A stretch of 60,032 bases of DNA, the filler included, from Rhabdomonas costata (Eukaryota), in the NCBI GenBank assembly GCA_019059605.1. It is 10 parts of 10 records of this genome, joined end to end, with 100 filler letters (N's around TTAATTAATTAA, not from the genome) between each part and the next. Parts side by side here need not be neighbours in the genome. Positions count along the whole stretch, not along the records: positions 1 to 5,822 come from JAHMHO010000039.1; 9 more parts are not named here. The stretch is one strand, 5' to 3'. Both the position numbers and the translations under genes were made by a program. The notes beneath the pieces are model-generated. The model did not search any database, had not been told where the DNA came from, and saw only the letters and a list, made by a program, of their open reading frames with translations. Positions 1 through 60,032 of this stretch are shown in pieces (position 1 is the stretch's first letter; the number at the start of each line of letters is the position of its first letter).

Positions 1-1
1 T

Positions 2-3000
2 TTGTGTGTGGCCCATATGTGGCGCACGGTTCCAAAGGGCTTTTCGATATCTTCCATTCATGAGAGACTTCAGCGATGCTGTGGAGACACATTTCCATAC
101 GCAGTTCAACTCCAGATCGCATGGCATCGGTCTGTCAGGCTCCTGATGCAGTGGATTCAGGAAGGAATCGAAAAGCCCTTTGGAACCGTGCGCCACATAT
201 GGGCCAGACACGAATTCCAGACGGACGTTGGTAACCTCAGTCACGTCCATTTCTTTGTCTGGACAGAGGAGCAAAGCCTCGGAAATCCAGAGCTTGGGGA
301 GAACTTCCGACAGGACGCCGCAGCTGCTTTGGAAAGAATCACTGCCAGTATCACCGAGAGAACGTTCGCTGGCCTTCCGAATGCTGAGGCTTTGAGACAG
401 CTAGCGCTGAAAATCCAGATGCACAACTGTGGGACAAAGTGCACCATGCCAGATGGGACCTGCCGGTTCCATGCTCCTTTCCCATGCCATGATTGGGACA
501 AGTTCGTCCCGATGCATGTCGAGATTCCACAGGCACTTGAGAACATTCTGATTGAGGCCAAGCTTGCCATAAAGAAGGAAGACGGAAGTATTGAGCTCAA
601 CCCCGTGCTGACTGGAGGAAAGCACTGCCCAGCCCGTGGCTTTGCCTGCGAGAGAGTTAGTTCCTTTAGTCCACTTCTCTTTGCTGCAACTCTCTCCCAT
701 GGCAACGCCCAAGTTTGCAACGGGCGTTTTGTTCTGGCATATCTCGTAAAGTACGCAGCCAGCGAGGAGGAAAGGTGTGTCGTGGCCCTAACTCAGAAGA
801 CATCAGCATCATGTGGGGCGACAGTTTCTGATCACAAAAAAAGAAAGCGTGTCGCTGTTCCTTCAAAGGATGAAGCTGCCACAGGGCATCAGATTTCAAT
901 GACCGAAATTTTATTCCACTGCTTGGCTCTTCCAACAGTTTTCTCTACGTTTGAGCCTGTACATGTGAACTCTGGTCCGTTAGAGCACAGATACGTGCCC
1001 TTCAAACCAGGATTCATCCCTGGAAGTGACTGTGGTGGAACTGAGCCTCCAAATGGAATTGTGCAGCCTCCAAATGATGCTTATGATGCTTCTTCAGACT
1101 CATCCCACCAAGAAGCTACTACACTTGATCACACACGTGTCGGTGGCACACAAACGCCAGATGGAACCTGGGTACCGCTGTGGCCTGACCGTGAACCTCA
1201 TTCCGAGCAACAAATCACAGTTCATCGACACAAATTTGATCGCTTTGCTGCTGACAAGGTCACTGTTTACTGCCTCCGGCCTCCTGAACTATGGTCTCTA
1301 ACTTTTGATGAGTACTTCGCCAACGTGTCGATTAAATACCAGCCACGGCCTTCAGCTGCAGATGCCCAGCAAATCAGGCTCGACTGGAAGTCAAATGGTC
1401 TTCTCGACCTCAGAGACTATAGGGTGTGGCTTAGACCCACATTCGGTCTCGACCAGAGGCTCGTTACGGATCTTTTTAAAAGACTGGGTCATCCTGAACT
1501 GGCGTTACCGTTTACAGTGGCTGTAAGGCAGAAGCTCTCTTTGTGTTTCTCTCCCGAAAATTGGGTAACTTCTTTGGTGAACTTTGACCTTTTGGAAGCG
1601 GTCGTTGTCCATCCCAGATACTCTCCAGCTCAACCTGCTGCGTGGTTTGTCCAAAGGGCGATCCGCAATCATGTCTTTGGTGATGAAGAAGAGCTCCTTC
1701 AAAACTACATGCTTCATGTCCGAGAAAATCCTCCCGATGTCCTGACACTGATACACGATTTCGTCCTTGAAGAACTCCGGTTCTGGCCCGTAGGCTACCG
1801 CACAATGTTCAAAATCGTTGAAAGTGTGTGGAATGTATGCTCCGCACGTCCATGCTTTGAGCTTTCCTGGGCGACAAGCGATGAGGAAGCTGGTGATATC
1901 TTCGTTGAAGCCTTCGATCAGCTCATATCTGAAATGGAGATACGCCATTCAGCCGCTTTGTCGTGTCTTCCACCGTGGCAGAAGGCCCAAGGGCAACCTG
2001 ACGCGTCATGGGAGGAGCAGTCCTTGGCTTTCGGGGTTTTAAAGTCTCAGCTTCATCCTTTCTTTGACGGGAACTTCAGCTTGGACAATCAGCCGAACAT
2101 ATCACCGATTTATATTTCCGGAGGCCCAGGCGTAGGGAAAACCTTCTTGATGCTCACTATGGCGCGCGCTTTGCGCCAGGAAACCAGCACCTTCTGGGAG
2201 GTTGTCACCCTGTCTGCGCACAGAGCTGCTGAAATTGGAGGAGTGCACATCCACCTCTTTTTTGGGTTTAAGGTGGGGAATATGAAAAGAAGCACCGCCG
2301 CCAGTTTGGCTGCTTCGTCCATTCAGACACTCAACAGGCATCCTGAGCGGAAGCGGAGGTTGCAAGTTCTGCAAGTGCTCTTCGTCGATGAGTTTGCTCA
2401 GGTGGGCGCCCTGTTGAACGCCGCCATAGACATGCTGTTGCGCTTCATCAGGCAGGTGGACCTGCCATACGGCGGTGTTACCGTGGTGGCCTGTGGAGAC
2501 CACTACCAGATAGAACCAATCGACGAACCTTCCCCACTGCGTTCATGGTTCGTGAAGTTTCACTTTAGAACAATCCCTCTGAAGCAGCTCTTTCGATCAT
2601 CAGGTGACCCCGTTTTGCAGCACCAGATTCGCACGGCACGAACTCCTGTTCTGACTGAAGTACAAGCAACGCAGATATTGGACGCCATCGAGAGCCACTG
2701 TCAGCGAGTTTCCGCCTCCGCAGTGCCTTCCGAAGCTACATGGATACTAACAACGAACCAGGCAGTCGCCGAGGCTCGAGACACGCTGTACGAGAAGAGC
2801 CAGGCTGATAAAACTGAGCTCCTTAGTCATGATTATCTCCTCAAATCTGGGTCTTGGGTCCTCACTCGAGACGCAAAGCATCTCCGCTTCCTTGAAAAAT
2901 TTTCCGCACTATGTGAAGTCGTCAAGGTGGTAAAGGGAGAATTCATGACAGTAACTCAGAACACCACGACCTCTGCAGGGATAATTCCCAATGGTACAAA

Positions 3001-3829
3001 AGGCAAGGTTGTTGCATTTGCTACCCACCCAGCAGAGACGGTCACTCTCTCTTTTGAGTCAGGGCGATCGCATTGCTTTACAAGGACGACCTCGCAGCCA
3101 ATGCACAGTCACTCCAACGTCAGCTTGAAGCGAGCGCAGTTTGCATTGGAGCTTGCGTGTGCCACCACCGTCCATCAAAGCCAAGGTTCGACGCTTCAGA
3201 GCATAGCAACCACCGTGGATGGTCAAAGCAAGAACAGATTCTGGAGCAGGAGCATGCTGTTCACTTTGCTGAGCAGGGTCAGGACACTCGGAAGCATTTA
3301 CCTTATTGGGTACAATGTCGTTGCTCGCCAGCTGCTTAAGTCATTGCTGCTCACAAGGAACCATTGGTACGCCTATGCTGATTACTGGGTGGAAGTGGCC
3401 AGTCTCCTCAGACCAATTTCAACAGTGGTAGTTCGTTCACCAGCGCTACCAAGGGCACCATTTTATGGAGGCAGTTCCGGACTTCATCCTCCTGGAGCAA
3501 ACGAGAACGCGGTCTACTTCATCTGCAGCCGAATGCACGGTATCACTTACGTGGGCTCAACCACAAACGTCGCCAACAGACTGGATCTCCACAATAGCGG
3601 ACTCGGAGCTCTGGCTACGACTTTCACTCGGGACTGGGAGCTCAAAGCCTGCATTTTAGGGTTCCCTGCTGGATCAGGAGGTTACTCAATTGCAAAGGAC
3701 TTCGAGACCACACTGCAGCACCAGCGCACCTCTCCTTACCCACCGCTGTCTACGTGGCTTGCAAAGGGTACAGCGTTGATGGAAGCGTGGCGCATGGACA
3801 AGTGTTTGCCACTGTGGCTATATGTGTAG
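2..3829 (+). CDS. Helitron-like RepHel transposase, 5'-partial: HUH Rep + PIF1 helicase + C-terminal GIY-YIG (SLX1-like) nuclease
   Basis: Uninterrupted 1275-aa ORF. Rep motif 2 is WARHEFQTDVGNLSHVHFFVW (~200-262) and motif 3 is AYLVKY (~738-755). Linker motifs ISMTEIL..LALP and YCLRPPEL are present. PIF1 motifs occur in order: GGPGVGKT (~2119), AAEIGGVHIH, VDEFAQV, GDHYQIEP, LKQLFRS, ACATTVHQSQGSTL, LLSRVR. The C-terminus has AVYFI..ITYVGSTTNVANRLDLHNSG..A..T..RDW..ILGF (~3509-3665). Confidence 0.9.
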   Translation: MCVAHMWRTVPKGFSISSIHERLQRCCGDTFPYAVQLQIAWHRSVRLLMQWIQEGIEKPFGTVRHIWARHEFQTDVGNLSHVHFFVWTEEQSLGNPELGENFRQDAAAALERITASITERTFAGLPNAEALRQLALKIQMHNCGTKCTMPDGTCRFHAPFPCHDWDKFVPMHVEIPQALENILIEAKLAIKKEDGSIELNPVLTGGKHCPARGFACERVSSFSPLLFAATLSHGNAQVCNGRFVLAYLVKYAASEEERCVVALTQKTSASCGATVSDHKKRKRVAVPSKDEAATGHQISMTEILFHCLALPTVFSTFEPVHVNSGPLEHRYVPFKPGFIPGSDCGGTEPPNGIVQPPNDAYDASSDSSHQEATTLDHTRVGGTQTPDGTWVPLWPDREPHSEQQITVHRHKFDRFAADKVTVYCLRPPELWSLTFDEYFANVSIKYQPRPSAADAQQIRLDWKSNGLLDLRDYRVWLRPTFGLDQRLVTDLFKRLGHPELALPFTVAVRQKLSLCFSPENWVTSLVNFDLLEAVVVHPRYSPAQPAAWFVQRAIRNHVFGDEEELLQNYMLHVRENPPDVLTLIHDFVLEELRFWPVGYRTMFKIVESVWNVCSARPCFELSWATSDEEAGDIFVEAFDQLISEMEIRHSAALSCLPPWQKAQGQPDASWEEQSLAFGVLKSQLHPFFDGNFSLDNQPNISPIYISGGPGVGKTFLMLTMARALRQETSTFWEVVTLSAHRAAEIGGVHIHLFFGFKVGNMKRSTAASLAASSIQTLNRHPERKRRLQVLQVLFVDEFAQVGALLNAAIDMLLRFIRQVDLPYGGVTVVACGDHYQIEPIDEPSPLRSWFVKFHFRTIPLKQLFRSSGDPVLQHQIRTARTPVLTEVQATQILDAIESHCQRVSASAVPSEATWILTTNQAVAEARDTLYEKSQADKTELLSHDYLLKSGSWVLTRDAKHLRFLEKFSALCEVVKVVKGEFMTVTQNTTTSAGIIPNGTKGKVVAFATHPAETVTLSFESGRSHCFTRTTSQPMHSHSNVSLKRAQFALELACATTVHQSQGSTLQSIATTVDGQSKNRFWSRSMLFTLLSRVRTLGSIYLIGYNVVARQLLKSLLLTRNHWYAYADYWVEVASLLRPISTVVVRSPALPRAPFYGGSSGLHPPGANENAVYFICSRMHGITYVGSTTNVANRLDLHNSGLGALATTFTRDWELKACILGFPAGSGGYSIAKDFETTLQHQRTSPYPPLSTWLAKGTALMEAWRMDKCLPLWLYV

Positions 3830-3846
3830 ACCCTTTCTACAGTCTT

Positions 3847-3913
3847 GGGGGGATAGGGATTTGGACTTGGAAGCCTTTTGGTGGGGATAGGGATTCGAAA
3901 TTGGAAACCTTTC
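3847..3913 (+). repeat. Two imperfect ~34-bp direct repeats
   Basis: GGGGATAGGGATTtGgacTTGGAAgCCTTT and GGGGATAGGGATTcGaaaTTGGAAaCCTTT, just after the RepHel stop codon. Confidence 0.8.
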
Positions 3914-4140
3914 AGATATTTTCATAAACATGACAACAAATAACTTTCGTTTGCTGAAGCTCGCGCAAACAATTTGCCTTTACTTTATAGGCGTTATTTA
4001 CAACAACTTTGGGAAAGCATTAAAATGTTTTCTGGCAAAGGAAAATATTTCGTTCCTCCCAAACGTGTCAATAGGCTCTCTCTTTTCGTATTTGCAGAAT
4101 TTCAGTTTTTGGAACTTTGTTGTCTTTTTGGAATTCAGGA

Positions 4141-4719
4141 ATGTCTCAAAAAGAAGAAACAGAAAGTGCGCGCTCTCACGAAGTGGAAATCTCTGAGCAA
4201 AACGAAGCTCTTCTTGAGGCTGAAGGAATGGCACATCATTCTGAGGACTCGCAGCACTCACTCCACCCGGATGATCTCATCAGCATCAGCTCCGCAGATC
4301 AAAGCCAGCCAGACGAAGCTCAAGAAGGAGATAATCATGAAAATGACGGGCACTGCACTCCTTGTGGTGGTGAACCTGACCTACAGCCAGAACAGCCTCC
4401 AGCCAACGCTTTGCCTGAGCATCAATCTCCTCCGCATGACGACCTACTCCACGCTGTTCGACCCAGTCCTAGAACCTTCCGCCGAAGGAATCAGAGGATG
4501 CGAGCACAACTTGGCCTTCCACAACGAAAGCGCGGCCGTCCATCCAGGATGAGCCTTGAGGCGGACGATATTGCAATTTACCTCCTCACCCATGATCCAC
4601 AAGAGGTAAAAAAGGATGTTTTTTCAATCACGTGTGCTCAGATTTTCACACCAACTTCTGCTTTCGAGCGTTTGAGGACTCACACCGCAGCACAAGAGTA
4701 CCCTCATTGCCAGGGATGA
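4141..4719 (+). CDS. Hypothetical acidic/disordered protein with an AT-hook-like motif; probably the first exon of a spliced gene
   Basis: Open frame MSQKEETESARSHEVE..., rich in E/D/H/Q/P, containing RKRGRPSR. A possible donor site GAG|GTAAAA lies near 4605. Confidence 0.4.
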   Translation: MSQKEETESARSHEVEISEQNEALLEAEGMAHHSEDSQHSLHPDDLISISSADQSQPDEAQEGDNHENDGHCTPCGGEPDLQPEQPPANALPEHQSPPHDDLLHAVRPSPRTFRRRNQRMRAQLGLPQRKRGRPSRMSLEADDIAIYLLTHDPQEVKKDVFSITCAQIFTPTSAFERLRTHTAAQEYPHCQG

Positions 4720-5569
4720 AGCAGGTCATATTCTTTCGAAAGAAGAAACGCTCATATCCATAAACACTGCGTTTCACACACCCGCATTTCCACATCTTTA
4801 TACCAGTACATGATTTTAACCACAAATAAGGCGCAGTTAGTATCTCTCGCCGTGCCGTCACTGCATCGAAAGTTAAAGTAAAGCTAACCTTGAACCCTGT
4901 TTCTCATCCCGATTATGTTTTATTGGCAGAATGAGTGCGAAAATCAGGCCGTGCACGGCGCAGAATCCAGCTCAAGCTCAACCTCAAGCTCATCATCATC
5001 AAGCTCCAGCATGGCATCAGGCCAAAGCTCATCCCAGGCACTGCAAATTTCCTTTTCAATTGATGCTTGGTGTCAATTCTTCATATTTGTTGCCAACGCA
5101 CCCATCACACCACAATCCATAGATTCTTCAACAACCGCTTCCTCATGAAAGACAAGCTCCAGACGACACCAACTCCGCAGATGAAGACGACGAGGTTCAC
5201 CGCTTTTTTAGGTGGTCTACAACTTCTCACTTGACTAATGCCAAACACTCATTAACTTTGACTTTTTCAGACACCCTCGGAGGAGAGTTGACAACATCGG
5301 CACGCGGATCAACGCGGATCAACGACGTGAACCAAAGCTGAATCGGACACCATGCCCTATATTCTAGTGTTCTGTTTCTCTGCGGAACAAAGATCAACTG
5401 TGGTAATCCTTGACTCTTTTGAGCCACTCGAACGCACCTGGTGTGATGCGGTTTCCATGGACCAGATTCTGTTGCCATTCGTTGACAGGGACATGCTCGG
5501 TGGATCTTTAGTGCTAGGATTGGAAAGGTCCCCGTACAACGTCTCCCAATATGTGTAGTGACACCTGCA

Positions 5570-5822
5570 TGTCCTTTTCGGGTTTGTCCCTTTTCAGTAA
5601 TCTTTTTGCTGCATGTCCTTTTTCAGTGTATGACCTTTTATTCGGTGACCTTTTTCGGGCTGTCCTTTTTTGGGAAGTGTCCTTTTCCGGTAGGTGACCT
5701 TTTTCCCTCTGTCCTTTTTCGATGGACCTGTCCTTTTTCGTTGGGTGACCTTTTTTCCTGTGTGTCCTTTTTCGGGAAAGTGTCCTTTTTCGGTACGTGA
5801 CCTTTTTGCTGCGTGTCCTTTT
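5570..5822 (+). repeat. Array of ~16 TGWCCTTTTT motifs with variable short spacers
   Basis: Units such as TGTCCTTTTTcgggaaag, TGACCTTTTTcgggc and TGTCCTTTTTcgatggacc. Period about 13-19 nt; truncated by the scaffold end. Confidence 0.9.
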
Positions 5823-5922
5823 NNNNNNNNNNNNNNNNNNNNNNNNNNNNNNNNNNNNNNNNNNNNTTAATTAATTAANNNNNNNNNNNNNNNNNNNNNN
5901 NNNNNNNNNNNNNNNNNNNNNN
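5823..5922. other. Artificial scaffold linker N-TTAATTAATTAA-N (also 11690-11789, 17710-17809, 23623-23722, 29484-29583, 35340-35439, 41176-41275, 48179-48278, 53976-54075)
   Basis: The same 100-bp N-flanked six-frame-stop spacer recurs about every 5.8-7 kb. Confidence 0.97.
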
Positions 5923-7769
5923 GGGGTTTTGGGTATCAAGATATCAATGTCCAGACTACCGGGGATGTCTGGTTAAGTGTACTGCAGGCTGCGGCGCGCA
6001 GGTGACGATCCTTGGCGGGTTGTTAGCTGGGTATTTGCCGCTGGTACAAAAAGCAAAAAGGAGACCTGAATCATCGATTCTGCAGTGGTGTGGCGAGCAT
6101 GAAAAAACACAAATATGGAGGCACAAAGAAGAACACTAGAAAACACGGTCTTCACGTGGTGTGTGGTGTCTCTGAACGAGTCACTCTATCCAGAGTTAAA
6201 ACTTTACAGTACCATTCTACTGGGGATCGATTCACATCCCCCAGTTTTGGTACTGCGTGTTTCTGTTGTGGTACATGTCCCGTTACCAGGTGTGGCTGCT
6301 TTCCTCAGTGGCAGTCGTTAAAAGGGTACTTCCTCTGCTTCCAAGAGACGTGAAATAGAAACGTTTTGTCACGTGTCACTAGACTCTAAGTTTATTCTTT
6401 ATTTCAATCACAATTTGGTTGAATTTTGTATCATGCGGTGTGTCTGCTTTGCACAATGAAAACCGGTTGTAATATGAGACGCACAGAGAGCTATCTGAGA
6501 GCAATAAAAACGAGCGAACAGGCTGCTTTTGTGAGCGTATATTTGCACACTGATGTGCTTGCATTGTTTTGAAATGATGTGATGATGACAATTTGGGTGG
6601 GTAAATGGAGAAAAAATTAGAGTTTCATACACAAAGATTAAGCTAACTATACCAGTCGGTAGGTGAGCACAGTGAACACAAAAGAGGTTTCCGGTAGTGC
6701 TGTATGGTTGTAATGACAGCGGCGGATGTCATTGGTTGTCAAACCAACGGGCTTTAGTAAACCAAGCAAAAAAGAAAACTGTCAGTTTTGCACAAGTAGA
6801 GAGAAATAAATGAGAAGATGCTTCAATATGAAGTAGTTTGGTAGGTATGTTGTGGAATTTGCATGAAAAATGGCATCTAAACAACACAAAAATAAATCAA
6901 AATTTCTGAGACAACACACAATCAACAAGAGAGGTAATATTGTGCTATTGTGGAGGTTGTCGTACGGAGCATGACGTGGCTACGTACAAGTATTTATTCT
7001 AGGCTTTAATCGTGACTGCAATAATTTTAGTAGTTTACTTGAAGACTCCAGAGTCCAATATTGTGTAAATAGAAGCACTTGGGCGTGTTCTTGACATATA
7101 TATAATGCAAAACAATTGGTATAAGTTACCATGGTGTGTTAGCGTAAAGATCAACGTCATGGTCCCAGTAGAAATTAAAAGCATTGAAACTGGTAGCAAT
7201 CATGTCAGCTTCATCATGTAAAAATTAGGATGGAACCTAATTGTGTGTTGCAGAAGCAAAAATGTCAACTTATCAAACATGTGAGAAATTTTGACAGATG
7301 GCATTGAAAATGGGTGCTAACATGACATCCTCTTCTGTAAAAAAAAAGATGGCAACGGAATGCGGTAGGTAACCGAAGGGTCAATGTGATGTTGAAATTG
7401 TCATCTAAAACATGGTTTTCTGATGTCACGTTAGATGCAATGGAAGCAAACATGCAATAAAAAAGCAATTTTGTTTGCTTAAAACAATGATGGTGGTGGA
7501 AGTGGGAATTCCGAGTTGTGGTAAACCGATGTATGCATTGATAGTGATTGCCTTTAGCTGTTGGTAGAGTACTTTACGTGCGTGGTCAATGGTATCTTTT
7601 CTAAGTAGTCGTTAACTGGAGGTGATTGCTTTCTGGCAGATGGCTCATGGTAAGTTGTTGCTATGTCATTCTAATACGAGGCTGCACCTTGCAATGTTTG
7701 AAGATTGCATGTACCATTTATTGTTCTAGTTGCTAGCCATTAGATCTACCATTTGATTATCAGATGGAG

Positions 7770-10680
7770 GAGGCGGCGGTCGGTGTTGAGAAGAACTTCC
7801 GTAAACGTCATATTTGTCGTCGTCTTCCTGTAAAAACCAACCTGGTCCAGGATTAGTGCCTGGTATGGAACGAGTTGGCTGGTGTGAAAGACATGGGTCT
7901 GACGTATGCAATTTTTTAAATTGGATTTTGACGTGAGGCTCATTAACGTTTTAATCTGTTACAATGACAAACGGGACCATGCATTATCGCTGATGTTTGG
8001 TATAGTTGAGCAGTACTATATTGCTTAAGCTGAACTCTTAGTACAGTAGTTTTCGGTTGGCAGGAACGCGAACGCGTGATTGTTTCAAAGGCTGCGTTAA
8101 TGTCTTTCCGACATTGTTTTAAACGCTTCACAAACTCCTTGACTATCTCCTGCTCTGTGTATGACAAAATGAACAGAGTGGAATCAGTAATTCAGGTGTT
8201 AAGGACAAAAATCTGTGTTCTCTCGTGTTGGAGCATTGCTAACGGCCACTTCCTCCAACGGTTTGTTATTAACCCAGTGAACTGTATGTCGTTGTAACTG
8301 CAGTATTCGAAGGACCTCCTTTACTGTCTGATTAGTCTTTTCAGCTTTTCCGTTATTCTGTGGATATCACGTGGTTAAAGCTCGTATTTTGATGTCCAGG
8401 GCTTCTCGCACTGCTTTCCAAAATTTGAGTGCGAAAAGCTGATCATTATTGGAGATCAAATTTCTCAGTTGCCCACTGTACTTGACAATCTAAAAACTGT
8501 GCTGCTGTAATCTCAGAGGTTTTGAGCTCGTTGTTTGGAATCAGATGAATCATTTTTGCTCCTCTGTCTGTAACCGTTAGGATCTGGTCAAAAACCACAG
8601 CGTTTTACGTTAGTTGGCGCTAGTCAACATTTTCCATTCCATTTATACTGCTATTTTCGTTTAGTGATCTTTAGAGCTTCCAGTATACCACGCGGTAGAT
8701 TGTGCTCTGCCTTAATGAGTCGAAACTGGTGGAAGGTTTTGACATTTTCGCGGAAGCTTCGCTTGATGTGGTGAAAATTGTAGTGAAGTTTGATCATGGA
8801 TACCTTTCTGTTAATAACCAAATTTAATGGTGCATTGGAATTGTGGTACTTGTGAATGATTTCTGCAATTCTTGATGCTGGAACGACAATATTGTTGTAT
8901 TGCACATGCCTACTAATTGGTAGTTGAATGCTCCGTAAACCGTTAGTCCGATGTTGTTAAAACTACTTGGGTCTGCAATCGTTGTCGTCACAGTATTAGT
9001 TGCTAGTATTTTGCTTGATGCATATTGATGGGCGCGCAGAGATGACCATCAAAGTAAATGTACGTTGGCTTTTGCTTTTTAGTGGCTTATGAGATCAGAG
9101 AACTAAATAGCACTGACTAATCCATCGGTTTTTGAGACAGCGCTTCAGCTGATGAGTTAAGTCTCCCGGTATGTGGGTGATCCTGAGCTATAAAGCCTTT
9201 AGTTTTTATGGCCATCTTATTTGTATTGGTGAATGGCGGGGGCTTTACTGTAGGTACATTAGTTGGGAGTTGTTGGTATAGACATGCCATGCACTTCGTC
9301 TCCCAGTAGGTAATGACGCCATGATTATAATATCCACCAATGATAGTAGTTATTTAATGCGGTTGAACGTGTCCAATATAGGCAAGCAACAAGATGTAGG
9401 TCCCATTTCTCAAAGTGGTGTGACAGCGATGCACCTACACCAACTTCTCAATCTTCAGTGTTGTGAATGAGCGACTTGGAAAATTCTGGAACCATTAACG
9501 CTTGTTTATAAGAATTCTCCGTTTGAGCTCCTCACTAGATTCTTCTTCATCAGTTAGTGGCGCTGAAAGTTTTGAAACGTTGTTAGAAACCACAAAGGCC
9601 CAATAAGCTTTTCACGTCAGTGTGAAAGCTTTACACAATCCAAAGTGCATTGTCATGTAGTAAAACGTTCAATGCGTAGTTTTAAAGGCATTTAGATGGA
9701 CGTGCTTTGTGCACACTAGGATTTGGTGAAAGCCATAATGGAGATCAAGCGTGTTGTAATAGCAAGCCTTCCACAGAAGGTCAAGCATTTTATCAATCAT
9801 TGGTAGTGTATACCATTCTATTACCATTCTATTTTAGTGCTTGCTTTCAAATGTAGGTAGTAAACACAAGGTAAAACTTAGCTTTCAAAAAGAATGCCCC
9901 CTACACGTTATGTTCAATGAATTCATCCGCAAGTCCCTTCATCTGCTCTCGAGACTACTGAGTTGTTGATCTGGAACTTAGGCGTCCTTAACCAGGTCTA
10001 TTTTGTGACTGGTAGGCCGGGAATGTAGCAGACCTGATCTTGTAATGGAGGAGATACCCGAACTCTTACTTGAATTCAAGGACCAACTTAGGCACGTCAG
10101 GAGGAGCTCAGGACATCGTATTTAGTGGCCGACGTTTTTGTGTCAATCTTCATATAAAATAGACTGCAGTGTTACAGCTTTTGTATTCTCTTGAATTTTA
10201 TCTTCGGCTCTGCTGAATAAAGATCTTATGGATATCACTATCACAGAATTCCTCGGCTTCATCTGAAGAGATGATAAAAAACAGTACGGTAGTGATGACT
10301 TTGAAGAATCACCGATGGGAATATGCCTGATGGCGGATTTTCCTTGGTTATTTATCACTCTTTCTGGATCTGCACATGCTGCGGAGGTCCTCAGTAAGCG
10401 CTTACATTTGGGAAATATGTAGTGCCCGCCATGTTGGATTCAGGAGCTTCATATTGCTCTATTAGCGAAGCCCTAGTCACTTAACTGCAAATATAGCGCA
10501 AGCTCATGAAGCAGTTGATGTCATTTATAGTCGCTAACTAAACCAGCGTGGTGGTGTATACTTTTGTAATAGTGGGCAACGTGCCCTTGAGTCTTTTCTT
10601 CCGTGTGATTTTCAGCCCATTTCAGTATTATTAGGCTACACCTTTCTCCGCATACACAAAACTTGTGTGGACTATAGAAA
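7770..10680 (-). mobile_element. Decayed Ty3/Gypsy LTR-retrotransposon gag-pol, possibly chromovirus-type
   Basis: Minus-strand fragments in canonical order: zinc-knuckle-like FVCGEK (~10650); RT IDKMLDLL, LDLHYGFHQI, MHFGLC; RNase H WRHYLLG, ITHIPG; integrase zinc domain IVVPASRIAEIIHKYH..RGILEALKI; core GFDQILTVTDRGAKMIHLIP, ISNNDQLFALKFW, PQNNGKAEKTNQT; C-terminal HVFHTSQLVPY. Many stops and frameshifts. Confidence 0.85.
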
Positions 10681-13600
10681 GCGCCAAGTTCAGATCTTTA
10701 GGAGCTAAATCACCTATAATATCACCTCCCTACATGCTTCTGACGTATTTCGGATTGCGGGAAATCTAATCAAGCCCAACGCAAGAAAATGAATTTGCGG
10801 AGCAGAAGATCATACGAGTCAAAGTTGCTTTTTACAGTAAGAACAGTAGTGACATCGGCAGTGTGTGGTATAATCATTCTTCACTGGAAACTTCCACGTC
10901 AGTGACCACCAGCTCAGGAAAAATGGTTGGTCGGAAATTGAAAATAATGTGGTAGTTTTGGTACTTCCAGTCAATATCCCAGAGTTAAATAATCTCCAAG
11001 CTCAAAAGCGTGGTACTCCGGTTTCTTTCTCTTCACCGCTATTCACCACTACGGAGTTTTTTCTTTGGTGGAATCGCCAATACCATGGCTTCCCGGGTTC
11101 TTACTGGGCCTTGTTGCATGATTGCATGCGCTCAAATGGAAGGCAAGGCGGCACTTCTGACGGAGGTGGACGCTGCTGGATACAAGTTCAACCTCGCACT
11201 TGCCGGACGCACTGCCGATACTTCATTGCCTCCGCGTTATTGGAGACGACATGATCGGGTAGGAGGTCTCTAGTGTCGTTGTCGTTTTGTAGTACCTATG
11301 GGATATTGACACCAAGTTCATGTGGTGCCCGGAACTCCAGCATTTGCCCACTGTGGTGCTCCACCAGCTTGCATGGTCGGATTTACCACGAGATCGTCAC
11401 CAACTATGATTTTAATGGCTTGTTGGTGGACGCAACTGTCCTCCAAAGCTAGTTGGATGAAACCTACAACTGGGCCTCTTTTTCTGCTCATGCGGACTCC
11501 GTTATCACTACATGGTGGTCGAATTCTTTGTGTATCTACTCCGTTGTGGCCTTCGCAGAGGCGCAAACGCTGTTACACTACCAGGCGTCGTAGACCACAA
11601 TCCTTTGCACGCGCTATGATGAAAACATCTTCCTTTTTGGCAGGACATTGTGGCCGTGAATGTGATTCATTATGTTGATATACCACAACNNNNNNNNNNN
11701 NNNNNNNNNNNNNNNNNNNNNNNNNNNNNNNNNTTAATTAATTAANNNNNNNNNNNNNNNNNNNNNNNNNNNNNNNNNNNNNNNNNNNNTTAGGAAAAAT
11801 CTCCCGACTGCACCAATGCGGTTTGAGGAGGGTTACAGTAAAATTCATTACACTGAGCGTTGTTTCAGATCCCGATTCCGGGCGGCGAAAAACGCTTCGG
11901 CGAAAAGAGCCTGTTATTAAAGCTGGAAAATTCCGCTGCAAACAGACAAAACTCAATCGTATCATCATTAGCACGAAGCTTTCACGCTCTGCTACAGTCA
12001 GATGCACTACAAGACAAGCTCACTGGACCGCCTCATGCGCAAGCGATTTTTCTATTGCAGGAAGTGAAAACAGTGCGTGCTTGTGTGGAGTAAAAAAAGC
12101 AACCGAACCCGGAACGAAGCCACTCAAGAAGCAGCCACCTTCAGAAAAGCATCCAAATTTGTACCCCAATGCGGTCATTGCGGTGCTACAGTGGGACGGT
12201 ACCGGACGGTACACCGGAATCTGTACAGTATCTTTGCACTTTTTCCAAAACCTTTACCTAAACACGTCTGCAAAGTCACTTGGATGACTCGTAAGCTGTT
12301 ACACCGAATCGTCGCTGGCAAACCACAAGTACCTTCCGGTGACATGACGCAATACCGCAAACAGCTTTTCAACAGCACACTTGGTAGCATTCAGAATGAG
12401 ATCGCAACCATTCTCGCTCATTTTATTGCAAACTCCACAGGTTAACTCTCGAGCCGAAATTGCGCAGTATTTTGGATCATCATCAGGCTTCACATCGTTT
12501 CAAACTGATCCAGACCGCTATGCACATCCAAATAACCTACAAAATTACGCTTTAAAGGTGTGCTAATAGCAAAAAACCAGGAGTGGAACACGCGCTAATC
12601 TACACCAAATACAGCTTTTTGGACATCAACGAGCGCAAATATGAGCTGTATTACGAATAACCATATACATCCACACATGGTATGAGCCATGTGCCACATA
12701 CTCATCTAAGTGTGCATCGCTGTTATCTAGCCCAACCGCGCAGCTGATGAGTTGCCCACAAAGATATCAGGAGCCATGCACAGGAGCTCACAACTCCTTC
12801 CATGGTTTCAGCCCGCATTTAGCGCACCAAAAATTCAACCAGATGCCACGTCACATCATAGATGATTCACAGAACGCCACGATAAGCCAGAAGTACCACG
12901 TGGTCCGATAAAATGTCAAAGATACCACGACAACACACGCACATTACTCTTCTCTGGCATCCCTCCAGTTTCCGCGCCACATTTCCAGCACATTCTCCTT
13001 TGCGTTTGTCACCCCACTGTAGAATCCAGTTTTCTTGCTCGTTTGTATGTATCGTCTTTTTGTATTCTGTTAGCCATATATCATTGGTTTTATAACACAA
13101 TATGGCAACTTTATGTCCAAAACGTTTAGGCTTACATTCCATCTTCCTCCATACGTGTCATTTTAATATGATGTTTTGATCCTCTCTGCTGCACATTGCT
13201 TATATTAACTTTGTTTTCTGCCCGCAATACCGTAGCAATGTGTGGCCAGCAATGAGCAAATACTGTGGTCACTTAGAACGTAGTCTTTACGCCTTCCATG
13301 GAGGACGGTCATGGNNNNNNNNNNNNNNNNNNNNNNNNNNNNNNNNNNNNNNNNNNNNNNNNNNNNNNNNNNNNNNNNNNNNNNNNNNNNNNNNNNNNNN
13401 NNNNNNNNNNNNNNNNNNNNNNNNNNNNNNNNNNNNNNNNNNNNNNNNNNNNNNNNNNNNNNNNNNNNNNNNNNNNNNNNNNNNNNNNNNNNNNNNNNNN
13501 NNNNNNNNNNNNNNNNNNNNNNNNNNNNNNNNNNNNNNNNNNNNNNNNNNNNNNNNNNNNNNNNNNNNNNNNNNNNNNNNNNNNNNNNNNNNNNNNNNNN

Positions 13601-15119
13601 NNNNNNNNNNNNNNNNNNNNNNNNNNNNNNNNNNNNNNNNNNNNNNNNNNNNNNNNNNNNNNNNNNNNNNNNNNNNNNNNNNNNNNNNNNNNNNNNNNNN
13701 NNNNNNNNNNNNNNNNNNNNNNNNNNNNNNNNNNNNNNNNNNNNNNNNNNNNNNNNNNNNNNNNNNNNNNNNNNNNNNNNNNNNNNNNNNNNNNNNNNNN
13801 NNNNNNNNNACGGACCTGGTTCCGGTCATATGGGTGTCCTCTGACGCGGAGAAGTGTGCAGGTGTATATTTGTATCACCCTTCTCAAACTTTTCATGCGC
13901 TTTCTTTTGACCGGTTTTGTTACACCTGTTTTATCCATCGGAAGTAATGTGTGTGGAGTCAATTCTGTGTCACTCAATGACCTGTCTTTTTTGAATCCAC
14001 GGTGGACGGTGGCGGGTGGTGACGGAGCAAAGTTCACAATGCTTGTAAAAAGATTGTTTGCTGCGTCCGCTTGACATGTGTACACCAGAATAAAGTGAAA
14101 CCAGGTCGACCACTGGAAGTTGCCAAAACGTACTTTGCCCATCTTCATGGATAGTGATACCCTCATTAAAACCCACCACTTAGCTATCTAGTCTTGGCCT
14201 TTCAAAAAGGCATATGAAGCGGTTCATCCTCCACATGCCCCCCCATTCTCTCTCCATCCCATTCTTATTTTTTGTGGATCAAACCCGTTTGAAACACCGT
14301 GGGGGGTTGGTTGTTGGAGCCGATCATTGCACTCGCCTGACTGCAGTTTTCAGTAATTGGTAGCACGTTACTGTGGGCAATTGCGGTGGTACGCGGTCTT
14401 TTGGGACGAGCGTCATTGAAACTTCGTACTCCGAGTAGAAGCCCACCGAAAGCCAAATGGACAAGACCTTTTCCTTATTCACCGCGTCCGCCGCCGCAAT
14501 TATTACTACGACGGTATTAAAGAATTGCCGCCACCGGCATATTTTGCATTGTTTCTGCTTTTTCCTCTGGCAGACCTGCTTTTGGTCTTTTCTAGCTGCC
14601 AGTGTCTTGGCGCTAGACTTGCGGATTCCACATCTTTTAGACAGCAACATGCGCCACGTTTTTTGCACTTCCCTGTGCCCCCGTCTGCTTCCATCGTACC
14701 ACGTGTCACCCAATTTGTTTCCACCAATTCTTCCAATCCACACTCATGTTTCCTTCGCTTGAACACGCGCCTCTTTTGGAGAGGTTTTTTTCTTAGAATG
14801 CGTGCGCTTTGTCAACATCCTTGGTTTTCGTATCCGATGACATTTTTTGGGTATTCTTCCGGTGTAACGGCTCAGCGTACGTAGGAAGAACGTTTTGTAG
14901 TAGAAGGTAAAGGAGAAAGCTGGGTAATTCAGACAAGAGTGTCGTAGTAGCTTGGACGCTTTGTTAGTCACATAATTTTGTAAGGAGGTCAGAGGAGTAT
15001 TAAAGAGCAGAGATCAGTTGAGGATTTTTATGTGTTTAAGAAATTCGCAAATAGGTGCGAGAGCAGTAGAAAAGCGAGTTATCAGCAGGCGGCTGTGCAA
15101 AGCAAAAGCCAGTAGCATT

Positions 15120-15790
15120 TTTACTGGATCCAAAACTCTCGTCTTGTAAGGAATGCGATCACTAGAATGGAAATACTGGATGTGCTCTTCCTCTCAACTC
15201 CTTCTGAATGTCCAGCACGAAAGTCGTGTCTGTGATCTTCTTGATGACAGTACATGGCACTACAGCTTTCGTCGCTGGGTCTCCTAACTCCACCTTGTAG
15301 TGCTTCCGCTTGTTTATCAGCACATCTTGCACCACGAAAACTTGTAATCTGCTTTATTGCGATTGCCGCTTCACGAAGTATCAACGCACTGCGAACCAGG
15401 TTTCACTCGTACTTCATCTTCTTACTTGCAACCTCACTGGCTCTCTTCTTGATCATAGCCATGGCTCTGGCGTCTCAGGAAAATACCAGCAAAACACCGG
15501 ATGATACCAATGGTTGAGGTGAAGCGGACAGTTCTACGTGTTTGCAATCGGCGCACTGTTGATCGCAATCTCCACCAATAAAACAAGATCTTGCCACTTC
15601 ACTCCGGGCCTCTTCGCATTCATCGTACGGAACACCTTCTTCATCGTCTGATTTTTCCCCCAGGCCTGGCCGTTTGCCTGCGGATGATACGGCGAATATC
15701 TCCTCTTCCGAATGTCTAAGAATGTCATCAATTTCTTACAAAACAACAAAATAAACAATGGATCTCTATCACTAACTCACGATGATTCTT
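15120..15790 (-). pseudogene. Ty3/Gypsy integrase fragment (second element)
   Basis: RRYSPYHPQANGQA..NQTMKKVFR..WQDLVLLVEIAINSA matches the rve core motif HPQxDGQxE..NxT..W...L..VE.A.N. Confidence 0.8.
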
Positions 15791-17811
15791 GTGTAACGGA
15801 TCAGAACACGTAGGAGAGTCTTCGAATGGATGAAAATATAAAGAACACTTTGATGTTCGTAGTCTTCCGAATTTTCAGAGTCACTTTCGACGGAGTAGAG
15901 ATAGTGGTCGATATACGAGATTTGAGAGGAATGATTGACTAGATAAATATTGGAAGATTGTAAGATTGGAACGCTTAAATGAGAAGAGAGGAGAGCGTTG
16001 TTTCTGCAAGAGCAGAGATAAATTCTGTTGGTGAGATGAGACTTCAGAAAAGCTCAAGAGTTGATGAAGAAGCGGTGCATTTGGATAAGCCAGTGGAGGA
16101 AGCCACGAAAGAACTTTGAGGACAAATGGGAAGCAAGAGCAATTACATCTGACCGAGGCAAGTCGGGAAAAAGCAAAACAATATGACACCCAAACAGGCA
16201 GAAAAGCGAAGCTAGAGAGTAAAAGTGGATAGAATGCCGAACCGGAGAGAGAGAATGGCAAGACCCTCGAGCGATCAAGTGTGAGAAATGATTGGGAAGA
16301 AAAATGGAATAGACGCAATAAGCATGAGTGCACGGCAAGCAAAAGGCACAGGAGAAATGAGGGCAGCCAGCGAGCAGAGAGGAGAGGATATGAAACGCAC
16401 ACGAGATATAAGAAAAGAGGCGCTCAGATAGACGGGAAATGCTTGAGGCAAGACAATGTGTAAAAAGAAGGCAAAGATAAATGGGATAAAGCCTTGCGAA
16501 GATAAATGAAATCCTCGTTGCTCATGTGCACGGGTTTGTTGATTTTTCCCAGCTAAGATTGATGAGATGAAGATCCTGCAAATTGAGTGAATTTGACAAC
16601 GAGCGGATGGAGGATTAAAAGAGTAACAAGTCGGTGTTCTTTAATGCCTATTTCAAGAGATGAGGCGAAAGATACCGATAAAGGGTCTGGAATCCGACGT
16701 CTGATTATTTGGGTGTACTTTGGTTTTCGTGGTGTTTTTGGGTTGTGATTAAAAAGCTGTTTACATATTTTACAGGTTGCAGCTAAAAAGCTCAGCGGAG
16801 CGAGGCTAAAGCGAGGTAGAGGCGATTCATGGCTAAAAAGGTTGAGAGTTGAACCTTCTCACTTCCCCTCTGCTGTGCTTTGGTGCCGCTCCCTTCTTGC
16901 TTTTCTTGTTTTTGTGTGTGAAAGGCGTAAGAGGACGGCTTGGAAGAGGCAATACCTCCAGGACCACACCTCCAAGCGTAACCATCGAAAGCAAAGGCCC
17001 TTGAAGCTAGCAGCCAGCAGAAGTCACAGCAAGAGAAGTCCAGCGAAACCACCAGCTTTGATCAAGACCCCGGACACGCCTCAGCTAAAGATCCCTCAAT
17101 CTAGAGCAAGAAATTGCCGAGCCGAAGAGCCCAACGCCACACACACACACCCAAGCTAGGAACCAAAGATATAGCCCACGCGGCGGCGACAGACCGCAGT
17201 GCACAAATGGAGGAAGCCAGACCGTGATCGGTGTAAACTCAGCTTTTTCTGGCTGTTTCCACCAGTGTAAACAGCGGAAGCGCCCACTTAGTGACAGCTA
17301 AGTCTGGATACAGGCTGTCAGAAGAGGAGCCCAGAGCCACGACCAACAGCACGAGGTAGGTGGCACGTAAGAGGCTCGGAGGATAGACGTCGTGTGACAG
17401 GTGGTAGTTGAATCTTGATAAATATCCAGAGCGCAGTGTTCAATAGAACCACCTTGACATGTGGCAGCAGATGGATGTCTTCTTTCAAGAGGAGTAAGAT
17501 CGTACAGCACCAGAGTAGCCCGGCGCGCAGAGCCCCAATGGAAAGAGTCAACGCCAGCTAGTATAAATAAATCCAGAGGCGTCGCTACAGAGGTCGCATG
17601 GTAGAAGAGCAAGCGAGCTATAACAGGTGACGAATACATGCTAAATGTATCCACCTCCGCAGGTGATACAAAGCCTTCATAAAAGCGTATTGATCGCACC
17701 CCCACCCCCNNNNNNNNNNNNNNNNNNNNNNNNNNNNNNNNNNNNNNNNNNNNTTAATTAATTAANNNNNNNNNNNNNNNNNNNNNNNNNNNNNNNNNNN
17801 NNNNNNNNNGG

Positions 17812-18124
17812 TTGTGTGAGAGTAAGTAATGAATACGTACCGAACTTTCCCCTGAGTCGCCCTTCAAGATAATCCAATCCATCGAGGAAACTGTTGGAAC
17901 TGGACAACAAAGAGCGGGGGGGGGGTCACAACTGGCCTCTTCTATTGTGTGATTTAGCCTCCGTTTTGGCCCTTGGCCCTTGGCCCTTGGCTCTTTGCTT
18001 TTTAGACCCACCCCTCCCCCGCTCTTTGTTGTCCAGTTCCAACAGTTTCCTCGATGGATTGGATTATCTTGAAGGGCGACTCAGGGGAAAGTTCGGTGCG
18101 TATTCATTACTTACTCTCACACAA
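17812..18124. repeat. Long inverted repeat / foldback (MITE-like) element
   Basis: 17812-17920 is the reverse complement of 18016-18124 (109-bp arms, one visible mismatch). The ~95-bp spacer contains TTGGCCC repeats. Confidence 0.9.
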
Positions 18125-20453
18125 TTTTCCGCGAACATTCCATGGCAGAAAATTCCGTTTCCCAGGAACCCTTTATAACATCAGTGTTTTTAAAACTTTT
18201 TTGTCAGCCTGATGAGTGGAGGGTTTTGTCTCTCTACTCCGGCGCTTGGGACTGCGATAACGCATGGGCGCAGAGGCAGGTGGGGGTTTTTGTACGTACA
18301 TTGTGGGTGTCGTGGTTAAACCCTATAAATTCTTTGCCATGGCTTTCGCTCTAAAGAATAACTCTAAACCAATTGACCCGAATACGATGCATCGGCTTTG
18401 CCTACACCGGGTCTTTTCCTGCAATTGATCCAATGGAAGATGATTCCAGTAAGACAAAAGACTTCAACAGTGTTCTTTGCAAGCGAGTGACATAGGAAGC
18501 AAAGAATGACAGAATGCATCTACAGTGGGGAGCGGTCGGGAGCAGCGCAGTGTCTATCTGTGAAAGAGTCTGTACACAAGGGCGCAGTGAGATTGTGCAC
18601 GCACGCGGTTTCACCATCATAACCACCTCCTCTGCTATTTCTTTTCCACGTTTCCCCCTTCCGTGATGGTTTCTCCAGAGGAGCGCTGTGGACACTGCCG
18701 TTGAGCTGCGGTTGTGTGTTGGAAAGCCGCGAGATTCAATTCCGGAGATCCGGGGCCTTCGGCTAAAGCTTTCGCGGGAGAAGCTGCTTGTTCTCGTCCA
18801 GGGTGTGCCTCTTCTTTGAGCATTGTAGTATTGCACCAAGGATTGTGAGTTTTTGAGCCTCTGATCTCCGGTTCTCCAGTGTTTTAGCGTGTAGTACCAG
18901 AGAATATGCAAGCGAGAGGAAATGTGATAGCAAGGCTAGAGTGTGGGTGGTGCCCGTCTACAAATGCTGTGATTTTTAAGGGGGGCTTGGCTGAAGTGGT
19001 TCAAATCACATCCGTGCAGATAAGGTGGTTGGAACCCCGGATAAGCGTGCATCGTTTTTTGAACCCCGGGTGATGTTTTTTGGACGGGACCTTACCTCCC
19101 CACCTTCATGCACATTTTTTGCAAGAGCACGTTTTCCGGGCTCCATTACCGCCATTCAGCCGCTGCTGCGCAGTCCTGCAAATTCCCACCCTGTTTACAC
19201 AAATCCCAACCACTTCCCTTACAGCGATGCTATTTCCTCATTTAAGAACCAAAAGTTTCCCCTTTAGGCTCACTCAAAGCAAATGCACCAATCTGACTTT
19301 TCAACTTTGGTTCCGATAGATGTTGTGTGTTGGGTACATTAAATCCGACATCCTATTTCTGCCCTTCCTGTTTTTTTGTGCAAATCGTCCATGATTTTGC
19401 GAACAGTGTGATAGTAAGCAATCCATGTATTGAAAATAATTCCATTTTCCTGGTTGTTATTATGCTCTCGAGTGATTCAAAGATAAAATGACGGCTGCAT
19501 TGTCGACTGGTGCAACCCGGCGTAACATGGAGATTTACTTCGGGACACAAGTGGCGCATGTGGATGATTTTCAACCAATCTTAGAGCTTCAAGCAGCCCT
19601 TCAACTGATGTGCGAAGCCGAAGAAGGGATGGTGTGAGCCCCAATGTAGCCAGCGGAGTGATGTCAAGGCTGTACTGTGCCCTGGTAGGCCTCCCAGAGG
19701 AGACCTAGCTACCAGGGGACGCCAGGAAGCCCCGGAGCACGGTGTGCCCGGGAAATTCGATACCGTTGTCAGCCATTGTTCCACAGGATGGTTCACAATA
19801 AATTGCAAATCGTTCTTTCTTGTTATGCGCCATCCCTTCTCTTCGAGGGGGCCGCGGAGAGATTCTCTGTGACGAATTTTTTGATTGATGGAAATCGATT
19901 AGCTTTCGGTGTGGTTAGCGTTCGGGTGCAGGGGAGTTAGTGTTGTTCCAGTGATACTTCGGTTAATAAAATGCAGAAAATGCAACCTTGATATGCTTCG
20001 TCTGAAACATATGCTATTTAGTGTTTTAGGTTTCGGTGGTTTCAGCACATGGTGGGCTACCCAACCTTTGGTGTCTTTTAATGTATGTTTGTCATTATTT
20101 ATTTTTATATAATATTTAATTTGTCTTTTCAACCTACTTCAGCGGCTGCGGCTGTGTTATCTGAGTCGCCGCTCCTGGTGTCAGTTTTCCCTGTGCTGCG
20201 GTACTGGCGGTTGGCAAGGATCTTGCGAATTCGGCAGTTACATCTGCCGTGTCTTTGCAGGCGTTGTCGCGTTCTGTTCTGAGTATACTGTGTGCTTGCA
20301 TTTCGAGTTATCCTTGTGCAACAAAAAAAATGATATCAGTGCTCATTTGCGCCATTGTTTTCGTTTTGTTTATTTCCCCTACTTTTCTCAAAAACCCGTT
20401 GTTCGGTGCACGTCCCCTACCACTTCCGCAAGAGCTGTCCGAGTCACAAAGCA

Positions 20454-23400
20454 ATGTCCAAAGCGCCTCCGAAGTACGCTGTTCTTGAGAGGCAGGACTG
20501 CCAGTGTGTCATTAGCTCCGAGCCTACGCTGAAGAAGCTTAGCGTGGAGCTCTTTCGGTCCGAGGGTGACCCCGACAAGCGCCGCGTTGTCCGGGGCGAG
20601 TTTGTGAAGCTCTTCTCCGCATTTGCGGAGTGGATCGGCGCGAAGGTCGTTTTGTGTGATCCCGAGGAATTGGAGAATCGATCGAGTGAGACGTACCGCC
20701 ACCAAACGAATCAACGTTGGGTGAATTCTTAAGGACAAGCGAAATGAGCCAACAAGCTTCTTTTGGGGGGTGGGAAGTCGTAATTCGCGGAAACCGGCCC
20801 AGGTACCCGAGATTGTGGGCGAGGAATTCTAGTCATTCTTTCGTTTGTGATGGCCTCTTTTGAAGCAAACTTGCCTCATCTTATTGTGTGCACCAACTCA
20901 GATTACACCTGAAGAGTGCGCAGAATGGTTCAGTGCAGCAGACGCTTCGAAGCTTGGCAGCCTGGCTGTTGGGCAATTTTCAGCCCTTCTACAGAAGTTT
21001 GTAAAGGTCTGCGCATTATGCTTTCCGCGTGCTTTCAGTTTTGTTAATCCGCCGTATCTCCGAGATACCTTTCCACCTTCATTTGCTTTCCGGGTAGGTG
21101 CGAATATCAACGCAGTTTCTGCGCATCGTGAAGGTCACGGTGTTTGTAAAAGTGTACGTAGAGGCCCGAAACTACCACGTGCCAGTGACAACCACGGCAA
21201 TTCTCGCCAGAACCTTTCCCGAGCGAAGGCAGCCCTTTGCGGCATGCCTCTCGGAGCTCAGCCCAATCTCCTTGGATGAAGCATCCCGCCACAACGCCGG
21301 AATTCCCTCCCGTGCTCGAATGTACTGCTTCGCCTACCCTTGCCTCGATGACTCCGAAAGCAGGTTGTTTGGTGCAGTTGTTATTGAGCGTTTCTTATGT
21401 ATGCTTTCCATCTTACTGGTCCACCTTGCTTGGCCTGATGTGAAACTGCGTCTTTGCTTGTGATGTCTGATTGGTACACTCAGACCAGACCGATGAAATC
21501 AGATGCTCCAAACTGATCCGAAGCTTGCCGCTTGGTTGAAGCAGTCCTCATGCACACACCCTCTATTTTTGAAGCTGCCTCTATTTTAGGCTGATCCCGA
21601 AGGAGGACCCCCTGTGGGGCTTTCTCACCCTGGGGGGATTTTTCTACCTGGACGAGTGCTACAACCTCATGCAGGTCAATGGGTTGCTGGAGGTGGCCTG
21701 TGAGGGCGCGGAAAGGCTAGGGACGAAGATGCTGCTGCTATCCTCGGCCCTCCCCGTGGTGCAGGAGATGCGCAATGTGGCCACCTTGCAGCCCTATGGC
21801 AGGCCCTTCCTAAATCAGTCCAACACCGCCAAATTTGCGTGGGTTTCCCCAAGTACCATAGGTGCTGTGCCGCTCCCCTCCCAACTCTCGTTTTTGTCTG
21901 AAAGGTTGCTGAAATGGTATTAGGGAAGATCTTTGGCCTTGAGACGTCATTACAGTTGCCGTCTGATACCCACACCAGATGCAAGCGCAATCTATGTCAA
22001 GGATAAGGGCAGTTTTTGATGCACAGATCTGTTGTTTCATTGGCCTAATCGGAGATTAGAAGACATTCATGCTGGATGCAGCAGAACGTGTGGTCAACCG
22101 ACCAGCTCGGTGCAGTGAAGACTGTCAAGTTTCGGTGTTTGGTCATATGTTTCAGCGGACCTACCCGTGGTGGCTCCGCACGGGTGCTTTGTGATCTCCC
22201 ACTCTGATGGCAAGCCAGATGTAATGATTCGGGTTCTATGCAAGGCAGAGGGGTGCTGCGACCACAATATGTGGGTCGCGCCCACCCCGCGAGCCCCTAC
22301 CAGTGCCCCCCGCGATGAGGCCATTCGTCGCTACCTGCGAAAGTTTGCAGATCAGTCTGAGAAGCTTCTCGACGACGTTACCACCATGGATAAAGATTGC
22401 CACGGCCTATTCTCGATCCTCGCCGAAGCGAAGCCCGCGATTCCAAAAGCTGAGCTTCAGGTAGTTCTCGCTCAGTTGGGAGATTTGATGAAACGGAAAG
22501 TCCAGCCTGATGACGTAAAAACGTGGCTCGATGATACCCTTAGTGACGAACAGAACGAGATCGATGAGGGCACATTCGCTGTTCTCATGAGGCAGTTCCT
22601 GACGAACCAGATTGCTCTGGAGCGGATGGAGCTCGCGATTAAGAAGGCCATAAAGGAGGGCCCGTCAGGCTTTCTGTCAGGTGCTTCGGATTCTGCGAAA
22701 CTTCGCGTTGTATTTATCCACAAGGACGTGAAACTGCAACTCGTTCTGAACGGCTCTCAGTATTTCTTCCGCGACACCACGATTGAAGGAGTGAAAATTC
22801 CTTCTTCGATCAGGGGAAGTCTGTCAGAGATGGCAGACGTCAACCTCGACCCTCGTGGTAAGCAAAAGGCGGGCGTTCCGCGCAACGCAGCTCGCTTCTG
22901 CTTTACCTACCCTGCTTCCGAGCTGAGCGCTTTGGCTGAACTGAAGCCGCTGGAGAAACCGGCGCATGCATTTCTTATTGCGGGAGGGTTTGTCTATCTG
23001 GACAAGGGGAACAATATTCTCAGGATCAACAGACTGGGCTTCTTCGATGCCAAGCAGCACTCCCGTTCCCTGATCCTCTCCTGCCCCAGACCCGTGACCG
23101 TACTCCGTCCTGCACACTCACAGGGCCCGACCTCAGCCAGGCCTCCTGCCATGCTGGCTCGTACCCTCCTGGGAGTGGATATTTTGGAAAGTTACGAGTG
23201 GGTCCCACCAGAAGCCGCTGCTTCACACGGTGTCCCAGAGTCTACCCATGGGGCCTTTCTTGTTTCGGTACGAGCCCCGGCGCGAGAGAGCTTTCTCTTC
23301 CACGTCCTCTGCCGTGGTATGGCATGCTGTGGAGACGAATGGAACAATGCCATGGGGGCGCGCTCCCAGGCCCCAGCACCTTCCCTCGCCACTGAAGGTC

Positions 23401-23622
23401 CCGCTATGGGCATGCAGCGAGTCCTGGACTGTTACCAGAAATTGAGTACTTCCACCAACCCAGCAGGTCTGCAGCTTTGGGGCAGGCGGCTCTTCGCAGA
23501 GATCGCGGACCAGGCCACCGGCACCATGCTTTCTCGCAAGCGTTTTGTTACTGCCCTTGACAAGCTGGTGAAGGCCCTCAAGCTTAACCTCGACACGGCA
23601 TCTCTGGAGTCGTGGTTTACAT
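20454..23622 (+). CDS. Multi-exon, 3'-partial protein with EF-hand-like pairs alternating with a duplicated unrecognised domain
   Basis: Exons 20454-20645, 20902-21006, 21098-21363, 21590-21861 and 22156-23622 join in frame through GT-AG introns (phases 0, 0, 2, 1). EF-like loops: ADASKLGSLAVGQF and SDEQNEIDEGTF. Internal repeat: NAGIPSRARMYCFAYP..GGFFYLD versus KAGVPRNAARFCFTYP..GGFVYLD. Confidence 0.8.
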
Positions 23623-25500
23623 NNNNNNNNNNNNNNNNNNNNNNNNNNNNNNNNNNNNNNNNNNNNTTAATTAATTAANNNNNNNNNNNNNNNNNNNNNN
23701 NNNNNNNNNNNNNNNNNNNNNNGTGGTGTTTTCCCCAAAATGGCGAGTGGCCACGGGGTCCTTTTTTAAAAGCTCATTTTGGGTCGTTGGGCCCTTTGGC
23801 ATTGCCTGTTCAAAAGAATTGCATAGCAACGAGCCAGGTGGTCTCTTCCGCTCGCACTGACAAAAAACTCATATTTGGACCGTAGTCAAGATACTGCAAC
23901 AATGAAGGGGAGGTGGAAGGGGAGCATACAGCAAAACGCACACAGATCTCATAGACCCCCGTTAATAAAAGCGCAGTGCAGTCCAGGCTGAGTCCAAGTT
24001 GCGCTGGAGGTCGTAGACACCGGACCGTCATGAAAACTTTAACTTCGGACTGAAACGCTTCGAGTCTGAAGATGCGCCGCTCAGTTGCCCTCAATCTCAA
24101 ACGGTGGTGCTTTGGCAGCCGCATTTCTATTTCCTGTTCACCCAAAACAAGGCAGGGCAACAACTTTCAACGGCCTTACCAGTGATGCCCAACCACACCA
24201 GCTACACACTTCACCCCACCGGAGGAAAACGCCCTGACATTCATCCGTGTTCCGTGTTTGTGAACAAGTGCGTTATAAAGCGATGGAGGGGAAGGGGGCA
24301 GGGCCGAACCATCCGCGCTGACGGAGTTGGGGCGGAGAGGCTTCCCAGGGGTAAGACCGGGGAGCCTCTCCACTTCGCCCAGCAGGGTGGGCGCCCCGTT
24401 GGAGCCCCGCGGCCGCACGGTGCCCCCGAGCTGCAGAGGCAGCGGGGCAGTGACGCACTGTCCCCGCGGGGTTTTCACCACAAGGTCAGCCTGGTGCTGC
24501 AACCCCCACCCCCCAACCACACACTGAGAGACCCGCGGACAGGTAGGCTGGGAATGTCTTCGTAAGGGCTCGCGATACCAAACGCCATACATTTCTTTTC
24601 CATTTTTAGAGAAAAATATAAGAATTCAATTGTTCCCACAGAATCTTAGAAACGCTTCAAAGTGCACCTCCAAGTTCATTCTTTGTGCCGTTGTGGTGAA
24701 GAAGGACAGTTGTGCAGCAGTTGTATGTTGAAAAAAAGGCACTACCGTACACATGAATCGGTACAAATGCTGATTCAGCATCAAGTTTAATCCATGCCCA
24801 AAGCCCGAACCCGTCACTTTCTACTTATGAAAAATCGCACGGAGCTTTCTTGACATTTGCCTGTTTTGGCGAGGCAAAACCAAGAAGATTTTTGCAGGGA
24901 ACGAACCCAAACAGGGCTGCTATTTTTCGGTGTCGGACTCCAGGTTTGAGTTTAATTGCAAATATTTTGGACCGCCTATTTTTAAAATGACATGGGAACA
25001 GAAATGGGGCAGCGCAGACCTTGGCGCCACTCGCGCTCACCACACTGGTTCCGTTCCAGACCCGGCTGATGCCACCCTTGGACCAAATGTGGTGGTGGGC
25101 TCCCAGCAGCTCCGGTTGCGACAGAAGGGCCTGGGGGTGGTGTGAGATGTACCAGGGAAGGGGCGTACAGAGGGAACCAAACCACAACACGACGGGATGC
25201 ACAATGCAACAAAAACAGCGAGCGACTTCATGAGAAACAACGGGTGAGAAAATTCCTGCAACTTTGGAGACGGGAGAGGAAGTGCACCATGAAGAGGAGC
25301 GTGTTTTGTGTTTAAAGCTGTCGCTGTGCAGTCACCACACAGCTGGGTGTGAAGGGTGAACAACGGTACGGAATAGGCGTTAGGCTGAAGTCCACCCACC
25401 ACACAAAATTATTACAGGTTCTCCAAACCTAAGACAATGCCGCCGGTCCAGAATTTAACATTCTCAAAATGAACACTGTGCAGCGGGGAAATGTTTCATT

Positions 25501-25501
<1 letters not shown>

Positions 25502-25569
<68 letters not shown>
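25502..25569 (+). repeat. (CA)n microsatellite
   Basis: About 34 perfect CA units. Confidence 0.97.
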
Positions 25570-25570
<1 letters not shown>

Positions 25571-28500
25571 CGCACCCCATCTGAAGGTCCCACGGCGAGC
25601 ACCACCTTTCCTGAAGAAACAGCAACCAATTCAGAACTAATTTGTGCCCGTGTTCCAAAAGGGCACAAATTGGCATGTGGCGTCTGTGCAAATAAAAGGG
25701 AGCGGAAACAAATTATTGAGCAAAAACGCCAAAACAAGGCGTGTAGTCATGACAAAAAAGAGCGGTGAGTCCGTTAACCCCCCAGGCCTTTGGGGAATTG
25801 GCTTGGCTTCACCCTCTTTCCAGAAGGGTCCTGAATGGCGCGAAAAAAATGGTTGGTGAAGGAAAAGGCTGGGTGGGGCACCGTCTTTGTTCAGAAAAGA
25901 GTCAGCCTGCAGGGTGAGATTCCCCAGGCTGTGGAACTGTAGAAGGCTACCCATGCACAGAATAGCCTTCTGCAGTGCCTCGTGGCTGCCTGAAAACATC
26001 GCAGCAAAAACGAAAGGACGTCGTATAGAAATGACAGTCGTGCACGTGCTTTCCCCCCTGAATATAACCAAAGAAAACCGAAAAGTCGCCAGCCACTGCA
26101 GCTTTGAGCAAGGGGTAAGGGTAGACGTGTGACATTCTGGCATTGCATTGCACACCGCTGACATAAACGGCCCGAGCAGCCAAGTTGAAGAGAACGAAAT
26201 GAGGTGAGCTGATCCCGAGGTCCTCCGCAGACACACCACCGAACTCCTCTGTGAGAGAAGAAATCCAGGAGCACCACTAGATCATGGGTGAAGAGTGGGG
26301 TTTGCTCGAGAGGCAAAAAAAGGAAGCCACAAGATGGGAAAAAAATTGAGAGTTGCATGCCAACAACACGAGGATCAGGAAGAGCATAGTCATGAACATA
26401 GTAAACGGCGAATTGGTTGGAGAATTCAACAGGGCTGACCGCAGCTGAAGGGCTCACCATGTACCTGTGAAAAAACAACTTTGATCGATCTCCTCTGCAT
26501 TGCAAGTGCGATTACGTACCTAACACACACGTATCAACCCCCCGAAGATCGAAAATCGAAAATCGAATGGTTCGAAAATATCGGCGAGGGCAAGGGCAAG
26601 AGCAAGGGCAACGAATGTATGAAAAAAAATACAGCAAAATGCATAAAGGGGAGAACAAAATAATTAAAAGTGGATACTTCAGAAACAGCGCCGCAGAAGC
26701 GTCGTAGGTCACGACAGAAAACTTTACATCCTCTCCGCCATGAGAGCCAAAAAACCCGTCATGAAGAAACAGAGCTGAATCTTTGGCTGATGCAGGCGCT
26801 CCCAAACGATGCAGCACCTGAAAGCATGCGAGCAGATGACGTGGCTCAGCAAGGAGAAAGACATAGCAACACTGAAGAAAGACAAGAGCAAATACCTCCT
26901 TGCTGAGCGATTCATTGGATATGTTGCTCGCGTTGGAAAAAGCCGATGCAGACGCGTCAATCTCTGTGAGCTTCGATCCCCAGCTGTCTCCAGAGCTGCG
27001 AAGCCCCTCTTCCGCAACAAATACCTGCATTGGAGAAAAATATCACTGATTGAAACAACGCTCACCGCGCGGGAAGAAATTTAGACTTGGGAAACAAAAA
27101 GACCAACTGCTTTCCGAGTTTCAAACAATTTTGACGCTTGTCTAAAATTTCCGAAGACAAACGGATAAAAATTCTGGAGCCAAAAGGTCTGCAGAACACC
27201 GTAGTTTTTTTAGTTTTCGTTAAAAACCGAAAACTTTTATGCATACAGTCGTTGGTTCAGTACCTCGAGCAGCAATTGTTGCATCTGATCATCTGTGGGG
27301 TGGATTTCAGCCTCTTGCTTCCACTCATCATATCTTCCACGTTTTTGCCAATAGTATGCTTAAAATATAATGCCCATGTNNNNNNNNNNNNNNNNNNNNN
27401 NNNNNNNNNNNNNNNNNNNNNNNNNNNNNNNNNNNNNNNNNNNNNNNNNNNNNNNNNNNNNNNNNNNNNNNNNNNNNNNNNNNNNNNNNNNNNNNNNNNN
27501 NNNNNNNNNNNNNNNNNNNNNNNNNNNNNNNNNNNNNNNNNNNNNNNNNNNNNNNNNNNNNNNNNNNNNNNNNNNNNNNNNNNNNNNNNNNNNNNNNNNN
27601 NNNNNNNNNNNNNNNNNNNNNNNNNNNNNNNNNNNNNNNNNNNNNNNNNNNNNNNNNNNNNNNNNNNNNNNNNNNNNNNNNNNNNNNNNNNNNNNNNNNN
27701 NNNNNNNNNNNNNNNNNNNNNNNNNNNNNNNNNNNNNNNNNNNNNNNNNNNNNNNNNNNNNNNNNNNNNNNNNNNNNNNNNNNNNNNNNNNNNNNNNNNN
27801 NNNNNNNNNNNNNNNNNNNNNNNNNNNNNNNNNNNNNNNNNNNNNNNNNNNNNNNNNNNNNNNNNNNNNNNNNNNNNNNNNNNNNNNNNNNNNNNNNNNN
27901 NNNNNNNNNNNNNNNNNNNNNNNNNNNNNNNNNNNNNNNNNNNNNNNNNNNNNNNNNNNNNNNNNNNNNNNNNNNNNNNNNNNNNNNNNNNNNNNNNNNN
28001 NNNNNNNNNNNNNNNNNNNNNNNNNNNNNNNNNNNNNNNNNNNNNNNNNNNNNNNNNNNNNNNNNNNNNNNNNNNNNNNNNNNNNNNNNNNNNNNNNNNN
28101 NNNNNNNNNNNNNNNNNNNNNNNNNNNNNNNNNNNNNNNNNNNNNNNNNNNNNNNNNNNNNNNNNNNNNNNNNNNNNNNNNNNNNNNNNNNNNNNNNNNN
28201 NNNNNNNNNNNTTTGACTAATGGACAGTTCCAGGTCCCAAAAGAGCTTTCCTCTGAAGAGCTGCTGGAAACTGCATTGGCGGCCGAGTGATTATTGTGCG
28301 GACGAGCCCTCTGGACCCCCACTTCTCTTGAAGCAGGGGTTCAGGATTGTCGTGAATTTTTCAAATTAAAGCAAGAAACACCCCAAAATTAAGAGAATAG
28401 TGCGCAACCAATTCCAATGAAGTTTTTACAGTGACTTTCAAACGGTGGCCTTTTTCGGCCTTGGATACGCTGTTTTTACCGTCAGACCGTGAGTTCTTAC

Positions 28501-30203
28501 TTTACGGTGTAACCTGCTTTCGATCACAAAACAATGAAAAAAAAAATTGGTTAAATTACAGTGAATAATTGATTTAATCAACCGCACAGACTTTCAACCG
28601 TTGGAGGAACTTTACAAGGAGTGTGTGTGCGCGCGCACGAAAAAAGTCATCATTCGTTTTGGCACACTTTTGTGCTCACGGAAAAGCTACCGCACCGAAG
28701 CAAAATGAAATAATTGCAGACACACCGGCGTGCGGCCAGGCGGAAGATGCCAGTCCACACTTTCTGTCATAAAAGAGCAGGCCGGAAAGCTAAACATGCA
28801 AGCCCCCCACCCTTTTGCGTGTCCCGGAAAACAGCTTGACTTTTTTCAATTGAGGCTTCCTTTGCAGGGAGGGTCATCCAATTCAAGGAGGCATCTGTCT
28901 CCGTTTATAAATTACACATGTCAGAGGGAAAGAAAGGCACGGTCACGAAGCTGGCATTTCTTGGACCAGTATCTTGGGGGACGGCTTACGAGCAGATGTA
29001 AAGCGAATGAAGCAGAGAAAACCCAAGGAAAGAGAAGAACATGGCTTCGGAAACGCAGTAATTCATTCGTCGATCTGGATAAAGGAGCGCAGCCGAATAA
29101 AGGAGAGGGGCCTAAATCCCACCTGCTGAAACAGGAACCTAGACGGGGGAATGACCCCCGTCTACCCGCCTTCCCGTTGCGCCAGGCCATTGCTCGGCCT
29201 GCGGAACCGCTCACCTTCATGGGAGCGCTGTGGCGTTAGTGGCTACAGAGAGATACCCAAGCTGACGAGGTACAGTGGTGGTTGCCATAAGGCAGCGTGT
29301 TGATTTTGTAACCGCTTCGAACGCGCGCGCTTTGGGGTCACAATGCTCAGGGTTTTCTCCATCTCCCTGATTCGTAAATGGCGCGGGCTACTGGGGAGAA
29401 AACTGCGGTGATTTCCTCCTTGTTCTGCGCTGAGCTCACTTTTGCCCTGGCCTGGGCCTATGCTGTCCCTGCCCCAACCACCCNNNNNNNNNNNNNNNNN
29501 NNNNNNNNNNNNNNNNNNNNNNNNNNNTTAATTAATTAANNNNNNNNNNNNNNNNNNNNNNNNNNNNNNNNNNNNNNNNNNNNGTGGTTGTTTTGAGCAT
29601 GCCTGACACAGCAATGCTCAAAACAAACGACCGATCATTGAACTCACTCGAGATACAGGCAGCTGAATGCGACATTTGCTGAGCACGACCCACTCAGGTG
29701 CTACGTACTTTTAGACAGGACTCCCATGGCATACACAAGCATTTGTGCGTCTGAATTTGTCTTTGTGTAGGGTTAGGTTAAGGTTGGACATTTGGTGCCT
29801 TTGCGCGTGCTATTAAGTCTGGATTTTGGGAGGGAGGTAGCTGCTGCATAACAGCTACGCCTTGGCTGGGGTACAATAAAATAGAGTATGCTGAACAGTT
29901 GGTTGATGTTCCACAGACGCAGGGTGTCCCATTAAAAATGTTAACTTTTTGAATAAATTCTTCACTGTGGCTACCCGGGTCCAGGTTAATGGTGCAGGTA
30001 CCTCATGCACACGCTGCCATTTTTTTTCATTACGAGCATAATAAATAAATACCTGCCTGTCAAGGCTTACACGAAGCCTCGTTGCACGGCAGTGCCTCCG
30101 CCCTGGCCATTCCTCGACCTAACGCCAGTCACCGGCCCAAAAACGGCGCCCATTCGCATCATATCCCCAGTGTACAAGGTCCTGGGGCCCAAAGACGCTT
30201 AGC

Positions 30204-31162
30204 TTAGAAAATAGACTGAATTGACAAAAGAGGAAGGAAACCGAACGTTTCCATAAGACCCCAGCATACACCATCCACCGTTTCGGGCCGTATATCGCCA
30301 ACCGGATGCGCTGGTTGAGTGCAGCGAGAGAGGGGACCCTTACTGCGGTACACTTCTCTCTGAATGATATGGCCCCAAAAGAAAAGTCTGGGAAGGAAAA
30401 GTCTGGGGACCGCGGTGGTCACTCGACTCCCTTTTGGAAAGCACCTTTCCGGGAAATGTCCTTTGCAGGTGTGTGAGAGTGGTAGCCGCCGGCGCCATCT
30501 TCCTGAAACCACAATGCTCCGGCAGGGGTGAGGCAGTCCTCCAGAATCCAGAGTACCGAACGCCGGTCACATTGACTACTTGTGTCCCTCTACGAAAAAG
30601 ATCGACCGACAATGCCCCATGAGGCCACCCCGCACCACATAGTAACACGTGGGGAGTGCCTGTCGAAAAGCCTCGTGGGGTCGTGGGGGTCCAAGCCTTG
30701 CAGTTCTGCTTCACCCGCTCCCATCCAAGTGAAAGTGGGCCTCACAGTATTCAAAAGGCCCTTAAAGAATGCAGGAAGCCTCCACTTCGACAGAGCCAGT
30801 GGCAAAACCTCAGGCGTCTGGTCTTATCCCCTCTGTGGAGCCAGTTTGTAGGGGAATAAGCCCAGCAGGCGTCTGATGGCCGGTGTACCGTGGTACGAGG
30901 AACCCCGACGCTAAACCATGGGCTGCGCTCGAGCGCCTGCCTCAGGAGCCGTCTTGTGGCGGATGTGGGCCGGTGTGGTCACTGGCGGTCCTGGTGTCTC
31001 AGAAGACTCCCCGTCTCCTCTTAAGGATCTGGTAAGGGTGTGAGCAGGAGGCGCTATACGCCGGCCCAGCTCCCTAGCAAAGGCACGCTGTCCTTCTGCG
31101 GCGGACCCCGTCTGCGACAGCAGCTTCACAGCCCGAACCCGGGTTCTGACTGGCCACACCAT
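30204..31162 (-). pseudogene. Tc1/mariner-superfamily transposase, maT-like (approximately DD37D), decayed
   Basis: N-terminal MVWPVRTRVRAVKLL..S..QRAF..APP, then GVPRTTVH, LGLFPYK, DKTRRLRFCHW. Catalytic region HSPRVTMWCGVASWGIVG, WFQEDGA, *PPRSPDFSFPDF. The last two Asp codons are 111 nt apart. Multiple frameshifts and stops. Confidence 0.85.
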
Positions 31163-33128
31163 TTGGTAAGAAAGCTAAAAGGGGGTGGGGCAAAAAAAAA
31201 TCCCACCACAGGGTTTAGTGTGTAGGCACGTCTGTGTGTGTGTGTGTCCGTGTGTGCCAAATTTATGAGGAGTTTTTTTTTGCGCGAAGTAGTCGAAGCC
31301 TCGGGGGGAGGTGTTTGTCCTAACCCCAGGTTCGTAGTAGGAAGCCATTCAAGGGAGGTGGTCCCGACCACCGACTCGAAGGCTAGGTGGTAGCACTGGC
31401 GAAAAACCGGCCAGCCCCCCCTTCCGTCGACTTTAGCGATTTTTTTCTCAAAAACGCTAAAAATCGTGTATAAAAAACGAAGTAGACTTCGAGTTCAGCT
31501 CGGAAAAAGTGACCAATCCCCCCGTTTTTGGGGTCGGGGAACACGAAACGCACGGTCTGAGGCTTCGAATCGACCACTTTGACCTCCATAGGCTGATTTT
31601 GACCGAAAATTGCCCCCCCCCCCTTTTGGCCTACCTCGGTGGTATCCTGTAAGGGTCGAAAATGGGGTGTGCGGGGTGTAAAAAATCGCCCGCCGGAAAT
31701 CGACCCAACGTGATATTTTTGAGGTCGGGAGTGCCGAAAAACGCGTTTTTGCACGGGTTTGAGCCGTTTTGGAAGCTGTGGTGAGGGCTTTGAGGCCATT
31801 TTTATTAATAAACGGGCTTTTTGGCCCGCAAAAGGGCTCAGAAAGGGGTCGAAATGAGCGAAATTCGACCCCTTGGGGGAGAAAAAATACGGTGGCCAAA
31901 GGATAGTGAGAGGTATTTTCAAACCACTCCGAGCCAGGTAACCCCTGAAAAGGCCAAACCGGGGGGAGGTGTCCCGAAGTAGGTGTAAACCATAGGGCGA
32001 TAAACCGTTGCTTCTCGTTTCGTTACGGGACTCTTAGCGCTGCGTCCGGCGCGCAGCCCTTACTTACCCTTACTTGTTAGACAAATACATCTAAAACTGG
32101 GGGTGCGGTAAACTTTGCCAGCCTTTCATAAACGAGCTTATTTTGTCTTTGGAGCTGAATGAGACAAGTACGCCAACAATTGTGCTGAGATAACACCACC
32201 GTACGTGCTTACAGGATTACATCAGGAGGACGCCAAGCGTCGGAGCCCGGGAAAACCACTACCATTATTGATCCTCAAAAAGACCTGGAAAAGCCTCGCA
32301 AATTCCACTACCAATAAAGATAACAATAAAATATCACAACAGCAAACGATGCAATAATCCTCACACGCTTTGCAAAAAGCTCCATCGCTGTCCGATCAGA
32401 ACAGTTCTTTTTACAACGTGACCAACAAACAGAAGGACATCATCCAAAAACTGCAACAGTAAAGTGCCACCAAAGAGCACGGTGCCGCACGAAAAGCATG
32501 ACCAGCAATGCTATCTTCGGCTAGTACACTCTTCCTCCAATAGGGCATCAGAACAATGGGACAAAGTCACGAGAGTGTTTAAGCACATTTCAGGTGGGCC
32601 TGTGTTGCACTGCATGACTAACTGGGTAGGCGACACCACTTTCCACCGAGTAAACCTAGAAATGTCATGAGTTGAGGTTAGAGACGCTCCAAGAATGGCA
32701 GGGGTGCCTTTCAGGGTTGCACATGCAATCAAAAGAAGCTCTGTTCGAAAGATAAGGAGCCGAGCAATGTGGCCTTTCCCACAACCACAGCGGGGAATTA
32801 GCCACATCACGTCGTTTCCCACCCTTGAGCTCAACATAGCAAAAAACAGTGTTTGTGACTCGAATGAATGACGTGCTGCCCAGAGACCATTCTTTATGGG
32901 CTCTGCGGGTGTGCCCGTGTCCGACTCCCGAAGAAGCCGAAGTGGCGCCTCATGAACAACCGCGTTCTGCCGCTCTCTTACTTTTTCGTAAACTGCGCTC
33001 ATGGCCTCGGCTATGCTTCCAGACAGCTCTGAAGCAAATTCTTCAGTATGAGAATCTTGACCTTCGCCAACAACGAGTTCATCATCAGTATCCTCAAAAC
33101 GCCGTTTCTTCCACGGGCTTTCAAGAGA

Positions 33129-34202
33129 TTAATCTGAACACGCAGTGGGAGAAGAGACCATCTGTAGGTCTTCAGCTGCTCCAGATGTTGGTCCAGCTTT
33201 CCAATACAAGGCAACCCCACATCGCGGGCAAGTGTGGAGAACGCTATCCGCAGAAGGAGGGCTGGAAAGAGGAAACCACTGAGCTAGCTTCACACCCAAA
33301 GACGGGTGTCTCGGGGAGTGAGCATAGTCGTTGCCGCATGTCCCGCAAATAAACTGAACCAAAGCAGGAGGGACAACTTTAGGGGGTGGCAGCCGTTTCG
33401 TGTGGTACGCGGGCATCGGGATTATCCTTGCTCTGGCTCCACGTCCCACAACGGTTATCTGCGGCCTGAGTCCAACCAAAGGGACAACAGCCCGTGAAGC
33501 CTGAAATTGGAAAGCAGGTGCAGGTGCAGGAGGGACGACGCTGGGGCTGGCGTTGAGAGACCAGGCCGTTGAAGCTGCCACTACGGGAGCAGGAGGAGGC
33601 AACACTGAAGGCAATTCTCTTCCGCAGCAAATCGCCACAACAGCACAAGCTGCGAGTGCTGAGCCCGCAAGCGCTGCGTCGGGGGCACGAAGAGTCACCG
33701 AAGCGGGGTCGAAACGACGCCGAGGCCCCAACGACAGCCTTTCCGAAGCCGTGGGATGAGAGCTTAATCTGCGCGAGATTGTGGTGGGATCACCGAGAAA
33801 CAGGTCAAGCGCTACTTTAAGCAAGGCAGCAAGCCACCGGTCCACTTCCTCGTTGTCCGCGCTTGAAAGTTGCAAAACCTGGTCAAGCAAGAGGCACGGG
33901 CGCGTAAGAGGATCAATGCACTCCAAGTTTCCTTCCTGTGAGATGGAGATCGCTAGGCCGCCTCGGTACACAGCTCCGGCGGCAGGGCCCAACTCGATCC
34001 AGGTCAACTGGTGAGCCACCCCACCGGCTAACAGCGGAAGAAAGGAGCATGGCTCCTTCGGCACAGCCACTAAGAAAGTTTGGGGATATGTCCCTGCGCT
34101 ACTGCTGGCCTCATCCCAGCAGGACCGTAGCACCAAAAGCACCTGTTCAAAGTAAGTGAAGTGTGCCAATAAGAAATCAAGGGAATGTGAAGCAGCGGGC
34201 AT
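33129..34202 (-). CDS. Hypothetical protein (long open frame, no recognised domain)
   Basis: 357-aa open frame with protein-like composition and a Pro/Ala-rich linker; probably includes spliced segments. Confidence 0.3.
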   Translation of the reverse strand: MPAASHSLDFLLAHFTYFEQVLLVLRSCWDEASSSAGTYPQTFLVAVPKEPCSFLPLLAGGVAHQLTWIELGPAAGAVYRGGLAISISQEGNLECIDPLTRPCLLLDQVLQLSSADNEEVDRWLAALLKVALDLFLGDPTTISRRLSSHPTASERLSLGPRRRFDPASVTLRAPDAALAGSALAACAVVAICCGRELPSVLPPPAPVVAASTAWSLNASPSVVPPAPAPAFQFQASRAVVPLVGLRPQITVVGRGARARIIPMPAYHTKRLPPPKVVPPALVQFICGTCGNDYAHSPRHPSLGVKLAQWFPLSSPPSADSVLHTCPRCGVALYWKAGPTSGAAEDLQMVSSPTACSD

Positions 34203-37200
34203 ACGGGGTCGCTAGACAGCGAACCTTATCATTTTCCCAGACTCCCGTGAGCTGAACGCATGCAGGCGTGGACACGAAAGACGCCGAACAGTCTTTTGTG
34301 GGCGAGGTCGTTACTGGGAAAGGAAGAAGCTGTGTGCTGTCCTGAAAACAAGAGAGACAACAGGAAAGCACAATCACATCACAGTACACTTCAGAAAAAT
34401 GCCCTGTGAACCCGCAGCGCATGACACCCTTCTCCTGATGTACACCATCTGGGGGGGGGGGAGATTTTTATCAGAGTAGCAAGAGCCGTTTCCACAGGTG
34501 CACGCTTACTCAGCTGAGCGGATGTGAGCTGAGAACACTCAAACCCCTATTACCTTTGGATAAGAAAACGAAGCATCTGAGCAGAAAAACAAGATAGCGA
34601 CATGTTTATGCTCATTGGTCACCATAACCTTCGGGTAAGAGGTTATCACTTTCAATCGACAGACGCATCAGCCACTGCTAGCTGAGACGAGGTTTCCCAA
34701 CTCACGCGATGGTGGTTTGTTGTTTGACTTAGGTGTTTCGGGGCAAGCCGGAAAACCGATTATTCGCTCAAGCTGCTGTCGTACTTCTTTTCGTATGCGC
34801 GGAAAAACTTGTTGAGCACTGCAGCTGTGCGTGCCTAAATGAAGGGCCAAATTCCTTTTTGAATTCAGTAGTGGGGGTTGGGGTGTCCCAATTGTAGTGG
34901 TGGCGATAGGGTGTGAATAATTTTCCTACAAATGGAACAATTTTCCACGCGAAAACTCCATACTCAAAAAGCTGGTTCCGAAAAACGACGGAAGACCAAG
35001 GATAGTTGCCTTAGGGTGGTGTGCATTGCCCCACGTGCTAACCTCTATTAAAATTTCGAGGGGGGGGATATGCGAATGAACATCTACTCAATTCAAGTCC
35101 CAGTTGAGCCCAGGTCAACTCAGGAAAGGTGTTTCTTAAAACTATTTCTGCATTTAACTCAGCAAAAAGAGTACTGCGGGGGTGTGAATCAGTGCCGGGG
35201 TGAAGAAAGGGCCGATGAAAGGGGTGATGTGCTGACGTGCGGCAACGCGAGCGGGGTTTAGAGGTCACAGTGTGCAGACCTTCATCATCCGAAGACGGAT
35301 GATGGCTTGTATCTGAGGCTATATTTGTTTCGAAACAATNNNNNNNNNNNNNNNNNNNNNNNNNNNNNNNNNNNNNNNNNNNNTTAATTAATTAANNNNN
35401 NNNNNNNNNNNNNNNNNNNNNNNNNNNNNNNNNNNNNNNACGCTCAGAAGCAAACGTTTGGGACAACAAGGGTGGCTGAAAGACGGGTAGAAAACCAAAA
35501 ACTGTAAGAGCACGCAAGGAGAAATGGGGACTGTGATGTCTTATTGCGGAAGCATTGGCAGTGCTGGGGGCCGGGAGGGAGGGGGAGGGGGTGCTGAAGT
35601 ATGGTAGGAAAAGAAATCGAGGCAGCTGATGAGACAAAGGAAGAAGCTTCACCAGTTTTGAATGCGTTGACGGACGGCCTACACTGCCTGAACTGCATCA
35701 AATTTTGCTGTGTGAGCCGCCCGTTCTCCCAAGCATAAATGCCAGAGCGGCACTGAAACACGAACCTGCACCAGGGTTTGATTCTGGGCATGCAGGACGG
35801 CAGACAGGCCGGAGATCTGCTGCCGCTGCTTCTCCAGAGTTTGCTGGTCCACGGAGCCTGGGGACTGCTGGCCTGCCCCTGCTTTGGCGGCCCTCGCAGT
35901 ATGGCCCATAGAGCGACTGGAGGGCGTCCGATTCTGAGGAGCCATGCAGACAAAATCAAACAGCGATTCTGTTCTATGCATATATATAATGTCAGTTTTC
36001 GTTTCCGTCCACCCTACGTCGGCCATAGGCCATAGGAACAATGTTCACGAGGTTACACTGCAGCAAAGGTGCCGTAATACACATGCACACAAACCGCAAC
36101 GATTGGTTTCGAAGGTGACTCACAAGTTTTTTCCATCTTTTGTCCCAAACGTTCTGCCAAGGTCGCTTGTCGGCATAAAACAGATCACAACGTCGTTTCA
36201 GGCGAGGAAGACCGAAGACTTGAGAGAGGGAGAGAATCCAGCCCGAGTTTGACCGGTTTCGCGCTCTTCGCTGCGAGAGAGATTCCCTTGAACGCAACCG
36301 CGTGTGGTGGACTTTCGTTCAAAACGGTGCAGTGGGTCCCGAATACGACTTCAACAGCACCTTCAGTTGATTTAACAGAAGAGAAGAAGCATTCAGGGGA
36401 AGGATGCATACCACTACACCGGAAACGGTGTGATCAAACTTCGAAGGATCTGAAAAGCAAATGAAAAAGGGAACAAAAAACTGCGGAGATTGCGATTGTG
36501 TTGATGAATTGCCGCGATGCTGGGCTATTGTCGCCAACACGAAACACGGAACAATCCAGCGCCCAGATCTGATGCTCATCTATCCCTATCCACTTCACTG
36601 TCCACTCCACTGTCTCCCTGCAACCTGAACCTGCTCACCCACAATGGTCGCTTTCATTGGTACCTTCCAACACACTTCACCTTTGTTGACACCTTCATCT
36701 TTTGTGATGGTATAGTCGTTTCAGTTGTTTGAGGGGTTGTTGTGTGGAACTTGCGGCATTAGGCTCACGCGATTGATGAAAGAAGCAGAATTTTGCGAGA
36801 AGGTAACCCATCGGGGCAGGGCAGTTGGAGCCGGGGGGGGGCTCTTTCCTCATGAATTTGGTATGCAGAGTCCCACACGAACAAATCGAACATAAAGTGA
36901 CCTACAACTGGAGGAACCGGAAGGGTAACCCCAGTGGCCGCCACGAAGGCCTCATCAGCTACCCCAGTGAATGCGTGCTGCTGGGCCTCAGAGAGAAGCC
37001 GCAGTTGTTCCTGAGCATGGAACCCAACCACCCAGATCCGAACTGTCACAACTCAATAATAGTTAAGAATCGAAACCAAGGCATGCCCCAACCACAGCTG
37101 CGCGAAGCCCTTGTGCAGAGGACACTCAGTGCCTCAAAGAAAGAAGGCAACTGAACAACACTCAATATCCAATGTCCGGCAAATACCTCTCCTCCAAGTC

Positions 37201-37224
37201 CCCCAGTCAACACACCTGCGCACC

Positions 37225-39100
37225 CTGCAGAGCTCTACCCTGGGCCATGATTTCGTCCAACGCCCGCTTTAGCTCCATCTCCTGACAGACGGACGGAAGG
37301 AAACAAGCAAACTCGTGCCACCTTTCCATTAGTGATGAAAAGCAAAAAACCAGTAGGAAAGAAAAAGAAAAAAGAGAAAAGGACGAAAGAAAGCGACGGA
37401 AAATTACCCCTCACCTAACTGGGAGCCGGTAATTTCGCTGAAAACTTCCTGGAGCGCTCTGTGAAACGTTCTGTTGAAGTTGCCTGCGTTCACTAGCATC
37501 TCCCCTTCAGCAATAAGGTATGCTGCTGGGGCTTAAGCCGAAGCACAGGAAACGGATGCGCGCTGGTCCTTGCACCCCAGACCAGTCACTTCCATTTTTG
37601 ACGGCTCATGTATATTGTGCCGCTTCTAAGAACAATAAAGACGAGCTTTGACAAGGTAGAGGATATTTAAACGCGTCGCAGTGTGGGGTGGAACCCGCCA
37701 GAGCTTTCTCACATATTCTTCCTGTGTTCTGCACGAAGCTCGTCAGAGCAGGTCAGATGAAGGTTCAAAGCCAACGAAAGCTGGCAACCAGTATAGCACT
37801 AGAGATAAGCACGCTCGCGCGCAGACTTTTTCTTTCATCTCGGCTTGGTGGTCCTTGAGCGGGATCAGGCCCTTCGACTTGTCCTTCTCGTCACGGGCCT
37901 TCAGCTGGGCCTTGAGCTCGGTCATCTCCGACGTCATTAACGCAACCTTGCTGAACACACAAATGCCAAAATACTACTACTGACACACGCCGCAGTTTTC
38001 AAAAATCAGCCAAACTGTGATTTTCTAGTGCTTCTCACAGACTGCGAGCTTCACAGCTTCCAGCCAAACCAGGAGAATCAGTCTTAACACTCCACTTTGT
38101 CAGTTTGGATTCTTGCATACTTTCCAATTGGAGATCGTTATTTCCATTGCTTGCTGCACTGGCTCATACTTAAAAATCACTGGCAATGTTCACAGAATGC
38201 ATTGCTCTGCTCCCCTGCTCTGGAAACATATTAAGCTTCGAAAACGAGAATGGGTGCGTCCAACAAAATTCAGACATCTGTGCAAGTTTGCCCAACGACT
38301 GTCTGCGATTTTGACTGGAAACCATCATACCATCAGTGTTCTGTTTTGGCCTCGCGCCAGCTGGCGCGCAGTGTGAAACCGCCTTCGCGCGTCTGCCAAC
38401 CTTCTTCGGCTATGCCTAAACCTGCGCATCCCCAATTCACCCCTTTCCAGCCTCCCACTTTTTCTTCTGTGAGTTTGTTTCTCTCATTCTCCGAGGATCT
38501 ATGATTTCTGTTCTCCCTTCCATTCCGCTGCACACGTCTATTTTGTATTTATTATTGCGTGCGGAAACAGAGACCATTCTGCATGCCCTACGAGTTTCCT
38601 CCTCATCACCACTACGTGGCTTTTTGTTGGATGTTTCTTGGTGCCTGTCCTGTCTTGTTGGCTGTTTGTTTGCTCCAGAATGGACGCTGGCACCCCGTTG
38701 TGCGAGCATGCCCTGTAATCGGTCTGTTGCATTTGGTTTGAAATTGAAGAGCAGTGCTTTGCTCAAGGATCGAAATAATGTGACTTCAAGCGGCAGACAA
38801 GACACCGAGCTGCTTGCTCACAAGTCTCGTTTAAGGGGATGGATAACTGAAGCAGCCCATGACCGTGCATGCCGGGGAATGGGTGATAATGGATGGATAA
38901 TCACGATGGGGGCGGAGCAAAGAGAATATCAGACGTTTCACAAGTCCGTGTCAACTCATCCAGGGCTTCCTGGTAGAACTCCTTCTGTTGCTGCAGCTCC
39001 ACCGCGGCGCGGGCCTGGACCTCACAGACCCGGAGTTGCCACTGTTTCTCGAGGTTCAGCGAGGGGTCAGTCAGCTCACTGAACTTCTCGATCGAACTCT
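37225..39100 (-). CDS. Coiled-coil protein exons (partial model)
   Basis: Short exon-like blocks with heptad character: EKQWQLRVCEVQARAAVELQQQKEFYQEAL, VALMTSEMTELKAQLKARDEKDK and EMELKRALDEIMAQ. Confidence 0.45.
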
Positions 39101-40459
39101 ATAACGGGAGTGAGCGCGAATCAGCACCTGGCCCAAGACCTTTTCATTTGCGCGATGGAATAGTGCATATGTTTGTGAGGAACCGTCGCCTTGGACATGC
39201 ATGTAGGGCGGAAAAGAAAAGAGGAAGAAGGTGCTGCTGTGTTGCACTGGGGCGGGAGGAGGGGCATATAAAGGTCGAAACTAAGAAAGAACCCGCATCT
39301 CACATCTGGGCCCCTTTCGAAAAAAATAACATAAGTTGGTGAGCACAGACACACTTACAAAAATTTTGGTGTTTAAACGTTGCTAAACAGTAAAAGCCAT
39401 AAAAATACAATTATCCAACAATCCAGTCAAGTTACTATTACAGTTCCTATAGCAGATGACGGCCTCCATGGGTTCCGGGTTCGAAGAAAAACGCGCCCTC
39501 CTCACACCCACTCTCCATCCTTTCTCTCCGACGCCCAACACTAAGCTCAACCAACTCGATCTTTGGAACAACCTGTGTATCTGTTATCCCAAAAAATCGA
39601 AATCCCGTTTTCAAACGTTCAACTCTTGTATTGGGCACAGCCCCTGGTACTGGGTTCACGGAGTTATCAGAAAAGGGCACGGTGTAAAATCACTCAAGGG
39701 GCAAAGCGGCAGGAGGCCCGGCCTCCGAAACACTGTGTGGCACGTCCTTTTACCCTCAGGCCGGTACCCGTGCCCCTTGGCGGCTCTTCCTTCCTTCCCT
39801 GAAATCTGAATTGCTCTTTTACCCAAAAATTCCGCCTCCATCCGCAAACCACACTGCAACCTGCCTCCAGAGTAGGAAAAAAGTGGCTATGCCTCTCATT
39901 GGGGGAAGAGCAAATGAAGGGAATGAAGATCGGAATGAAGACGTCTTGTTACACAGCAGCCTTCAATAAACGGGCCTATAGCGTTTCTTTTGGGGTGTTG
40001 GTTGTTGGACCCCCTGTTGCTAACATAGAGATAATCAGGTAAGTGACACGGTTTAGCATTACATCAGCATATTTGGGTAATTCATTACTGCTAAACGGAG
40101 CATTGCATCGAATTCGAGCGGTCCCTACGATACGTGCAACGTTTGCCAGACGCATAACACTTTTCCACTTTTCCTTTTCCACTCCTTTGTCCTTCCTTTT
40201 CCTTCTTGTATCGCTCGATAATTTGAGTCCGGTTCTCGGTCTTCCATCTTCCCTTCCATGCGTTGTTTTGTATCTTCCTTCGGCTCCAAATGACCTTTAA
40301 GCAAATGGAAACACCATGGCAACGCCAGAGAAACTCTAGAAGTGGAAGAACTCTTGCCATATTTACGTCAGTCTCTAGGCCCCTTTGTGAAGGCAATTCT
40401 TGCGCCCTGCGTCTTTGCGTGCTGTGTCCTGTGTGCGAGCGAAAAAAAAAAAGGAGCCA

Positions 40460-40612
40460 ACCTCGAAGATCAAGCCGCCACAACTCGTCGAACCGGACGC
40501 AGGTGTCCAGCCCACCAAACGCAAGCGGGCCGAAGCCTTCACTGGCCATCATCACGTGGCCATACCGGGGGCTTGGCGACCCCGAAGGACCTCGCAGCAC
40601 TGCCCACTTCAT
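40460..40612 (-). CDS. Kelch-repeat protein exon
   Basis: WAVL..PSPRYGHVM....LAFGG.....FDELWRLDL is one Kelch blade; it is followed by a GT donor. Confidence 0.75.
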
Positions 40613-41790
40613 TCCGACCCGAATGTATTGTTTAAAGGTGCACCCGCACCTTCAAGTACAACAAATCTCTAAGTTTCTGAAAAGGCAGAAAGACCAAAAT
40701 AAGGAGTTTTCCACCTGCAACGCTGAACTCCCGTACGCACGGGAAGCAGCAGGCAAAGCTGAAATGAGCTGACTCCCAACTTACACACTGTTTATGTCCC
40801 CCAGTTTACAGAAAGGGATGGCTGGTCAATCGAAAGGAGATTTAAGCGTACGCGATGGTGGCGAGTGCGTGAGTCATACAGAGAGTGTGGAGAAGCCATG
40901 CCCGTGTGCCCCATCCATGGTTGGGTCCAAGTGGTTTTTGGGGAGGAGTGCTATCGCCTGGTAACGGCGAGGCCAAGACTCGGTGATGTGCAAACTTGCC
41001 CACGCTATAGAAACGGAAGGCAGCTCACTTCATGGCGTTATGTGCAGGATCCAATTTCGCTGAATATAGAGCACATTTGGGCTGAAATGCTGCCACCACA
41101 AGGGCTGAAGCCAAGAAATGCACAGCCAACGTACACGAGACATGTAGCAGACTTCTTGCGCCACGGCAGATTAAGNNNNNNNNNNNNNNNNNNNNNNNNN
41201 NNNNNNNNNNNNNNNNNNNTTAATTAATTAANNNNNNNNNNNNNNNNNNNNNNNNNNNNNNNNNNNNNNNNNNNNTTTGTTTGGGATGCCACCCTCATCA
41301 TCACATTCATCCTCGGAAGAGGCTGGGCTGGGGTTGAGAGCAGGCAGGCCTTTTGCTGTGCTCTAGGTCTTGTACTCTCAGATGGGTTATCTTCCCGTTG
41401 ATGATATGACACTATATCGCTTTTGTTTTTTGTTTGGCTGTCGGTCAAGTGTAGTGTAGTGTGCAGCCCCCCTCCGAGGAGACCTCTCGACTGACGATAG
41501 GATGCGATTCTCTATACCCTATATCTCAAACAGAAAGGGTGATGGGGGGATTTCGTGCAGTGCATTTCCTGAATTAGGGCCAAGGTTTTGGGTCCACAAG
41601 CTTCCCTTGGATGCAGGAGCTGCCGGCAAAGCCGGTGCCAGCCCGTTTTGTTCAGGTGAGTTTGATTGCACTTGGTGTGAATAAATGGGAAGGCATTGCT
41701 TTGTTGCATTGCCGTGATGCAGAGAATCCGTGAAATGAAAAACCGAAGAAATCGGACCGAACCTGCTGACGCTGTGTATTCTGATTGCAG

Positions 41791-42259
41791 GATGAGTAAC
41801 CACTCTCTGGAGATCCGCAACGACGTCATCAGCTTCACCTCGGATCCTCTTACCTCTTCCCTGGAGATCATGGGCGCGGTCCACGCAGAGCTCTATTTCT
41901 CCTCAACCAACCCCTTGCCCGACCTCTTTGTCAGGCTGTGCGCCGTCACCATCAAGATGGCCACCCCGGTCGTGGTCTGTGACGGCCTTCTTCGGGTGAA
42001 GTCCTGCGTTGGCAAACCTATGCCTGATGGCACCCGCCGGGTGGAGGTCGACATGTGGTCCACGGCATTCCGGGTTGCCGCAGGGCAGAGCCTGAGGGTC
42101 ACCGTCTCCAGCGCCGCCTATCCGCGCTTCCTACGCAGTGCAAATACTCCGAACATCTGGACGGGGGTCACACCGGACACCCCGAAGTCCGTGCAGTGGA
42201 TCTACCATGATGTGACCCACCCTTCGTGTGTGGTGCTTCCGGTGACCTGTGGGGTGTGA
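41791..42259 (+). CDS. CocE/NonD family hydrolase, C-terminal (PepX_C) domain; terminal exon
   Basis: LEIRNDVISFTSDPL..LEIMG.V.AEL..SST..DLFVRLC..VCDG.LR..VEVDMWSTAFR..GQSLRV.VSSAAYPRF..IYHD..HPS.VVLP. Preceded by a TTGCAG acceptor. Confidence 0.9.
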
Positions 42260-43648
42260 AGCCCCTTCTGCAGTCCGTTTCGCGGTGCATACTGCGGCAG
42301 GCCTTTTGGGGCCCCACTCGCGGTGCATCTTTCATTTGCCGTTTGCCATTTGATGTTTGCAGTTGTTTTGCTGTGTGCTTATCTGCTGTGAGAGAGAGCC
42401 ATGCTCCCTGCTCCCGGTCCTTTCTTGTTGCTTTCTTTTGGCTGCATTTTGACATTGGCCGGTCTTGACACACCAGCCGTTGTCAGAGTCCTTATCGCTC
42501 TCTGTGTTGGCCCTCCTTTGATGAGCCCCCCGGAGCTCCCCACTTGTCCCACTTGTCTTCGCCATTGCAATGTTTCTTTGGGTGAATTTTGTCTAGTCTA
42601 TTGGGACAGAGTCTTTTTCAGGACTTCACCATCCCGCGTGTGCACTCATTCGTGTGTGCGAGGCGAATTGTGCTTCGTTTTCGTTCCGTAGGTCTGTATA
42701 TTTTTATGATGATAAATCATGTCAACAAGCCATGTGATGTAAAAAGCAACACGAACAGCTTGAAGCATCATCAAAATTTCCAACGTTCAAAGGTGAGAAC
42801 GTAGATTCTAAGAAAATTTTTATAGATTGTTTATAAATGATGTTGTAAAGTATGTAATTAATGAAGATAAAGACGTTAACATGAATTTATTTATGATGGA
42901 TCGATACAAGAAATGCTTTTCGAAATGTTAAACTCAAAGTACACACCAGATATAATTTTTATGGACAATACAATTAAAGGTTTGACGTCGTTTATTTTTT
43001 TAAAATAAATGATTGTCAATATGTAGAGCAACATTCAAGCATAGCGTCAGATTCTTTACATATAATAGATGAAGAAGATTTTGATACATTCTATAAGTAC
43101 AATAATAAAGCTAATGAATGGCTATTGAATGATATGTTCGTATCGAAATTTGAGTCGGAAACAAGAAAATATCTTGGATATCATGTTAATCCACAACATA
43201 AAAAAGGCGCACTTTCAATACTAAAGAGCATCAAATACCCCTCAAAAGTGGCAAATAACTGAAAAACCACAATAGATTTGACTCAACCAGGAAAATATCG
43301 GGGTTTAATGGGCAAGAGGATGCGCAAGACCAAACAAGACTACACCAGCAAAAATGCAGGTACATGTTGGCGGGTGTGCTAATTGGTTAAATTTCGAGTT
43401 AATGCGGTGGTCTCGAAAATTGAGCAATTTTTCACGTCAAGTTCGTCAAGTTCGAGACGCTCATTTTTGACGGTGGTTTCAAAAATTGCGCGCGCGATTT
43501 TGTCCATTTTCCAAGACGCCCGTCTTAGACGCTGGTCTTGGATTTTGCCCATGGCAATTGGACAAGACGGGCTGGTCTCGGCGATGTATAAATGTGTAAA
43601 TATACTGTATACTGTAATACTGTATACATACATAGTATATTATATACA

Positions 43649-43774
43649 CAGTACAGTACAGTACAGTACAGTACAGTACAGTACAGTACAGTACAGTACA
43701 GTACAGTACAGTACAGTACAGTACAGTACAGTACAGTACAGTACAGTACAGTACAGTACAGTACAGTACAGTAC
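43649..43774 (+). repeat. (CAGTA)n pentanucleotide microsatellite
   Basis: About 25 perfect units running into a gap. Confidence 0.97.
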
Positions 43775-44213
43775 NNNNNNNNNNNNNNNNNNNNNNNNNN
43801 NNNNNNNNNNNNNNNNNNNNNNNNNNNNNNNNNNNNNNNNNNNNNNNNNNNNNNNNNNNNNNNNNNNNNNNNNNNNNNNNNNNNNNNNNNNNNNNNNNNN
43901 NNNNNNNNNNNNNNNNNNNNNNNNNNNNNNNNNNNNNNNNNNNNNNNNNNNNNNNNNNNNNNNNNNNNNNNNNNNNNNNNNNNNNNNNNNNNNNNNNNNN
44001 NNNNNNNNNNNNNNNGGGGTTGTGTTCCCCATGGGAGCACTTTTCTTTTTCGAGGGCTTTGCCTCACCGTTGCTTTCTAACGACAGCACACCCACATTGA
44101 ACTAACCCTACCGCCCAAGCACCAAGCCCAAGCCTACCGTCCCGCTCCTAATCCATGTTCCCAAACGATCACTGTTGAATCGACCAAGGGCGAAAGGCGA
44201 AGGGCGGAGGGGA

Positions 44214-46652
44214 CCTTGTGCTTCGCCAGCACCACGGGGTCGGCGAACAACCGATCCGGAAAGGGAACTGGGCAGTTGGCCTCAGCGCAGTAAAAGTGGT
44301 GCTTCTGTCCGTGCTCCCCCAGCGACGGGCCATCCTCGTAGAACACAGGGCTGCCGCTGGTGCTCGCGCTGTCACACAACTGACCCGAAAACAAAAAGGG
44401 GGAATTGAAACAGAGGTCGGGCGTAAGTAAATTAGCCTCTGCCTAGATTCCAAACTATCATCAAAACATGCGGTGGTGCGGCAGGTGGTGAACCCCCGAG
44501 CAGCCGAAAGCGACCCTGCTCTACTCAGCAAAGTAAGTTTTGTGGGCATGGACGGCCAAGAGCCCTGTTCGCCGTGGGGGTATGCGTTTGCTGTACATTG
44601 CATTGAGGGAGCTGTTGTTAAACACTTCTCAGCTAAATGAAAATTTCCCCCAAAGGGAAAAATTTCCCCCAAACCCCACGTGGATGCAATACACGTGTCC
44701 CCTGGGACTCCGACAGAACACATTGCACAGGGTTAGGTGGAGAAGCACGTATCCCCTAGGATTGCAACAGAGTGCATGGTTGGGAGGCCATTGCAGGGTG
44801 AGGAGGCCATGCATGCGTCCCCTGGGACTCCGACACAAGATTTTGCAGACAGTTCGGAGGTGACGCACGTATCTCAAGGGATTACAATAGAAGCTGGTCC
44901 CCCACGTTATGTGCACGGTAGAAACCCTGAAAACTTGGAAAGGAAACACAAGTCCTGCAAAGTGAAACGATTAAAAAGGCAACATTGCAGACCCCACACG
45001 CGAAGTGTTGCTCGTAAAGATGGTGCAGCAGAGTGTCAACGTCGAACAGCAGCACGCGGCAGAAATCACACCGGGGGTGACCAAAGAAGTGCTCTCCGCA
45101 CCCATCAGCGTCTCTGCAGCAATGGAATAGGCAACCTAAGCTAAAAACAAAAAGCAAACATTTTTAATTTGGGCGGCGTTTTGAGACTCACACTGACGCA
45201 TTTGGTGGAGAGAGACGGCTGGGAGTGAAGGTGTGAGGCGTGCTAGAGAAAAAGAAGCTGCGTCGAGGGAAGCGTGCCGTCGGGTAGGTTTTTCGCCCCG
45301 TCGTTGTCAAGCATGCCCCTCCCCCATTTAGCTATGAAATCTTGGTGACACTCATAGCATAATCATAGACATGTGATTTGCAACTACAGTGACAGGATGC
45401 GCCCCGGACCAGATTGGCTGCACCAAATTGCGAGTGTTGTTGGGTAGCTGTCGTCCTTGTCGGCTTATTGGGATTTAAGCTTGACGGATGTTATTCACAT
45501 TTAATCACGTAAGCACGTTTATGCGCTTCTCTCCAAGCGTGTGGGTCCTGCGCCCTTTCGCACCTGTGGTACGTCAGGGGTGGTCAACCCACATGGTTTC
45601 CTTTAGAGCGAAATGGCGACCAATCCACAGCTAGAGAGAGAGTTAGAGAGAGAGAGAGAGTCACTCGGCCTTTTGCAAGTAACAGCATTGACAAACGCCC
45701 ACCGAGAGCGAGCGCAGCTAGATTAGCGGATGTTGCCCTTTCAGAATTGGGGCAATTTGGTATGACACTCCTGTTTGAAGATCTCAGTCCGTTAGAGTTA
45801 TTGGTGGGGCAAAAAGCTTGTACGTGTGGTCAAAAACGAGTCACAAAAAAATGCCTGGAAGTGGTGGGATCCCACTTGCCGTGGACCTCAAGTTCCGCCG
45901 CGGTGTAAGTGGGCAGCTCCGAGGTGAAGGCAACTCGATGTTCAAGACAAGCGGTGCAGTATTGCAGCCCATGGCAATCCAGTAGATGTCTGGCAAGGTC
46001 AGGGAGGTTGAAAAACTCCTCTGTGCAGCGTGGGCAGAGAAGCTGCCGAAGCGGGCGCACAACGGTCTCCACCACCTCGTCTTCCAAATGTGCCTAAAAA
46101 TCCATGTTTGTCATGAAAAATAGCAAATGTTTCTGCAATCACCAAAATCTTGCCAGCACTCGACTCACCTGGCCGATGGGGTGACGTTGAAGAACAGCTG
46201 TTAACCATTGGTCAAAAAGTGTCAAATTTCAAAAAAAAAAAAAGTGGGGGCAAAGGCAAAAAAAAAAAGACAGACTAACCACCGACACAAAAATTCGACG
46301 GTGATGCAAAAATGTCGAAAAGCGACACAACTTACTGAGAGCTTACAATGTCGCGTCGCAAAGCAGTGCCAAAGAACGAGCGAACGAAATGGCGGCGGGA
46401 GGGAGGAGGGCAGGAGACCTTCCATTTTTCCACAAAAGTCTTGCAACGACCCTTAAGGGCGGCAAAGGGACTGATGATTCCCTCGGAACCCCGAACCAGA
46501 ACAACCTCGGGTGAGGGCAGCGTGCAAAGCGGGCAGGCAAAGTCTCCCAAAAGCTGCCGCAAACGCAAAATGCACAGATGGCAAAAGGCATGCTCACAGC
46601 GGAGCACACCCACGACAACTGGACGATGACAGCAAATAGGACACTCCATCAT
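44214..46652 (-). CDS. ZNF598: ZNF598/Hel2-like RING E3 ubiquitin ligase (ribosome quality control), multi-exon, 3'-partial
   Basis: Exon ~46652-46506 carries the RING CPIC..CEHAFCHLCILRLRQLL..CPLC. Exon ~46093-45879 has CPRC..LARH..HGLQYCTAC..F..E...YT..EL..H. Exon ~45116-44970 has GHPRCDFC..FDVDTLLHH..QHFACGVC. Exon ~44383-44214 has H..HFYC..C..F..LAKH. Confidence 0.85.
44692..44891 (+). repeat. A-B-A-B higher-order tandem repeat (120-bp period) in an intron
   Basis: CCTGGGACTCCGACA occurs at 44701 and 44821. A related CACGTATC..GGATT.CAA.AGA unit occurs at ~44747 and ~44866. Confidence 0.75.
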
Positions 46653-47379
46653 AAGAAAAAGACTGCAGAAGCACTTTTGAAGTGTGATTGCTTTCGTGTT
46701 TCCAAACACCAAACACGCAAGCGCGCGCGAAGACAAGAAAACAAAGGGGGACTTCTTCTTCAGCGAATCAAACCTGCACAGACCATTTTGGCTCTGTCTT
46801 GCTGTACAGCGAGGGATGCAACATGGACTCTGCTTGGGAGCTTGCAATGAGTTAGTTACGGAGACACGACGAATGCTTCAACGACCTTCAACTGTTAAAG
46901 TTAAAAATGAGTTCTCCCATTACCAAAAGGGACGGTTGTACAATTAGAATGTGCTCGAATCGCCCAAGCGGGGCGAGGACCTGGCTTCAGGATCCGGGCA
47001 GTTGTGGCAGCGGCTGGCTGGAAGTTTGGCCCAGGGCGTGGCAAGCCGTACGGTCGTCAAATGAGGTCAGAACAGGCAACGAGCTCTCCCGTTCTTCTAT
47101 TCTTTCTCTTTCACTCCTACTTTTGACCACCGCCTGTCCCCTGCCCGCAAGGCGCAACCGACTTTTCAAATTGTCGCACGCCGCCCATTTTGTAGCGCTG
47201 ATTGGCTCTATAGCGGTAGATGGCGCTGGTTCGCATTTATGCATCCAAACGTGCAAACGGTTTGTCGAACATTGCTCTAACTTGATGTTTGTTGCTGCCC
47301 CAATTCAACAATAGCTCCAGCCCCCCCCCCCCACTTCGGGTGTGGTCGCCGAAGAGGTCCCAAGTGCCACCAGAGAACT

Positions 47380-47900
47380 GCGCACTGGGGCAACACGGGT
47401 GTCGCTGCCAAGGCGGAACTTCAGCACGGTGCGCAACACCACACTGTGTCCAGCCACGTTACAGTTGAAGGGTTGAGGTATTGCGGGCCGTGTGAAGCCA
47501 ACCAAGCCCAGTCTGCTGCGCATGGGAGAGCACATGGTTCTCTTCCAGACAGGGGTTCTTGGACGACGACTGCCTGTGCGCCATATTAGAAACACTGGAA
47601 GCGGCCCTATGCTCCGAAGTGTCGGTTTGGAGGTCAACGAGAAAAGCGAGCACCTTCTGGGGCCCAGGAGCAACTGACCCCCTCGCACCTCCCGGCGTGA
47701 AGTTTGCTCCACCAGAAGGGGACGTGGTTGTCCTTGGCCGCCCTTTCGGAAAGACCGCCTCGGGAAAGGGTTCTCTCTGCAAAATTGGCTCCACTCCGAG
47801 ATCTCTGGCACGGTCCGGTGGAATGGGCCTCTTTCGTGGCCGTGGCCCCTTTCCCAGATCTGGCGTCCGTTCTAACAGCGGAGGCAGCCGGCCACACCTT
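47380..47900 (+). pseudogene. Probable non-LTR retrotransposon RT relic (CRE/SLACS-like)
   Basis: Frameshifted motifs FLDDDCL (YLDD-like), VGLEVNEKSE (GL.VN..K) and GDVVVLGRPFG (G..VLG.P.G) appear in the expected order. Confidence 0.45.
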
Positions 47901-48399
47901 GAAGACCTCCTGAACGTGCCGGGTTTGGGGGCAGCTTGTCACACATGGTTCACTTTTCGGCGCGAAACCCCGACCCCATCGGGGTTTCGCGCCGAGAAGA
48001 CCTCTCTTGCATATGACAAAGTATGACCATCTACTGCGGACTTCCAGGTTTACTCCAGGACACGTTAGCAGCAGGGGGTTAGATAACCTTTCCCAGGTTC
48101 CCGCAAGGACCGCCGTGCGGTGCTCTGCCAACCATTTCTTTTCTCTCCCTCCATGATGGGATGTCCAACCAACCCACCNNNNNNNNNNNNNNNNNNNNNN
48201 NNNNNNNNNNNNNNNNNNNNNNTTAATTAATTAANNNNNNNNNNNNNNNNNNNNNNNNNNNNNNNNNNNNNNNNNNNNTGTTTTGTTTTCGTTCATACGG
48301 AGCTCTACTCCGGAGAACGAAAACAAAGCGGTGCTGGGCCATGCAAAAATATAGCGAAAGCGAAATTAATCTTTCAAAACAGAGAACCCGAAGAATGGT

Positions 48400-49280
48400 C
48401 TCCGGGCATTGCACCAGTCCTCGACGAAGCCCCTGGACTTCGGCCTCGGCCTGAGAAACCTGCATGCTCAGACTAGCCTGTGCCAGGCAGTAAAAGAGAA
48501 CAGCAACGCAGGCAACAACGATTACTCATTGGGAATTCATCCCCTCCTTTTGAAGCCTCGAAACACCGCACTGTTCCCACCTCGGTGCATTCCCAAAAGA
48601 AGGTGCAGTCCCGAAACTTCCACGGCTCAGGCCAGGCGTGTCACATTCTCAGCCACACCACACCCACCCATCGACTCACCCACCCAGATATACACCGTGA
48701 ACAAACGAATGCAGGATTATTTAATGTAAGAGTGCGGTGTGGGGAGGAATGGTTGAATGGTCTCTTCTCAGCACCCCTCCCCACCAGATTTCCTTACATC
48801 TCCTTCCCTTGCACGTATGCACACTCACATACATCTTTGTTCTGCAGGGACTGAGCGAGCCTGTCCACTTCGTTCTTTGCGGCCTGCAGCTCGGCCTTCT
48901 GCGAGATCAGGGCCCTGACCTGGATGGCGAGGTCCAGGATTTGCTGCTCCACCTCCAAAGCCTTGGGCCGATCCGCCTCAAACTCAGAGCTGCAGACATG
49001 ACGTGTAACCCCTGACATCTTCAGTATCGTGAGGTCTGTAGCGTCCGTGGGTAATGACATCAAAACAGAGAACAGCAAAAACAGAACAGCAAAACAGAAC
49101 AGAAAATGGAGCAGTGTGATGAGTGTGATGCATTAGGCAACAGTCAACCGGTAGGTGAGAGAGTAAAAAGAGTGAAGGGGGATGGTACGAAAGGTCGCCA
49201 TACATCCTTTGCTCGTAGAGCTTCTCCAGCTGCTGCCCCCTCGCTCTCTCAAGCTTCGCTTGCTCATCCAAAATGCGCTG
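48400..49280 (-). CDS. Coiled-coil protein exons (partial model)
   Basis: Exon-like blocks RILDEQAKLERARGQQLEKLYEQR, ALEVEQQILDLAIQVRALISQKAELQAAKNEVDRLAQSLQ and VSQAEAEVQGLRRGL, with plausible splice sites. Confidence 0.5.
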
Positions 49281-49846
49281 CACAAACAAAATCGAGCATT
49301 CATGCACCTCGAGAAAAATGAAACAGATTGTGGCTCACTGAAACAAGTGTGAGGTCACGGGCAGCCGCAGCATTGGTATAGACACTGCATCCCCCCGAGG
49401 TCACCAACCACTCTACCAAACTTAATTTCTGCAATTGAAAACATAGCGCAGGAAAACAAAGGATTGAACGAGAGAAGAAGCGTACTGCGGGCGAAACGTG
49501 CATAGCAACCTTAAAAACACACGCAGAACTTGTGGAACTTTTCATAAAGCAATTCAATTTTCCAGTGCTGAGCTGCTGTTCAAAACGGCCTGATCGGCGT
49601 TCAGAACATACGAACTCACTTTGTGGGGTTGCTTTGCCGTATTAAAGACAGTGCTTTGCTGAGCTTATGGGGATGGCATTGATAATGGTGGTGGTTGCAG
49701 TGAGCAGTGGAAGCGTGAGTAGTGCATGCACAAACCATTTCTTCGCTCGCAGGGTCAATCTCCACAAACAGCTGGCGGCGAAACTCCACAAGCACCAGCA
49801 GACTGCTGAGGAACTTCCGTACTCTGAATGCACAGTGAGCACAATC

Positions 49847-52800
49847 CTATGTATAGGTCACTGTTAGGCTTGGACTGAAGATGACCCTTGCAGTGGAAGA
49901 GCTTCGCGTGGCGAGACCCACTTCTAAAAGCAAGTTTTGAAGGTCGTCTGGAACTTCGACCTCGAAAGGCACGTATTTGTCGGTGTCGTGCAAAGGAAAT
50001 GGTGCCCACTTTTCAGTGCACAAGTGTTGCTGCAGTTTTCCGGCCAGAATCTCAAGGAAGTCGGCGTTGGAGAAATCCTTGAATGATCCAATGATGCTGG
50101 CTGTTATCCGAGAAAGAGCGGTCTCACAATCTTGTCTGAAGTTCTCCTGCCGGTCTGGATCTCCTATGTATGTTTCGTCCGTCCAAATGAAAACGTGAAG
50201 GTGGCTCAGGTTGCCCACATCCGTCTGGAATTCGTGGCGCGCCCAGTAATGACGGATGTTACCGAGGGGTTTCTCGACTCCGTTTTGCAACCAGGAAAGG
50301 AACAGCTTTGTCACCCTGTACCAAGTTCGCTGGAGAAGAACTGCGAGAGGAAGAGCCAGGGAGGAATTGTTCACAATCAATTCATGAAGCTTGTGGATGC
50401 CTGGAAACAAGAGCTGATTGCATGTCAGGGTCAGAAAATAAGTTGGGATGCTGAGCCTCTTGACAGCTGCGCACAACTGGTTGACCCTTTGACTGGTTTG
50501 TGCCTCATCTCCGAGAAAATTGGGAAACACAATATCAGAAAACTTCTTTGAGTATTCCTCCTGCGATGTGCTTTTGTCAAGAGCGGCCTCAAGACCACGC
50601 TTTACAACCGAAAAAGACGCTGACTTTTCAGCTGCCCCGCAGAGAAGAAGATTGAAAGCATAGCTGATCCAGGAAGGGTCTGCTGCACGCGAACTCTCTG
50701 GGTCTGACAAAGTCTGCTTGATGTAGGTCAGCAGGTCCACAAAGCCGAATCGGGGACCTTTCGAGGAATAAAGCCTCATGGGCATGCATCCAGGATAGTG
50801 ATGGCCTTTCTTTGCTGGGAAATGCGGAGCGTACGCGAAAGCCTCGAGGTACTCTCCGACATTTGGGCCTTCCGGCAAGCGACTCGTCACTCTGGTGGCA
50901 AAGGTCTTTCTGAAGTTAGAGACCGGGTTTGAGGACAGCTTGAAGTCGCCAAGTGATCCCAGAAAAATGTGGAGCGGGAGTCTCTCCGCAGACTCGGTGA
51001 CGAATTCCATGGCATCAGGCAGATTGTCAGCCAGAATATCTTCTTCTGGATCATGCTCCTCAACTGTTGTCGGGCAAGCAACAAAATGACAACACTCTTC
51101 AACTTCTTCGGGATCAACGTACAAGTCGTCATGTTGGAGTGGACCTTCGTCTTCGTCAGTGTCTTCGTCTTCGCTGGTTGACTGCAATAGCTCAGAGTCA
51201 TGATCGGATTGGCGCTGGCATATCTCCGGACTGAGGGTCGAGTTCAACGCCTTGGAGTAGAACAAAAATAGTTCAGATTTGGCATCCAAATCGAGCTGAG
51301 GGAAAGATTCTCCGATTTCATCAATAAAGTTCAGGTAGCAGCTGAACCACACCCTTCTGGCTTTGATATTTCGGCTTGACTGGATGCAGGTCCATCCGCA
51401 GCGCTCCGGGACTGTGCTTCGAAGTAACATGGCTGAAAGAGATCTTCCCTGAAGAACTATGTCAGGCATGAACTTGCAAGGAGCACAGGGTTTCCAGTGT
51501 ACAGCGAACACGTCGGAGCATCGGTACTGCACACCAATTTGGCAAGCTTCACACCGCTGAAGTTGGTCTCGTAGCTTTGTTGCAAAAGCTTTCAGAATGT
51601 CAGAGGTGCAGATTGCTGCAGGGACACTGCCGACGTCAACGTTGGAGGCTTCCACGATGCGAAAGGTTGGACTGCTGAAAATTCTTGGAATCATGCAGAC
51701 TGAGCAGGACTGGGTCACCGTAAATGTGGCCATCGAGGGCACCATCGGATAAGAGAGCCAGGTCAACAGTATGCTTGGAAGCTTGTCAACGCTGAAATCC
51801 TTTTCTACCTGCTTCCACATGGACACCTGAGGCTTTTTTCCCAGCCAGAGATCCAGCAAACAATTGCGGAACACGTGCTTTGAGGTTCCTTTCGGAACGA
51901 AAACATTCCGCAGTTCTGGAGTCGCCATGATAGCATGCGCAACCGCACCAAGTCCTCCATCTTTTGTCCGCGGGAGATGTAGCGGAGTCTTCCACTCTGG
52001 TGGGCCAGCAACAGGAGAGTGCTTATTGGATGGTACGGGAAGAAATGAATCACCCATGGATATAGAATCTAACATCAGTCTGACAGCCTGTTCCTCCTCA
52101 CTGCTGAATTTCCACTGGAAGTTTGTGTTCGGGATGTTCCAGTGAGATGCAGGGCCTTCGCTGCTTTTCTCCAGGAATGGGCGCAGGTCCTCCCGTGACA
52201 GCATCAGCGCTTCCTCCAGCTGTCTGATCAAAGGAATGTTACAGCTCCTGTTCACTGAAGTGAAAGGATTCTGGTCCAGAGTAACCAGCTGAGTACACAA
52301 ACCATGGGAGAGTGCCCCCATCTTTGCGGTGTGGAACCGAACATTTCCGGGGCCCTCCCCTCGACGAAGCAGCCGAGTGCCGCTCAAAAAGCGGTCGTGA
52401 AACCTAATTGGACTCATCCAGGCCATGTCTTTAACATTTGGAATGGCGACTGCCTCCACGGTTCGAAATTGTAAGTCCTTAGGCCAGATCGGGCTCAGGA
52501 AAGGAATCCGGTGCAAGTTTGCAGCACAGGTACTGCACACGGCTGCTTGAAGGATATCGTTGTGAATAATGACGCGGGTGAAAGCCTTGCCGACAGGAGT
52601 GAGTGAAGCTGTATCCCATCCAGGAGCTAGGTGTGGAAGATCCTCGGGGCTTTTTGCTTTTCTGGAGCGAGACAGCCAGGCCGCCTCTTGAAAGTGATGA
52701 AGTGGTGTAAATTCATGCTCACCCGAGATGAGGAGAGTTCTGCAGCGAGCGCACTTTGTGTCCCATTCGGCAGCTGCTAGTTCTTGAAAGACTTGCAGGC

Positions 52801-53385
52801 ACGAAGGAGGAGGGGGCGCAACCTTTGAATCCTCGGTACCCCGCGGATTTGCGAAATTTTCGGGAAATGCCTGTTCCCAGGTAGCACGAACACTTGGTGG
52901 AAGAAGTGCCCACGCGGTTTTTTCGCCGATCTTCAGCGCTTGAGAAACGGACACAGGCCACCGTACAAATTTCATTTCCGCACTCGAAGGTTTGTGGTAG
53001 ATGTAGGCGAGGCAGTGAGCGCACAGAGTTCCAGCAGGGTGATGTGCCTGAACGATAAGAACACAAATTCAAGGCGTAAATGGGTCTGGAATTCGGGGGG
53101 GAAACATTACAGATGTTGTTATTAAAAAATGATAAAATAAGGTTTAGGCATTTGGCATACCCTTTCAGGATGGTACAGATCCCTCCGAGCAATGTGTAGA
53201 AAATCCTTTGCGGGCAAATTTCCAATGAATGAGGAGTGTTGAGCAGAGTGGTCTGCTCGCAATAGGGGTATGTCTGTTCGACCACAGCTGGGGCAGTAAG
53301 GCTTGGGATGATACGGCCTTGGTGCAGGAAGGTCGCCTTCTCTCCCAACAATGACATTCTCGTCGCTTTCGGAGTCGACAATCAT
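49847..53385 (-). CDS. Second Helitron-like RepHel gene, N-terminal half only (Cys pairs, pseudo-USP domain, Rep motifs 1-2), 3'-truncated
   Basis: Exon 1 (53385-53161), a GT-AG intron (53160-53048), and exon 2 in frame with the 1042-aa ORF. Helitron N-region motifs LEAFAYAPHFP and RAADPSWISYAFN; motif 1 AAVKRLSIPTYFLTLTCN; motif 2 WARHEFQTDVGNLSHLHVFIW, nearly identical to copy 1. Homology to copy 1 ends at ~49862. Confidence 0.85.
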
Positions 53386-54087
53386 GTGAAAAAACAGCGC
53401 CTGCGTACAGAAAATGTGCAAACTGGGTGAAATGGCAGTTTGACAAGACCTACATGGGAAAAACCTGTCAGATTTTCGGCGTTTGGGGTGCCAAACTCTC
53501 AAACTCGAGAATAATTACTCGAGTGCAAAATCTAATGACAGCGACTGACCATGCGCAAAAATCTCGAGAACCGGTTTCGTGGAATTTGAAGTTCTACGCA
53601 AACAACCCACACCAATCACTGAATCTACAGCAGAACCTACTCACCAGATCTACATCAGTTGCTCGGTTTTCAGTTGGGAGTTGACACAGATGTGAAGCAG
53701 GAGAGTAAAAGACGGGAACTGGAATAGGGTGTCAAAGAAAACCACAAATCTTGTCGTCGAGAGGCGAGAGACACGAGAAAAGATATACGGGTCGTGCCTT
53801 TTGCGTCACTGACTGGAGAGCTTCACAGACACCGTGTGTCAATAAAATCTCTCACACTTCACGGTTTGGGCGCTGCAAAAACCAGAGCGAAAAGACCCGC
53901 AGGCAGTTCCCTCGCTCGCTCTGTCCCGCTGTCCCTGCACACCCACCAAGCAGAAAGGTTCTTAATCCAGGCAGTNNNNNNNNNNNNNNNNNNNNNNNNN
54001 NNNNNNNNNNNNNNNNNNNTTAATTAATTAANNNNNNNNNNNNNNNNNNNNNNNNNNNNNNNNNNNNNNNNNNNNGTGGGGTTGGTG

Positions 54088-54151
54088 TGCACTTTTCCTT
54101 CCCTCTCTGCGGCCAGGTCTAGTCACACCGCGGGAGGGAAGGAAAAGTGCA
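54088..54151. repeat. Stem-loop (18-bp perfect stem, extendable to ~24 bp); loop and right arm repeated at 59180-59220
   Basis: TGCACTTTTCCTTCCCTC pairs with GAGGGAAGGAAAAGTGCA. The sequence TGCGGyCAGGTCTAGTCACACCGCGGGAGGGAAGGAAAAGT recurs at 59180. Confidence 0.85.
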
Positions 54152-55349
54152 TTCCACTCCCTACACCGCAACAATGCTTCTCTTTCTTATTTGCTGTGTC
54201 AAGCTAAATATCGGGCAGCACAATACGTTGTCATACGTTGTTGTCAGCGCTAAATGTGGCTAAGAACAACAGTTCTTTTGGTGAGAAGGAGTACAGTGAC
54301 GCTTAAAACGGTGGAAAAAAACCTGACCACCTTTGGAGCCCACCCTTCGAACACGAGCCTCAGATGGAATCTCTCGCACCGGGACTGAAGCTACGCAACC
54401 ACCTGTCCCGCTGCTCAAAAGACAGTCAGGTCAGCATAGTGTCGGTGCGAGTGGACCGCAGTCGGAGGCAGTCAGAGGATTGTAGAGCTCACGCCAAGAT
54501 GCCTTCTTATTAGTCGTGCGCTTGCTGTGCTGGTGGTTGAAGCTCGCGGACTGGTTTTGCTGCGGTGGCCTCCGCACCTGTCAAGAAGGCAGCTACATGC
54601 GGGCAGCGCAGTGTTGCTGATGCGAGTCAGCCCCACCAAGGGACAGTCGGGCAGTGAGGAATACGATGTGGCGGACTGCTTCCCGAACACTCCTCGGGAG
54701 GCAGTGTTGGTGGAAGTAGAATACTGGCTTCAAACTACTCAGCGCTGCACAGGCAGACGTCTTGCGCGATCTACTAGGATGGAAAGGCGGGCGAGCATCC
54801 CGTCCTCTATCCATTACAAAAAGATCAGAGCACTGCAGCGAGCAGCGTGAGACCTCGTTTAGGCGCAGGCTGGGGCAGGAACGAAGGCGCTGCGACGGTG
54901 GAAGAGCTTTCCATTGGGGCACCTCCGCTGCTTAAGTGGGGCTGGCAGCGCTGCAGCGGTAACAGCTATGTGCATGGCCGGCTTTTCTTGGTGGGCTTCC
55001 CACAGCCCGCAATAGGGATAACTTCTTCGTGCGGGTGCCGGGTAAAAGGATTGCTGGCGGTGGAGCAGCTGAGAGAGAGAGAGAGAGAGAAGGAGGACTG
55101 CGGCTGATCTGAGCGAATGGCGGATTTTGAGCGGGTAGGCAGGGTTGCGCGGTGCCTGAGGTTCCATGCTACACTATGAAATTTTTGCGGCTGCACGCGA
55201 CAGGCTGCACTGTTCGTCAGGGGGAAGTTTTGTGGAACTAAAGGTGTCCAACTTTTCTCGGGCGAGACAAAAGAGCGACCGCCACAAAAAAAGAACGTGG
55301 GTGTCCGGTGATACCTGCGGTGGTGGCGACGGTGGTGGCGGGGGCAGCA

Positions 55350-55760
55350 GCAGCAGCGATGCACACCAAGCAGCCTTGCCAACGCTTCATCGTCGCTGAA
55401 AATCATGCCGCAAAGAGCCCGACAGCTGTACCCCAGCTGCGCGCAGCCCTTCGGGGGCAGGAAACCCACCACAACCCCCCACAAATCGGGAGGCAGCACA
55501 GGAAACCAGCATCGTTCCTTCGCGTCGGGATTCGCCTCCTCTCCCTTGGCACCACCCATACATGCCGTCCCTGCGTTGGGGTTGAACTGCTTGCCGCCGG
55601 CGGTCACACGTGTGGAGCGGGTGATGCGGCGCCGCAACAAGACCGCGAAGGCGACGTGCCGCACCAGCACCGCAGCCACGGCCAGCCCTGGTGTAGCCAG
55701 AAGCCACCCCATGGCAATAGGAAGCCCACACGGTGGAGCTCCGGAGGGAGCACCTGACAT
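55350..55760 (-). CDS. F-box protein with an N-terminal hydrophobic segment (partial)
   Basis: FPVLPPDLWGVVVGFLPPKGCAQLGYSCRALCGM fits the F-box consensus. Upstream is the hydrophobic stretch WLLATPGLAVAAVLVRHVAFAVLL, followed by RRR. Confidence 0.7.
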
Positions 55761-57024
55761 CTCTTTCTTTCGAACAAGGATGCTCGGAAACACAGAAGAG
55801 TGCACGAAAAAGCTCCAGAACGCCGATATTGCGTCGCTGCGTGGCACAAAAAAAAGAACGGCGGTGGAGGGGAAAATGCTGAAAGATCAACCCGTACGAC
55901 TGTCGCGGGGGAACGGCAAGACTCTTCTGTGCAGGATGAATGGAAACACCACATGAAAAAGCGAAACCAGTCCAAGAATAATCCGAGAATGCAACCACTC
56001 AATACAGATAAACTAGCACTTCTGAAGGCAGGAGGGACCCTTCCATTGTCGTTTGCTCGGTTTCACTACTTCCAGATTTCCTGTTTCCCAGAGGGAGCGT
56101 CTCTTCCCTTCCCTTCCTGTATGAGGGTACTTTGTTATGGCTGCGCTTTTTCTGGCTGACAACCATTCAAAAAGGCCAGACTTTCCACAACAGGGACAGT
56201 GGGAAACACCGCATCAAAAGAGACTTCTGCACACAAACAATCGGGCAGTGCTATCGCTCAGTTCAGCGGTTCCACAGGTGGGAGAAACCGTCCAGCCAGA
56301 GGTGCTCTACTGCTTTCAAGGACAAAAATGATGGCTACCCAGGCGGTGAAGGTGCACCAAGTTCGAGCGAAGGAACGAAAGCGCTGCCCAAATCAAACGA
56401 AAGGGAAAAACGCAACAATAACAGTAGTCACAACCTCTCCTCCTGCCTACGGAAAGGAAGAAGAGGAAAACCAGTTCCAATGCGCCTTCTCCCTAAACAT
56501 TTCCCGAGCCCCCGCACCGGGTACACCTCCTTGACCAACCAACTTCATCATCCCCAATCTACTTCCTCGTGTGTTATGCCAAAAGTGTGTGAATCTCTCC
56601 TCGCCTCAGAAGGGGCAAGCAACGGGGTCGAACGGAGATGTTGGTGGTTGTGGTGGTGCGGGATCGACTATATCGAGACTTATGCCGGTAGCGAGTATCA
56701 TCTGTCAAGGGGATTAGTATCGGTACTTCGAAACTCTTCCCCCTCGTTAGCAGGAAGCCAACGGTACAGCGCCTTGACCAACCAACGACTTGAGAGTAAA
56801 ACCACAGATGGCGCCTCACCCATTCACTCTCAGACCGATCATCCAAAAAAACCAATGAAAAGACATACCGAATGTAGCGAGGTGAGATGGGGTACACAGA
56901 CACACACAAACACAGTCCTGCGCTTACTGAGTGGAATGAGGTGCCAAACCGAGAGAAGTGCAAGCGACGGAAGCGCGAAGGACTGGGAGGAAACCAGAGT
57001 GGCGACGTTAAGAGGGCTAAGCCC

Positions 57025-58150
57025 TTAGTCAATCGTAACAGTCCCAATCTCGCCGTTGTCCTTGGCCTCGTTCAGCCGAACCAGCGTGCACACCGTCTTC
57101 TGATTCTCCCGAAGGAAGTTCGTGGAGATCGTCAGGATGGCCACCGTGGGCCCCGTGAGCTGCGGCGAGNNNNNNNNNNNNNNNNNNNNNNNNNNNNNNN
57201 NNNNNNNNNNNNNNNNNNNNNNNNNNNNNNNNNNNNNNNNNNNNNNNNNNNNNNNNNNNNNNNNNNNNNNNNNNNNNNNNNNNNNNNNNNNNNNNNNNNN
57301 NNNNNNNNNNNNNNNNNNNNNNNNNNNNNNNNNNNNNNNNNNNNNNNNNNNNNNNNNNNNNNNNNNNNNNNNNNNNNNNNNNNNNNNNNNNNNNNNNNNN
57401 NNNNNNNNNNNNNNNNNNNNNNNNNNNNNNNNNNNNNNNNNNNNNNNNNNNNNNTACCACGTGCAGGTCAATGTCGACGTTGTCCTGGTCCCACCCCATC
57501 GTGACACGAAGGTCCACCGACATGTCCCCGCTCAGGAAGTGGGCCTCGTTCCGCGCCAGCTCATTGGGAAGCGTCGGCGACAGCTTGGCTCGGCGGGCAC
57601 GGCACAGGCAGTCCCGAATCTCCCAAAGCGCCTCGACCTCAATCTCCGAGAACGACGCAGGCACCTCCATCGTCACCGTCTGCCACAGCAAGTCCAGTGC
57701 TTGCTGGTACCAGCCCCGCTCTAGCAACGTGAGGCCAAGGTCCCGGTACGACTGCGGCTCCGTAGGACGCCAAAGGGCCACACGGCAGAAAACTTCGCTT
57801 GCCAGGGCGTTTGCCGCGCAGGGGGATGGTGGGGAGGCCCCGTCGCCCCCAGAGCGGCTCTCTGTGTAACGCACGGGGACCGGAGTCCACCCCAAGCGGA
57901 ACCAAAACCGAAGCTGCAGGGGATGAAGTGGCCGGTATTCGCCCCGTGATCAGAAATCGCGACGACCCCGCAGCGCTCAGCGGACGCGTCGGATTCGCAT
58001 TCACAGCGTCGCCCGCAACCATCAGAACCTTCGCAGAACGCATCCGTGTCGCCTCCGCTATCCCCTCGGCTGGCTGCCCCCCCAACTCGAAGAACGGCAC
58101 CTCCGCTGCACCCAGCCCAGCAGTGTTCTTCTCAAGGCAGGGACAACCCA
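57025..58150 (-). CDS. TPR + DUF2135/YfaP-like domain protein, C-terminal part (spans a gap; frame break near 57850-57900)
   Basis: RPTEPQSYRDLGL.L..G.YQQA..LL..F.EIE..AL.E; VDLRVTMGWDQDNVDIDLHVV; C-terminus GPTVA.LTI.TNF.RENQK....VRL. Confidence 0.75.
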
Positions 58151-59849
58151 AATACAAATGCAGCGAACGTCTTGCGTCTGCGGATAATGGATGGTTCGAT
58201 GGCAATATTGATTGCCCTAAGCCATCGTACTATCGTAACTGTCGGAACCTCGTCTTGTCCCTGCCTTCGTTCAGCTAAAAAGTGGGTGCAGACGGTCTTG
58301 TGATTCTCCCTAAACCTGCCCCTGCCGCGAATTCCACCTCATCAGCCCTCTAAAGATTGTCAGCTAGTGGGCATACTGCGCCTCTTTCCCGGTGGGGTCT
58401 ACGACCTGCACTACTATTGCACAAGGGCCACGAAAAGCACCCTGTTGAAGAGACCCCATCAGAGGCCATCAATGACACTTGTGTCACACAACAGAGGATG
58501 TCAAAGCATGCAGCGCAAAGGGGAAAATACCCGGAGGCCTCCACTTGTTCCCAGCAGAGCTTCTGGGCCCTTCAATATTCCCAGCAAAGCGTGTGCGCGG
58601 ATTTCTGGGGCACGCGGCGGAGGAGAGTGCATTCATCCCTGCGTCACAACGAGGGCGTCACAGGGCATCCATCAAGCCACCGCGAAGGCGCTCCGCAACA
58701 CTCAGCATCTCTACAAGCAGCTGAGCCAGGGAGCCCACCCCAGGCCGGCTCCAGCCAGCCTAAGACGAGGACAGCAGCAAGGCCTGCCATACTGCATAAT
58801 CGCACCGTAGAGCATGCAAGGTGCTACTGTCTAGAATGGCCGCACAGGAAGACGCCGCACGGTGCAAGCACAGCTCAGCGATTGTCTCGACAGTAGAGTA
58901 CAGGCAGTAGGCTCAATATCACTATATATAACATGCCCCAGAAATGGCCCAGAGGATAGCTGTGATTGGGCCCTTCACACAAGGGCAGCTACGTATTTTC
59001 CTGAACTTGCGCTTCTATCACCTGCTGTGGTCCCTTACTATACCCTGCACACAAACAAAACAGGCAAGGACGCAAGGAAGCGAGGCGCGGCAGCACTGCG
59101 CTCCCTCCTGGAGGCCCCATCGGGGCGGACACCGTGATGCTCCCCCACAACCCGAAGGGCACTCCCGCTCTGGACTCTATGCGGTCAGGTCTAGTCACAC
59201 CGCGGGAGGGAAGGAAAAGTTTGACCCTTGCTGTTATCGCTACCACAGTCTCTTCGTTGCAGTGTTGGGCCGGAAAAACGCTGATGTTTCCCTGCGCTTC
59301 TTTTAAGCTTGCTTCAGCTTCCAAGGCACCGGCGGCGTCGGACGGCAAACACGTTGCGAGCGCGGACCATCGCATAGAAAGCTAACAAAAACAGAACAAA
59401 CACGATAAGAATCGGCAATCCTGTCCGCAAGTCTGAAAAAATCCCGAACTCCGGGTTCATACCCGCAGTAACCGAACTCAAAAAGTCGTTGATTTCCAAC
59501 CCTCTGCTGAGGTGGGACAAGAAGAGGCGAAAATGGATACGAAAGAGCCGCCAAATGTACCACAACCGGCCCAGGGTAAATGGGCAAAAAGAAACTGGCC
59601 CCATGGACCAGCCAAGCAGCGTAGGCACGCTTTGGCTAAGACCTTTTGGTGCTGGGCAACCTTTCTGACCGAACTTTTTCTTGCTTTTCTCGATTTTGAA
59701 ACGTCCTCATGCTTCTCTTTTTTCGAAGTCGGCTTTTCAAAATGGAAACGAGGTTTTTTTGTCTTTTTCTACCAGGTCTTAAGGTAGGGCCAACTGGAGA
59801 GTCGGTCCTGCCGAAACAGGTGGGCTTTGTCCGGGCTGGTCCCCGACCT

Positions 59850-60032
59850 TTACGTGCGTAGGATCGATGCATTGGTTGCGGGCTGTGGTTCGGGCTTCGG
59901 TCCCAACTCGTCGTTATCCTTGCCTTCGCTTAGATGAACCAGGGTGCAGAACGTCTTCTGATTCTCCCGAAGGAGGATCTTCATCACGTACGACTCTCGG
60001 TACACCTTGCCCTCCCGCAAATCCCTCCTCAT
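59850..60032 (-). CDS. Paralogous DUF2135/YfaP-like C-terminal fragment
   Basis: LRENQKTFCTLVHLSEGKDNDELG versus LRENQKTVCTLVRLNEAKDNGEIG at 57040-57115; DNA similarity is also visible. Confidence 0.65.
   Translation of the reverse strand: MRRDLREGKVYRESYVMKILLRENQKTFCTLVHLSEGKDNDELGPKPEPQPATNASILRT

What the first reader, a model, noticed from the sequence alone, without database searches (positions are those of the whole stretch)
3500..3829. Helitron-like RepHel fused in frame to an SLX1-type GIY-YIG nuclease
Seen: after the last PIF1 motif the same ORF continues into AVYFICSRMHGITYVGSTTNVANRLDLHNSGLGALATTFTRDWELKACILGF..AKDFE. It has VY and YVG motifs, the R..HN.G..A..T..R.W signature and a plausible metal-binding Glu, all apparently intact. 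Known: canonical Helitrons end after the helicase, Helentrons add an AP endonuclease, and SLX1-type GIY-YIG enzymes cut branched or flap DNA. Inference: this lineage uses a structure-specific nuclease at the position where Helentrons have an AP endonuclease, perhaps to nick the target or resolve strand-transfer intermediates. I cannot confirm whether this fusion has already been reported in other algae or protists.
Basis: partly seen in the sequence, partly recalled or inferred. Interest (0 to 1): 0.82.

Follow-up and report, generated by a model that had tools for sequence, protein, structure and literature searches.

The report
Helitron-like transposase with SLX1-type nuclease tail
A long open reading frame for a rolling-circle (Helitron-like) transposase really does end in an intact SLX1-type GIY-YIG nuclease domain, and the same helicase-nuclease fusion is conserved in distant relatives, so it is a little-described variant of a known transposon type rather than an accident.

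Summary
Observation confirmed. ORF 2-3829 (+), 1275 codons and cut at its 5' end, carries Rep motifs, a PIF1 helicase and then a GIY-YIG domain at nt 3509-3826 (Pfam PF01541, E 4.2e-9, above the curated cut-off).

The domain is of the SLX1 lineage:
- The best solved-structure sequence hits are SLX1.
- An AlphaFold model (pLDDT 89.6) matches At-HIGLE and Slx1 at Z 11.3, 10.0 and 9.2. I-TevI scores 4.7 and UvrC 4.1.

It is not an SLX1 orthologue, because the protein ends about 40 residues after the catalytic Glu with no RING finger.

The fusion is neither a chimera nor a one-off:
- 10 of 27 database representatives that hit the domain carry a colinear helicase tail.
- P0014 aligns over aa 542-1266 at 34% identity and P0017 over 660-1235 at 26%.
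- Two ESM Atlas clusters combine PIF1 and GIY-YIG.

Prior art is a single sentence: HELIANO (NAR 2024) notes a GIY-YIG domain "captured" in a Sphagnum HLE2 family.

Element ends, copy number, HLE1/HLE2 class and the nuclease's role remain untested. The window is a concatenation of short contigs, and neither a genome nor reads were available. I rate it a new variant of a known kind, of moderate interest.

The parts
2..3829 (+). Open reading frame of 1275 codons (P0001), 5'-truncated. It encodes Rep (partial), a PIF1 helicase and a GIY-YIG nuclease in one frame. Stop codon at 3827-3829.
1..214 (.). Fold-back at the start of the contig. nt 1-55 are the reverse complement (93%) of nt 160-214, probably an assembly or amplification artefact. 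The first ~18 codons are unreliable.
   Evidence: The same kind of fold-back occurs at another contig start, 17812-17926 / 18010-18124.
47..613 (+). C-terminal part of the Rep (HUH) domain. It is 47% identical to aa 860-1038 of the second Helitron-like ORF, whose aa 792-929 match Pfam Helitron_like_N. The HUH motif HVHFF is at aa 81-85 (nt 242-256).
740..754 (+). YLVKY (aa 247-251), the candidate two-tyrosine (Y2) catalytic motif of Rep.
   Evidence: Position. Reading it as the Helitron YxxKY motif is from recall, not from a tool.
2105..3325 (+). PIF1-like SF1B helicase (aa 702-1108). Walker A GGPGVGKT is at aa 707, Walker B FVDEF at aa 794, GDHYQ at aa 832 and VHQSQG at aa 1057.
3326..3508 (+). 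Linker between helicase and nuclease (aa 1109-1169). It aligns colinearly with relatives, including a W(H/Y)A..D.W stretch and a PF.Y stretch, and shows no break in composition.
3509..3826 (+). SLX1-lineage GIY-YIG nuclease domain (aa 1170-1275). The key residues Y1172, Y1183, R1193, H1197, N1198 and E1235 are present. The native C-terminus (PLW...) is shared with relatives and no RING finger follows.
49847..52975 (-). Second, diverged Helitron-like ORF (P0002, 1042 aa) on a different contig of the window. Helitron_like_N matches aa 792-929. The ORF stops before the Y motif, and no helicase or GIY-YIG follows on its contig.

Best explanation
The ORF is the transposase of a divergent Helitron-like rolling-circle transposon. 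In this lineage the Rep-PIF1 (RepHel) protein carries an SLX1-lineage GIY-YIG nuclease as a fixed C-terminal domain.

Shown:
- The three-part architecture lies in one frame.
- All motifs are intact.
- The nuclease has an SLX1-type fold.
- The helicase-nuclease fusion is conserved across relatives that are only 26-34% identical.

Inferred mechanism, about 35-40% likely in this exact form:
1. Rep nicks and carries one strand, as shown for Helraiser (recalled literature).
2. The PIF1 helicase peels that strand off.
3. The tethered structure-specific nuclease cuts the strand that the HUH site cannot process. That would be the non-transferred strand at the branch or loop made by single-strand integration, or the flap or fork at the donor.
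4. Repair synthesis can then fix the insertion on both strands.

On this reading the nuclease fills the place that the AP endonuclease holds in Helentrons.
For: - Pfam finds PIF1 and GIY-YIG in one 1275-codon frame.
- The Rep end of the protein is 47% identical to a paralogue that matches Helitron_like_N at E 9.2e-10.
- For aa 19-340, 20 of the 30 nearest Atlas clusters fall in the set carrying Helitron_like_N. This is a lead only.
- By single-sequence phmmer the best solved-structure hits are SLX1 chains: 7wme at 3.7e-6 and 6seh at 1e-4. UPF0213 scores 0.3-0.4, and no UvrC or I-TevI chain appears at E<=10.
- The AlphaFold model has pLDDT 89.6. The top 11 Foldseek hits are all Slx1 or At-HIGLE.
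- VIA-align gives Z 11.3, 10.0 and 9.2 (rmsd 2.4-2.6 A, 96-102 residues aligned) for these, against 6.3 for the next hit.
- Of the 27 database representatives that hit the domain, 10 were scanned with Pfam and 3 have both PIF1 and GIY-YIG.
- Of the same 27, 10 have a helicase match colinear upstream of the domain.
- P0014 aligns colinearly over aa 542-1266 at 34% identity (E 2e-122) and P0017 over aa 660-1235 at 26%.
- Two Atlas clusters combine PIF1 and GIY-YIG. One has a 1696-aa representative and 50 members. The other has a 786-aa representative and 66 members, with diatoms the commonest named taxon.
- The catalytic Tyr, Arg, His and Glu positions are invariant or nearly so across 22 sequences.
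- GC3 and CpG show no break across the junction.
Against: - Pfam does not call Helitron_like_N in P0001 itself, even at E<=10.
- A thin profile-profile comparison of the Rep region with three Helitron Reps was weak: hhalign E 0.034, probability 1.5%.
- Helraiser (7lcc) matches only the helicase, and weakly, at 9.3e-5.
- No fused relative could be shown to carry Rep as well. All are fragments, or lack a Pfam Rep call.
- The 'longer' protein search found five RepHel-type or PIF1 proteins and none had GIY-YIG.
- The first two word-indexed searches found nothing.
- Element termini, target sites and copy number are unknown.
- No experiment or read data bears on the nuclease's role.
- Two relatives have lost a key residue (P0010 at the Arg, P0007 at the YIG Gly), so not every copy is active.
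Confidence: 0.7

Rival explanations
1. Domesticated host gene. On this reading a Rep-helicase-nuclease protein derived from a Helitron now serves the cell, for example in repair, replication restart or genome defence, and no longer moves.
For: - The frame is long and intact, with all motifs conserved.
- No element ends can be seen, and no structured 3' hairpin lies downstream (z -0.34).
- Only one full helicase-nuclease copy is in the window.
Against: - A second paralogue, 47% identical in the Rep region, lies on another contig and looks broken.
- The public hits form many deeply diverged clusters, and some have lost catalytic residues. That pattern fits a transposon family better than a single-copy orthologue.
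- The Rep HUH and Y motifs are retained.
Confidence: 0.1
2. The nuclease is a selfish or accessory add-on that does not take part in strand transfer. It might make double-strand breaks that favour homing-like copying, or counteract host factors. It was gained by gene capture, as HELIANO proposes for accessory domains.
For: - HELIANO describes the GIY-YIG in Sphagnum HelenSM92 as 'captured'. It says accessory domains are often fragmented and are probably not essential (PMC11417382, passages read).
- GIY-YIG domains are common in homing endonucleases. P0016 among the hits is of the T5orf172/SegE type.
Against: - The domain here is in frame, at a conserved position and with a conserved linker.
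- It keeps its catalytic residues in relatives of 26-46% identity.
- It is of the SLX1 lineage, not the homing-endonuclease lineage (I-TevI Z 4.7 against 9-11 for Slx1/HIGLE).
Confidence: 0.12
3. Replication module of a virus-like or episomal element, not a Helitron. On this reading Rep plus an SF1 helicase plus a nuclease serve rolling-circle replication of an extrachromosomal genome.
For: - The contig is short (5822 nt) and unplaced, and the organism and genomic context are unknown.
- Papers on polinton-like viruses mention both PIF1-type helicases and GIY-YIG nucleases. I saw only the search listing.
Against: - The nearest Atlas clusters are eukaryotic Helitron-type proteins.
- A scan of viral contigs found no relative.
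- The Rep plus PIF1 order is the Helitron hallmark (PMC11417382).
- No capsid or other viral gene is on the contig.
Confidence: 0.05
4. Assembly chimera or one-off capture. On this reading the GIY-YIG part was joined to the helicase by misassembly near nt 3400-3500, or by a unique recent capture in this copy alone.
For: The assembly shows artefacts: fold-backs at two contig starts, many gaps and concatenated contigs.
Against: - Independent sequences from other sources carry the same colinear helicase-linker-nuclease order.
- Composition shows no break across the junction.
- Relatives share the C-terminus.
Confidence: 0.03

Closest known systems
Helentron (HLE2 elements with a C-terminal AP endonuclease)
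   Same: Both have a Rep-PIF1 transposase followed by an extra nuclease domain. The architecture is as described in PMC11417382 (passages read).
   Different: The nuclease here has the GIY-YIG fold, not the Exo_endo_phos fold. Pfam finds no Exo_endo_phos hit at E<=1. The HLE2 marker DUF6570 was found neither in P0002 nor in P0001 aa 16-543. The Rep domain is very divergent.
HelenSM92, an HLE2 family of Sphagnum magellanicum with a GIY-YIG domain (HELIANO, NAR 2024, PMC11417382)
   Same: It is a Helitron-like element carrying a GIY-YIG domain besides RepHel. It is the only such report found.
   Different: It is reported in one sentence as a captured domain. The supplementary figure that shows its position could not be opened, so I do not know whether it is in frame, C-terminal, SLX1-type or related to this lineage. 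Here the fusion is in frame and conserved across deep divergence.
SLX1 (structure-specific endonuclease subunit) and its plant relative At-HIGLE
   Same: The nuclease domain is the closest by sequence and by fold. The Arg aligns with residue 36 of chain 4xlg_A. That this residue is the catalytic Arg of C. glabrata Slx1 is recalled. PDB titles state that Slx1 processes branched and 5'-flap DNA.
   Different: There is no C-terminal RING/PHD finger. The ORF and its relatives end about 40 residues after the Glu. No SLX4 partner is implied. Here the domain is the tail of a transposase.
Penelope-like retroelements (reverse transcriptase plus a C-terminal GIY-YIG endonuclease)
   Same: This is another eukaryotic mobile element whose main enzyme carries a C-terminal GIY-YIG nuclease (PMC6431247, passages read).
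   Different: The core enzyme (reverse transcriptase) and the transposition mechanism differ. Whether its nuclease belongs to the same GIY-YIG subfamily was not tested here.

Membership tests
GIY-YIG nuclease superfamily (PF01541) | Profile match above the curated cut-off | tested here: met
   37 bits against a cut-off of 22.6, E 4.2e-9
GIY-YIG nuclease superfamily (PF01541) | GIY and YIG tyrosines, catalytic Arg and metal-binding Glu all present | tested here: met
   Y1172, Y1183, R1193 and E1235 are present. They are invariant or at least 90% conserved in 22 sequences. Their catalytic roles are recalled knowledge.
GIY-YIG nuclease superfamily (PF01541) | beta-beta-alpha-beta-alpha core fold | tested here: met
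   The AlphaFold model (pLDDT 89.6) has the element order E-E-H-E-H-H-E. It matches solved GIY-YIG domains.
SLX1 orthologues | Nuclease domain closest to SLX1 among the GIY-YIG families | tested here: met
   The top sequence hits are SLX1. The top 11 Foldseek hits are Slx1 or HIGLE. Z is 9.2-11.3 against 4.1-4.7 for UvrC and I-TevI.
SLX1 orthologues | C-terminal RING/PHD-type zinc finger after the nuclease domain | tested here: not met
   The stop comes 40 residues after E1235, and relatives end at the same place. No zinc-finger family appears in Pfam.
SLX1 orthologues | Works with an SLX4 partner | not testable with these tools
   No genome is held for this window.
Helitron-like element (RepHel transposase) | N-terminal HUH Rep domain with two tyrosines | tested here: inconclusive
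   For: HVHFF and YLVKY are present. The region is 47% identical to a paralogue that matches Helitron_like_N at E 9.2e-10. There is also an Atlas lead. Against: P0001 itself has no Pfam call, and hhalign was weak. The N-terminal half of the domain is cut off.
Helitron-like element (RepHel transposase) | PIF1-type SF1B helicase C-terminal to Rep in the same protein | tested here: met
   Pfam PIF1 at E 6.2e-13. Human PIF1 chains match at 1.3e-16 over aa 702-1108.
Helitron-like element (RepHel transposase) | Characteristic ends (TC...hairpin-CTRR, or short inverted repeats plus a hairpin) and insertion at AT or TT without target duplication | not testable with these tools
   The 5' end is missing, there is a single copy, and no genome or reads were available. 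No strong structure lies downstream.
Helentron / HLE2 | AP endonuclease (Exo_endo_phos) domain | tested here: not met
   Absent from the 15 Pfam families found at E<=1.
Helentron / HLE2 | DUF6570 upstream of Rep (HLE2 marker according to HELIANO) | tested here: inconclusive
   Not found in P0002 or in P0001 aa 16-543 at E<=10. However, the N-terminus of P0001 is missing and the family is very divergent.

The most novel reading that the evidence does not exclude
These sequences may mark a separate, deep-branching clade of Helitron-like elements, neither classical HLE1 nor Helentron, that is widespread in protists such as diatoms. In it an SLX1-type nuclease would be an ancestral and obligatory part of the transposase. 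That would give a two-nuclease rolling-circle transposon, with HUH acting on the transferred strand and GIY-YIG on the complementary strand or on branched intermediates. Its handling of the donor and target sites would then differ from the Helraiser model.
Probability: 0.2. Interest if true: 0.8.

Novelty: new variant of a known kind. Interest (0 to 1): 0.55.

Why it matters
Helitron transposition is understood from one reconstructed element, whose HUH domain handles single strands only. How the second strand is dealt with, and why Helentrons carry an extra endonuclease, are still open questions.

A lineage that independently fixed a different, structure-specific nuclease at the same place would argue that a second nuclease activity gives rolling-circle transposons a real advantage.

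The nuclease domain is small (about 110 residues) and well modelled, and its mutant positions (the Arg and the Glu) are clear. The idea is therefore directly testable.

It also matters for annotation. Pfam's Helitron Rep model misses this family's Rep region in P0001. The GIY-YIG tail is likewise absent from the accessory domains that HELIANO lists as recurrent, in the passages read.

Tried and rejected
**Data that were not available**
- Own-genome search: no genome is held for this window.
Copy number, the junction reads and expression could therefore not be checked.

**Searches that found no fused relative**
- Word-indexed protein searches with the C-terminal region and with the helicase plus nuclease region found nothing.
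- A search for longer proteins with the A1 profile gave five PIF1 or RepHel-type proteins, none with GIY-YIG.
- The metagenome contig scan gave seven distant helicase-only loci (L001-L007). None reaches the nuclease part.
- The genome contigs (prokaryote) scan found no relative.
- For viral contigs, the first alignment was too divergent to search with. A closer alignment, A3, found none.

**Structure and profile tests**
- The single-sequence AlphaFold model was useless (pLDDT 39.3). It was replaced by the alignment-based model.
- The profile search of solved structures with A2 gave very strong SLX1 hits (1.1e-28). A2 itself contains two SLX1-like sequences (P0025, P0029), so I rely on the single-sequence result and on the fold searches instead.
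- hhalign of the Rep region against three Helitron Reps gave a weak but sensible alignment over the HUH motif. I treat it as inconclusive.

**Tree of the nuclease domains**
- It used 25 of the 27 hits plus the window. P0013 and P0016 were left out as unrelated or homing-type.
- Deep branches were unresolved (72/86), so one origin of the fusion against two cannot be decided.

**Context on the contig and in the window**
- Downstream ORFs on the contig have no significant Pfam match.
- Rfam finds nothing in the window.
- Earlier-findings look-ups returned nothing.

**Classification**
- HLE1 against HLE2 was not achieved, because no labelled reference sequences were available.
Full report
**1. What the window is**

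The 60,032-base window is not one stretch of chromosome. It consists of ten pieces of 5.7-6.9 kb joined by identical artificial spacers of 44 N, TTAATTAATTAA and 44 N. The finding lies on the first piece, nt 1-5822, and only that piece is its real context.

This piece opens with a fold-back: nt 1-55 are 93% complementary to nt 160-214. Another piece starts with the same kind of fold-back, 17812-17926 against 18010-18124 at 98%. I read these as assembly or amplification artefacts. The first ~18 codons of the ORF are therefore unreliable, and the ORF is cut at its 5' end.

**2.

Frame 2 of the + strand is open from nt 2 to the stop at 3827-3829, giving 1275 codons (P0001).

Pfam finds two domains in it:
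- PIF1 at aa 702-841, E 6.2e-13.
- GIY-YIG (PF01541) at aa 1170-1238. The E-value is 8.7e-8 in the whole protein and 4.2e-9 (37 bits, cut-off 22.6) for the last 142 residues alone.

Solved PIF1 helicases match aa 702-1108 at E 1.3e-16.

The helicase motifs are all present:

| Motif | Position |
|---|---|
| GGPGVGKT | aa 707 |
| FVDEF | aa 794 |
| GDHYQ | aa 832 |
| VHQSQG | aa 1057 |

**3. The N-terminal part is a Rep domain, with some reserve**

P0001 itself gets no Pfam Helitron_like_N call. Three lines of evidence still point to Rep:
- aa 16-204 are 47% identical (E 1e-48) to the end of a second ORF on another piece of the window, 49847-52975 on the minus strand (P0002, 1042 aa). That ORF matches Helitron_like_N at aa 792-929 with E 9.2e-10, 39.5 bits against a cut-off of 28.9.
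- The shared stretch contains the HUH motif, HVHFF at aa 81 of P0001. About 165 residues later P0001 has YLVKY at aa 247. From memory I recognise this as the Helitron two-tyrosine motif.
- The ESM Atlas places aa 19-340 next to clusters carrying Helitron_like_N: 20 of 30 hits fall in that set, best score 0.95. This is a lead, not a test.

A thin profile-profile comparison with three database RepHel proteins aligned the HUH region sensibly but weakly, at E 0.034. Helraiser (7lcc) matches only the helicase.

So the Rep-then-PIF1 order that defines Helitron-like transposases is very probably present. The Rep domain is divergent, and half of it is missing from this copy.

**4. What kind of GIY-YIG domain it is**

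*By sequence.* With the single sequence, the best solved relatives are SLX1 chains: 7wme at 3.7e-6, 6seh at 1e-4 and 4xlg at 0.008. The bacterial UPF0213 proteins follow at 0.3-0.4. No UvrC, I-TevI or restriction-enzyme GIY-YIG chain appears at E<=10.

*By fold.* A model without an alignment failed (pLDDT 39.3). With 21 database relatives the model reached pLDDT 89.6 and pTM 0.79, with strand-strand-helix-strand-helix-helix-strand order.
- The top 11 Foldseek matches are all Slx1 or At-HIGLE, with E down to 3.2e-5. UvrC and I-TevI score E 0.45-1.
- An independent all-against-representatives alignment gave the Z-scores below.

| Solved structure | Z | rmsd (A) | Residues aligned |
|---|---|---|---|
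| At-HIGLE | 11.3 | 2.4 | 102 |
| Slx1 (6seh) | 10.0 | 2.4 | 99 |
| Slx1 (7cq2) | 9.2 | 2.6 | 96 |
| Next hit (3j6b_d, yeast mitoribosome chain) | 6.3 | 3.5 | 98 |
| I-TevI | 4.7 | 3.0 | 75 |
| UvrC | 4.1 | 5.0 | 85 |

*Key residues.* The Arg of NRL (R1193) aligns with residue 36 of chain 4xlg_A. I recall this as the catalytic Arg of C. glabrata Slx1.

*Not an SLX1 orthologue.* The protein stops 40 residues after E1235. Its last strand (PLWLYV) is shared by relatives that also end there, and there is no RING finger.

The correct description is therefore an SLX1-lineage nuclease domain, not an SLX1 protein.

**5. The fusion is old and conserved**

A full HMMER scan of 1.84 billion representatives with the last 142 residues gave 27 hits at E<=1e-3, seven of them at E<=1e-10.

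I scanned 10 of the 27 with Pfam:
- Three (P0014 at 770 aa, P0017 at 856 aa, P0020 at 605 aa) have PIF1 followed by GIY-YIG.
- Five have GIY-YIG only.
- One has no family.
- One (P0013) is an unrelated bacterial-type surface protein.

BLASTP of all 27 against the helicase segment of P0001 showed that 10 carry a helicase match just upstream of, and colinear with, the nuclease match. Most of the other 17 are fragments that begin within about 30 residues of the domain. Two (P0025, P0029) look like ordinary SLX1 proteins.

Two relatives give long colinear alignments:
- P0014 aligns with P0001 in one alignment from aa 542 to 1266, at 34% identity and E 2e-122.
- P0017 aligns from aa 660 to 1235, at 26% identity.

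These sequences come from other public assemblies. The ESM Atlas independently lists two clusters that combine PIF1 and GIY-YIG as nearest neighbours. One has a 1696-aa representative and 50 members. The other has a 786-aa representative and 66 members, with diatoms the commonest named taxon.

Across 22 aligned sequences the two Tyr, the His and the Glu are invariant and the Arg is at least 90% conserved. P0010 lacks the Arg and P0007 the YIG Gly, as decayed copies would. GC3 and CpG content do not change across the junction.

Reads over this particular copy could not be examined.

**6. What I could not establish**

- None of the fused relatives could be shown to contain Rep. They are fragments or lack a Pfam Rep call.
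- The search for longer proteins returned five PIF1 or RepHel-type proteins without GIY-YIG.
- Scans of metagenome, prokaryote-genome and viral contigs gave no fused locus.
- A tree of the nuclease domains shows several well-supported small clades that mix helicase-linked sequences and fragments. Its deep branches are unresolved, so one or several origins cannot be decided.
- Element ends, target sites, copy number, expression and HLE1/HLE2 class are all untested.
- The HLE2 marker DUF6570 was not found. This is inconclusive for so divergent and truncated a protein.
- Downstream of the stop there is a 34-nt tandem duplication, an AT-rich stretch, an acidic ORF and a T-rich tandem array. There is no significant hairpin and no Pfam match.

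**7. How it most likely works**

*Shown.* One polypeptide carries an HUH/Y2 Rep, a PIF1 helicase and an SLX1-type nuclease, all with intact catalytic motifs. The last two are joined in a conserved way.

*Established background.* Helitron Rep nicks and joins single strands, and the helicase unwinds 5' to 3'. This comes from the introductions of PMC11417382 and PMC10288648, read, with the Helraiser details recalled. Slx1 processes branched and 5'-flap DNA, according to the titles of entries 6sei and 7cq4.

*Inference.* The tethered nuclease cuts what the HUH site cannot. That would be the non-transferred strand at the loop or branch left by single-strand integration, or a flap or fork at the donor. 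Repair synthesis could then copy the insertion into both strands.

This is the role usually guessed for the AP endonuclease of Helentrons, which sits at the same place. I give this specific mechanism about 35-40%. The identity of the parts I give about 85%.

*Rivals.*
- A domesticated host protein.
- An accessory or selfish nuclease that plays no part in strand transfer.
- A virus-like replication module.
- An assembly artefact.

**8. Comparison with what is known, and novelty**

Full-text searches gave the following:
- Helitron + GIY-YIG: 32 papers, 25 listed.
- Helentron + GIY-YIG: 3 papers.
- Helitron_like_N + GIY-YIG: 2 papers.
- Helitron + Slx1: 5 papers, 3 listed, none relevant by title.
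- Helitron + 'URI domain': none.
- Pif1 + GIY-YIG + fused: 5 papers, all on polinton-like viruses by title.

Only one relevant statement emerged. [quoted passage not shown] The detail is in a supplementary figure I could not open.

GIY-YIG is not among the recurrent accessory domains named in the passages I read. The other co-mentions I checked concern Penelope-like elements or mariner-associated genes.

The combination is therefore not unheard of. However, an in-frame, C-terminal, SLX1-type nuclease conserved across a deeply diverged RepHel lineage has not, as far as these searches reach, been described or analysed. Subscription journals and Repbase or Dfam entries were not searchable.

I file it as a new variant of a known kind, with interest 0.55.

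Noticed in passing
window 5823-5922, 11690-11789, 17710-17809, 23623-23722, 29484-29583, 35340-35439, 41176-41275, 48179-48278, 53976-54075: There are nine identical artificial spacers (44 N, TTAATTAATTAA, 44 N). The window is therefore ten unrelated contigs of 5.7-6.9 kb strung together, and features on different pieces are not neighbours in the genome.
   Followed up: yes
window 1-214 and 17812-18124: Two contigs start with a fold-back inverted repeat: 55 nt at 93% and 115 nt at 98%, each with a loop of about 80-100 nt. This looks like an assembly or amplification artefact rather than biology.
   Followed up: partly
window 49847-52975 (-): A second, diverged Helitron-like ORF of 1042 aa matches Helitron_like_N at aa 792-929. 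Its N-terminal ~790 residues have no Pfam match but contain cysteine pairs. It stops before the Y motif, and no helicase or nuclease follows on its contig.
   Followed up: partly
window 3845-3912: A 34-nt unit is repeated twice in tandem (85% match), 16 nt after the stop codon of the transposase ORF. Its function is unknown.
   Followed up: no
window 5570-5822: A T-rich tandem array (17-nt and 51-nt periods, units like TGTCCTTTTTCGG) runs to the end of the contig.
   Followed up: no
window 4075-4719 (+): An open frame of 214 codons encodes an acidic, Ser/Glu/Asp-rich peptide with an AT-hook-like RKRGRPS stretch. It has no significant Pfam match. It may be an exon of a neighbouring gene or part of the element.
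   Followed up: partly
window 2872-3147 (-): The antisense translation of part of the helicase region resembles aa 957-1048 of the same protein (36% over 95 residues, E 0.002 in tblastn). This is probably chance or a weak internal palindrome.
   Followed up: no
window 13315-13809, 27380-28211, 43775-44015, 57170-57454: Four of the contigs also contain internal runs of N (241-832 bases). These are scaffolding gaps.
   Followed up: no

Follow-up and report, generated by a model that had tools for sequence, protein, structure and literature searches.

Two divergent copies of a Helitron-like transposase gene

The window, a stretch of 60,032 nucleotides from the Rhabdomonas costata genome, consists of short contigs chained by N spacers. 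Two copies of a transposase gene were found in it: copy A, on the minus strand (53385-49847, contig G000:C47), and copy B, 5'-incomplete and on the plus strand (2..3829, contig G000:C39). Because the window concatenates separate contigs, A and B are not neighbours. Their open frames span 1073 codons (53068 to 49850) and 1275 codons (2-3826), respectively, and the first ~46 bases of copy B lie within a fold-back at the contig start. The two copies overlap over 190 amino acids with 47% identity (E 1e-48), and the string WARHEFQTDVGNLSHxH is common to both in this overlap. Over 178 codons, synonymous sites are saturated (pS 0.83, pN 0.36), and A and B are thus separate elements, as a sequence-only reading of this DNA had claimed. 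The transposase of ~2,200 amino acids that it had proposed also agrees with the 2,218 amino acids obtained when the two halves are joined at their overlap. Both copies in the window are fragments.

N-terminal region and intron of copy A

Exon 1 of the copy A transposase (53161..53385, minus strand), which has a homologous exon in nine copies, starts with an ATG at 53385 and comprises 75 codons, including the first CxxC pair. It is followed by a predicted GT-AG phase-0 intron of 113 nt (53048..53160, minus strand), already proposed from the sequence. The position and phase of this intron were identical in all nine copies examined, with lengths of 74-129 nt; C301 was excluded from the count because it is rearranged. 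Predicted introns with a GA donor occur in C14488 and C86. Intron gain or loss in the family is new here. In three sequencing runs, treated as DNA, no joint skipping the intron was seen.

The following region (52151..53047, minus strand) is conserved in genome copies and in the proteins P0012 and P0013, and contains further CxxC pairs at 53023-53012, 52753-52742, and 52537-52526. By analogy with the N-terminus of Helraiser (PMC4778049), this CxxC region may be a putative Zn-binding, DNA-binding part of the protein.

A USP-like domain inside the transposase

Downstream of the CxxC region, copy A encodes a domain with a predicted USP fold (51200..52150, minus strand). Its AlphaFold model (pLDDT 72) matched only USPs among its top Foldseek hits, with USP18 at E 3.1e-9, and no UCH match was returned by a Pfam search of copy A. 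In a residue alignment to the USP of P0053, glycine occupies both the nucleophile and the histidine positions. The Cys position was Gly in four of the five genome copies covering the box, C4 having a Cys one residue off, and the His position was Gly in six of seven copies, C333 keeping His. The domain therefore lacks the Cys-His-Asp/Asn triad, and the pseudo-USP that had been claimed is supported by predicted fold and by residue alignment. When 62 long clade proteins were searched with a USP-like profile, P0012, P0013, P0053, and P0049 were reached and no others; since only these 4 were reached, the pseudo-USP as a clade-wide trait is unsupported. An ESM Atlas search with the USP-like region returned leads only, at 0.80.

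Rep domain and motif 2

An acidic linker (51000..51199, minus strand) separates the pseudo-USP from the Rep (HUH) domain, of which copy A retains the N-terminal two thirds (49861..50998, minus strand; Pfam Helitron_like_N, E 9.6e-10), with motif 1 at 50446-50417 and motif 2 at 50245-50195. At 50006, copy A carries an in-frame deletion of 27 nt (nine codons), and its element sequence stops at 49861, ahead of the catalytic tyrosines. Positions 49847..49860 (minus strand) are non-element sequence closing the reading frame: two contigs, X1 and X3, continue beyond 49861 with different, Rep-coding letters, and from this point A passes into a host-like region that contains an intron. Judging from its sequence, the assembled copy A must be inactive. 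The same sample also contains near-identical forms of A that are free of the deletion and of the truncation. In copy B (plus strand), motif 2 (200-250), a Zn motif (422-463), and the YxxKY tyrosines (740-754) were all read, so that the HxH and the two tyrosines expected of a HUH Rep are found in B, the tyrosines of A being located beyond the truncation.

Motif 2 of the family reads E-[FY]-Q-x7-HxH, whereas the canonical form has five residues with RG at this place. The HLE1-type motif EFQxRGLPHxH does not fit the family. The motif region gave 24 matches on 22 contigs of the R. costata genome, and a seven-residue spacer without RG was seen in all 14 readable loci out of 23. The seven-residue form also recurs in 111 of the best 150 database relatives. 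The canonical five-residue motif was found in 12 of 15 HLE1 rows (three unparsed) and the five-residue RG motif in every parsed HLE2 row (22 of 24). The non-canonical HUH motif thus stands with regard to its seven residues and the lack of RG, but the serine before HxH, also put forward, is not diagnostic, proline being equally common in the clade. The marker of the clade in motif 2 is rather the two extra residues and GN.

The Rep of the family scores weakly against the Pfam Rep model, and a Rep sequence profile searched against PDB did not find Helraiser (7lcc). The predicted structure gave 7lcc as the sole Foldseek match under E 0.001; in structural alignment, 222 residues superposed on 7lcc with an rmsd of 3.3 (Z 15.3, 15% identity), against a Z of 5.9 for the next match, so that the Rep assignment is supported both by Pfam Helitron_like_N and by fold. 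In the model, E250 ends a strand (242-250) and H260/H262 open another (260-267). The additional pair of residues in motif 2 would be located in the loop between these E- and HxH-bearing beta-strands, and the chemistry should therefore be unchanged.

Helicase, GIY-YIG nuclease, and architecture in single chains

Both domains claimed for the C-terminal half were found by Pfam in copy B (plus strand): a PIF1 helicase (E 6e-13; Walker A 2120-2143, motif VI 3266-3283) and an SLX1-type GIY-YIG (3512-3709), the latter also by PDB profile, with a best E of 3.4e-6 and SLX1 in all five best matches. The SLX1-type catalytic residues Y, YxG, R, H, and E are kept in the sequence of B. In the R. costata genome, 29 PIF1 matches, one of which is a canonical HLE1, and 17 GIY-YIG matches were found, and many of the family copies contain stops or frameshifts. 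Among long non-HLE2 matches, 14 of 19 showed GIY-YIG at E<=0.01 and five of 19 had none visible, and a second scan added five of five; in hagfish, the match is a weak one (E 0.014). Among the listed precomputed domains, GIY-YIG was absent from all 15 HLE1 and all 120 HLE2 rows.

Rep and PIF1 are fused in one chain in C86, C342, P0012, and P0013. As for a complete copy, contig C86 covers A485 through B1273, most of the joined architecture, and the single proteins P0012 and P0013 each follow the order of A and B collinearly. In both proteins, the pseudo-USP and GIY-YIG occur together in one chain. Chains built from 114-168-nt overlaps are not taken as single molecules, because the assembly contains fold-backs and chimeric joins.

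An upstream accessory gene and a small ORF

The 3' end of a second gene, with the His-box half of a USP, lies upstream of copy A (53859..53975, minus strand; stop 53861-53859). It continues in C24324, which is 98% identical to 53482-53975, and in C2676, which overlaps C24324 at 89%. This accessory gene, with 16 matches on 15 contigs, encodes a Zn ribbon/putative OB part fused to a USP; its profile, made from 11 ORF pieces, matched USP15 in PDB (E 6e-9). The Cys box is present in four of the five pieces covering it and the His in five of six, C4 being the exception in both cases, and this USP is predicted to be intact. A CxxC..CPxC pattern was read by eye, as for the C4 Zn ribbon of RPA70C; for the putative OB fold, neither a Pfam nor a PDB match was found. 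An upstream accessory gene with an intact-looking USP is new here.

A small ORF of no known family, ORF X (4075..4716, plus strand), has homologues in C25189 and C193 and is probably part of the element. A TGTCCTTTTT-type satellite (5570..5822, plus strand) at the end of contig C39 has matches on about ten other contigs.

Termini, dispersal, and selection

When the DNA flanking A, B, C48295, and C193 was used for searches, the matches were overlapping contigs, ORF X, and the satellite, and no terminus was found. An all-against-all comparison revealed no shared end, and neither a hairpin-plus-end motif nor an empty site was present in the flanks searched, on fetched contigs of 7.4 kb or shorter. 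Mobility is thus argued from copy number (22 contigs for the motif region), decay, and homology. A hairpin common to C193 and C8821 showed no tie to an element end.

The lack of termini, together with the frequent presence of relatives on 8-17 kb contigs and the shifting position of ORF X, after GIY-YIG in C39 and C25189 and before the accessory gene in C193, would also suit a circular or tandem replicon instead of a dispersed transposon. We consider this improbable, given spliceosomal introns, many decayed copies, and relatives also found on 0.1-4 Mb contigs; narrow pattern scans of plasmid, phage, and viral collections gave no match, with absence unproven. Such a replicon would be compatible with a Helitron-like element, since Helitrons themselves form circles and arrays.

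Purifying selection, as had been claimed, is suggested by a dN/dS of 0.095 over 645 codons between B and C6391, the sole unsaturated pair, 10 of 11 pairs being saturated. Low dN/dS, introns, and SLX1-like and USP domains are traits that a domesticated host repair helicase-nuclease family under purifying selection would share. However, at least 20 divergent loci, of which many are interrupted by stops or frameshifts, near-identical deletion and truncation variants, and a conserved Rep with both tyrosines make domestication extremely improbable.

Placement among Helitron-like elements

In Rep and helicase trees (quick LG+G4 runs with no outgroup and no bootstrap), 34 clade rows, picked by a profile of the R. 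costata family, fell on one side of a branch with SH-aLRT values of 100 (joined), 100 (Rep), and 99 (helicase). The family was located outside the 11 HLE1 rows and outside the 16 HLE2 rows sampled, the latter mostly animal and without subgroups c/d, plant, or oomycete forms; within this sampling, it nested in neither group. The clade has at least 410 matches among 50%-identity representatives, and many of these relatives are presumably from diatoms. A pattern scan of metagenome contigs gave one locus of 1.8 kb out of 32 pattern matches. Scans of prokaryote genomes gave 0 and 1 matches, and the single one arose by chance in a frame that does not code.

The clade may instead be an already sampled group, namely HLE2 c/d, Sphagnum HelenSM92, or an unclassified HELIANO cluster, published without the motif or the architecture. 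In the HELIANO study, UCH is enriched in HLE2 c/d, GIY-YIG occurs in HelenSM92, at least four clusters are unclassified, unclassified elements are present in 19 genomes, and the elements of two diatoms are labelled HLE2 (PMC11417382). However, the HELIANO marker of HLE2, DUF6570, was found in none of 19 and none of 5 scanned clade proteins, nor in A, and was present in the HLE2 control P0139. The parsed HLE2 rows all have the five-residue RG motif, and two canonical proteins from the profile match list grouped with HLE2 in the tree. We therefore regard a previously sampled group as rather unlikely. The new clade suggested earlier is stated as a probability, because HELIANO unclassified and HLE2-c/d sequences were outside the comparison and no termini were found.

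Identity with the "third clade" of Paramecium, whose ORFs are very long (3,052-3,592 aa) and outside HLE1/HLE2 (PMC13085455), seems very improbable. In the Paramecium ORF Hel01Copy020, motif 2 is of the five-residue RG type and only ~80 codons follow helicase motif VI. The word "GIY" is absent from the main text of that report and from the seven supplements consulted.

Proposed organization and mechanism

Taken together, these results make it quite probable that the family is a diversified Helitron-like (HUH Y2 + PIF1) lineage of rolling-circle transposons that belongs neither to HLE1 or HLE2 nor to the Paramecium clade. An element in full would exceed 8 kb, with two genes pointing the same way: an accessory gene with introns, encoding the Zn ribbon/putative OB fold and USP, and a spliced transposase of ~2,200-2,800 aa with a predicted order of CxxC region, pseudo-USP, acidic linker, Rep, PIF1, and SLX1-type GIY-YIG. 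By analogy with Helraiser (PMC4778049), HxH would bind metal, the YxxKY tyrosines would nick and join single strands, and the helicase would peel a strand 5' to 3'. The GIY-YIG would cut branched DNA, for which we see about even chances, at target forks, flaps, or a branched insertion intermediate.

More tentatively, and less probably than not, the lineage may be old and separate, ranging from protist-like hosts to hagfish. GIY-YIG would then replace the AP endonuclease for fork/flap insertion or resolve the element's own branched intermediate, and the carried deubiquitinase, as an active separate gene and a dead internal copy, would shield the covalent adduct of transposase and DNA from ubiquitin-dependent removal.

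Helitrons have been classified into two main groups and the recent Paramecium clade, and their detection leans on the corresponding profiles. Given the weak Pfam Rep score and the number of matches, the present clade may often go undetected or carry a wrong label. Another nuclease, of unrelated type, at the site of the Helentron AP endonuclease offers a natural comparison for the role of a nuclease in a rolling-circle transposase, and P0012 and P0013, as intact natural ORFs, make this question testable. The dead USP inside the transposase and the intact-looking USP beside it also bear on deubiquitinase capture by Helitrons.

Comparison with known systems

Helentron/HLE2 elements (Thomas et al. 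2014, PMC4067079; Li et al. 2024, PMC11417382) share a Rep-PIF1 protein with a C-terminal fused nuclease, and among them are also found OTU and UCH domains, both deubiquitinases, and an RPA gene upstream. They differ by an AP endonuclease at the C-terminus, where the family has an SLX1-type GIY-YIG, by a five-residue motif 2 with RG, by DUF6570, and by a separate branch. HelenSM92 of Sphagnum (PMC11417382, Fig. S8) is likewise a Helitron-like element with GIY-YIG, but has been presented as a single family of HLE2 that captured the domain.

Helraiser/HLE1 (7lcc, PMC4778049), of which a true representative is also present in the R. costata genome (C1744), is similar in Rep fold, HxH, two tyrosines four residues apart, Zn-finger-like N-terminus, and SF1B helicase. 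In contrast, the family protein is longer, with pseudo-USP and GIY-YIG, and TC/CTRR ends were not found in the flanks searched. The Paramecium clade (Arnaiz et al. 2026, PMC13085455) shares giant ORFs, purifying selection, and a position outside HLE1 and HLE2, whereas its ORF Hel01Copy020, read by eye, shows the RG motif in canonical form and lacks GIY-YIG at the C-terminus, and telomere targeting belongs to that clade. Finally, the family nuclease differs from SLX1 (PDB 7wme, 6seh) in being fused to a helicase and in showing no SLX1 RING domain after GIY-YIG, but has in common with it the Y..YxG..R..H..E residues, which are kept in copy B and in most relatives.

Copies A and B and Their State of Preservation

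The window is made of short contigs in series, with spacers of about 100 N around a TTAATTAATTAA core, from an assembly of 104,289 contigs (97 Mb in total). Copy A lies on the minus strand of contig C47 of the source genome G000 (window 48279-53975), where its open frame spans 1,073 codons; that of copy B, on the plus strand of C39 (window 1-5822), spans 1,275. Helitron_like_N was detected by Pfam in copy A (E 9.6e-10), and PIF1 and GIY-YIG in copy B (E 6e-13 and 8.7e-8, respectively); no peptidase was found in copy A by the Pfam search. The copies overlap by 190 residues with 47% identity at the protein level, and their synonymous sites are saturated (pS 0.83, pN 0.36), in line with the sequence-only reading that these are two separate divergent copies. 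Given an ATG at 53385, a 75-codon exon 1 and a 113-nt intron (53160-53048), the joined halves amount to 2,218 residues. The reconstruction first proposed from the two halves was borne out by Pfam, by the predicted folds, by the collinear database proteins P0012 and P0013, and by contig C86, which alone covers A485 to B1273, from the latter half of the USP-like domain through the end of GIY-YIG. The N-terminus for C86 is provided by C1930 (114-nt overlap, 98%).

Nine codons of the Zn motif downstream of motif 2 are missing from copy A, which ends upstream of the YxxKY tyrosines. Its stretch was found in three sequencing runs (X1, X2 and X3), all from one sample. Compared with copy A, one X1 contig has 27 additional letters at 50006, and one X2 contig agrees with the deleted form; some X1 and X3 contigs continue beyond 49861, where they encode Rep, and one X3 contig extends 30 letters past the 49861 junction. 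Contigs with and without the deletion and the junction thus indicate that intact and damaged near-identical forms coexist in the sample. The 49861 junction of copy A may mark an insertion that was truncated, or a chimera formed during amplification. Fold-back and chimeric contig ends were observed at window 1-214, at the L003 ends and at 5972-6088 of L024 (C86), and the run contigs compared with the copy A stretch show primer-like loose ends; together, the fold-backs and loose ends suggest that the DNA was amplified.

A satellite with TGTCCTTTTT/TGACCTTTTT units begins 1.7 kb downstream of the copy B stop (window 5570-5822) and is also found in L121-L132 (about ten contigs). Elsewhere in the window, tandem TACAG pentamers (43640-43774) extend into a gap, and a frame of about 500 codons (22119-23622) is open, with no Pfam family above threshold.

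The Family within the Genome

Among the genome contigs searched, the motif region gave 24 matches from 27 candidates on 22 contigs, the N-terminal region 22 matches, the GIY-YIG region 17, and the helicase 29 places, including one canonical Helitron (HLE1) on C1744. This HLE1 helicase fragment (L058, 85-2319) is 60% identical to P0161. Motif 2 was readable at 14 of 23 loci; all 14 have seven residues from the E-F-Q/H triplet to the first His, and RG was present in none of them.

Purifying selection, as previously proposed, is supported by one unsaturated pair, copy B and C6391, with a dN/dS of 0.095 across 645 codons (custom Nei-Gojobori script). Synonymous sites were saturated in the ten remaining pairs, with protein identities of 42-84%.

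The 113-nt phase-0 intron suspected near the 5' end was predicted at the same position and phase in all nine copies with a usable exon 1 (74-129 nt), with junctions chosen by eye and C301 excluded. Its borders are GT-AG in eight copies and GA-AG in one, and the predicted splice links CxxC to CxxC in frame in eight of the nine, the ninth having a stop in exon 1. A second phase-0 intron, predicted for C6437 and C86 (absent from copy B, C342, C14050 and C333), lies immediately 5' of the tyrosine helix, and a phase-0 helicase intron is predicted for C86, C5230, C1765 and C12319 (absent from copy B). A GA donor was seen in two predicted introns of different copies, before 604 in C14488 (L077) and at about 3975-3890 in C86 (L024); each may have mutated separately, or the host may tolerate GA-AG introns.

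Predicted Domains of the Transposase

The Rep domain of C342 was modeled from a 56-row alignment (pLDDT 81.6). The only Foldseek match under E 0.001 was Helraiser (7lcc), which aligns with the model at Z 15.3 (rmsd 3.3, 222 residues), against a Z of 5.9 for the next chain; 7lcc was not reached by the Rep sequence profile. The E, H and H residues are each conserved at 90% or more in the Rep alignment, and the longer motif 2 spacer falls between two strands of the predicted model. Judged by predicted fold and conserved residues, the A/B family is a Helitron-like transposase.

For the USP-like domain (model pLDDT 72), all Foldseek matches listed belong to the USP family, led by USP18 (E 3.1e-9, TM 0.45). 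Relative to the intact USP of P0053, Gly replaces the Cys in four of five genome copies and the His in six of seven. SLX1 accounts for the top five of seven PDB matches of the GIY-YIG domain (best E 3.4e-6), and the Y, YxG, R, H and E set is retained in copy B and most relatives.

An Accessory Gene Upstream of the Transposase

The end of a USP gene, which the sequence-only reading did not include, occupies window 53975-53859, and its remainder is found on C24324 and C2676. Fifteen contigs carry related ORFs, and this accessory gene lies immediately 5' of the transposase, on the same strand, in C4, C879, C10821 and C461 (where it is represented by its N-terminal half), and also via short overlaps in C193-C1930-C86, C6804-C333 and C39980-C793. 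Its profile matches USP15, USP8 and USP4 (best E 6e-9), with the Cys box intact in four of five pieces and the His in five of six. By eye, a C4 Zn pattern resembling RPA70C can be recognized in the N-terminal half; no such match was found in Pfam or PDB. Any role of these USPs in the element would be speculation.

ORF X, a small ORF (window 4075-4716; L134:479-616; L156:3632-4183), lies downstream of GIY-YIG in C39 and C25189, but in C193 it is located 5' of the accessory gene; this may reflect a tandem or circular arrangement or, alternatively, a moved gene. C193 (L156, about 4339-4384) and C8821 (L164, 763-790) share a 400-nt non-coding stretch (72%) that retains a hairpin with unequal stem lengths and may mark a terminus or be a small non-autonomous element.

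Relatives and Placement

A profile built from eight Rep pieces retrieved 410 representatives at E<=0.001 out of 1.84 billion, the best 150 of which are described here. Motif 2 could be parsed in 125 of these 150: the spacer has seven residues in 111, nine or ten in 12, and is canonical in 2, and RG occurs, before N or elsewhere, within 8 of the 111. The closest full-length proteins among the matches listed are P0012 (2,663 aa) and P0013 (2,543 aa); both align collinearly with copies A and B and carry pseudo-USP as well as GIY-YIG in a single chain, a co-occurrence on which the earlier reading had staked its validity. In P0053 (3,197 aa), a complete Pfam UCH that has both the Cys box and the His box shares one chain with PIF1 and a weakly matching GIY-YIG; an additional, weaker USP-like stretch lies at about 560-900. 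P0053 and P0049 have an intact in-frame USP. Weak OTU matches occur in some clade members. The hagfish Myxine glutinosa is the sole named host among 30 clusters examined (P0052; a longer protein in its cluster shows a weak match to GIY-YIG); P0052, P0305 and P0306 are annotated in this species.

Reference sets came from homology searches (HLE1, 15 proteins; HLE2, 120 listed of 346). Rows with uncuttable motifs (P0171, P0173, P0175, P0177, P0189, P0082, and P0053, whose motif 2 could not be parsed) and the mis-cut P0168 were excluded, leaving 61 rows and 719 columns. In quick, unrooted LG+G4 trees with narrow HLE2 sampling, the 34 clade, 16 HLE2 and 11 HLE1 rows were each set off from all others by a single branch (SH-aLRT 100). 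For the clade, separate trees of Rep (100) and of the helicase (99) agreed with the joined tree. Copy B clusters with C342, C86, P0012 and P0013. By the features tested, the A/B family is outside both HLE1 and Helentrons. The HLE1-type P0174 (2,582 aa) has UCH in its precomputed domain list, although UCH is reportedly almost limited to HLE2.

In the portions of full-text literature covered (including the Paramecium paper PMC13085455, PMC6431247, PMC10288648 and PMC8788227, with Repbase, subscription journals and bioRxiv supplements outside this scope), no earlier description of the motif 2 variant or architecture was found. HELIANO reports UCH in HLE2 c/d, one HLE2 family bearing GIY-YIG, and some unclassified clusters (PMC11417382). 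The A/B family is probably a lineage not yet described.

Proposed Mechanism and Comparison with Known Systems

In Helraiser, the two His and two Tyr residues, the Lys of Walker A and the Arg finger are all required (PMC4778049). By analogy, the transposase would nick the leading end of the element, which would stay held on a tyrosine, and one strand would be unwound and then joined to the target.

SLX1 cleaves branched DNA, and it is therefore proposed that GIY-YIG would nick the target at forks or flaps, or trim the branched insertion product. On this analogy, we consider the chances about even that GIY-YIG serves transposition in one of these ways. For the AP endonuclease of Helentrons, a target-nicking role has been proposed rather than shown (PMC4067079). 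In Helentrons, this AP endonuclease stands at the site where the A/B family carries GIY-YIG.
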